Made by a program: the position numbers and the translations under genes
The notes under the pieces: model-generated
What the model was told of the DNA's origin: nothing
Databases searched by the model: none
Seen by the model: the letters and a program-made list of their open reading frames with translations, nothing else
Shown: positions 1 to 38,062 of the stretch, one piece after another
Position numbering within the stretch: position 1 is the first letter of the stretch
Layout: every line of letters begins with the position of its first letter
Source: a virus
Lineage: Duplodnaviria; Caudoviricetes
Length of the DNA stretch: 38,062 nt
Virus record (IMG/VR): IMGVR_UViG_3300020044_003096
Location: 1 to 38,062 of that record
Reading direction: 5' to 3' (one strand)

Positions 1-348
1 ACAGTTTTGACAACAACCGAATCCGCCCCACTTTTTCCGAACTCAGCCGAATCGGCCTGCCCCTAGGTAGTGTTGCGATGTTCATTCAATCTAGGTGTTG
101 GATATCGATTCGTCAACAGGGCATTTTGACAAAACTCAAATAAGCTAGAATCGGGTAAGCTTGACAAAGTATAAAGGAATCGCATGTGCGCGAGTAACAG
201 ATATTTATTTATTGTCAATAGCATTGTTTCACTTGACGAATCGATATCCAACACCTAGATTGAATGAACATCGCAACACTACCTAGGGGCAGGCCGATTC
301 GGCTGAGTTCGCAAAAAGTGGGGAGGATTCGGTTGTTGTCAAAACTGT
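1..348. repeat. 116-bp inverted repeat (arms 1-116 and 233-348) around a 116-bp unique spacer
   Basis: The reverse complement of 1-116 matches 233-348 at 114/116 positions (mismatches at 25/324 and 37/312). The left arm runs to the window edge and may be longer. Confidence 0.95.
233..261 (+). promoter_or_regulatory. sigma70-type promoter at the inner end of the right repeat arm (mirror copy at 88-116 on - strand)
   Basis: TTGACG-17 bp-TAGATT. GAATC abuts the -35 and CCAACACC precedes the -10. Confidence 0.6.
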
Positions 349-364
349 AACACGAGTCCGTGAG

Positions 365-490
365 TCGTGATTATTAAATAAATCAGACTCAATTAAGAAA
401 TAAAATAATCACGATTATTCCGCTAGATATTCCGCTGATAGCGGTATCACGACTATTCCGACCGTGATTTGGGTGTTAGCGCTATCACGA
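365..490. repeat. iteron-like short repeats (ATCACGA, TATTCCG) next to an AT-rich tract
   Basis: ATCACGA at 408, 446 and 484 (38-bp spacing), inverted copy TCGTGAT at 365, TATTCCG at 416, 428 and 454, AT-rich 371-409. Confidence 0.6.
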
Positions 491-659
491 CAAGATCGGT
501 CGGGATTAGATCAAAACAGGGTTTACTCCCCCTAGTGGAAAAAGCTCATGAAATACAAGCTTACCCACCCGAGGAAATTTGTGGGGTAATCCCCACCAGC
601 GAAATTTCTGCATATAAACGTTTGTTTCCTGTAATGCCTACGAGGGAATTTGCAGAAAC

Positions 660-688
660 TTGACTTTTTAATACCAACACACTATGTA
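660..688 (+). promoter_or_regulatory. promoter upstream of HNH gene
   Basis: TTGACT-17 bp-TATGTA with CCAACACAC before the -10; RBS GAGGA at about 708. Confidence 0.55.
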
Positions 689-719
689 TCTTTAATAACC
701 CCACCGAGAGGAAAAGTTC

Positions 720-1304
720 ATGGATAAAGATACCATAAAAACCCTAGTAAAAGAGAGAGTTAGTTACGACCCAATTTCAGGAGAACTCACTTGGAAAGAA
801 CGTGACAAATCTCTACACTGTTATGAATGGTTTAATGAAAACAAGGCAGGTAAGTCTTGTTGTAGCATAAATATTTCTAAGGCAGATGGATATAAATCGA
901 AAAGATTTATTATAGAATATAAAGGGGAAAAGATTCGTGTAGTTTCTGCAAGAGCAGCTTGGTTGCTTATGACTGGAGATTGGCCTAAACATACAATTGA
1001 TCACATAAATAAGGATTCCCTTGATAATAGATGGGTAAACCTTAGAGATGTAACACAAGCTGAAAATAATAAGAATAAAGGTTCTTACTCTTCAAATAAA
1101 ACAGGTTATAAAGGGGTTAGCTTACATAATGGTAGGTATTGGGCAAGAGTTTCATATAAAGGCGAGACTTACAGGTTAGGTCACTACGAAACACCTGAAG
1201 AAGCGCATAATGTTTGTGAACAAAAAAGAAAGGCATTAAGTAATTTACACGAATGTAAGATGCGAGAAAATTCTCTTGACGAATCATTTAACATCTGTCA
1301 TTAA
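720..1304 (+). CDS. HNH homing endonuclease with C-terminal AP2-like DNA-binding domain
   Basis: IDHINKDSLDNRWVNLR (HNH_3 type), NKTGYKGV...YWARV...RLGHYETPEEA (AP2-like), N-terminal YDPISGELTW. Confidence 0.9.
   Translation: MDKDTIKTLVKERVSYDPISGELTWKERDKSLHCYEWFNENKAGKSCCSINISKADGYKSKRFIIEYKGEKIRVVSARAAWLLMTGDWPKHTIDHINKDSLDNRWVNLRDVTQAENNKNKGSYSSNKTGYKGVSLHNGRYWARVSYKGETYRLGHYETPEEAHNVCEQKRKALSNLHECKMRENSLDESFNICH
1276..1304 (+). promoter_or_regulatory. early promoter overlapping the 3' end of the HNH gene
   Basis: TTGACG-17 bp-CATTAA. Starts with the same CTTGACGAATC as the promoter at 233. GGAGG RBS at 1330. Confidence 0.5.
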
Positions 1305-1339
1305 GACTGCAACGAACACAGACACTCTTGGAGGAAAGC

Positions 1340-1615
1340 ATGGAATATATCACTGTATATGTTGATGACACTAACGGCAATGAGCTTGAAGTCCTTTGTG
1401 GTATTACTGAACACGGTAAGGGTAAATGGACCTATTGGTCTGATACTGGCAATGAGTTTGAGGAAATCCGTCAACCTAAGTTCTCTGTTGATGAGATCAT
1501 TGACCATGAAGGTAATGTTGTTCGTATGCTTACAGCAGATCAGATGGATGTTGTCTATGAGAAGTTCATGGAACAATACTGGGAAAACTATGTTGATGGT
1601 AAATATAGTTTCTAG
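1340..1615 (+). CDS. hypothetical acidic early protein
   Basis: ORF with GGAGG RBS just before ATG 1340. Confidence 0.75.
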   Translation: MEYITVYVDDTNGNELEVLCGITEHGKGKWTYWSDTGNEFEEIRQPKFSVDEIIDHEGNVVRMLTADQMDVVYEKFMEQYWENYVDGKYSF

Positions 1616-1644
1616 TTGACAGACCTATCAGAATCAGTTACAAG
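1616..1644 (+). promoter_or_regulatory. early promoter
   Basis: TTGACA-17 bp-TACAAG, intergenic, GAATC at 1631. Confidence 0.6.
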
Positions 1645-1678
1645 AAATCATACAGCAACCACGTTGGAGTAACCTAAG

Positions 1679-1954
1679 ATGACCGTAGACACTCTTGACC
1701 TACTCTCTGACCAAACTGTCTTGTCCTTGATTGAAGCTAAAGGGACTAAGATTGCTACCGTAGAGTTCATTAAAGCTGATGGCTCTGTTCGTGTAGCTAA
1801 CGGACTCTTTAAGCCCTCCAGTCATATCATTGGTTCTGAACGTGGTTATCGTCAAGGACAGGACATGAAAGAGAAAGGACTCATTCCCTTCTATGATCTT
1901 AAGAAGAAAGCTTGGATCAGCTTCTACAAACACAAAGTCCTTGACATTCGGTAA
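1679..1954 (+). CDS. small SH3/Sm-like (WYL_2/DUF2693-like) phage protein
   Basis: ATVEFIKADGSVRVANG...IPFYDLKKKAWISF pattern; GGAG RBS. Confidence 0.65.
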   Translation: MTVDTLDLLSDQTVLSLIEAKGTKIATVEFIKADGSVRVANGLFKPSSHIIGSERGYRQGQDMKEKGLIPFYDLKKKAWISFYKHKVLDIR

Positions 1955-1969
1955 TGAATCATATATAAG
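1941..1969 (+). promoter_or_regulatory. early promoter
   Basis: TTGACA-17 bp-TATAAG, GAATC at 1956 (same offset as in the 1616 promoter). Confidence 0.65.
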
Positions 1970-2006
1970 CATCTGAAATTAACTACAAAAGACTCAAGGA
2001 AAATCA

Positions 2007-2231
2007 ATGTATTTTGAGTTTAATCCCCAAGTAAAGGAAATCTTGATGGGTTACAAAGACAAAACTTGGTGCATGAGTGACTGCACTAACACTGATTGCT
2101 TCCGTAACTTTACTGACAAAGACCGGGAACAAGCTATTAAATGGTGGGGTAATGATACCTTTCCAATTGCAATGCGAGATTATTCAAAGGAGTGTGAAGA
2201 TTACAAACCATGTCCACTAAACGAAAAGTAA
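2007..2231 (+). CDS. hypothetical Cys-containing protein
   Basis: ORF with AAGGA RBS; YKDKTWC..DC.NTDCFR motif. Confidence 0.7.
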   Translation: MYFEFNPQVKEILMGYKDKTWCMSDCTNTDCFRNFTDKDREQAIKWWGNDTFPIAMRDYSKECEDYKPCPLNEK

Positions 2232-2692
2232 AGATCAAGACGGTTTTGATCTATATTGCAGCAATGATCTTTGGGTTGTTTGTAGCCCTAATCTCAGAGT
2301 TGAAAGCTGAGACTGTTTCCACTGTCATCATTAAACATGATCTTGGTGGCAGTATTGAACAACGGATTATTGATATTAATAAATTATATGGTAAGAAGGT
2401 AGTCATTGATGGTGTCTGTGCATCTTCTTGCACTATGTTGTTGAAGATTGCTTGTGTCACTAACAAATCTAAGCTATACTTTCATGGACCTTCTTCTCAG
2501 TTCTTTGGAGTAGGTTTGCCACAAAAAGAATTTGACAAATGGTCTAATGTTATGGCAAATTACTATCCTAATCGAATCAAAGAAAAGTTCTTGACTGAAT
2601 GGCGATATACGACAGTAGGAACCATTATGATTACTGGTAAAGATGCAATCAAACTTTATGGGGTGAATAAGTGTCAAACAAACTTTTTTTGA
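2210..2692 (+). CDS. exported or membrane-anchored ClpP/crotonase-like protein
   Basis: N-terminal hydrophobic segment; DLGGS, IDGVCASSCTM and LYFHGP motifs resemble ClpP-fold peptidase-like families. Confidence 0.6.
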   Translation: MSTKRKVKIKTVLIYIAAMIFGLFVALISELKAETVSTVIIKHDLGGSIEQRIIDINKLYGKKVVIDGVCASSCTMLLKIACVTNKSKLYFHGPSSQFFGVGLPQKEFDKWSNVMANYYPNRIKEKFLTEWRYTTVGTIMITGKDAIKLYGVNKCQTNFF

Positions 2693-2772
2693 CCTTGATT
2701 ATTTTTATCCTTTCTATTGGCGTAGGTAGTTTAGGGTATGAGGTATATGATGCAATCTACATTATTCAATGA
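2671..2772 (+). CDS. small membrane protein (33 aa, GTG start)
   Basis: Read manually as MSNKLFLTLIIFILSIGVGSLGYEVYDAIYIIQ; fills the gap between neighbours. Confidence 0.45.
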   Translation: MSNKLFLTLIIFILSIGVGSLGYEVYDAIYIIQ

Positions 2773-2782
2773 GTATATCCAA

Positions 2783-3040
2783 ATGAGTGAAACTCGGAAT
2801 AGGATTAGACTTGCAGTAGCAGCTTATGCCTATGAATACGAATCTGATAGCATTATGTCTGATGCAGATTTTGATGAATTAAGCTACAAAATCATCCCAC
2901 AGCTTGAGACTGGTAATCCTATGCTAGATACCTTCTTTCGAGAAGAGTTTACACCTTGCACTGGACAATGGGTAACTAAACATCCAGAGAAAGATAAGCT
3001 TAAATATATCTATCACACAACCTTCAAAGGAAGAAAGTAA
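2783..3040 (+). CDS. stand-alone protein resembling the N-terminal (Ia) domain of NAD-dependent DNA ligase
   Basis: RLAVAAYAYEYESDSIMSDADFDEL resembles the LigA Ia motif (YY..D.P.I.D..YD.L). Start may be upstream at 2738. Confidence 0.6.
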   Translation: MSETRNRIRLAVAAYAYEYESDSIMSDADFDELSYKIIPQLETGNPMLDTFFREEFTPCTGQWVTKHPEKDKLKYIYHTTFKGRK

Positions 3041-3361
3041 ATGACCGACTATAACGATGGACTTATCCACGGTTGGAACGGCGGCGACTGCCCAGTGCAT
3101 CCTGAGAGCAAGGTGGAGTATTGGGTGCGCGCAGGTGTAACCGGGACACGCGTCGCAGGCAATCTATTCTGGGAAAATGATGGGGAGGCTCACAACATCA
3201 TCGCCTTCCGCGTCATTGAACAGTATGTCGAACCTAAGACGATCTGGGTGAATGAATATAAGAGCCACAAGACCATGTATGATACACAAGATGAGGCAAA
3301 AAGTTATGCTGGAAGTGGGGCCATCCGCGTCGCTGTTGAATTTCGTGAGGTGAAGAAATGA
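3041..3361 (+). CDS. hypothetical phage protein
   Basis: HGWNGGDCPVHPESKV motif; visibly GC-richer codons than flanking genes. Confidence 0.75.
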   Translation: MTDYNDGLIHGWNGGDCPVHPESKVEYWVRAGVTGTRVAGNLFWENDGEAHNIIAFRVIEQYVEPKTIWVNEYKSHKTMYDTQDEAKSYAGSGAIRVAVEFREVKK

Positions 3362-4050
3362 GCGATGATACCCCAAAACTCGCAGGGCAAGCTATTGAAT
3401 ACCTTAACCGCATCGAAGCACTTGAACTCGCCCTGACCCAATCCCGCGCTGAAACCGCTGTTTTGGTGGAGGCATGGGAGCATTTTTGCAAGGGAACCTC
3501 GTGTTTTGAGGGGGATTTCGAGCCTATGGAAGATGCCATCAGTACTCTACTAGCCACCCCTGAGCAATCCGCAGCACTGGATGCCGTGATTTCAGAGAAG
3601 CTGAAAGAAAATGCCAAAGGCATAGCAGAGCCTTGCCCTTGCACTTTGATAGAGCAGGACGAAAGTTGTCCAGTTGGGTATCCGTCTCTATTGTGCAGTA
3701 TCTGCCAAGGAACTGGCAACACTACGTCTGACAAAGTGACAGCTTTAGCTTGTGAAATGCTTAAAATAGCTAATGACTTGGGAGAGGCGGAAGATCCTTT
3801 TGCTGCGTGGGAGGTAATTGTTTCGTTGCAGGAAGAAGCGCAACTTCAAAACGCCATGAAAGCTGAGGCACGGGCGCAGGGGATGCGTGAGGCGGCAGAA
3901 GCCTGCACAAACATCATTAAAAACTATGACTGCATGAAAGCTGACGGGGAAACCTATCAGCCAATGTGGGTGCAGAAAGTCGCCAAAGGCATGGTTTCGA
4001 TTGCCCGCCAAGACATCCTCGCCGCCATCCAGAAAGGCGAACAGAAATGA
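3358..4050 (+). CDS. hypothetical mosaic protein with Cys cluster (CPC...C...CSIC.G.G)
   Basis: ATGA overlap with upstream gene; GAGGTG RBS. Confidence 0.75.
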   Translation: MSDDTPKLAGQAIEYLNRIEALELALTQSRAETAVLVEAWEHFCKGTSCFEGDFEPMEDAISTLLATPEQSAALDAVISEKLKENAKGIAEPCPCTLIEQDESCPVGYPSLLCSICQGTGNTTSDKVTALACEMLKIANDLGEAEDPFAAWEVIVSLQEEAQLQNAMKAEARAQGMREAAEACTNIIKNYDCMKADGETYQPMWVQKVAKGMVSIARQDILAAIQKGEQK

Positions 4051-4367
4051 CCACACCAGAACGTATTTGGCACGAACGTGTGCAGGCTATCCCAGACGTC
4101 GAGTATCACGTCACAGCACTTGAGCCGTTTGTCGGAGGAACCGAATACACCCGCGCCGACCTGCACGACGCCACCAAGGAGCAACTAGAGAAATCTTGGC
4201 AAACGTGTCTTGCCGCAACAAACAGAGGGATGATTGCAGAGCGCAAACTGGCGAAGGCGGTGGAGGCGCTGCGTGCCGCAGACAGTTACCTCGCCAAAGG
4301 GCATGACAAAATGGCCCACAATATCACCCGCTCCGTGCTGGCCGAGATTGAGAAAGGCAGGGTGTGA
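4047..4367 (+). CDS. hypothetical phage protein (MTTPERIW...EYTRADL type)
   Basis: ATGA-coupled start at 4047 inside the 3966 ORF. Confidence 0.7.
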   Translation: MTTPERIWHERVQAIPDVEYHVTALEPFVGGTEYTRADLHDATKEQLEKSWQTCLAATNRGMIAERKLAKAVEALRAADSYLAKGHDKMAHNITRSVLAEIEKGRV

Positions 4368-4510
4368 TGACTGTTAGCATAGAGAGCAAAATACAAGCGC
4401 TAGAGATAGCTGTTTCTGTGCTTAAGATGACGCGCTGCCCGTATGGAGAATGGCCAAGTGTAAGGATTTTACAGAAAATGATCCAAGAATTGAAAGGTGA
4501 ACTGAAATGA
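4367..4510 (+). CDS. hypothetical protein (47 aa)
   Basis: Read manually as MTVSIESKIQALEIA...; stop/start overlaps on both sides. Confidence 0.55.
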   Translation: MTVSIESKIQALEIAVSVLKMTRCPYGEWPSVRILQKMIQELKGELK

Positions 4511-4719
4511 ACTCTGAAGAAATCTCAGAAGAATGGGAAGACTGGACTGAAGGTGCTTTCAGCGTATTGCCTGAAGAAGCCTCTTTCATTGAAGTAGTAA
4601 CTGCTGCTTATATGTTGTTGAAGATGTATGATATTTCTATTGACTTAGCATGTGAAGGTATGCTAGAAGCATTTCAACAAGATGTTGATCTTGTTCCTAA
4701 GAACTACAAACTTAACTGA
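4507..4719 (+). CDS. hypothetical acidic protein
   Basis: Coupled ORF with AAGGTG RBS. Confidence 0.7.
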   Translation: MNSEEISEEWEDWTEGAFSVLPEEASFIEVVTAAYMLLKMYDISIDLACEGMLEAFQQDVDLVPKNYKLN

Positions 4720-4731
4720 AGGAGATTTATA

Positions 4732-4932
4732 ATGCTATCTAAAGAACAAGCAGCTATTATTGGAGCTTATACTGGATACGCTTGTGGTTTGTTTTCAGAC
4801 ATACATGAATATGCAGAGAAAAAGTTTGGCCACCCTATCCTAAGTCACCAGTTTGGAGATAAAGACTTTATGGAAAAACTTCGTTTGTTGGCAAAAGAAG
4901 ATTTCATTAATCTTTGTTACAAAGGGGTTTAA
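4732..4932 (+). CDS. hypothetical phage protein
   Basis: AAGGAG RBS; AAIIGAYTGY...F.DIHEYAE pattern. Confidence 0.75.
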   Translation: MLSKEQAAIIGAYTGYACGLFSDIHEYAEKKFGHPILSHQFGDKDFMEKLRLLAKEDFINLCYKGV

Positions 4933-4938
4933 GTTTCA

Positions 4939-5298
4939 ATGATTGGCGTTATGTGTCTAGCTATGAACATCTACTTCGAAGCTCGTAATCAACCTATTGA
5001 TGGTCAGATGATGGTTGCTGAGGTTACTCTTAACCGTGTTCAACAATCAAAGGAACCTACATCAATTTGTAATGAAGTGTGGAAGGATAGACAGTTTAGC
5101 TGGACACATGACGGTAAGTCAGATAAACCACAACTAGACAGTGCCTTCTATACAGCCATCCTAGTAGCCTCTGAAGCTATGGAAGGGGAAACCCTACACA
5201 CTGGGGCTACACACTACCACAACACCTCTGTAGAGCCTGTATGGGCAAAGGATATGATTGTGTTAGGTAAGTATGGTGATCACATATTCTATAAGTAG
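4939..5298 (+). CDS. cell wall hydrolase, SleB/Hydrolase_2 family
   Basis: CLAMNIYFEARNQ, VAEVTLNRV, QFSW, GATHYH, GDHIFY. Confidence 0.9.
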   Translation: MIGVMCLAMNIYFEARNQPIDGQMMVAEVTLNRVQQSKEPTSICNEVWKDRQFSWTHDGKSDKPQLDSAFYTAILVASEAMEGETLHTGATHYHNTSVEPVWAKDMIVLGKYGDHIFYK

Positions 5299-5326
5299 TT
5301 CACTCTGCAAACAGAAAGGAAATATA

Positions 5327-5509
5327 ATGGTCTTGAACTTTCCTGTAGACAAATACAGTTTTGAATGGTATAAGAGTGAATGTGATTGTTGTGGTAAGTT
5401 GTCCGATGAAACTACAATGATTCGAACTGAACTAGGACACGTGATCTGTTCACTTTGCAACAACAATGAAGACGATAACTTTGTAGAGGATGAAAACTAT
5501 GACGAATGA
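5327..5509 (+). CDS. small zinc-finger protein
   Basis: CDCCG...ICSLC; AAGGA RBS before ATG 5327. Confidence 0.6.
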   Translation: MVLNFPVDKYSFEWYKSECDCCGKLSDETTMIRTELGHVICSLCNNNEDDNFVEDENYDE

Positions 5510-5873
5510 AGTTAAGTTTAATGAAGATGATTATGTTTGGAGTGAAGATACTTCTGGTATCATCTCTGAGTATGATGTTATTAAAACAATTACTACTACT
5601 AAATATGGTGAATCTTCTATTATCCTTGTTGGTAAGAAAAAACAACCAAATAAGATTGAAGTTGGTAAAGTCTATACTACAAAAAATGGCTATGAATGGC
5701 TTTGTATTACGCAACTACTAGGATTTAGCTATCTTGTAGGCATCTGCGAAGAGAAAATCATGGAAGGTTCTACAGCATACACTTGGTATGAATCTGGTGA
5801 AAGCCGTAGCTTAAATCCTGACTTCAATATTGACTGGTCTGTAGAACCTGTAGAAATGGAGATCACTGAATGA
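5499..5873 (+). CDS. hypothetical protein
   Basis: GAGGA RBS; KIEVGKVYTTKNG motif. Confidence 0.7.
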   Translation: MTNEVKFNEDDYVWSEDTSGIISEYDVIKTITTTKYGESSIILVGKKKQPNKIEVGKVYTTKNGYEWLCITQLLGFSYLVGICEEKIMEGSTAYTWYESGESRSLNPDFNIDWSVEPVEMEITE

Positions 5874-5974
5874 TCTATAATCTGAAGATGTCTTATGGTA
5901 ATGATGATTGGATGGACTACTTTGATGTAGATCAGTATATTGATTATCAATACCTTTTTGAGTATGACTACTGA
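5870..5974 (+). CDS. short Asp/Tyr-rich peptide (34 aa)
   Basis: ATGA overlap, GGAG upstream; MIYNLKMSYGNDDWMDYFDVDQYIDYQYLFEYDY. Confidence 0.45.
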   Translation: MIYNLKMSYGNDDWMDYFDVDQYIDYQYLFEYDY

Positions 5975-5977
5975 AGG

Positions 5978-6160
5978 TTAAAGGTTCCCCTTCTTGGTAT
6001 AGAATATATACAGCAATAGATAATATTACTTATAGAGTATAGATATACTATCTAGAATAGATATACTTATAGATAATCAATATCTTTATTGGGATATACT
6101 GGGCGGGGGAACCTTTAAGTAATATGGATGTAGGATTTGCTATTTCAAGTCTACCTACAA
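5978..6160. repeat. non-coding AT-rich element, copy 1 (candidate origin or ncRNA)
   Basis: 5999-6022 is identical to 30177-30200, and 6060-6160 matches 30201-30301 at 92/101. A 13-bp perfect inverted repeat lies at 5978-5990/6106-6118. Confidence 0.9.
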
Positions 6161-6172
6161 AATAAACTTATT

Positions 6173-6222
6173 AGTGTGACAAAAATATCACACTTGATAT
6201 TGCTATACCTACACCCTATCTT
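6173..6222 (+). promoter_or_regulatory. promoter for the replication operon with overlapping palindromic operator
   Basis: TTGATA(6194)-17 bp-TATCTT with CCTACACCC; palindrome AGTGTGA-N8-TCACACT at 6173-6194. Confidence 0.6.
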
Positions 6223-6248
6223 GACTACTTGTCTTATGGAGCGAAGAA

Positions 6249-6992
6249 ATGACCAACGAAAACGATCTGATCCGGCGCGGTGATGCGCATGACGCTGTGA
6301 GGAACACGGTGTCGATGTCTGACGCCCTTGACGCTATCGCAACCATCACCGCCGTTGCTGCCAGCCAGCCCGCCGATCCTGTCATCAAAGCGGATAGCTG
6401 TCAGCGGGTGACGGTCAAGCCGCTGGTGTGGGAGCATGAACACATGGAGGGTTGGGTGTTTGCTCGTGGAGGAGTGCTGCAATACGCCATCATGCTGAGT
6501 GTCAATCGCGTATATGGTGTCCACGGGGAACATGATGGGGCCGCTCAGTTTCCCACCATCGAAGCCGCCAAAGCCGCAGCCCAAGCCGACTACGCAACCC
6601 GCATCCTCGCCGCCATCGACATGCAACCCGGCGATCCTGCCGTCAACGCTGATAGCTATCATGCGGATCAAGAGAAAAACTATCTTCACCTGCACAATGC
6701 GGCATATGATGTGTGGAGATGGTTTGAGCTAGCTCGGCCTGATCTTATTGGACAGCGCGCAGAAAAATTGCGTGATGCTGTTATGGGACCGCGTCCATAT
6801 GGATCATTTCCTCTCGACATCCAGCCCGACCCACGCGATGCGATGATTGCGCGGCTGGTGGAGGCGCTGACGGATGTGCATAAAAAAGCAATCGGTCTGC
6901 GTGGTGATCAGGCTTACCGAGAGTTTGCCAGATATGCGGAAAAGAAAACCCGTGCCGCCATTGCCGCCGCGAAAGGACTGAACAATGAATAA
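6249..6992 (+). CDS. hypothetical GC-rich mosaic protein
   Basis: GGAG RBS; DLIRRGDA, VTVKPLVWE and FPTIEAAKAAAQADY modules; internal repeat. Confidence 0.8.
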   Translation: MTNENDLIRRGDAHDAVRNTVSMSDALDAIATITAVAASQPADPVIKADSCQRVTVKPLVWEHEHMEGWVFARGGVLQYAIMLSVNRVYGVHGEHDGAAQFPTIEAAKAAAQADYATRILAAIDMQPGDPAVNADSYHADQEKNYLHLHNAAYDVWRWFELARPDLIGQRAEKLRDAVMGPRPYGSFPLDIQPDPRDAMIARLVEALTDVHKKAIGLRGDQAYREFARYAEKKTRAAIAAAKGLNNE

Positions 6993-7209
6993 CCTAGTTG
7001 TCCTAAACAAAGATGTAACCAAACACCTCTGGGGCCTGCAAGATAAGACTTGGATACCTTTGGTAATGCTTACTATCAATGATACAAACCGTATCAATGA
7101 AATCATCAATGAAGTCCTATCTGCTGTCTCTGAACAAGCTGGTGGTGCTGTCCAGATGGGAAACATCATGTTTGTAGTAGATTCCTTTGATGCGTTTAAG
7201 GTGGAATGA
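6985..7209 (+). CDS. hypothetical protein
   Basis: AAGGA RBS; coupled to primase-helicase. Confidence 0.7.
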   Translation: MNNLVVLNKDVTKHLWGLQDKTWIPLVMLTINDTNRINEIINEVLSAVSEQAGGAVQMGNIMFVVDSFDAFKVE

Positions 7210-8820
7210 TTGTCAGAACAAAACCACCTTCCTTGTCCATTCCCTGAGTGTGGATCATCTGATGCCTTCTCATATGAAACAATCAAGAAAATGGGATATT
7301 GCCATTCTTGTGGTGAATCTTACCCCCATAAGAAAATGGTTGTTTTTGATTGGGCAAAAGATAGTTACCCTCTCAATAAACTAAGCAACAATAAGAAAGA
7401 AGAAATGAAACACTATGATGAAGATGCCTTTGTAAGTTCTGGTAGTAAAGGTGATTATGTAGAATGTCGTGGTATCCTTCCACGGGCAATGCAGACCTAT
7501 GATTGTCTGACTTACTTTGATGGAGAGAACAATCCTGTCAAACATACTTACAAGTATCCTAATGGAACAAGTAAGACACGAGGGTTTCCAAAAGACTTTA
7601 ACCTGAAAGAGAATAAAGGGTTTAAGCCAGATACCTTATTTGGTATGAACTTGTTCCCTGCTGGTTCTGCTGAAGCTGTAACGATTACAGAAGGTGAACT
7701 TGATGCTATGTCTGCCTATCAGATGCTTGGCTCTAAGTATCCTGTAGTTTCTCTACCCTCTGCTACTCCTTCTAAGAAGCTCCTAGAGAATTGCAAAGAT
7801 TGGCTAGGATCATTCAAGAAAATCTATCTGTCTCTTGATGCAGACGATAAGGCAGATAAGTTTGCTACAAGCCTGATGCACTTGTTTCCGGGTCGTGTCT
7901 ATAAGGTTCCACACGACAAATACAAGGATGCTAATGAGTTTCTTCAGGCAGGCCAAGGAGACCTCTACCGTAAGGCTTGGTGGTCGTCAGGTCTCTACAC
8001 ACCTGAGAACATCTATGCCACTGAGGAGCGCTTCCTAGAGCTTCTACACGACACACCAGAGTTTAGCTATATCCCTACTGGTATTGAATCTCTGGACGAT
8101 AAAATCCTTGGTCTTATGCAAGGGCACTTGACTGTTATCAAAGCACCAACTGGCATTGGTAAATCAGAGTTCATGCGGTATCTTGAATACAACTTTATCA
8201 AGAACCACCCTGAAGTTAGGTTTGCCACTTGGCACTTGGAAGAAACTAAGCTACGTTCTTTGCTTGGTGTTGTTTCTTACTGCCTTCAGGACAACCTTAC
8301 TCGTAAGGACTTGATTACTGCTAAGGGTAAGTTGAAGGATGTAGAAGAGGCTATTAAATATATCACTCATAATACAGGATATATGCAATATCATCTTGAC
8401 GAATCTGATGCTGATGGTCTAGTAGAACAAATCAGGGTTCTTACTCAGGTTTATGGTTGTCAATATGTAATGGTGGAGCCGTTGCAAGATTGTGTGACTG
8501 TTTCTGACGATAAGAGTAAGGAGACTATCCTAGCTGACTTGTCTGTAAAATTGTCTAAATTGGCTGCTGACTTGAATGTGGGTATTGTTACCATTGCTCA
8601 CACTAACGACAACGGTGATCCTAAATACTGTAAGATGATTGCCCAACGAGCTTCTGTTGTTATTGACCTTGAACGCGACAAAGAAGCGGATAATATGATT
8701 GACAGGAACACTACAAAGATTGTAGTAAAGAAGAACAGACCTTGCGGACTTGAAGGAGAAGCAGGGGAAATGGTTTTTGATAGTGAAAAGTTCACTTTGA
8801 CAGAAAAGAGGGGTTGGTAA
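7210..8820 (+). CDS. DNA primase-helicase (T7 gp4-like)
   Basis: Zn finger CPFPECGSSDA..YCHSC, TOPRIM ITEGELDAMS and LDADD, Walker A APTGIGKS, KNR motif. Confidence 0.95.
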   Translation: MSEQNHLPCPFPECGSSDAFSYETIKKMGYCHSCGESYPHKKMVVFDWAKDSYPLNKLSNNKKEEMKHYDEDAFVSSGSKGDYVECRGILPRAMQTYDCLTYFDGENNPVKHTYKYPNGTSKTRGFPKDFNLKENKGFKPDTLFGMNLFPAGSAEAVTITEGELDAMSAYQMLGSKYPVVSLPSATPSKKLLENCKDWLGSFKKIYLSLDADDKADKFATSLMHLFPGRVYKVPHDKYKDANEFLQAGQGDLYRKAWWSSGLYTPENIYATEERFLELLHDTPEFSYIPTGIESLDDKILGLMQGHLTVIKAPTGIGKSEFMRYLEYNFIKNHPEVRFATWHLEETKLRSLLGVVSYCLQDNLTRKDLITAKGKLKDVEEAIKYITHNTGYMQYHLDESDADGLVEQIRVLTQVYGCQYVMVEPLQDCVTVSDDKSKETILADLSVKLSKLAADLNVGIVTIAHTNDNGDPKYCKMIAQRASVVIDLERDKEADNMIDRNTTKIVVKKNRPCGLEGEAGEMVFDSEKFTLTEKRGW

Positions 8821-8984
8821 TGACGCTAGATGAAGCCTTTAATGATTGGTTAGATGGACCTAGCCCTACCAAAGAGCCACGAAGAGTGTGGCAAGAGGAA
8901 AGTGATCTTGGTAAACTAAAGTGGGCATTTACTTTTGGTTGGTTGTTAGGACAAGAGCAACTAATGAAACAGGAGACAGAATAA
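8820..8984 (+). CDS. hypothetical protein (54 aa)
   Basis: Read manually; TAATG coupling. Confidence 0.55.
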   Translation: MTLDEAFNDWLDGPSPTKEPRRVWQEESDLGKLKWAFTFGWLLGQEQLMKQETE

Positions 8985-9137
8985 ATGAGTAATGGTTATC
9001 AGACTGCTGAAAGCCTGTTGAAACTCCGTAAGGAGTTAATCAAAAAGGCTCTTGAAGACTATGACCCATCTAACGGTCTTGGAGGATACACTATCCTTCG
9101 TGCTGCACGAGATGGTTTGATTAAGGTTATTGAGTAA
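8985..9137 (+). CDS. hypothetical protein (50 aa)
   Basis: Read manually; AGGAG RBS. Confidence 0.6.
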   Translation: MSNGYQTAESLLKLRKELIKKALEDYDPSNGLGGYTILRAARDGLIKVIE

Positions 9138-9310
9138 TGAGAAATGTAGTCTTTTGCAAAACTGCCCATCCAAAATTACATATCATTGTCGGTGTAGATG
9201 GAGAAGAAAATGAGATTTATCTGGATGAAGATGAACTGGTTGACTTGTTTAAGTATATGAATAAGTATATGCCACATATTATTGATAAGGCTATAGAGGA
9301 TAATTACTGA
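9137..9310 (+). CDS. hypothetical protein (57 aa)
   Basis: Read manually; TAATG coupling. Confidence 0.55.
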   Translation: MRNVVFCKTAHPKLHIIVGVDGEENEIYLDEDELVDLFKYMNKYMPHIIDKAIEDNY

Positions 9311-9311
9311 A

Positions 9312-9509
9312 ATGAAAACACAATTACATGTATGTGAAGGTTGTGGACAAGAACTTTCTGATGGTGGTAGTGTAGGTTTATATTGTAGTAATGATTCATG
9401 TGACTATGAAATGATCCAGTCAATGAAATTTTTTCGTAAGATGAAAGAAGCTGAAGAAATCAAAGAATTAGCTAGGCTTAAAGCTAAGTATGAAAATGGA
9501 GGAAAATAG
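9312..9509 (+). CDS. small zinc-binding protein
   Basis: CEGCG...YCSNDSC; GAGGA RBS. Confidence 0.7.
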   Translation: MKTQLHVCEGCGQELSDGGSVGLYCSNDSCDYEMIQSMKFFRKMKEAEEIKELARLKAKYENGGK

Positions 9510-9512
9510 TAA

Positions 9513-11369
9513 TTGAAATACATCGTCCTTGACTCAGAAAGTGATGGTCTTTGGGAGGAAGCTACTAAACTCCACGTCCTAAGCTGGACAGAGGACGGTA
9601 TCAACTACAAATCCACTAATGACTATAATGAAATGCGGTCTATCCTGACTACACCAGATACTAAGTTCGTAGCCCATAACTGTATCCGACACGACCTGCC
9701 GTTGTTCAATAAAATCCTTGGTCTTGAACTTACCTACAAGAGTTTTGTAGATAGTCTAGCCTTATCTTGGTATGTGAACTTTGATCGTCTTAAGCACGGT
9801 ATTGAAAGTTATGGTATTGATTATGGTGTTCCGAAGCCTAAAGTAGATGATTGGGAAGGTTTAACCTACGAAGAGTATAAACATCGTTGTGAAGAAGATA
9901 CTAAGATCAACTGGCAACTTTGGAAAGAACTTGATGGTAAACTAGACCAACTCTACACAGATCAGAAAGATAAAGACCGTCTGATTGATTATCTTGGTTT
10001 TAAGATGGATTGTGCTAGGGAAGCTGAATTAACTAAGGTTCGTCTTGATCTTGATCTCTGTCAGAAATCCTATGACACTTTGGTTCAACAAAAAGAAGAA
10101 AAGACCATTGAACTTGCTAAGGCAATGCCTAAAAAGCCTATCTACAAGCAAGTCAATAAACCAAAGGAACTCTACAAGAAAGATGGTAGCCTTTCTGTAG
10201 CAGGGAAGAAATGGCTTGACACTCTTATTCAACTAAAGCTACCACATACTACTGTAGGCTCTGTAAATGTCCTAGAGGGTTATGAAGATGGCAACCCTAA
10301 TTCATCTGACCAAGTAAAAGAATGGCTACACAATCTTGGTTGGAAACCTAAGACCTTCAAATATGTGAAGGACAAGAAAACTGGCAAGGAGCGGATGATT
10401 GAACAAGTCCGTGATGATGGTGAACTCTGTGAAAGCGTAACTGACCTTATTGATAAAGACCCTGCTGTAGGTATCCTAGAGGGTCTGACAGTAATCAGTC
10501 ACCGTATGGCTATCTTCAAATCTTTCCTTGATTGTCATAAAGATGGTTGGTTGAAGGCAGAGATTAGTGGTCTTACGAATACTTTCCGTTTCAAGCACTC
10601 TAAGCCTTTGGTCAATCTCCCCGGAGTGGATAAACCTTGGGGTAAAGAGATTAGGGGTTGCATGTTGCCACCAGAAGGGTATATGTGGGCTGGTAGTGAT
10701 ATGGTAAGTTTGGAATCAACCACGAAAAAACATTATATGTTTCCTTATGACCCAGAGTATGTAAAACAGATGTCTACAGAAGGTTTTGATGAACATCTGG
10801 ACCTTGCTACTTTTGCAGGTGCAGTTACACAACAACAAATTGACAGTCACAATAAAGGGGAGATAAACCTAAAACCAATCCGAAAGAAATACAAAGCAGC
10901 AAATTATAGCTGTATCTACGGAGTTGGTGCTGCTAAGTTAGCAAGAGAGATTGAAGTTTCTAAGAAAGAAGCTGAAGCTCTTATTGAGGCTTATTGGAAG
11001 CGTAACTGGTCTATTAAACGGGTATCAGAAACACAGAAAGTAAAGCTTGTAGGTGGTTCTATGTGGCTACAAAATCCTGTGTCTAAGTTCTGGCATAGTT
11101 TGCGTAGTGAAAAAGATATTTTTTCTACTCTTAACCAGTCTACAGGCGTCTATTGCTTTGATACTTGGCTATACTATACACGTCTTATGGGGTTACCTAT
11201 TGCTGCACAATTCCATGATGAACAACTTGTCCCCGTAAAGATCGGTGATGAGGATTTTGTTAAAGGTGTCTTGAAGGATGCCATTAACTTCACTAACAAG
11301 AAACTTAGGCTTAACGTAGAGCTTGATGTTGATTGTCAATTCGGTGTCAACTATGCAAGTGTTCATTAA
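9513..11369 (+). CDS. polA: family A DNA polymerase with 3'-5' exonuclease domain
   Basis: Exo I LDSESDG, Exo II AHNCIRHD, motif A GSDMVSLE, motif B RKKYKAANYSCIYG, motif C FHDE. Confidence 0.95.
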   Translation: MKYIVLDSESDGLWEEATKLHVLSWTEDGINYKSTNDYNEMRSILTTPDTKFVAHNCIRHDLPLFNKILGLELTYKSFVDSLALSWYVNFDRLKHGIESYGIDYGVPKPKVDDWEGLTYEEYKHRCEEDTKINWQLWKELDGKLDQLYTDQKDKDRLIDYLGFKMDCAREAELTKVRLDLDLCQKSYDTLVQQKEEKTIELAKAMPKKPIYKQVNKPKELYKKDGSLSVAGKKWLDTLIQLKLPHTTVGSVNVLEGYEDGNPNSSDQVKEWLHNLGWKPKTFKYVKDKKTGKERMIEQVRDDGELCESVTDLIDKDPAVGILEGLTVISHRMAIFKSFLDCHKDGWLKAEISGLTNTFRFKHSKPLVNLPGVDKPWGKEIRGCMLPPEGYMWAGSDMVSLESTTKKHYMFPYDPEYVKQMSTEGFDEHLDLATFAGAVTQQQIDSHNKGEINLKPIRKKYKAANYSCIYGVGAAKLAREIEVSKKEAEALIEAYWKRNWSIKRVSETQKVKLVGGSMWLQNPVSKFWHSLRSEKDIFSTLNQSTGVYCFDTWLYYTRLMGLPIAAQFHDEQLVPVKIGDEDFVKGVLKDAINFTNKKLRLNVELDVDCQFGVNYASVH

Positions 11370-11383
11370 ACATAGGGGTAAAT

Positions 11384-12049
11384 ATGACTGTTACACTTTT
11401 ACAAGGGGATTGCCTTGAGTTGTTAGATACCATCGAAGATGGGTCTGTTGATATGGTAGTGACTGATCCCCCTTATGGTATGGATTTTCAGTCTAATCGG
11501 TCTAAAAATGGACCCAGACATAAGAAAATCCTAGGAGATTCTGGTGTAAATACTGCATGGATTACTAAAAGCTATCACAAGCTTCGTGAAGGAGGGGGAA
11601 TTTTAACCTTCTGTGACTGGAATACTAGCCATATTTGGAGGGAAAATCTAGAGTCAGCAGGTTTTCAAATTAAGTCTCAAGTCATTTGGAACAGACTTCA
11701 TCATGGTATGGGGGATTTATTTGGAGCTTTTGCTCCTATGCATGACATTATTTGGTATGCCACAAAAGGAAGGCGAAAATTTGTAAATGGCCGACCAAAA
11801 AGTGTTGTTGAATACAAACGTCCATCTCCGTCAGAAGATAATGGACATCCCACATGTAAACCTGTTAAACTTATGAGTGATTTAATCACTGCAACTGATG
11901 ATGGGGTTACAAAAATTATTCTTGACCCTTTTATGGGTTCAGGGTCAACCGGAGTGGCTTGTAATAGCCTAGGTAAAAGTTTTATTGGCATAGAGCTTGA
12001 TCAAAATTATTTCAATATTGCTAAAAAAAGAATTGAAAATAACATCTAA
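11384..12049 (+). CDS. DNA methyltransferase, N6-adenine/N4-cytosine, beta class
   Basis: GDCLE, VTDPPYG, HPTCKP, ILDPFMGSGSTG, IGIELD; ATG 11384 after AGGGG. Confidence 0.92.
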   Translation: MTVTLLQGDCLELLDTIEDGSVDMVVTDPPYGMDFQSNRSKNGPRHKKILGDSGVNTAWITKSYHKLREGGGILTFCDWNTSHIWRENLESAGFQIKSQVIWNRLHHGMGDLFGAFAPMHDIIWYATKGRRKFVNGRPKSVVEYKRPSPSEDNGHPTCKPVKLMSDLITATDDGVTKIILDPFMGSGSTGVACNSLGKSFIGIELDQNYFNIAKKRIENNI

Positions 12050-12054
12050 AACAC

Positions 12055-12083
12055 TTGACTTTCTATAAACTACACCCTATATA
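12055..12083 (+). promoter_or_regulatory. promoter upstream of SSB gene
   Basis: TTGACT-17 bp-TATATA with CTACACCC before the -10. Confidence 0.7.
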
Positions 12084-12116
12084 CAACATCCAATCGGATA
12101 GAAAGAGAACTACATA

Positions 12117-12626
12117 ATGGCTAACGGCACTAAGTTTGTTGAAGTAACCACTACTGGGCCTATTGAATGGGCAAAAATCTTTGAGTCCAACCGTGATATG
12201 GACGGTTATGAAGGTTCTTACACTGATTGTGAAGGTGCTTATACTCTGGTGCAAGTGCTGGACAAAGCACAATTCGAGAAGCTCAAGAAAGCGGGTTCTC
12301 AGAAGAAACCAATCCAATCTCGTATGATGGACGGTGTCATTGCAGTTAAGTTTGAACGTAAGCACAAAGTAACTACCAAGAATGGTGATGTTATTGCTAA
12401 AGCTGGTGGTGCACCTAAAGTAGTTGGTCCTGATGGTAAGCCTTGGGACATTGAAAAAGATGGTTTGATTGGTAATGGCACTATTGCTGAAGTCACTAAC
12501 CTGATCCAGACCTTCGGTTATGTGGATAAAGAGGGTAAACCACAAAAGACTTCACGGACTGCATTGACTAAGATTAAGATTGTTGAACTGGTTGTTTACG
12601 AGCGTCAAGAGGAAGAGACTGAATAA
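12117..12626 (+). CDS. single-stranded DNA-binding protein (T7 gp2.5-like)
   Basis: IEWAKIFE, LIGNGT.AEV, acidic C-terminus; position in the replication module. Confidence 0.75.
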   Translation: MANGTKFVEVTTTGPIEWAKIFESNRDMDGYEGSYTDCEGAYTLVQVLDKAQFEKLKKAGSQKKPIQSRMMDGVIAVKFERKHKVTTKNGDVIAKAGGAPKVVGPDGKPWDIEKDGLIGNGTIAEVTNLIQTFGYVDKEGKPQKTSRTALTKIKIVELVVYERQEEETE

Positions 12627-12808
12627 TGAAGATTATCTTGACCATGCAGAGTGACTACGGTAAACAAGTCACTATCGAACAAAATGACGTTGACTATATC
12701 CAAGATTACCTAGAAACTGTCCTATCATTTACCAAAGCTATCGGTTATGATTATGTAGAACATGTCGGTGTAATTAAACACGGTAAAGAAGAAGAGTGGA
12801 CCCAATGA
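12626..12808 (+). CDS. hypothetical protein
   Basis: TAATG coupling; SFTKAIGY pattern. Confidence 0.7.
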   Translation: MKIILTMQSDYGKQVTIEQNDVDYIQDYLETVLSFTKAIGYDYVEHVGVIKHGKEEEWTQ

Positions 12809-12960
12809 TTTATTTTGAAATGCTTCTACAAACAACTCTACTCCTTGGGTATGCCCTTCATCTCTTTAAAGGTATTCTTCACAAAGAACATGAAGGACGT
12901 TTGGAAGGTATTCTTCTAGCTATTCTATTTTTCATGGCCCTTGCACAAGGTTTCAAATAA
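12805..12960 (+). CDS. small membrane protein (51 aa)
   Basis: Read manually; ATGA overlap; two hydrophobic stretches. Confidence 0.55.
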   Translation: MIYFEMLLQTTLLLGYALHLFKGILHKEHEGRLEGILLAILFFMALAQGFK

Positions 12961-13629
12961 TTGACTAAGATTAATGCCCGACTGGTTGCAGTTACTCAAC
13001 CTACTGTAGAAGTGGCTGCGTCTAACTCGGAGGCTCTAGTTGCATATTGCGCTAGGGTCTCCAACCCTTCTAATCAAGATAACCCTGACTACAAGAAACT
13101 TCTTGGTTATTGTATGGATCACCATCATTGGTCAGTGTTTGAGATGGCTAATGCTATTGTTGAGGTAGAAGCCCCACGAGACATTACTCGTCAACTTCTT
13201 CGTCACCGTAGTTTCAGTTTCCAAGAGTTTAGTCAACGATACTCTGATGAGATTGAATTTACTGAACGGGAATTTCGTCGTCAAGACACTAAGAACCGTC
13301 AGAACTCTATTGATGATCTTGAAAAAGGTTATATTGAAAAACTTTCCTATGATTCTGAAAGTCTTGTCAACGAAATTGAAGACTACTACAAAGGTATGCT
13401 TGGAAACGGTGTAGCTAAAGAGTGCGCTCGGGTTATCCTTCCTGAAGGTCTGACTATGAGCCGTCTATATGTGAATGGAACCCTTCGTAGTTGGATGCAC
13501 TTCCTTCAAGTTCGTGAAGGTAATGGCACTCAGAAAGAGCATATGATCTTGGCGAATAAAATTCGAGAGGTTCTTGAACCTGCATTTCCCACAGTGTTCA
13601 GTATGATGAAAGGTAATGAAAATGTCTGA
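12961..13629 (+). CDS. thyX: flavin-dependent thymidylate synthase
   Basis: AYCARVS, HHWSVFE, RQLLRHRSFSFQEFSQRY (RHRx7SxR), KECARVILP. Confidence 0.97.
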   Translation: MTKINARLVAVTQPTVEVAASNSEALVAYCARVSNPSNQDNPDYKKLLGYCMDHHHWSVFEMANAIVEVEAPRDITRQLLRHRSFSFQEFSQRYSDEIEFTEREFRRQDTKNRQNSIDDLEKGYIEKLSYDSESLVNEIEDYYKGMLGNGVAKECARVILPEGLTMSRLYVNGTLRSWMHFLQVREGNGTQKEHMILANKIREVLEPAFPTVFSMMKGNENV

Positions 13630-13891
13630 ACTCGCTGCTTTGAAATCACTGCTGATTAGTAATCCCCACAATCAAGGTTTGTATTATGATGTTGTAACAG
13701 ACATTATTCGTGAAGAAATGGTTGAATACCTAAAGTTGTTGCAAGACCCTGACTACGATATTTATGAAAATAAGAAGAATAAGAAACGATACCGTAAAGC
13801 TTATACGTTGGTTCTTGAACACTATTCAACCCCAACCCAATTTCAGCAATCTATGATTGATATTTATGGGGTCAGTAACAATGAAAATTGA
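13616..13891 (+). CDS. hypothetical protein
   Basis: Overlapping ORF in the operon. Confidence 0.65.
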   Translation: MKMSELAALKSLLISNPHNQGLYYDVVTDIIREEMVEYLKLLQDPDYDIYENKKNKKRYRKAYTLVLEHYSTPTQFQQSMIDIYGVSNNEN

Positions 13892-14123
13892 GATTAAAGT
13901 CTCTGATGATGACCCAGAAGAATACACTGTTGAATACGATGAAGAAGCCAGAGTAAAACTTATTGGTGAAGGTGTTGACTTCTTGTTGTTGAAAGGTCTG
14001 TATGGACTTAATACTGATGAAGTAGTCCTTGCTTGTGAGCATCATGCTAAAGATCGTGATGAACGACTGAAAGCTCAAGAAGCAATTGCTACCATGACTG
14101 AATACTGGGAGAACCCTAGTTGA
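13881..14123 (+). CDS. hypothetical acidic protein
   Basis: ORF in the operon; start moved to ATG 13881. Confidence 0.65.
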   Translation: MKIEIKVSDDDPEEYTVEYDEEARVKLIGEGVDFLLLKGLYGLNTDEVVLACEHHAKDRDERLKAQEAIATMTEYWENPS

Positions 14124-14815
14124 AACTTTTAGTGGATGCCGATATTATAACTTATCATGCAGTTTACTCTTCTGAAGGCTCTACTATCTCAGGTCTGGTT
14201 GATAAACTTGATAGCATCATGGAAAGTATCCTCAACGCTCCAGAGGAACCTAACTGTGACTATCAAGGTTATCTGACAGGCACAGGCAACTTCAGACATG
14301 AAATCTCTGACATTTACAAGGCACAACGACCAAAAGAAAAGCCAGTTACCTTAAAGCTTGCTAGGAATTATTTGGTTGACAACTATGATGTTTCTGTAGT
14401 TGATGGTATTGAAGCAGATGATGCTATTGCTACAGAAGCTAATAGGATTGGTTATGAAAATGCTATCATCGTATCAATTGATAAAGACTTCATGCAAATC
14501 CCTTGCACTATCTACAACTACCAAAGACAAACTTGGAAAGTAGTCAGTGAATGGGAGGCTAAGGTAAACTTCTACACTCAGGTATTGACTGGTGATACTG
14601 CTGACAACATCAAAGGGCTTCATGGTATTGGTCCTAAGAAAGCAGCTAAGATACTTGATGACTGCAAAGATGAGGTTGATCTCTATAAGGCTTGTCTAGA
14701 TGCTTATGAAGGAGATAGTGAACGTATTTTGAAAGGTGCTAATTTGCTATGGCTAAGACGACACGAAGGTCAAGTATGGCAACCGCCCGAAGTAAGGGAT
14801 ATCGATCAGGTCTAG
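14120..14815 (+). CDS. 5'-3' exonuclease (T7 gp6/RNase H-like)
   Basis: LLVDAD, YKAQR, EADDAI, SIDKDF.QIP, GDTADNIKGLHGIGPKKA. Confidence 0.93.
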   Translation: MKLLVDADIITYHAVYSSEGSTISGLVDKLDSIMESILNAPEEPNCDYQGYLTGTGNFRHEISDIYKAQRPKEKPVTLKLARNYLVDNYDVSVVDGIEADDAIATEANRIGYENAIIVSIDKDFMQIPCTIYNYQRQTWKVVSEWEAKVNFYTQVLTGDTADNIKGLHGIGPKKAAKILDDCKDEVDLYKACLDAYEGDSERILKGANLLWLRRHEGQVWQPPEVRDIDQV

Positions 14816-15156
14816 AGGATAAGGTAGCTACACAACTCAAGGAGAGTGGTATACCTTTCGAGTATGAGAAAAAGAAGGTCAAATATGTTGTCCCTCAAAG
14901 TTCTCATACTTACACTCCAGACTTCACGTTTCCTAATGGTTTGATCATCGAGACTAAAGGATTATTTTCCTTAGCCGATAGAAAAAAGCACTTATTGATC
15001 AAAGAACAACATCCAGACCTTGACATTAGGTTTGTATTCACTAACTCTAGGAATAAGATTCGAAAAGGTTCTCCAACATCCTACGGTGATTGGGCAACAC
15101 AGAATGGCTTTAAGTTTGCTGATAAGTTAATCCCAAAGGAATGGCTAGATGAGTAA
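14749..15156 (+). CDS. endonuclease I / Holliday junction resolvase (T7 gp3-like)
   Basis: GYRSGLE, YTPDF, IIETKG, DRKKHLLIKEQHPDLDIRFVF. Confidence 0.95.
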   Translation: MAKTTRRSSMATARSKGYRSGLEDKVATQLKESGIPFEYEKKKVKYVVPQSSHTYTPDFTFPNGLIIETKGLFSLADRKKHLLIKEQHPDLDIRFVFTNSRNKIRKGSPTSYGDWATQNGFKFADKLIPKEWLDE

Positions 15157-15370
15157 AAAGATGTTTTCTATTAAAAGTCCTGATGGAAATTGGTGGTATA
15201 GCGGCAGAGGTCAACTTGTCTGGTCTGCTGCTGGTAAAGCAAAGCTCTCTTGGGGACAATTTAACTACAACCCGGACAAAGGATATGGCCCGGCCCACTG
15301 GAAAGACCATGCAGAACCTTTTGGTTGGAAGGTTGTTGAAGTAAATATTGTGGAGAAATCAATTGAGTGA
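15149..15370 (+). CDS. hypothetical protein
   Basis: Coupled ORF; AAGGA RBS. Confidence 0.65.
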   Translation: MSKKMFSIKSPDGNWWYSGRGQLVWSAAGKAKLSWGQFNYNPDKGYGPAHWKDHAEPFGWKVVEVNIVEKSIE

Positions 15371-15614
15371 AAAGATTTATAACGTAATCTCAGGCCCTTA
15401 CCACTCAAGCGAAATTCCTGACTGGGACATTGATACAGACGGTTGGGGACTTCCATATGGTGAAGGATGGATGCTTGTAGTCCAGATGGATGATGAGCGT
15501 GGAGTAGGGCTTAAGGTTGAGGAAATTATTCTTGAAACCCTTGAAGATGCCTTAGAGATTGTTGATTGGTTTAAGTCACAGATTGTTCCATATGATTGGG
15601 AGGAAATTGATTGA
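15363..15614 (+). CDS. hypothetical acidic protein
   Basis: TTG start after GGAG; KIYNVISGP motif. Confidence 0.65.
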   Translation: MSEKIYNVISGPYHSSEIPDWDIDTDGWGLPYGEGWMLVVQMDDERGVGLKVEEIILETLEDALEIVDWFKSQIVPYDWEEID

Positions 15615-15781
15615 GAGTTATTTTTGTAGTGTGCAGAAAAGCTTTTTTAGAAAATAGTTGGAAGGCTGTTATTTCATATCCCACCTATGAACGTGCAGAG
15701 CTTACCCTTCAAGGTCTTCTTGAGTACTCTAAAAACTCTGAGTTTTTCAAGATTGAAAAGGTATGGACAAACGATGACTAA
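15611..15781 (+). CDS. hypothetical protein (56 aa)
   Basis: Read manually; GGAGG RBS, TTG start, fills the gap. Confidence 0.5.
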   Translation: MRVIFVVCRKAFLENSWKAVISYPTYERAELTLQGLLEYSKNSEFFKIEKVWTNDD

Positions 15782-16547
15782 AACAGCGATTGTCTATACT
15801 TGTAGTCATGCTGACCCTTCACATTCTAATGAACGGTTTTCATGGCTAGGTGACTTCATTGAAGATATTAAACCTGACTATGTGGTTGACTTGGGTGATG
15901 GGGCTGATATGCGTAGCCTCAACAGCTATGATACTCGTTACCCACAAGCTATCGTAGCGCAGTCCTATCAAGCGGATATTGAGTGCTACAACGATGCTCA
16001 GTCTCGTATCTGGGACCGTTACTCACTAAAGAAGAAGAAGCGCCCTTGGCGTATTGGCTTTGAAGGCAACCACGAGAGGCGGATTCATACTGCACTTGCA
16101 CATGATCCACGATTAGAAGGTGATAAATACGGTGTTAGTTTTTCCCATCTACAGACAGACCATTGGTTTGACGACTACCATCGCTACTCGAACGGTGGTC
16201 CAGCGATTGCTGATTATGATGGTGTGTCTTATGCTCATTACTTCAGTAGTGGTAACTTTGGTTCTGCAATGAGTGGTATCCACCACGCATATTCCCTCTT
16301 GCAGAATCGTAATCATTCCTCTACTTGTGGGCATAGCCATAAGCGATCTGTTTACTTCAAAGATGGCAGTCACCCACATGGTATCATTGGTCTTGTGGCT
16401 GGAAACTTTAAGGGTGGGGCAGAAAGTTGGGCAGGGCAAAGTCAGAACGATTGGTGGGGTGGATGCGTCATCAAACGTGAAATTAGTAATGGTATGTATG
16501 AACCGCAATTCGTATCTCTGGAGGCTCTGAAGAAAGCATATGGATAG
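15774..16547 (+). CDS. calcineurin-like metallophosphoesterase
   Basis: DLGDGAD, EGNHE, YAH, CGHSH motifs. Confidence 0.88.
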   Translation: MTKTAIVYTCSHADPSHSNERFSWLGDFIEDIKPDYVVDLGDGADMRSLNSYDTRYPQAIVAQSYQADIECYNDAQSRIWDRYSLKKKKRPWRIGFEGNHERRIHTALAHDPRLEGDKYGVSFSHLQTDHWFDDYHRYSNGGPAIADYDGVSYAHYFSSGNFGSAMSGIHHAYSLLQNRNHSSTCGHSHKRSVYFKDGSHPHGIIGLVAGNFKGGAESWAGQSQNDWWGGCVIKREISNGMYEPQFVSLEALKKAYG

Positions 16548-16561
16548 ATCGGAGAAATTCC

Positions 16562-17104
16562 TTGGGTAAAAGATCTCCTGACTTTATAAAGAAATCTCGT
16601 GATTATTACCCCACTATTGACCCTATTGCTGCTGAGGTATTGCTTGAGCACCTAGAAGAAGGCACTTTGTTTATTGAGCCTTGTGCAGGAGCAGGAGACT
16701 TGGCGCTAAGTATTTTTTGTAAAAATAAGTCAATTGCCTGTGTAGGAATGTATGATATTGAACCTCAAAAAGAGGGTATCATCAAACGGGATTGCCTATC
16801 TCTTACAGAGAATGATAATGTCTTTGCTAACCGTTTCATAACAAATCCTCCCTTCACTTGGTCAGTTTTACAACCATTAATGGGTCATATGATCAGTCTA
16901 CTGCCCACTTGGCTACTACTTCCTGCTGATGTGATGCACAATGTTCGTATGGGTCCGTATATGAAGAAATGTGTTAAGGTTGTAAGTATTGGTCGTATGT
17001 ATTGGATGGAGAACAAAATTAAAGGGGTAGAAAATATGTGCTGGTATCTTTTTGACAAAGACCATGAAGGGCCTACACAATTCATTGGAAGATTAACTAA
17101 GTGA
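16562..17104 (+). CDS. small SAM-dependent DNA methyltransferase (NPPF type)
   Basis: RDYYPT, FIEPCAGAGDL (motif I), ITNPPF (motif IV). Confidence 0.82.
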   Translation: MGKRSPDFIKKSRDYYPTIDPIAAEVLLEHLEEGTLFIEPCAGAGDLALSIFCKNKSIACVGMYDIEPQKEGIIKRDCLSLTENDNVFANRFITNPPFTWSVLQPLMGHMISLLPTWLLLPADVMHNVRMGPYMKKCVKVVSIGRMYWMENKIKGVENMCWYLFDKDHEGPTQFIGRLTK

Positions 17105-17250
17105 CTAAAGAACAAATTAAACAGTTGATTGAAGATCATGGTTTTGTTAAAATCCTTAAAGACCATGACTTGACTTTGTGGAAAACTCTTGACATTCTAG
17201 ATACTCTAGGCTATGTGATGCTAGAGAACTACGAAACAGAAGATTACTAA
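17101..17250 (+). CDS. hypothetical protein (49 aa)
   Basis: Read manually; GTGA overlap with the upstream stop. Confidence 0.55.
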   Translation: MTKEQIKQLIEDHGFVKILKDHDLTLWKTLDILDTLGYVMLENYETEDY

Positions 17251-17438
17251 TGAAAGATGATGACACTATGAAGATTGGTTTCCTACCACTTCTAACCCTA
17301 GTCCTGCTAGTCCTGAAAGCTACAGGCTACCTTAATATTTCTTGGTTGCTAGTATTTGCACCTCTTTGGTTGCCAATTGCTGTAGTACTCCTGGTGGTTC
17401 TGTTTATTAACATTTGGGCGGTAGAAAAAGATGACTGA
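17250..17438 (+). CDS. small membrane protein
   Basis: LVLKATGYLNISWLLVFAPLWLP, two hydrophobic segments. Confidence 0.75.
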   Translation: MKDDDTMKIGFLPLLTLVLLVLKATGYLNISWLLVFAPLWLPIAVVLLVVLFINIWAVEKDD

Positions 17439-17781
17439 AAGTATTGAACCACATCGTTACGACAACATGAATGACTTTGATGCTTATCAAATTCAAGCAA
17501 AAAAGACTGCTATCTACCCCAAGTCTGATGGACTGACTTATACTGCTTTGGGTCTAGCCAATGAAAGTGGGGAATATTGTGGTAAACTAAAGAAGTTCAT
17601 TCGTGATGGCTTTTTTGATGATAAAGCTGCTGCTGATGAACTTGGTGATGTTCTTTGGTATTTGGCACTTTGTGCAGAAGAACTTGGCTATGATCTGTCT
17701 GAGATTGCTCAGATGAACCTTGATAAACTTAAAGACCGTGCTAACCGAGGTGTTCTTGGTGGGTCGGGTGACACGAGGTGA
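17431..17781 (+). CDS. mazG: MazG-like nucleotide pyrophosphohydrolase
   Basis: LGLANESGE..GKLKK, DELGDVLWY, NLDKLKDR..RG.LGGSGD.R. Confidence 0.9.
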   Translation: MTESIEPHRYDNMNDFDAYQIQAKKTAIYPKSDGLTYTALGLANESGEYCGKLKKFIRDGFFDDKAAADELGDVLWYLALCAEELGYDLSEIAQMNLDKLKDRANRGVLGGSGDTR

Positions 17782-18182
17782 ATCCTAAAAAGGCTTATGA
17801 TGACCAGAAACGCCATGCAGAACAAAGAGGAATTTCTTGGGAAATAACATATTCTGAGTGGTTAGAAATGTGGCTTGTTTCTGGGAAGTGGGAACAAAGG
17901 GGTAGGGGTTCAGACACATACTGTATGTGTAGGCATGGGGATGTAGGACCCTATTCACAAAGAAACTGCTATATCGATAAAACAGAAAACAACCAGCAAA
18001 CTCGTTGGGAAAATGTTAGAAAAGTTTTGCCCCAACAATATTTAGATATTGTAAAACTGTGGCTTGAAAGTGGCATGACGCAATACGCTATTGCTGAAAA
18101 ATATGGGGTAGATCAATCCTATATCAGCAAGATTATCTCTAAATACAAAAAGGTTATGAATGAACAACTATCTTCAAAATGA
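17778..18182 (+). CDS. putative homing endonuclease (variant beta-beta-alpha-Me) with C-terminal HTH
   Basis: AEQRGISWEITYSEW, CMCRHGDVGPYSQRNCYI, MTQYAIAEKYGVDQSYISKI. Confidence 0.65.
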   Translation: MNPKKAYDDQKRHAEQRGISWEITYSEWLEMWLVSGKWEQRGRGSDTYCMCRHGDVGPYSQRNCYIDKTENNQQTRWENVRKVLPQQYLDIVKLWLESGMTQYAIAEKYGVDQSYISKIISKYKKVMNEQLSSK

Positions 18183-20064
18183 TTATCGCAGCTTTATCCA
18201 CACTAGCCGTTATGCTCGTTGGATAAATGAAGAAAATCGACGGGAAACTTGGGAAGAAACAGTAGGACGTTTTATTGCAAACGTAGTTGCACCTAAGGTT
18301 GATAAAGAAACACAAGAAGAGATCAAGAATGCTATTCTAAACTGTGAAGTAGCCCCCTCTATGCGGGCTATGATGACTGCTGGACCTGCATTGCATCGTG
18401 ACAATACGGCTGGCTACAATTGTGCTTATCTTGCTGTAGATGACCCTAAAGCCTTTGATGAAGCTATGTTCATTCTTCTCTGTGGCACTGGTGTAGGGTT
18501 TTCTGTTGAACGTCAGTATATCAGCAAACTTCCTGATGTGCCTGATAACATGTTCAAGAGTGAAGATACTATTGTAGTTCACGACAGTAAAGAGGGTTGG
18601 GCTAAGGCACTTCGTAAAGTAATTGCTATGCTTTATGCAGGTGAAATCCCTACTTGGGATGTGTCTAAGGTTCGTCCTGCTGGTGCTAAATTGAAAACTT
18701 TTGGTGGTCGTGCTTCTGGTCCTGCACCTTTGGTTGACTTGTTTAATTTTGTAATCAATGTATTTGTCAATGCTCGTGGACGTAAACTATCTTCTGTAGA
18801 AGTCCATGACATTCTGTGTAAGATTGGTGAAGTTGTTGTTGTAGGTGGTGTTCGTCGTTCAGCTATGATCTCTCTATCTAACCTGTCTGATGACCGTATG
18901 CGTCATGCTAAGAGTGGTCAATGGTGGGAAAAGAATGGTCAACGAGCTTTGGCTAACAACTCTGTAGCTTATACTGAGAAGCCTGATATGGAGACCTTCC
19001 TCCGTGAATGGACTTCATTGGTTGAAAGTAAATCTGGTGAACGTGGTATCTTCTCCCGTCCTGCATCTAAAAAACAAGCTGCCAAGAATGGTCGTCGTGA
19101 TACTAATTATGAGTTTGGGACCAATCCTTGCTCAGAAATTATCCTTCGTCCGCAACAATTTTGTAATCTTTCCGAGGTAGTGGTTCGGGCTACAGATACT
19201 CTTGAAGACCTTGAACGTAAAGTTCGTTTGGCTACTATCCTTGGAACTATTCAATCTACCTATACTAACTTCCCTTATCTTCGTAAAATTTGGCAGAAGA
19301 ACACTGAAGAAGAACGGTTGCTTGGCGTGTCGTTGACTGGTATTATGGATAACCCGCTCCTTAATGATAAGGATGGTATTTTTCTTGCAGGTATTTTGGA
19401 TAATTTGAAAAGTGTTGCTATTGCTACTAATGCTAAGTGGGCAAATCGCCTTGATGTTCCAGTTTCTTCTGCAATTACCTGTGTTAAGCCTTCCGGCACT
19501 GTTAGCCAGCTTGTTGATAGTGCTTCCGGTATTCACGCTCGTCATAGCAGCTACTACATTCGCACTGTTCGTGGAGATAACAAAGACCCGCTGACACAGT
19601 TTATGAAAGATCAAGGTATTCCTAATGAACCAGATGTAACCAAGCCAGAAAGCACTACGGTATTTAGTTTCCCTCAGAAATCTCCTGAAGGTGCTATTAC
19701 CCGTAATGATATGACTGCCATTGAACAGCTTGAACTATGGTTGGTCTATCAACGTCATTGGTGTGAACATAAACCTTCTGTAACGATTACTGTCCGTGAA
19801 CATGAATGGATGGAGGTTGGTGCTTGGGTCTACAAATACTTTGATGAAGTGTCTGGTGTGTCGTTCTTGCCCCACAGTGACCATACCTACCAACAGGCAC
19901 CTTATCAGGATTGCAGCAAAGAGGAGTATGAACGTATGCTAGAGATTATGCCTGATCGTATTGATTGGTCTAAGTTGTCTGAGTATGAGACTGAAGATAC
20001 TTCTAAAGGAACCTCTACGTTTGCATGTTCTGGTGGTGCATGCGAGCTTGTGGACCTAGTGTAA
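18160..20064 (+). CDS. nrdJ: class II (adenosylcobalamin-dependent) ribonucleotide reductase
   Basis: PSMRAMM, GYNC, GTGVGFS, VGGVRRSA, TNPCSEI, TCVKPSGT, C-terminal CSGGAC; no beta-subunit gene nearby. Confidence 0.93.
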   Translation: MNNYLQNDYRSFIHTSRYARWINEENRRETWEETVGRFIANVVAPKVDKETQEEIKNAILNCEVAPSMRAMMTAGPALHRDNTAGYNCAYLAVDDPKAFDEAMFILLCGTGVGFSVERQYISKLPDVPDNMFKSEDTIVVHDSKEGWAKALRKVIAMLYAGEIPTWDVSKVRPAGAKLKTFGGRASGPAPLVDLFNFVINVFVNARGRKLSSVEVHDILCKIGEVVVVGGVRRSAMISLSNLSDDRMRHAKSGQWWEKNGQRALANNSVAYTEKPDMETFLREWTSLVESKSGERGIFSRPASKKQAAKNGRRDTNYEFGTNPCSEIILRPQQFCNLSEVVVRATDTLEDLERKVRLATILGTIQSTYTNFPYLRKIWQKNTEEERLLGVSLTGIMDNPLLNDKDGIFLAGILDNLKSVAIATNAKWANRLDVPVSSAITCVKPSGTVSQLVDSASGIHARHSSYYIRTVRGDNKDPLTQFMKDQGIPNEPDVTKPESTTVFSFPQKSPEGAITRNDMTAIEQLELWLVYQRHWCEHKPSVTITVREHEWMEVGAWVYKYFDEVSGVSFLPHSDHTYQQAPYQDCSKEEYERMLEIMPDRIDWSKLSEYETEDTSKGTSTFACSGGACELVDLV

Positions 20065-20065
20065 A

Positions 20066-20308
20066 ATGTATTACATTCTTACTCGTGAAGATTGCAAGTG
20101 GTGTGATAAAGCTAAAGCACTGCTTGATGAGAAAGGATTGGGCTATCAAGCCCTTTCCTACCAAGAACACCCAATCATTAGCAAGTTAATTAAAATGACA
20201 AATATCAAGACAGTCCCTCAGATTTGGCTTGACAACGAACATATTGGCGGTTATTCAGAACTATATAATTCATTCTTGGGTAGTGAAAACAATGCTAAAG
20301 AAAACTGA
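20066..20308 (+). CDS. glutaredoxin
   Basis: CKWC active site, KTVPQI, HIGGY. Confidence 0.92.
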   Translation: MYYILTREDCKWCDKAKALLDEKGLGYQALSYQEHPIISKLIKMTNIKTVPQIWLDNEHIGGYSELYNSFLGSENNAKEN

Positions 20309-20987
20309 AGGTAAGCGTGTATCAAAGTATAAAGGTGCTGAGAGTGAGAACCTTTCTCGTATCAGTTCCCTGCTTCCTCTGAATGACAACCAGAAACTTT
20401 ACATCAATGCTCTAAAGACATCTGATCAAGTCATTGTTTGTGGTTTCTCTGGGACTGGTAAAACATTTGTTGCAGCTACTCAAGCAGCCAATATGTATGC
20501 TATGAAGGAAGTTGACAAGATCATCATTACTCGTCCTAATGTATCTGTAGGTAAAGACCTAGGATACTTTCCGGGCAGTCTTGAAGAGAAGTTTGCTCCT
20601 TGGGCTATGCCTGTCCTAGAGGTGCTACAAGATCAGTTGGGTAAGGGTGTAGTAGAGACTGCCATAAAGTCTGGTAACATTGAAATGGCCCCTCTATCGA
20701 CTATGCGGGGACGTTCATTCAAGAACGCTTTCATTATCCTAGATGAAGCACAGAATACTTCTGTGGCCGAGATTAAGATGTTTCTAACTCGTATTGGTCA
20801 AAACTGTAAGGTAGTGATCAACGGGGATATTCGTCAGTCTGATGTGCAACAACAATCAGGTTTGTCTAAGATTATCCATCTAGCTAAAAAGTTCAATATG
20901 GATGTTCCCATTATTGAGTTTGGTGTAGAAGATATTGTCCGTTCTGATATTTGTAAGAATTGGATCATTGCATTTGAAAGTGAGTAA
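20292..20987 (+). CDS. phoH: PhoH-like ATPase
   Basis: GFSGTGKT, IIITRP, LGYFPG, MRGRSF, ILDEAQN, FLTRIG, GDIRQSD. Confidence 0.95.
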   Translation: MLKKTEGKRVSKYKGAESENLSRISSLLPLNDNQKLYINALKTSDQVIVCGFSGTGKTFVAATQAANMYAMKEVDKIIITRPNVSVGKDLGYFPGSLEEKFAPWAMPVLEVLQDQLGKGVVETAIKSGNIEMAPLSTMRGRSFKNAFIILDEAQNTSVAEIKMFLTRIGQNCKVVINGDIRQSDVQQQSGLSKIIHLAKKFNMDVPIIEFGVEDIVRSDICKNWIIAFESE

Positions 20988-20989
20988 AC

Positions 20990-21715
20990 ATGACCTTCAA
21001 GGTTGGTGACAAGGTTCGTCTTAACGAACGGGGTAAGCGTCAAGGTTACGTAAGTGTTGTCCCCAAGGTGGTGTATGAGGTTACTTCTGTAACTACCCGC
21101 AAGGAGATTACCCTGAAGGGTGTCTATGCTCAGTGGGCTGTTGAAAATTGGGAACTTGTGGAGGATAAAATGAAATATAAAGTTGGTGATAAGGCCCGTA
21201 TTGTAGCTAATCACAGCAGTCACAAATTTGACGACGGTGATATTGTTGTGATTAATACAGAAGTTTCCGAAGGAGAATATCGTGCTTATCTCTTCCAAGA
21301 CCCCTCAGAAGTATGGTATGTTGCTGAGGATGATATTGAACCTTTCATTACCTTGCCTGAACATCTTACCAAATCTCCTGTGGGAATTGTAGATAAATAC
21401 TATGAAGATTCTGTAAAGATTAAACCTCATGGTGGGCCTTCTAGCTACTACGATATGCCATTCAATGAGTGGACTACAGTTAATGATCAGATGGAGTATC
21501 TAGCAGAAAATAAATGGGGTAAGTTTGGTATTCACCTAAAAGATATTCATAAGGGTTTGTGTCGTTGGGGGGATAAACCCGGAACAACAGTTCTATACGA
21601 CACCAAGAAGATTATTTACTACGGTGTCCGAGTTCTTCGTATGCTCAGTGGTAAAAAGGGTGTTCAAGATTATCTCAAAGAACTCCTTAATGACCCTCAG
21701 TTTAAGGATTACTAG
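20990..21715 (+). CDS. multidomain protein: two KVGDK domains plus C-terminal DUF3310/T7 gp1.7-like domain
   Basis: FKVGDKVR and YKVGDKAR repeats; HGGPSSYYD...KGLCRWGDKPG...YDTKKIIYY. Confidence 0.6.
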   Translation: MTFKVGDKVRLNERGKRQGYVSVVPKVVYEVTSVTTRKEITLKGVYAQWAVENWELVEDKMKYKVGDKARIVANHSSHKFDDGDIVVINTEVSEGEYRAYLFQDPSEVWYVAEDDIEPFITLPEHLTKSPVGIVDKYYEDSVKIKPHGGPSSYYDMPFNEWTTVNDQMEYLAENKWGKFGIHLKDIHKGLCRWGDKPGTTVLYDTKKIIYYGVRVLRMLSGKKGVQDYLKELLNDPQFKDY

Positions 21716-21819
21716 ACATGGTATATACTATCTTTTTGATCTGTCTTGTTGTAGGGTTTGTATTCTACGCTTCTGACAACCACTAACTACAATTATTTAT
21801 ACAAACAAGGAAATCCCTA

Positions 21820-22269
21820 ATGGGTCCAACTATTGAACTTGCCTATCAACTTCGTATTTGTCTAGCTACTGCTTTCTCTCTTTACCTAAAGACACATAAC
21901 TATCATTGGAATGTAACTGGTCCTAACTTCAGTGAATATCACAAGTTCTTTGGTGAAGTGTATCAGGAGGTGTGGGAAAGTGTAGATGACTATGCTGAAC
22001 ATATTCGAACTCTGAATGAGTTTCCTCTTGGCAGTCTTGCTGAGTTTGCTCGTAATTCAGCTATCCTAGAAGCTACAGACAATATCCCTGCCTATGCTAT
22101 GTTCAAGCAACTTGAGGATGACAATCGTATTCTTCTTGAAGAACTAAGTAAAGCACATGATCTTGCTGTAGAAGCTGGAGCTTATGGTATTACTAACTTC
22201 CTTGAAGGACAGATTGACTACCATAATACTCTTGGGTGGAAGCTCAAAGCCTTCACTCCTCTGATGTAA
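21820..22269 (+). CDS. dps: Dps (DNA-binding ferritin-like protein)
   Basis: LYLKTHNYHWNVTGPNF.EYHKFF.E.Y.E....VDDYAEHIRTL ferroxidase signature. Confidence 0.92.
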   Translation: MGPTIELAYQLRICLATAFSLYLKTHNYHWNVTGPNFSEYHKFFGEVYQEVWESVDDYAEHIRTLNEFPLGSLAEFARNSAILEATDNIPAYAMFKQLEDDNRILLEELSKAHDLAVEAGAYGITNFLEGQIDYHNTLGWKLKAFTPLM

Positions 22270-22281
22270 AAATTTAGACAT

Positions 22282-22329
22282 AAAAAGACCCCGTAAGTTC
22301 CAGTCAAGGAGCCTACGGGGTTTTCTTTT
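22282..22329. terminator. bidirectional rho-independent terminator between the two arms
   Basis: AAAAAG-ACCCCGTA...TACGGGGT-TTTCTTTT between convergent genes. Confidence 0.85.
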
Positions 22330-22331
22330 AT

Positions 22332-22565
22332 CTACTCTTTTGACTTGTATAAGTCTAGGATGTCTCTTTTAATCTCTTTGACATCATCTTTCAGTTCTTT
22401 CCAAACTGTCCGATCTTCTTCTCTGCGTTTATCTCGCGCTTCAATCTCTTGTTGCAACATAGCAATTTGCTTCTGATTTGTCAGGACAGTCCTAACTAAC
22501 CAAGTTACAGCTCCGAAGAACAAAGAGATAATTCCTGCATATATTTGATTGACATATTCAGACAC
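22332..22565 (-). CDS. membrane protein with coiled coil (lysis cassette; holin- or spanin-like)
   Basis: One TM segment plus coiled coil, next to endolysin. Confidence 0.6.
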   Translation of the reverse strand: MSEYVNQIYAGIISLFFGAVTWLVRTVLTNQKQIAMLQQEIEARDKRREEDRTVWKELKDDVKEIKRDILDLYKSKE

Positions 22566-22893
22566 GTTTGAAAAGCCCTCTTAACCATCTTGAGATTTCA
22601 TTAGGGCTTGGTAGCAACCAGCCTAAAACTAATAAGACGATCATCCAGATTGGTGTTTGCTGGATATTGACTTGATCGACTTTACTCGCCTCTAGGCTAG
22701 AGACTTTATTAACAATGTCCCTCCCTGCCGTAGAGGTTTCTTGACTAGCTACTACTTGTTGTGTAATGTCTTTACCGATATTAGCGCTAACTGAAGGTCC
22801 ACCACTACCACCAAGAACAGCCTTAGTCAAGACACTGGCTGGACTACAAGCACTCATTACAAAGAAAAGACAGATTAGGATAATTCTAAACAC
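22558..22893 (-). CDS. lipoprotein with C-terminal TM (candidate unimolecular spanin)
   Basis: Lipobox MSAC after hydrophobic leader; C-terminal WMIVLLVLGWLLP. Confidence 0.6.
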   Translation of the reverse strand: MFRIILICLFFVMSACSPASVLTKAVLGGSGGPSVSANIGKDITQQVVASQETSTAGRDIVNKVSSLEASKVDQVNIQQTPIWMIVLLVLGWLLPSPNEISRWLRGLFKRV

Positions 22894-23080
22894 CTGTTTT
22901 CCCCTTGAACAAATCTGTTTGTGTGGCTATAGTCTGTAGGCCAAATGCAGCTAAAATAAAAGCCATATAGGGCCACACCAGTATATCTAAGATAGCCTCA
23001 TTCTCTACAAAAGAGGACAAATAGATAATGTGCAACCACATACCAAAGGCAAGTTCTCTTTTATAGGACTTAGCTAACAT
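22886..23080 (-). CDS. putative holin
   Basis: 64 aa, two hydrophobic segments, directly after endolysin. Confidence 0.55.
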   Translation of the reverse strand: MLAKSYKRELAFGMWLHIIYLSSFVENEAILDILVWPYMAFILAAFGLQTIATQTDLFKGKTGV

Positions 23081-23568
23081 TACTTAATCATCCCTTTTGC
23101 TGTTACTTGTAGACCAACAATACGAATAGTCCAACCACGACCAAATCTGATCCAAGTATCCAGAGACTTCATAAATTGCAGACGTTGTTGTGTAGTTTTA
23201 TTAACTACGTCTTGGGGGTTTGCTTTCTTTACAGCAGCTAGGGTAGCTGGACCCATTACCCCATCATCAGTGACCCCTACAGAGCGTTGTAGCCACTTTA
23301 CAGACTGCTTGTTACCAGAGTTGATAGCAGCATCAAAGACTACAAGATCAACACCAGAAGGCAACTCATCACCTTTGATGACGCTCCAATAGTCTTTCTT
23401 GTAAATGTCAATTGCTTGTTGTTTAGTCAAGGTCTTGATGTTTACCTTGGGATATGCTCGTTTAGAGATACCCCAGTTAGTTTCACCACCGGGATCAAGA
23501 GGATCATTTACATAACCCCCCTCTGATCCTAGTGCATGATTGATGATTGTTTGCCAATTCTCTTTCAT
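23080..23568 (-). CDS. endolysin, glycoside hydrolase family 108 with peptidoglycan-binding domain
   Basis: EGGYVNDPLDPGGETNWGIS, FDAAINSG, DDGVMGPATL, FGRGW..R. Confidence 0.93.
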   Translation of the reverse strand: MKENWQTIINHALGSEGGYVNDPLDPGGETNWGISKRAYPKVNIKTLTKQQAIDIYKKDYWSVIKGDELPSGVDLVVFDAAINSGNKQSVKWLQRSVGVTDDGVMGPATLAAVKKANPQDVVNKTTQQRLQFMKSLDTWIRFGRGWTIRIVGLQVTAKGMIK

Positions 23569-23570
23569 GA

Positions 23571-23987
23571 TTACACCGCTACAGTAACAGCTTGTTCAAA
23601 CAAGGTATCCATTTGTTCTGGGGTATAACCAAGAAGCCAACCAAGTTCATCCATAGTAGGACTTGTTCGTTGCCACTCTACAGAGTTTTTGATTGCTTCC
23701 CGCATAGCCCAAGGAGTTGTAGGATCATCGGCAATAGCATCAAGAGATTCGCAAACAGTTTCACCAAGAGTAATACGACCTTGTAAACGAGAGCATTTCA
23801 TTGATTGTCGTTTTAATATTAAAAGTCCTTCAGGGGATTGATCAGATTCTACAAAAGGGGTTATATCACCCTCTGAAACCAAACTACCCCACTCTGGACT
23901 TTCATTATCAAAGATGACAATATAATTATCAAAAATTTGAGCTAATACACTACTATTTGTATCTCGCCACTCTAACCTATAACTCAT
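23571..23987 (-). CDS. tail fibre-associated or chaperone-like protein
   Basis: EWQRTSP.M..L...LG.TPEQMD.LF motif; follows tail protein. Confidence 0.6.
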   Translation of the reverse strand: MSYRLEWRDTNSSVLAQIFDNYIVIFDNESPEWGSLVSEGDITPFVESDQSPEGLLILKRQSMKCSRLQGRITLGETVCESLDAIADDPTTPWAMREAIKNSVEWQRTSPTMDELGWLLGYTPEQMDTLFEQAVTVAV

Positions 23988-24508
23988 GTCATCACCGCAG
24001 AACGGTTATCAAAACTGTATTTCAAGAGACTTACAGTCATTGTTCCAGTAGCACCGCCAGAAGTCCCTGTTCCGGTGCAATCTACCGCCAAACAATCCCC
24101 CGCAGCTAATGTAACATCTAAAGTAGTGTTTGTTTGACTAGTTGTATATGTCTGAACCACAGAAGCATTTTTGTAAACCCTTACTTCCCCTGCTGTCCCA
24201 GTTTGATTACAAGTGAGTGTTATCCTAACTGTGCAACCGACTAGTGCAGTGAAAACAGAGGGAAGGATTTTCTGAACAGCTTTTGTAAGACTGGAACTAC
24301 TTGCAGATTCATTTCCAAAAGGCAGACAGTTTCTTTGAATAACTGAGCCTGCTACTGGCCCATACATAGCCGCCCCATATACCCTAGGCGCACCAGAAGC
24401 CCCCTCTGCCATAGCAATAGGGTTATCTCGCAGTTTAGTCATCAAATCGGCAGTAATCGGACTATCTGGATCAACTTCAGTATTGTTAATAGTAATATAA
24501 CTTGTCAT
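23984..24508 (-). CDS. minor tail / tail fibre protein
   Basis: EVDPDSPITADLMTKLRDNPIAMAEGASGAP N-terminus; beta-rich C-terminus. Confidence 0.7.
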   Translation of the reverse strand: MTSYITINNTEVDPDSPITADLMTKLRDNPIAMAEGASGAPRVYGAAMYGPVAGSVIQRNCLPFGNESASSSSLTKAVQKILPSVFTALVGCTVRITLTCNQTGTAGEVRVYKNASVVQTYTTSQTNTTLDVTLAAGDCLAVDCTGTGTSGGATGTMTVSLLKYSFDNRSAVMT

Positions 24509-24522
24509 ATTGTCGGGTATCC

Positions 24523-26322
24523 TTAAATTACTACATATGGGCCAGTATTATCGCTAGCGAACACTAAGGTTCCACCATTAACAATATAACCACCTTTTGA
24601 TTTCTCTAGGGCTGTTGCAGACCCATAGTTGTTAGCTGTGTTAGCCATAACCCTTGCAAACCTACCAGCATAGTCATATGCTTGTGCAGTTACTTCTACC
24701 TCATGTCCGAACTTGGATTCAGTCAGTTTGATAACTTGTAGGGTTGTAGCTACAGGATTGCCTGTCTCATCAGTCACAGCACGGCTAGACACTTCAACAA
24801 CATCAGCTAGACCAATAGACCTATCTTTGGCATCAAGGGTAATGCTATAAGTCTTAGGTGCAGTATTAAACCTGTTAAGAAGTCTAATAGATAGAAGACC
24901 TACAATAGAGTCAGCACCCATATTGAGCCAACGACAAAAGACCTCTCTTACACGAGTATCCCCATAAGCCTTCTTACTTTCTGATTCACTATCAATAGTG
25001 ACTGTAAGACGATCATAGTTTTCTTTAGCTGATACATCTTTGGTAGGATCAGTCTGAACACTATAGAAGTGGATTTGAGTTAGACGATACTGATCAAGGT
25101 CTTCTTGTTCAATTTCCTTGATATTATTTCTGTCAGACAAAGGATAAGCAGTGTCATTGAACAAAGGTCTATTACATTTCAAACCAATTTTCTGATTGAC
25201 ATCATCCCACCAAATGCTTACACCAAGAACTGCAAGTTCCCCTACAAGTTGGTTTACACCAATAGGTTTAGTGATGATAGTATCAAGATAGACTGAACTC
25301 ATCCAATCTGTAATCTCTGCTGCCCAAGTAGCACTGTCGATGTAAGAACTATCAATGTTAGCAAAGTTGATGAACAAATCTTTGATTACATCATCAATAC
25401 GAGCATGGTTATATGCAAGTGCTTGCTGGAAGCTGTCTCCTGCGCTGTGAGTGGCTGCTACAGTATTTGATATACCTCGACCAGTCAAAGTCACTACATC
25501 ACCTGAGCGAGTGAATGTGACGATCTCAGAGCCTATTGTAGCATAGCCACTCGTAGCATATTCTGAGCCAACAGAAGCAGGGCTAAGAGTAAAGGAAGTA
25601 TCTGTAGCAGTCATATCAAGAGTAAGGGTGCCACGAGAAGCCTTAGGTGCTACAGCTTTCTTGTTGTCAGCCAGAGCAAGAATGTCTTTGGCTTCAAAGG
25701 TAACATTACCGTTACTGTCAGGGCCAGTCATGTTCGTAATGATATAATTACGAGTTCTGGTATTGACAATCGATCCACCTTCAATGTATCCATCAATGAT
25801 ACGAAGAGGACGACCAGCATAGTAAGGATTACGAGAACGTAGTTTGGAGAAGAATGAACCACGATCTTTAGGATCATACCCACCTTCATCAGTCTGTGCT
25901 GTTCCTGCAAGACGTTGTGCTTGATACTTGTCAGCATACACATCATTAGAAGGGAAATCTACCAAGTCAACCTTTACTGTAGCCCTACGACCAAAAGCAC
26001 TAAGGCTTTCATCAGAACCAGCAATGTTGACTGTGGAAGAGATAGCAGAGATGTTAGTAAGAACAGGGAAGTATGTTCCAATACCAAGAGGAAAGTTTAC
26101 ACGGGGTCCAGCAAACCTATATGTCTTGGTATTGATTGTTGTTGTAGTATCTAGTGTGTTACCATCATAAGCAGATTTGTATTGACAGGTGGCAAAAGTA
26201 TTAAAGCACTTACGCACACCTGTCGTGCCAAGAACGGCAAGGCAAGGAGATGTTCCATAAGTGCGAGTGCAATAATCAAGATCAATTTCTACGATCTGGA
26301 TCGGCTCTCTGTTATTGGACAT
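24523..26322 (-). CDS. tail tip / baseplate hub protein
   Basis: 599 aa with N-terminal Cys cluster; second gene after tape measure. Confidence 0.75.
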   Translation of the reverse strand: MSNNREPIQIVEIDLDYCTRTYGTSPCLAVLGTTGVRKCFNTFATCQYKSAYDGNTLDTTTTINTKTYRFAGPRVNFPLGIGTYFPVLTNISAISSTVNIAGSDESLSAFGRRATVKVDLVDFPSNDVYADKYQAQRLAGTAQTDEGGYDPKDRGSFFSKLRSRNPYYAGRPLRIIDGYIEGGSIVNTRTRNYIITNMTGPDSNGNVTFEAKDILALADNKKAVAPKASRGTLTLDMTATDTSFTLSPASVGSEYATSGYATIGSEIVTFTRSGDVVTLTGRGISNTVAATHSAGDSFQQALAYNHARIDDVIKDLFINFANIDSSYIDSATWAAEITDWMSSVYLDTIITKPIGVNQLVGELAVLGVSIWWDDVNQKIGLKCNRPLFNDTAYPLSDRNNIKEIEQEDLDQYRLTQIHFYSVQTDPTKDVSAKENYDRLTVTIDSESESKKAYGDTRVREVFCRWLNMGADSIVGLLSIRLLNRFNTAPKTYSITLDAKDRSIGLADVVEVSSRAVTDETGNPVATTLQVIKLTESKFGHEVEVTAQAYDYAGRFARVMANTANNYGSATALEKSKGGYIVNGGTLVFASDNTGPYVVI

Positions 26323-27103
26323 ACGCCTCGACCTCCATTGTCACATCAACCCAATTACCAGTTTCAGTAAAAGTAGGTCTCATTTCTGCATTAGGTTTAC
26401 GCCAGCAATAGCCAACGTCTTGAGTAAAAATACTTGGACCAGAAGCCCAAATGAAAGCATGACCACCATTATACCAAGCCTTAAAGGGCTGTAGATCAGC
26501 TTCAGCAAAAGACCTAGAAAACGACACAAGTCCAATAGAAGTTTCTGCACCTTGACGAAGGATACGGTTTCCAAGGAATTGCCCTCCAAGGCTCTTAGAT
26601 TGTAGCAGTTCAACTTTCTGTGCTTGCCAGATAGGAGTATATCCGGGTCTTACACCACCGGGAAGAACAAGCCTTTGTCCAATAGAGATAATCCCAATAT
26701 AAGGAATTGTAGAACCAGTAATGTAAACTCTCCAATATCTAGCAGATACAGAAGTGATAATTCCAAGGATAGGAGTATCATCTGTAGGAACAACGGTAAG
26801 GGTGTCATTCCAAGTAGAATTGTCTGTAGAATATTGAAGAATGATGGTAGAGCCACTTGACCCTAGATTGTGAGCAACAATAGAAAAACTGTCTACTGTC
26901 TTTGCACTACCAGCATCTACCTTAGACCATGCAGGTAATGCTGTAGGCATCCAATAATCAAAGGTAGTCTCTGTCCCAACATTAGTTGCAACTGTTGTAG
27001 TGTCTGTAGTAGAGGCTGTAATAGTTCCCTGAGACATTAAGTTATCCCAGAGAACCATTGGCAAGGTATCATTAGAAGTTGGTGTCCCTTGAATATAGAT
27101 CAT
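26312..27103 (-). CDS. distal tail protein with galactose-binding/discoidin-like domain
   Basis: LQYSTDNSTW, SARYWRVYI; directly after tape measure. Confidence 0.7.
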   Translation of the reverse strand: MIYIQGTPTSNDTLPMVLWDNLMSQGTITASTTDTTTVATNVGTETTFDYWMPTALPAWSKVDAGSAKTVDSFSIVAHNLGSSGSTIILQYSTDNSTWNDTLTVVPTDDTPILGIITSVSARYWRVYITGSTIPYIGIISIGQRLVLPGGVRPGYTPIWQAQKVELLQSKSLGGQFLGNRILRQGAETSIGLVSFSRSFAEADLQPFKAWYNGGHAFIWASGPSIFTQDVGYCWRKPNAEMRPTFTETGNWVDVTMEVEAYVQ

Positions 27104-29418
27104 CGTTGCACCATAAATACCATTCCGCGATTGTTGTTTTCTTTGTAGAGACTATCAAAGAGGGTGGAGAGTTGTTCACCAGTAAAGATGTCAGTAGGTT
27201 TCATACCTTGGATCATTACTGTAGTAGGGGCAGCACTCTCAGAAGGTATCTTAGAAGTCCCTACAGAACCACTTGAACCACCACCTCCACTAACAGAGCC
27301 ACCACCAGATTTAATTGCAGCCACAGCGCTCAAACCAGAAGCAAGAGCGGAAGCAGCCATACCAAACCTAGCCCAAGGACGACCAATCAAAGACGGATCA
27401 GCAAGAACTTGAGTATAAGCAAGGTATGCGTTAATGAGACCTTGTGCAGCACTGAACACACGAGCAGCTTTAGCTGTCTTATCACCACCAGCTTTAGTTA
27501 CATCAGCCAATCCACCAAAGAAGGTAGAAGCATCCCCTAGACGCTGATCTTGACGACTACGTTCAATTTTATTAAGAGACTCTTGGTGCATCTGTGTAAG
27601 GTCAAGTTCCATCTGATTATACTCTTGAAGAGTAATCAGTTTTTTGTCTAGTGCAGATTTAAGCAAATCTTCTCTTTGACTGAAAGCAATATTTTCTTCT
27701 TCGATCAAATAGGCATTGACTTTCTTAGTCTCACCAAGATACTCATAAAGAGCTTTAAGGCGGTTTTCAACAGTTTCCTCAGAGGGGCCTTTACTACCAA
27801 GTTTTTTATCTTTTTTGGTCTCAGGGGGTTCATAGTAGGTTCTATTATTTGCAAAATCTGCAAAAGTAGCAGCACCTTTTATGTAGTTAGGGCTTCTAGG
27901 ATCATAGATTTCCCCACCATGTTCTGCTTTACCATTACCCAAAGCCATGATACCACGAGCAGTAGAGAGGGATACCCCGAGAGATTTAGCAAGAGCCTCT
28001 GCTTGATCTGCGGCAGCTTTAATGCCAGCAGCAATATCGAGTTTTGCTAGTTTTTCGCCCTCAATACGAGATTTGCCGTAGTATTCATAGTTTTTAGCAA
28101 GATAAGCTTCTTGCTCTTTAATAGAACGAAGTTCAGCTTGTTTATCCCTGACAGCAGCCTTATTCAATCCACCTGCAACAGATAGCCCACCATTAAGCAT
28201 AAATTGAGCTTCTTTTTGTGCATTTAGAGTATCTTTTTCATAACCAAGATCAGCTAGATACTCTTTCCTTTTTCTGGAGATTTCATCTAACTTTCTCATA
28301 GATTCGATTTTAGAAGCTTCTTCAACAGCATTACGACTTGCAAGTATATTACTTGTTTGTCTTTCTGTTTCAAGACGTGATGCAGAAGTATCTGCAAGCT
28401 CTTTTTGAAGGTTTACAACAGTTTGCAAACCTTGTTGAGAGTTTGCTGTAATTTGTAGATAAGCTAGACCTTGTTCAGAGATTGTAGCACCTGAAGCAAC
28501 TTGCTTTTCAATCTCCGTATTCATTTTGGTGAGGATAGCAAGTCTGTCTTTATCCGTAGTTGCTCGTGCTAGAGCAAGTTCTTGATCTGCCATCATAGAT
28601 GCTTGCTGAGGAGACATCCCAAGATTTCTTTGAAATTCTTTTGTTCGTTCCTGAGTTTGTGACCAGATAGTGCTATTCATTACGTTTGATGTGGAAGTAT
28701 ATAAATCTCTAGTCAGTGATGCAATTTGTGTTCTTGCAGAATCAAATGCTTTTGCAAGACTTACTGTAGCAAGAAGTCTTACTGTCCTGTCTAAGCCACT
28801 TGTAAACTGCCCAAACTCTTCCGTAAGACCACTTGCGCCACTTTGAAGAAGTTTAATTTCTGTCCGTAATTCTGAGATACTTGACTTTAAGTTGTCAGCA
28901 GCTTCTTTGAATTTTTTTGTTTGCAAGTATATGTTAGCTACTGCTGTCCCAATAGCAAGGAAAGCACCAGCAATAGCACCACCAGCACCAAATATACCCA
29001 GAAGCTGGGAACCTTGCTGACCAAGAGCTACAAGTGCGTTAGTTCCGCCTTGAATTTGAACAGCAAAGTCGCCAACTTGATAGCCAACCTGCTGCATCCC
29101 GGCAGAGCCAAACCGTCTAAAAATACCAGTATTTCTTGTTACAACTCGGCCTAAGTTATCTAGCGTCAAACCTTGTGCTTCAAGTCTTGTTCTTAGTGCA
29201 TCAGAAGCTCTTGCAAAGTCCTGTTGACTAATAATACCTTGTTGCATAGCATTTCTAAGAGTTCTCAGAGAATTTGTATGGCTGAGTTGTGCAGCAGAAA
29301 CCCTGTCCAAAGACCCTAACAAATTAAGAGTGCTTTGGCGAAGTGTTTGAGTAGCACTACTAGCGTTGTTAAGTTGGGTAGAATCTACTCGGATAACAAT
29401 GTCAGCTAAGTCAGTCAT
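27100..29418 (-). CDS. tail tape measure protein
   Basis: 772 aa, Ala-rich; MQQVGYQVGDFAVQIQGG...QQGSQL motif. Confidence 0.92.
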   Translation of the reverse strand: MTDLADIVIRVDSTQLNNASSATQTLRQSTLNLLGSLDRVSAAQLSHTNSLRTLRNAMQQGIISQQDFARASDALRTRLEAQGLTLDNLGRVVTRNTGIFRRFGSAGMQQVGYQVGDFAVQIQGGTNALVALGQQGSQLLGIFGAGGAIAGAFLAIGTAVANIYLQTKKFKEAADNLKSSISELRTEIKLLQSGASGLTEEFGQFTSGLDRTVRLLATVSLAKAFDSARTQIASLTRDLYTSTSNVMNSTIWSQTQERTKEFQRNLGMSPQQASMMADQELALARATTDKDRLAILTKMNTEIEKQVASGATISEQGLAYLQITANSQQGLQTVVNLQKELADTSASRLETERQTSNILASRNAVEEASKIESMRKLDEISRKRKEYLADLGYEKDTLNAQKEAQFMLNGGLSVAGGLNKAAVRDKQAELRSIKEQEAYLAKNYEYYGKSRIEGEKLAKLDIAAGIKAAADQAEALAKSLGVSLSTARGIMALGNGKAEHGGEIYDPRSPNYIKGAATFADFANNRTYYEPPETKKDKKLGSKGPSEETVENRLKALYEYLGETKKVNAYLIEEENIAFSQREDLLKSALDKKLITLQEYNQMELDLTQMHQESLNKIERSRQDQRLGDASTFFGGLADVTKAGGDKTAKAARVFSAAQGLINAYLAYTQVLADPSLIGRPWARFGMAASALASGLSAVAAIKSGGGSVSGGGGSSGSVGTSKIPSESAAPTTVMIQGMKPTDIFTGEQLSTLFDSLYKENNNRGMVFMVQR

Positions 29419-29762
29419 TTAATTACCCTCATATATATTCTATCAAGTCTTTTAATTACGTCAACTTCTTGTGGCGTAAGAATGTTATCGGTCGTTACCA
29501 TCCAAGATTGAATATCCTGATAGGTAATCGGATTAGGCCCAGAGAACCCAGAAGTTCTAGCAGAATTGAGCAACAAAAAAGACCCCCAAACATATTCCAT
29601 TAACTCAGGGAAATCTGGTCCCTCAAGTGCTATTGGTCTATGTCCGGTGGCCTTCTCAATTTGCTCTAAATGTTCTCTCTCTGAGATTCCATCCTTGTCT
29701 GGAATACTTAGCTTGAAATCATGTTCAGCATATTCTTCCAGTTCAAGGACTAGGCTTTCGTA
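29415..29762 (-). CDS. tail assembly chaperone C-terminal extension (lambda gpGT-like), reached by -1 frameshift
   Basis: The -1 frame is open from 29762 (YESLVLELEEYAEHDF...) into the 29415-29600 ORF (PNPITYQDIQSW). Confidence 0.75.
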   Translation of the reverse strand, partial: YESLVLELEEYAEHDFKLSIPDKDGISEREHLEQIEKATGHRPIALEGPDFPELMEYVWGSFLLLNSARTSGFSGPNPITYQDIQSWMVTTDNILTPQEVDVIKRLDRIYMRVIK

Positions 29763-30145
29763 AAAGAAGTTGCTTCTTCTACAGCCTCATCAATTTGTGC
29801 TACAATCCAAGGAAAGTCACGGTAAAGCTCAATAGCTTTAGCTACAGAAAACTTAGGGGTTTCTCCACCAAGAAGAATATCCCAATCCTTAGTGGATTTT
29901 GCTTGTAGTTCCAGAGAGGCAGACTCTACATCTTCAGCAGTAAAGGACATACCCTTTTTCTTCTGCGCTTTCTGGATACGTTTATTCGTCTGTTCATGCA
30001 GAGCATCTTTATATACTCGGCTATGAGGAAGATAGACAGTGATAGTCATCTTACTTTTCTTATCACCAAGAGGTTCACCTGTTCCGGGGTGGTTCAGTTT
30101 AACTTCAATAGTGTCAATAGTAGGCTTAAAGTCTAGAAGGTCCAT
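29750..30145 (-). CDS. tail assembly chaperone (gpG-like)
   Basis: Between tail tube and tape measure; LNHPGTGEPL, TKDW, YRDFPWI..QI. Confidence 0.85.
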   Translation of the reverse strand: MDLLDFKPTIDTIEVKLNHPGTGEPLGDKKSKMTITVYLPHSRVYKDALHEQTNKRIQKAQKKKGMSFTAEDVESASLELQAKSTKDWDILLGGETPKFSVAKAIELYRDFPWIVAQIDEAVEEATSFTKA

Positions 30146-30176
30146 TGTCGGGATGTCCTTAGAGGTTATAGAGATG

Positions 30177-30301
30177 ATAGAATATATACAGCAATAGATA
30201 GATATCCTTATAGATAATCAATATCTTTATTGGGATATACAGGGCGGGGGAACCTTAAAGTAATATAGGTGTAGGATGAGCTTTGTCAAGTCTACCTACA
30301 A
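30177..30301. repeat. non-coding AT-rich element, copy 2
   Basis: Direct repeat of 5999-6160 lacking 37 bp; contains a - strand TTGACA-16 bp-TATATT promoter-like sequence. Confidence 0.9.
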
Positions 30302-30320
30302 TCACAAATTGTTACAATAT

Positions 30321-30378
30321 ATGTCGGGAATGTTATCTAAGCGGGACAGGCATCCTACCCGACATAAGCACCTGTCCC
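30321..30378 (-). other. predicted H-type RNA pseudoknot downstream of the tail tube stop codon
   Basis: Stem GGGACAGGUG/UGCCUGUCCC (30378-30369 with 30352-30343); loop AUGUCGGG (30365-30358) complementary to CCCGACAU (30328-30321). Confidence 0.6.
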
Positions 30379-30397
30379 TAGCCCTTTTTTAGAGGGA

Positions 30398-31318
30398 TTA
30401 GGTGGAACGGGTCAACTTTACGTTGGTGTTCTCAGTGGTGTCATACAGAGCTACAAAAGGCAGCGTGATCATACGAGGACCATCAGCAACAGGAACATCA
30501 GCACCATTGATCTTCACACGAGGGAACAACCAAGTATAGTCGCTAGCCCCTGTAGGATCATCTACCGATACTTCAAATGCAGTCTCAGTTTCATTGATGA
30601 AACGGTTGATCAGAGAAGCATCTTCGAAGTAAGCAGTGATAGTCCCTTCAACAACAGCCTTACCATAGGTAAGTTGAGGAGTAGAGCTAGAACCAATCAC
30701 AAATGCAGGATCAAGGGAGTTAGTGATTGTAAAATCAATACCAGAAATGTTAGCAATAGCAGTAAGAGAACCACCAGCATCAGCAATCTTCATGGTGCCA
30801 GAATAAGCATCAAAAGGTTTGTTGCCAGAAGAAGGGGTCTTTGTAGCATCAAATGAGGTGCCAGAAAGCGTCATATCCTTTCCCACCATACCGAATGTGC
30901 CAGTAACCATTTGGTTAGGCTTAATCGAAACAGCAAGGGAGTTTACTGCAATGCCTTTGAAAAGACGGAACTGAGCAATATCCTCAGAGGCTTCTTCTAC
31001 ATGGAATGATTTGATTGTAGTGCCAATCTTCAACACGTTGGTTGAGAAGCTGTTCATAAAGGCGCTTTCCAGAAGTGCATCATAATCGCCCTTACCAAGT
31101 TCAACAACAATGTCACCAGCTACTTTACGGTTGCCATGACGATCTGTGCGAGACATACGATCAGGTTGAATACTGTTACCTTGAACACGATCCTTAGAAA
31201 GGTTAAGGCTATGCGATACATAGGGCAATTGAATGAGGGTAGGGGTAACAGGTGCTACGCCATAAGTAGTTTCAGCTTGGATGGATAGACCAGCACGAGA
31301 GCTTTGACTAAATGCCAT
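30398..31318 (-). CDS. major tail tube protein
   Basis: AETTYG..P, RHGNRKVAGDI, VEGTITAYFED; position and codon bias. Confidence 0.88.
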   Translation of the reverse strand: MAFSQSSRAGLSIQAETTYGVAPVTPTLIQLPYVSHSLNLSKDRVQGNSIQPDRMSRTDRHGNRKVAGDIVVELGKGDYDALLESAFMNSFSTNVLKIGTTIKSFHVEEASEDIAQFRLFKGIAVNSLAVSIKPNQMVTGTFGMVGKDMTLSGTSFDATKTPSSGNKPFDAYSGTMKIADAGGSLTAIANISGIDFTITNSLDPAFVIGSSSTPQLTYGKAVVEGTITAYFEDASLINRFINETETAFEVSVDDPTGASDYTWLFPRVKINGADVPVADGPRMITLPFVALYDTTENTNVKLTRST

Positions 31319-31333
31319 TTTAAGTTTCCTTTG

Positions 31334-31738
31334 TTAGTTATACACAAACCAATTTACATTAACTGGTGTGCAATAGAAGGGGGAGTCAAGGAAACTTGTC
31401 CTGACTTCGGAGAAATCAACTGTGATTGTCAAACCATTATAGGTAATGTCTGTCGTAGAGTTGAATCGGGTAAGGAGGTCGTCAGCAACATCATAACCTG
31501 CACCAGCACCATTAGCTTCTGGCATACAGATTAGAAGCGAATAAATACCCTCATAGCGCTGACTAGGATTTAAGCCACGCACAGCGGGTCTACGAGAAGT
31601 AGGTATGAGGGTAGCCTTAATGTATGGAGTGCCTGCTAGATGCTCGTATGGGACGTTCTGAGGGGCTATTACAGGGATACCTGAGGTGCCTGCAAGATGC
31701 GTGTCAAGACATGCCCTAATATCATTGATAATACTCAT
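31334..31738 (-). CDS. tail terminator protein (DUF4128-like)
   Basis: Position before tail tube; YEGIYSLLIC.P...GAG motif. Confidence 0.75.
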   Translation of the reverse strand: MSIINDIRACLDTHLAGTSGIPVIAPQNVPYEHLAGTPYIKATLIPTSRRPAVRGLNPSQRYEGIYSLLICMPEANGAGAGYDVADDLLTRFNSTTDITYNGLTITVDFSEVRTSFLDSPFYCTPVNVNWFVYN

Positions 31739-32193
31739 GTCATCCCCTTGACTTTAGCTACAGCAGCAGCTAAGTAAATGCTTGCTCTGTTTCTTGCAAC
31801 AGTGTAGATTTTATATCCATCCCTACGCCAATTGGACCCACCATCTTCTACGATCTTAGCATGAGGTGCAGAGTTACCTACAAAGATATGTGAGGCTTCT
31901 TTAGGAATAGCTTCAATTTGATAAACAAGGCCGTTATAAGCTGTTTCTCTGAACAAGTTTACGTCTTGCCCACCTTCACCAATAGAACGGATATTACCAG
32001 TAAACCTACCTGCAATAGATTGTGTTCCAATGCTATGAGACATTACGTAGTCACCAGTATCAACAGGGGACATATCAGTAATATCTTTAGCCATTTCTGT
32101 TAGAAAAGCATCTCTAACACCATCTAATTTTAGTTCAACTCTTTTCAAGATGTCACTAAGATTATTACCTATTGCTCTATTAGCCATAATCAA
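31735..32193 (-). CDS. neck / tail completion protein (HK97 gp10-like)
   Basis: SPVDTGDY..SH, NSAPHA..VE.G. Confidence 0.8.
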   Translation of the reverse strand: MIMANRAIGNNLSDILKRVELKLDGVRDAFLTEMAKDITDMSPVDTGDYVMSHSIGTQSIAGRFTGNIRSIGEGGQDVNLFRETAYNGLVYQIEAIPKEASHIFVGNSAPHAKIVEDGGSNWRRDGYKIYTVARNRASIYLAAAVAKVKGMT

Positions 32194-32552
32194 CCATCCG
32201 TTTTAAGGGCGTAATAGATAATTGTAGTGTTTGACTTAACAACATGAACATGAACTACGTTTACAGTATTACCACCAATAATGATTTGGTCATTGACTTT
32301 AGGGGTAGGGAGTGCTACACCATTTGTTTGGTAGTTAGTCAACAAGACTGTTTTACTATTCTTGACAACAGAGTTTGCAGTTAGCTCAGAAGGAACAGTT
32401 GTAGATGAATACCCATAGGCAGAATAATCTGTATAGGTTGTAGAAGCAACACCAGTAGCACTATTGTAGCTTCCTGTGGCCCTAGACCTAACAGTTACAA
32501 CTGATCCATGATGTTTAATAAAGTAATTAATGGGTGCAGTATTAAATGCCAT
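32190..32552 (-). CDS. head closure / stopper protein
   Basis: GSYNSATG, PKVNDQI; synteny. Confidence 0.7.
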   Translation of the reverse strand: MAFNTAPINYFIKHHGSVVTVRSRATGSYNSATGVASTTYTDYSAYGYSSTTVPSELTANSVVKNSKTVLLTNYQTNGVALPTPKVNDQIIIGGNTVNVVHVHVVKSNTTIIYYALKTDG

Positions 32553-33012
32553 TGAAGTAATCCGGTGTGTCGTTCAATGCACGGGGATTATCAAACTCTT
32601 TAATAGTGATCCTAGGTTGAACTCGATCAGTATCTTGCTCTACAACTAGCATTTCCGATACTCTAATACCACCAGCAGATACGCCCAAAGACTTACCATT
32701 GGTCCGTTTACCTAGATCATTTAGATGATCACTCATAACGATATACTTTGCAGCCATATCACTGTATTTGGTTTCCCCTGCACCTTCAAGTCTGGTATCA
32801 ACCAAACGAGAATACTTAGAGGCAATCATATGGCAGGCCCAAGACCCAGCATAGTAAATGTTGTTATTGGTTTGAGCAAGAGCAAAGACAATCTCTTCAT
32901 CTTGCATAATCTGATCTGTAGTATCAGTATCACCAATCAAAAGACGCACAGAATTGAGACGGCCTGAAGGTGTAGTTGTAACTAAGTCAGAGGGATTATA
33001 ACTCCAAGACAA
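32542..33012 (-). CDS. head-tail adaptor protein
   Basis: VRLLIGDTD....MQDEEI.FAL motif. Confidence 0.8.
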   Translation of the reverse strand: MSWSYNPSDLVTTTPSGRLNSVRLLIGDTDTTDQIMQDEEIVFALAQTNNNIYYAGSWACHMIASKYSRLVDTRLEGAGETKYSDMAAKYIVMSDHLNDLGKRTNGKSLGVSAGGIRVSEMLVVEQDTDRVQPRITIKEFDNPRALNDTPDYFNGI

Positions 33013-33030
33013 AGCCGTCTCCTTTATTAG

Positions 33031-33411
33031 TTATTCAAGATGACCGTAATTAGTTCGCCAAGAACGGATATGACCAACCTGTTTATATTTGATCTTACTG
33101 AATTGACACTTAGGGGTGCCATCTTTAATCTTTGCGTTGATATTCTCAACTAGAATAGTCAATTGTTCAATAGTCAAATCTTCTAGACCATCACCAACAA
33201 TTACTTTCTTTTCAGTCTTAGTTTCCAACTCTTCGTTGTGGTAAATATAACCTGCATCGTAGAGTTGTTTAACTTTCTCAACTGGAATTTCAAGGTCTTT
33301 CCAGCGATATTCTTGCCCTCTCAACCAAAAGGTGTCAGCCGATTGCAAGACTTCAATCTTGATAAACAACTGACGATTTTGGTCAAAGAGGGGAACAATG
33401 TGTCGGGACAT
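33031..33411 (-). CDS. hypothetical protein downstream of major capsid gene
   Basis: Strong RBS AAGGAGGGGG. Confidence 0.75.
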   Translation of the reverse strand: MSRHIVPLFDQNRQLFIKIEVLQSADTFWLRGQEYRWKDLEIPVEKVKQLYDAGYIYHNEELETKTEKKVIVGDGLEDLTIEQLTILVENINAKIKDGTPKCQFSKIKYKQVGHIRSWRTNYGHLE

Positions 33412-33431
33412 AATCCCCCTCCTTTATTTAA

Positions 33432-34439
33432 TTAGGCGATAACCGTTGCAACAAAAGCACCCAGATCGGTCGAAACCACTTTCTGGTCGTAAGCCATGTT
33501 AGCTTCCAACAGTTCAGCAATGCCATCCACACGCAGGAAGTCACCAGTATACGAACGAATGTCGATGCCGTATCCCGAAGCATTGTTCAGTTCGTTCCAA
33601 GTGAAGGTATAACCAGCCGAAGGAACCATCAGACCAGCAGCACGCGGGCGATAATACAGAGCAGCCGACTTACCACCGATGAAAGCGTTGACTTCCGTCA
33701 GACCTTCAGCAGCAGTGTTCTTCACGGTCTCCATAACCAAGAACTCTTCCACACCGAAGATTTCAGCCAGTTTAGCATCCGTAACCAAAGCAGTGTTGGT
33801 AACAGTTGCACCACCGTTCAGACGGTTCAGGATGTCCGGGTGATTAACCAGAACGTCACGAACTTGCTTACCAACAACCATCACGTTCGGCTTGAAGCCA
33901 CCCGATTTCAGTTGCACAGTCTGCATCAACGTGGTAACGTCTTTGATCGGGGTCGAGTTAGTGTAATCCGACCATTGACGAACTTGGTTGGTCGAAGGCG
34001 AACCCGACACACCAGCCCAATCCGTTCCCCAGACCGAAGCCGAGAAGTATTTGGTAGCCCACTTGATCTCACGATCAATCAGCAGTTGGGTCGTCAGCAT
34101 CTGAGCGCCAGCGGCACGGATGTTCAATGCTGCATCTTCGTTAGCCAGAGTTTCGAAGTCGAAGTTCGTAGCTAGCGAGTAAACGTCTGCCGAGTAAGCA
34201 TCAGTCGACAACGACATACCGACCACAGGAGCTTTAGTGCGAGGAGCACGAGCTTGAACCTGACCCGAACGGTTAAAGTCAGCACGGTTATAGATGTAGA
34301 ATTTGTTGGTCTTTTTATCAACCGGAACACGAGGGAAAACTTTATCAGCGATAAAGCCAGTAGCATCCTGAACGAAAGCAACGGTCAGGTTAGTAAGCGG
34401 GGCGTCAATATGGACTGCACCAGAAGTAAGTTGTGCCAT
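33432..34439 (-). CDS. major capsid protein
   Basis: HIDAPLTNL.VAF.Q, FIADKVFP.VPV, PNVMV...V...L.NHP; highly biased codons. Confidence 0.9.
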   Translation of the reverse strand: MAQLTSGAVHIDAPLTNLTVAFVQDATGFIADKVFPRVPVDKKTNKFYIYNRADFNRSGQVQARAPRTKAPVVGMSLSTDAYSADVYSLATNFDFETLANEDAALNIRAAGAQMLTTQLLIDREIKWATKYFSASVWGTDWAGVSGSPSTNQVRQWSDYTNSTPIKDVTTLMQTVQLKSGGFKPNVMVVGKQVRDVLVNHPDILNRLNGGATVTNTALVTDAKLAEIFGVEEFLVMETVKNTAAEGLTEVNAFIGGKSAALYYRPRAAGLMVPSAGYTFTWNELNNASGYGIDIRSYTGDFLRVDGIAELLEANMAYDQKVVSTDLGAFVATVIA

Positions 34440-34474
34440 GTTATTTTATCCTTAATTTATTCTACTAGGTCAGA

Positions 34475-34843
34475 TTAAGCGGGGGTTTGACCACGGTTCA
34501 GTTCAATCGTGATGACCTGACCAGCAGCGCCAGCTTCAAGAGCATAGCCAACGATTACTTTAGTCGAAGCAGCGGTAATTGCTTTACCAGCAGCGTCCAC
34601 AGCGATTGCATCACCACGAGCAACACTACCAGCAGCGCCAACCAGAACAGTCACACGACCGTCGTAAGCGACTTGGACAGCCTTACCAGCGGCAGTAGCA
34701 GCAGCCATAGCAACACCATCAGTGCGCAGACCAGCGGCAGTGTTATCAATCTGACCATCAGCAGCCAAAGAGACGAAGGTGAATTGGCTAAAAGCCGAAC
34801 CCGAAATGTAAGTGCGAGATTGAAGGTTCTCAGTAAATGCCAT
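34475..34843 (-). CDS. capsid decoration / cement protein (DUF2190-like)
   Basis: Ala/Gly-rich, ends VGYALEAGAAGQVITIEL; directly before MCP. Confidence 0.8.
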   Translation of the reverse strand: MAFTENLQSRTYISGSAFSQFTFVSLAADGQIDNTAAGLRTDGVAMAAATAAGKAVQVAYDGRVTVLVGAAGSVARGDAIAVDAAGKAITAASTKVIVGYALEAGAAGQVITIELNRGQTPA

Positions 34844-34855
34844 GATTAAGGCTCC

Positions 34856-35626
34856 TTATTTCTTGTAGGTTTCAAGCAGAAGGGACTTACCTTCAGCAGT
34901 TTTAATGACAGCGGCATAAGCCTTATAAAAGTCTGTCTTTTTATCTTCCTGATACGATTTAACAAGAGTATCAAGTTTCTGTTCGGCTGTAAGCAAGTCA
35001 TTAGCTGCATCAGTTTTACCGACTTCCATGAACAGACCTGCAAAAGCAGCATCCGCAGCACGAAGCAGTTCTTCCAATTCAGCATTGCCTTCAACAGACT
35101 TCAGCAGTTTACCGCGTTGGTCAGCCGTTCCTTTGAAATTAGGCAGAACCTCGTCAGCACGTTTACGGAGTTCTTCAGCTTCTTGTGCCTTCTGGAACTC
35201 TTCTAGTTTTTTAAGGACAGGTGCAGGGATTGCAGATTTAGCAACCATTTCACCACCAAAGTCTACCATCTCAGCAGCTTTCTCAACTTCTTCTTTAGCT
35301 TCAAGAGCCTTAGTAAGACGTTCAACCTCTGCTTTGAGGGTTTCGACCTCTTCAATAGCAACTTCTTCAGCAGACTTAGCCATAGGGGCAGTATCTTGTG
35401 CTTCTTGTTGCATCTCTAGTTGCATTTCAGCGATCTCTTCCTCAGGGGTTTTGATCTCGATTTCAATGCAAACACCCTTTTCGACTTCTTCAATCTCTGG
35501 GGTGGTTTCTTTTTTAGCTTTAGCCATACTTGTATCTCGCTTAAAGAGAGCGACGGTTGCCGACTTATTAGCAGGAGAATCTACCAACGACACTTCGTCT
35601 AATTCTAAATCAAGGAGTTCATTCAT
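34856..35626 (-). CDS. scaffold protein with N-terminal prohead-protease segment
   Basis: LDEVSLVDSPAN at the N-terminus, followed by E/K/A-rich coiled coil. Confidence 0.75.
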   Translation of the reverse strand: MNELLDLELDEVSLVDSPANKSATVALFKRDTSMAKAKKETTPEIEEVEKGVCIEIEIKTPEEEIAEMQLEMQQEAQDTAPMAKSAEEVAIEEVETLKAEVERLTKALEAKEEVEKAAEMVDFGGEMVAKSAIPAPVLKKLEEFQKAQEAEELRKRADEVLPNFKGTADQRGKLLKSVEGNAELEELLRAADAAFAGLFMEVGKTDAANDLLTAEQKLDTLVKSYQEDKKTDFYKAYAAVIKTAEGKSLLLETYKK

Positions 35627-36183
35627 TTGATCTTCTCCCGCTTTGCTTTCCCACCAATTGAGAAGGCTTTAAGTTCACCAGACTTGACTTTATCCCAGAC
35701 TGCATTGTCATAGACTTTGCAAGCAACGATCCAGCCCTCTTTGTCCGATGTAATGCCAAGGGCTTGAGCGATTTCATTCGTCAAGGGAAGGGAGTGAACA
35801 AATTCACCAACCTTACCACCCATGTGCATTTCTTTAGTGATACGAGCAGAAAGCATAAACTCAGTAGCAGCTTTCATTAGTGTATCAGATTTGATTACGT
35901 CGCCCTGAGTATCCACAACAGGAATACCATTCTCAGAGATGACAGAAGCCCAACCCCAGACCATTCGCTGTGAATCATCTGCTTTAAGGATTTGACCTTG
36001 AATTTCCATCTTCTTTACGGAAGAATCTTTTGCTTTAGACCACGCACCTGCAAATGCACGACTTTCAGTCATTCCATCTTCACCCATCATAGAGTTAAAG
36101 ACATTACGAAATACAGTTTGTTGGTGGTCAGAGAGCTTACCTCGAACTGCCTTTGGCAAATCAGCATTAGTTGTGTAGGGCAT
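35623..36183 (-). CDS. ChaB domain fused to XkdF-like prohead serine protease
   Basis: MPY..NADLP.AVR..L..H.Q.VF..VFNS (ChaB-like); RMVWGWASV, DTQGDVI, EMH, GWI, SGELKAFSIGG (XkdF-like). Confidence 0.8.
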   Translation of the reverse strand: MPYTTNADLPKAVRGKLSDHQQTVFRNVFNSMMGEDGMTESRAFAGAWSKAKDSSVKKMEIQGQILKADDSQRMVWGWASVISENGIPVVDTQGDVIKSDTLMKAATEFMLSARITKEMHMGGKVGEFVHSLPLTNEIAQALGITSDKEGWIVACKVYDNAVWDKVKSGELKAFSIGGKAKREKIK

Positions 36184-36913
36184 TATTTTTCACCAAAATA
36201 AGTTGTTGGTTTGAGTAGACCCTAGAGGCATTGTTAGCTACAAGAGCTACTTGATTGTCAATGTCGGTCTTTTCAGGTATTGCACCGGGAACTGGTGGAG
36301 TAGCTACAATGAATTGTTCGTAGATTTCTGTAGCATATACAGTAATGAAACTTGTCCCAAAGAACCTCCAACGAGCATTCAGTTGAGCATTTTCACCTTT
36401 ATTGCATGAAAAATCCCCATAAACACTGTAAGCAGTATAGCCAGCGGGAACTGTGTAGATGGACATTGAGGTATTACCCTGCCCAGCATCAATACGAGCA
36501 ACAACAGTGCCTACAGAACTGTCTACATGAATTTCAATAGTTCCAATATTAGCTGCACTACCATCAAGATATACAGCACTGTTTAGTCGATAATAAGTAT
36601 TTACCGAAGTGACATGAGTTGTCCCATTTAAGGTGATAATCTCACTAATCTGGTTGTAGTTATTATCAAGACCATTAAGAACAACTTGATAAGTGTCAGA
36701 AGAACTTGTGCTAGCAATGTATAGTGTTTTACTGCCACCATTCCATGCAGACCAAGGGTATACGCCACCAACATTCCAAATAGTCTCAGGGACAGTTCCA
36801 GAATCTACAGAGGGATTCTTACCACTAATGAAAACTACACTGCTATCCGATACTTCGCCCTTAGCTATTGCAAAGTAATTATTTTCGTAATGTAGTTTTT
36901 CCCAAGCAGACAT
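36167..36913 (-). CDS. putative virion structural protein
   Basis: Beta-rich, ETIW..GG.YPW, YTVPAGYTAY; in the head gene region. Confidence 0.6.
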   Translation of the reverse strand: MSAWEKLHYENNYFAIAKGEVSDSSVVFISGKNPSVDSGTVPETIWNVGGVYPWSAWNGGSKTLYIASTSSSDTYQVVLNGLDNNYNQISEIITLNGTTHVTSVNTYYRLNSAVYLDGSAANIGTIEIHVDSSVGTVVARIDAGQGNTSMSIYTVPAGYTAYSVYGDFSCNKGENAQLNARWRFFGTSFITVYATEIYEQFIVATPPVPGAIPEKTDIDNQVALVANNASRVYSNQQLILVKNNALHN

Positions 36914-37308
36914 TACATAACCTCAGGTTTAGGGATAAGTCCCATCATTGCAATTGCTTCTTGGACGCCACTATTAGCATAAGCAGTTAATTTGCCTTTA
37001 GAAGCTAAAGGATTTACTGTTTTGTTGTCAGGCAACCAAAAAACAAGTGCTTTTTGACCTTGCTCTGCTAGTGCCATGTCCACAATCCCAGTGGTGTCCC
37101 ATGCGGGGCGAACCAGAGGTTCTTGTGCTGCTACAAGCCATTCAGGACGCACCATGAACGATGTGGCAGCGTAAAGATTGCCTTCTGCATCCTGCCAGTT
37201 GAGACCCTGATAGGTGTTGATCTCTGCCTCGCTTTGACCAATACACATCGCATATTGGTTTGCTGCATTGAGGATCGTTGCCGATGCGGCTGCGGTGATG
37301 CGGATCAT
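36913..37308 (-). CDS. hypothetical protein
   Basis: Coupled to the upstream fibre-like gene; WQDAEGNLYA, RPAWD. Confidence 0.65.
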   Translation of the reverse strand: MIRITAAASATILNAANQYAMCIGQSEAEINTYQGLNWQDAEGNLYAATSFMVRPEWLVAAQEPLVRPAWDTTGIVDMALAEQGQKALVFWLPDNKTVNPLASKGKLTAYANSGVQEAIAMMGLIPKPEVM

Positions 37309-38060
37309 AGCGTTACCCCCGTGCGTTGCGCCGTCCAGCTTTCAGTTGACGCTATCTGAGCGGCGGTCAGGCTTGCACCGAAGCGGATGATTTTGCTGTA
37401 GACAAGGCCGTTGAAAGGCAAAGACGTGCCAGCGCGACGACCTGTGTAGATCGGATAGGCAAGATAGTTTCCTGTGCCTTGGTCTGCAGATGATGTAGCA
37501 GATTGGACACCATTAACACGGATGATTGTGCTATCGCCTGCGATGTCTCCGAGACCAGTAACTACGTTAGTGATTGGTGCCGTGAATGTTGTGGCTGTAA
37601 CACCTACGGCATTTACTGAGCCGCGAGACTTAAAACCGTAGTTGTGTGCAATACCATCAGGAGCACCAATATAAAACGCTCCGGAGTTTGCGCCAGTTAC
37701 GGTGCTAAATTCAACAAGAACTGCGTCTGCCGCATCACTCAGTTTCCGCACCCCGAAAAACACCTGAGCCTTGTCGATACCCGGTGTGATCGTGGGAGAC
37801 ACCATGAACGAGGAAACCCCGTTGTAGTGCAGGTAATGCAGATAGGGCTGGCCTGCCTCGGTGATGTCGTAGGATGGCGGTGTAGGCCATGCGACACCGG
37901 ACGATGCGCCTGTGCGTTGGTAGGTGGTGGCAGTGGAGCCTGTTTCGAGTTGTGCCAAAGTGACGCTGCCAGACACCGTAAGCGTTAGCGTTCCAGCGGT
38001 CGGGGTGACCGTCAGAGACACCGGGTTGCCTGCACCCGTACCAACCGAGGCGCCAGCCGT
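37305..38060 (-). CDS. C-terminal part of a fibre/spike-like protein with LamG-like beta-sandwich (5' truncated by window)
   Basis: Frame open to the window edge; AQLETGSTATTYQR; Thr/Gly/Ser-rich; GC-richer. Confidence 0.65.
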   Translation of the reverse strand, partial: TAGASVGTGAGNPVSLTVTPTAGTLTLTVSGSVTLAQLETGSTATTYQRTGASSGVAWPTPPSYDITEAGQPYLHYLHYNGVSSFMVSPTITPGIDKAQVFFGVRKLSDAADAVLVEFSTVTGANSGAFYIGAPDGIAHNYGFKSRGSVNAVGVTATTFTAPITNVVTGLGDIAGDSTIIRVNGVQSATSSADQGTGNYLAYPIYTGRRAGTSLPFNGLVYSKIIRFGASLTAAQIASTESWTAQRTGVTL

Positions 38061-38062
38061 AG

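What the first reader, a model, noticed from the sequence alone, without database searches (positions are those of the whole stretch)
24506..33411. CCCGACA motif at the start codons of three late genes, complementary to the loop of the post-tail-tube hairpin
Seen on the late mRNA: AAGGAUA-CCCGACA-AU-AUG (24517-24511, tail fibre gene), GGACAU-CCCGACA-AUG (30152-30146, tail chaperone), AUG-U-CCCGACA (33407-33401, gene after MCP), and a fourth copy at 30328-30322. By eye these are the only copies on that strand of the late arm, and under one would be expected by chance. The hairpin loop at 30365-30356 (AUGUCGGGUA) can pair with all of them, with 9 bp at the tail fibre site. Inference: a post-transcriptional circuit tuning virion protein stoichiometry. 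Either the hairpin loop pairs with and masks several initiation regions, or a phage RNA-binding protein recognises CCCGACA and the hairpin acts as a decoy or switch. I know no described system matching this.
Basis: partly seen in the sequence, partly recalled or inferred. Interest (0 to 1): 0.78.

Follow-up and report, generated by a model that had tools for sequence, protein, structure and literature searches.

The report
Phage tail-gene hairpin targeting start codons
Right after the main tail gene, this bacterial virus and many others, including the laboratory phages L5 and phiCbK, keep an RNA hairpin whose loop is the mirror image of a short tag at the start of the next gene (and, in this virus group, of up to four other genes); loop and nearby tags change together between virus groups, so the loop likely pairs with those starts and would hold their translation down, which nobody has tested.

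Summary
Observation confirmed and far from chance once relatives are used. In a CRP-6-like siphophage group the hairpin after the tail-tube stop displays GUCGGG in 94 of 94 junctions, with CCCGAC downstream in 89 of 94; CCCGAC also marks the starts of the post-capsid gene (55 of 55 close relatives, in the loop of a hairpin hiding the SD), the 174-aa tail gene, a GNAT gene and the SSB leader. The same build sits between tail-tube and tail-chaperone genes in unrelated phages, with loop and target changed together: cluster A mycobacteriophages GGCGGG/CCCGCC (57 of 57), Min1-like actinophages GUCGGG, AUCGGG or UUCGGG with matching SD-adjacent copies, Caulobacter giant phages. This favours RNA-RNA pairing over a protein site. 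Best reading (0.55): loop pairing masks initiation regions, nearby copies acting as pseudoknot decoys; main rival: ColIb-P9-like activating coupling. Weak points: covariation is shown only for local sites, distal sites are patchy, no transcript data. No Rfam family or paper found in my searches; this scan reported the same kind on other DNA (e1-6025091, e1-8235449). New variant of a known kind.

The parts
30398..31318 (-). tail tube (major tail) gene; the element begins at its stop codon
   Evidence: phrog_290; 53% to CRP-6 tail structural protein
30382..30396 (-). small first hairpin directly after the stop codon
   Evidence: fold; a similar hairpin matched by pattern in 49 of 94 junctions
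30343..30378 (-). main hairpin, 14-15 bp stem, many G-U pairs on the mRNA strand
   Evidence: stem covaries in 40 relatives, 13 of 14 pairs with both-side changes
30358..30364 (-). loop UGUCGGG, the antisense seed (core GUCGGG invariant in this group)
30322..30328 (-). proximal CCCGACA copy 14 nt after the stem; predicted H-type pseudoknot partner and decoy
   Evidence: (median 9 nt from stem to first copy)
30262..30289 (-). sigma-70-like promoter (TTGACA, 16 nt, TATATT) in the long spacer; would give a chaperone transcript without the hairpin; present only in a minority of relatives
   Evidence: best site of the late arm, 11 of 12; similar boxes by eye in L002, L003, L083, L088, L123, L133
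30146..30152 (-). CCCGACA between SD and AUG of the tail assembly chaperone gene
   Evidence: 93 of 94 junctions within one change of CCCGAC
29415..30145 (-). tail assembly chaperone G (29750-30145) and its likely -1 frame extension GT
   Evidence: phrog_313, PF23812, sequence
33385..33424 (-). post-capsid hairpin that pairs the SD and start of the next gene and shows CCCGACA in its loop
   Evidence: -22 kcal/mol, z -3.9; 54 of 55 close relatives with at least 6 enclosing pairs; stems differ in sequence
33401..33407 (-). CCCGACA at +5 of the post-capsid gene (codons 2-4); kept in two reading frames
   Evidence: offset 4 in 43 and 5 in 12 of 55; 11 different N-termini among 38
33031..33411 (-). 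post-capsid gene, 126 aa, unknown; predicted small beta domain plus a HeH/SAP/Rho-N-like helical domain (weak)
24511..24517 (-). CCCGACA between SD and AUG of the 174-aa tail-region gene
   Evidence: homologue starts: 4 CCCGAC, 1 CCCGAT, 1 CTCGAC, 1 none of 7
23984..24508 (-). 174-aa tail-region gene, function unassigned

Best explanation
The hairpin just after the tail-tube stop codon displays a G-rich loop (GUCGGG here) that likely base-pairs with CCCGAC tags lying inside the ribosome footprint of the tail-chaperone gene and a few other genes, and would thereby dampen their translation. Shown: the hairpin, the invariant loop, the tags, their position, and joint change of loop and local tags between phage groups. 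Inferred: (1) in read-through mRNA the loop first captures the nearest CCCGAC 2-26 nt after the stem as an H-type pseudoknot, and competes between these decoy copies and the copy at the chaperone SD-AUG spacer, which is often weakened by G-U wobble, giving partial, tunable repression; (2) transcripts that end at or are trimmed back to the hairpin carry a free loop that accumulates with tail-tube mRNA and pairs at long range or in trans with the post-capsid hairpin loop (kissing, which locks the SD away), the 174-aa and GNAT gene starts and, in relatives, the SSB leader; (3) the outcome is a tail-tube-mRNA-dependent brake on chaperone and accessory proteins late in infection.
For: Loop GUCGGG in 94 of 94 junctions picked by protein similarity, against 197 of 940 flank-shuffled controls; stems covary and use G-U pairs, so the structure is on the mRNA strand. 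Loop/target change together: GUCGGG with CCCGAC downstream in 89 of 94, GGCGGG with CCCGCC in 57 of 57 and CCCGAC in 0 of 57; in the Min1-like group the SD-adjacent copy is CCCGAC in 10 of 11 with GUCGGG, in 0 of 10 with AUCGGG (6 YCCGAT), CCCGAA with UUCGGG; phiCbK, BL57, Kikimora AUCGGG with CCCGAT/CCCGAA, BL47 GUCGGG with CCCGAC. Spacer variants are mostly C-to-T, which keeps pairing with G: 29 of 39 and 111 of 113 changes, none at the central G or A. Tags lie between SD and AUG or just after AUG, where a helix is incompatible with 30S binding (established knowledge). Strand bias 31 to 1 at starts; best permutation control 8 of 776. The cluster A loop contains UUGGCG in 55 of 57, the loop motif named for ColIb-P9 pairing in a reference title of PMC4705826.
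Against: The loop never changes within the window's own group, so covariation is shown only for sites next to the hairpin, not for distant ones. Distant tags are patchy: post-capsid gene 4 of 25 in the more distant marine subgroup, GNAT 11 of 23, SSB 7 of 10 and absent in the window itself. No excess of a degenerate tag before start codons in five cluster A genomes. 5 of 10 AUCGGG junctions still carry a CCCGAC copy upstream, and AUCGGG Caulobacter phages have SD-CCCGAC-ATG-like strings elsewhere (starts not verified). Counts are of related sequences; the Min1-like tree suggests only about 2-3 independent changes. 6-7 bp is short for pairing in trans; few hairpins have a terminator U-tract, so a free-loop 3' end is assumed. 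In the Min1-like group the last copy lies 5' of the SD, the geometry of an activating pseudoknot. No expression or structure data.
Confidence: 0.55

Rival explanations
1. Activating long-range translational coupling: loop-tag pairing folds the spacer so that a ribosome terminating at the tail-tube stop is handed to the tagged start (ColIb-P9/pMU720-like), replacing the stop-start overlap that other phages use.
For: The hairpin starts a median 9 nt (Min1-like) or 21 nt (this group) after the stop; the Min1-like tag sits directly 5' of the SD as in ColIb-P9; distant phages whose tube and chaperone genes overlap or abut lack the element, and GNAT genes that overlap their upstream gene lack the tag; spacer copies are the weakened ones, which would ease melting.
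Against: Most tags lie between SD and AUG or after AUG; no inhibitory stem at the chaperone start needs opening (-5.3 kcal/mol, z +1.3); the post-capsid tag is 3 kb upstream and in a loop, so pairing would not open its stem; the SSB leader is on another transcript; absence of tags at overlapped starts also follows from coding constraint.
Confidence: 0.2
2. A phage or host RNA-binding protein reads CCCGAC; the loop only hides the nearest site.
For: Invariant tag in this group, shown in a hairpin loop at the post-capsid gene whose product has a weak HeH/SAP/Rho-N-like match (Z 4-5.5); tag in an early SSB leader far from the hairpin.
Against: Tag changes with the loop across groups; variants are wobble-compatible; the fold match is below the level the tool calls meaningful.
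Confidence: 0.1
3. The local pseudoknot is a 3' barrier or terminator modulator that stabilises tail-tube mRNA; tags at starts are secondary.
For: H-type geometry (stem 12-16 pairs, loop core 6-7 nt, linker median 2-10 nt); hairpins after major tail genes have been read as terminators (PMC4351075 passage).
Against: Does not explain tags held at four other gene starts, in two reading frames, or the SD-AUG copies kept pairable in 57 cluster A junctions.
Confidence: 0.1
4. A double-stranded DNA site (operator or late promoter element), or chance.
For: The loop and the proximal copy form an inverted repeat on DNA; within the window alone recurrence is not significant.
Against: 31 to 1 strand bias at starts; variable spacing; covarying G-U-rich stems around the loop; C-to-T but not G-to-A changes.
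Confidence: 0.05

Closest known systems
ColIb-P9 / IncB pMU720 rep pseudoknot (PMC4705826, passages read)
   Same: A stem-loop's GC-rich loop pairs with a short complement beside a downstream SD, next to a terminating ribosome; the cluster A loop even contains the UUGGCG motif named for that system.
   Different: There one target, pairing activates by opening an inhibitory stem, and an antisense RNA competes; here several copies and several genes, tags mostly inside the ribosome footprint, no antisense RNA or leader peptide found.
3'UTR-derived autoregulatory sRNAs OppZ and CarZ (PMC7398697, abstract and section list read)
   Same: A 3' element of an operon base-pairs with initiation regions of its own transcript to inhibit translation.
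   Different: Those are processed, Hfq-associated sRNAs at operon ends; here an internal intergenic hairpin with a 6-7 nt loop seed and local decoy copies; processing not shown.
Long-range TIR-masking pairs: rpmI-rplT pseudoknot and MS2 Min Jou interaction (first seen as a reference title and an introductory passage in PMC10666635; second recalled)
   Same: A distant segment of the same mRNA masks a start site.
   Different: There the masking strand lies in or before a translated gene and is opened by ribosomes or held by L20; here it is an untranslated loop with multiple targets.
c4 (P1/P7) and CI (P4) phage antisense RNAs (recalled, not read)
   Same: Short loop sequences pairing with several short targets in phage mRNA.
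   Different: They are separately processed immunity RNAs with two-part targets; no Rfam match here.
Intrinsic terminator after the major tail gene (PMC4351075 passage)
   Same: GC-rich hairpin after the tail-tube stop.
   Different: Invariant loop, weak U-tract, complementary tags at starts.

Membership tests
Any Rfam 15 family | match to a covariance model | tested here: not met
   no relevant hit for window 22000-38062 or 18 related loci
ColIb-P9-type activating pseudoknot | loop complementary to a sequence adjacent to the downstream SD | tested here: met
   (5' of SD in Min1-like phages; 3' of SD in this group and cluster A)
ColIb-P9-type activating pseudoknot | target lies in a stem that hides SD and start codon and is opened by pairing | tested here: not met
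   chaperone start is unstructured; the post-capsid tag is in a loop, not the stem
ColIb-P9-type activating pseudoknot | pairing raises translation by reinitiation | not testable with these tools
   needs reporters
ColIb-P9-type activating pseudoknot | YUNR U-turn loop | tested here: inconclusive
   UUGG in 55 of 57 cluster A loops; this group has GUCG, which lacks the pyrimidine; YUNR rule recalled
3'UTR-derived sRNA (OppZ/CarZ type) | seed complementary to initiation regions of the own operon | tested here: met
3'UTR-derived sRNA (OppZ/CarZ type) | discrete processed RNA, RNase E cut, Hfq binding | not testable with these tools
   no RNA holder listed
Intrinsic terminator | hairpin followed by a U-tract | tested here: not met
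   not called by the scan; 14 of 54 distinct hairpins have 5 or more T in the next 10 nt
Recoding pseudoknot (readthrough or frameshift) | open frame continuing past the stop | tested here: not met
   spacers of 64-271 nt in all frames, often with a second stop right behind

The most novel reading that the evidence does not exclude
A widespread, undescribed class of phage mRNA device: the tail-tube 3' hairpin is a built-in multi-target antisense 'counter' whose free loop rises with tail-tube mRNA and, in cis and in trans, throttles assembly chaperones, accessory tail genes and even the early SSB, with local decoy copies setting its strength; shared or re-invented by siphophages of Alphaproteobacteria and Actinobacteria, including L5 and phiCbK.
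Probability: 0.3. Interest if true: 0.88.

Novelty: new variant of a known kind. Interest (0 to 1): 0.72.

Why it matters
How phages set very different protein amounts from one late transcript is mostly ascribed to terminators, RBS strength and frameshifts. The chaperone G:GT ratio is known to be critical for lambda tails (PMC5009743 passage), but what sets chaperone against tube protein is open. A conserved loop-to-start pairing at this junction, present in genetically tractable phages (L5 and cluster A relatives, phiCbK, Min1, CRP-6), makes that directly testable with three-base swaps, and would reclassify hairpins now annotated as terminators. It also matters for recoding or refactoring phage tail operons.

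Tried and rejected
Second antisense copy inside the capsid gene (34003-34009): not conserved even in 100%-identical capsid proteins; TCG is the dominant Ser codon, 1152 of 1462. Another GTCGGG near +540 of capsid genes in relatives was not followed and is absent from the window. RNAalifold on a MAFFT alignment of 40 hairpins gave no consensus because loop size shifts the register; a named structure was counted instead, and slide -1 scores as well as 0 for that reason. Codon or tRNA-reading explanation: tag occurs in two frames and outside coding sequence. Ten distant cultured tail-tube relatives, two Rhizobium phages and an Acinetobacter phage and L454-L465 lack the element; phage 438212 has GTCGGG in a hairpin but no CCCGAC after it. 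Loose pattern scan was mostly chance: 54 hairpin-like hits among 121 loci, about ten real by eye; the UUGGCGGG scan gave real hits only before cluster A-like chaperones. Distant targets in cluster A, Min1-like and Caulobacter genomes: pattern counts inconclusive. Genome-contig scan gave one MAG contig, no host. No RNA holder listed; read laying not used. Post-capsid protein: no PDB sequence hit, no clear fold. Literature searches without a description of this element.
Full report
Setting. The window is an 82%-complete virus record, 41.7% G+C, with replication genes on the + strand and a late operon on the - strand: capsid 33432-34439, a 126-aa unknown, neck genes, tail tube 30398-31318, chaperone 29750-30145 with a GT-type extension, tape measure, tail tip genes, lysis. 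The nearest cultured phage is Roseobacter phage CRP-6 (tube 53%, capsid 57%). The host is not established.

Observation. Within the window this is only suggestive: 1450 of 5000 shuffles of the 23 late start regions give some 7-mer three times.

Conservation in the window's group. 160 loci were fetched by tube or capsid protein similarity, not by motif. Of 94 distinct junctions with a callable chaperone start (window included; truncated and duplicate junctions dropped), 94 have a hairpin enclosing GTCGGG, against 197 of 940 flank-shuffled controls, and 89 have CCCGAC downstream. All 22 further metagenome junctions printed also carry GTCGGG (some duplicate earlier contigs). Only the six loop bases are invariant in 40 aligned hairpins; 13 of 14 stem pairs show both-side changes, covariation 0.48, 0 of 500 shuffles, with the caveat that related sequences inflate this. 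At the chaperone SD-AUG spacer 54 of 94 have CCCGAC and 39 differ by one base, 29 of them C-to-T. At the post-capsid gene 55 of 55 relatives with capsid identity of 75% or more have CCCGAC at +4 or +5, unpaired (median 0.999) while the SD is paired (0.12 unpaired), in two frames and 11 N-terminal peptides among 38 variants; in the more distant marine subgroup only 4 of 25 have it. Homologues of the 174-aa gene: 6 of 7 have the tag or a wobble variant. GNAT gene (not in the window): 11 of 23, missing by eye where the start overlaps the upstream gene. A Gp2.5-like SSB (weak PHROG hits): 7 of 10 relatives have CCCGAC within 75 nt of the start, CRP-6 has CTCGAT, the window has none. Over 11 genomes, 31 of 776 simply called start regions hold CCCGAC (1.17 per kb; 0.115 in coding sequence; reverse complement once); the next of 30 letter permutations has 8, and CCCGAC ranks third of all hexamers seen in 15 or more starts, among SD- and ATG-derived words.

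The same build in unrelated phages. A motif scan led to tube-chaperone junctions of other families. Cluster A mycobacteriophages, L5 included: loop GGCGGG in 57 of 57, CCCGCC downstream in 57, CCCGAC in 0, and an SD-AUG copy that differs from CCCGCC by C-to-T in 111 of 113 changes; L454-L465, 46-48% to L5, lack it and were left out of that count. Min1-like actinophages (24 junctions): last copy before the SD is CCCGAC in 10 of 11 with GUCGGG, in 0 of 10 with AUCGGG (6 YCCGAT, 3 CCCGAA, 1 CCCGTA), CCCGAA with UUCGGG; L323 has GUGUCGG with three CCGACAC; one junction (L390) has a hairpin without target. 5 of the 10 AUCGGG junctions keep a CCCGAC further upstream, and the tree allows only about 2-3 independent changes. 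L324-L353 were left out: in L348-L352 and L336 a different loop is complementary to the SD itself, L351 and L353 show nothing, the rest were not followed. Caulobacter giant phages: AUCGGG with CCCGAT/CCCGAA in phiCbK, BL57, Kikimora; GUCGGG with CCCGAC in BL47 and L242. In a swap test the cluster A loop pairs best with its own linker (-14.0 against -6.8 to -8.6 kcal/mol) and GUCGGG loops worst with it; AUCGGG loops do not prefer their own. Whether these groups share descent or converged is not settled.

Mechanism. Pairing of loop and nearby tag is well supported by covariation; geometry (stem 12-16 pairs, 6-7 bp loop helix, linker median 2-10 nt, 14 nt in the window) fits an H-type pseudoknot (inference). 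Tags sit between SD and AUG, just after AUG, or just before the SD, all inside the 30S footprint; a helix at the first two places should block initiation (established knowledge of sRNA action), hence repression as best reading (0.55), with proximal copies as decoys and a free loop on transcripts ending at the hairpin for distant targets (inferred; U-tracts are weak). The main rival (0.2) is activation by reinitiation as in ColIb-P9, favoured by the short stop-to-stem distance and by absence of the element where genes overlap. A protein reader (0.1) remains for the distant sites, for which no covariation could be shown; pattern counts in cluster A, Min1-like and Caulobacter genomes were inconclusive.

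Known systems and novelty. No Rfam hit. Eight searches found no description; the library lacks most subscription journals, and I did not see the supplements of large candidate-RNA catalogues, which may list it. Papers seen: PMC4705826, PMC10666635, PMC5009743, PMC4351075, PMC3483164 (passages); PMC7398697 (abstract, section list). It works like loop-to-RBS pairing in ColIb-P9 and like OppZ/CarZ feedback, but fails a defining feature of each or cannot be tested for it. Earlier agents of this scan reported the same kind on other genomes; those notes are not evidence, and my reading was recorded before them. Verdict: real, new variant of a known kind, interest 0.72.

Noticed in passing
window 30262-30289 (-) and 12055-12080 (+): Two similar sigma-70-like promoters (TTGAC ... 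TACACC(C)TATAT), one before the chaperone gene inside the late operon, one before the SSB gene; similar boxes in several relatives and before the chaperone of Curvibacter phage P26059A.
   Followed up: partly
window 12117-12626: Likely Gp2.5-like SSB with acidic tail; homologues hit phrog_112 weakly, the window protein does not.
   Followed up: partly
L387:5872-5900 and L391-L453: The first small hairpin after the cluster A tail-tube stop contains CTTGACAGCCACC or variants, which I recall as the reverse of the L5 stoperator (recalled, not checked).
   Followed up: no
L348, L350, L352, L336 after the tail-tube stop: Gut actinophage-like junctions where the hairpin loop is complementary to the SD itself rather than to a CCCGA tag.
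   Followed up: no
L006-L080 after the capsid stop: The marine subgroup replaces the post-capsid hairpin with another conserved structure (CTAA(C/T)GG ... CCCAA, then repeated ACAG(T)A) of unknown role.
   Followed up: no
L007, L009, L014, L020, L025, L031 spacer before the chaperone: One or two copies of a ~26-nt repeat (TTACGCTATG..GTAAAGATCATAA) inserted in the tube-chaperone spacer; GATCAT-rich inserts in L091, L097, L111, L115, L125.
   Followed up: no
Burkholderia phage AH2 holin RBS (PMC3483164 table): CCCGAC between SD and ATG of the holin gene; AH2 itself not fetched.
   Followed up: no
L245:1497-1560 (-): A 41 kcal/mol hairpin with GTCGGG loop followed by CCCGAC and an SD before a 292-aa head-region gene, not a chaperone, in a GC-rich phage.
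   Followed up: partly
window 33031-33411: Post-capsid protein predicted with a C-terminal HeH/SAP/Rho-N-like domain (weak).
   Followed up: partly
window 21820-22269: Ferritin-like (Dps-type) gene at the end of the early arm.
   Followed up: no
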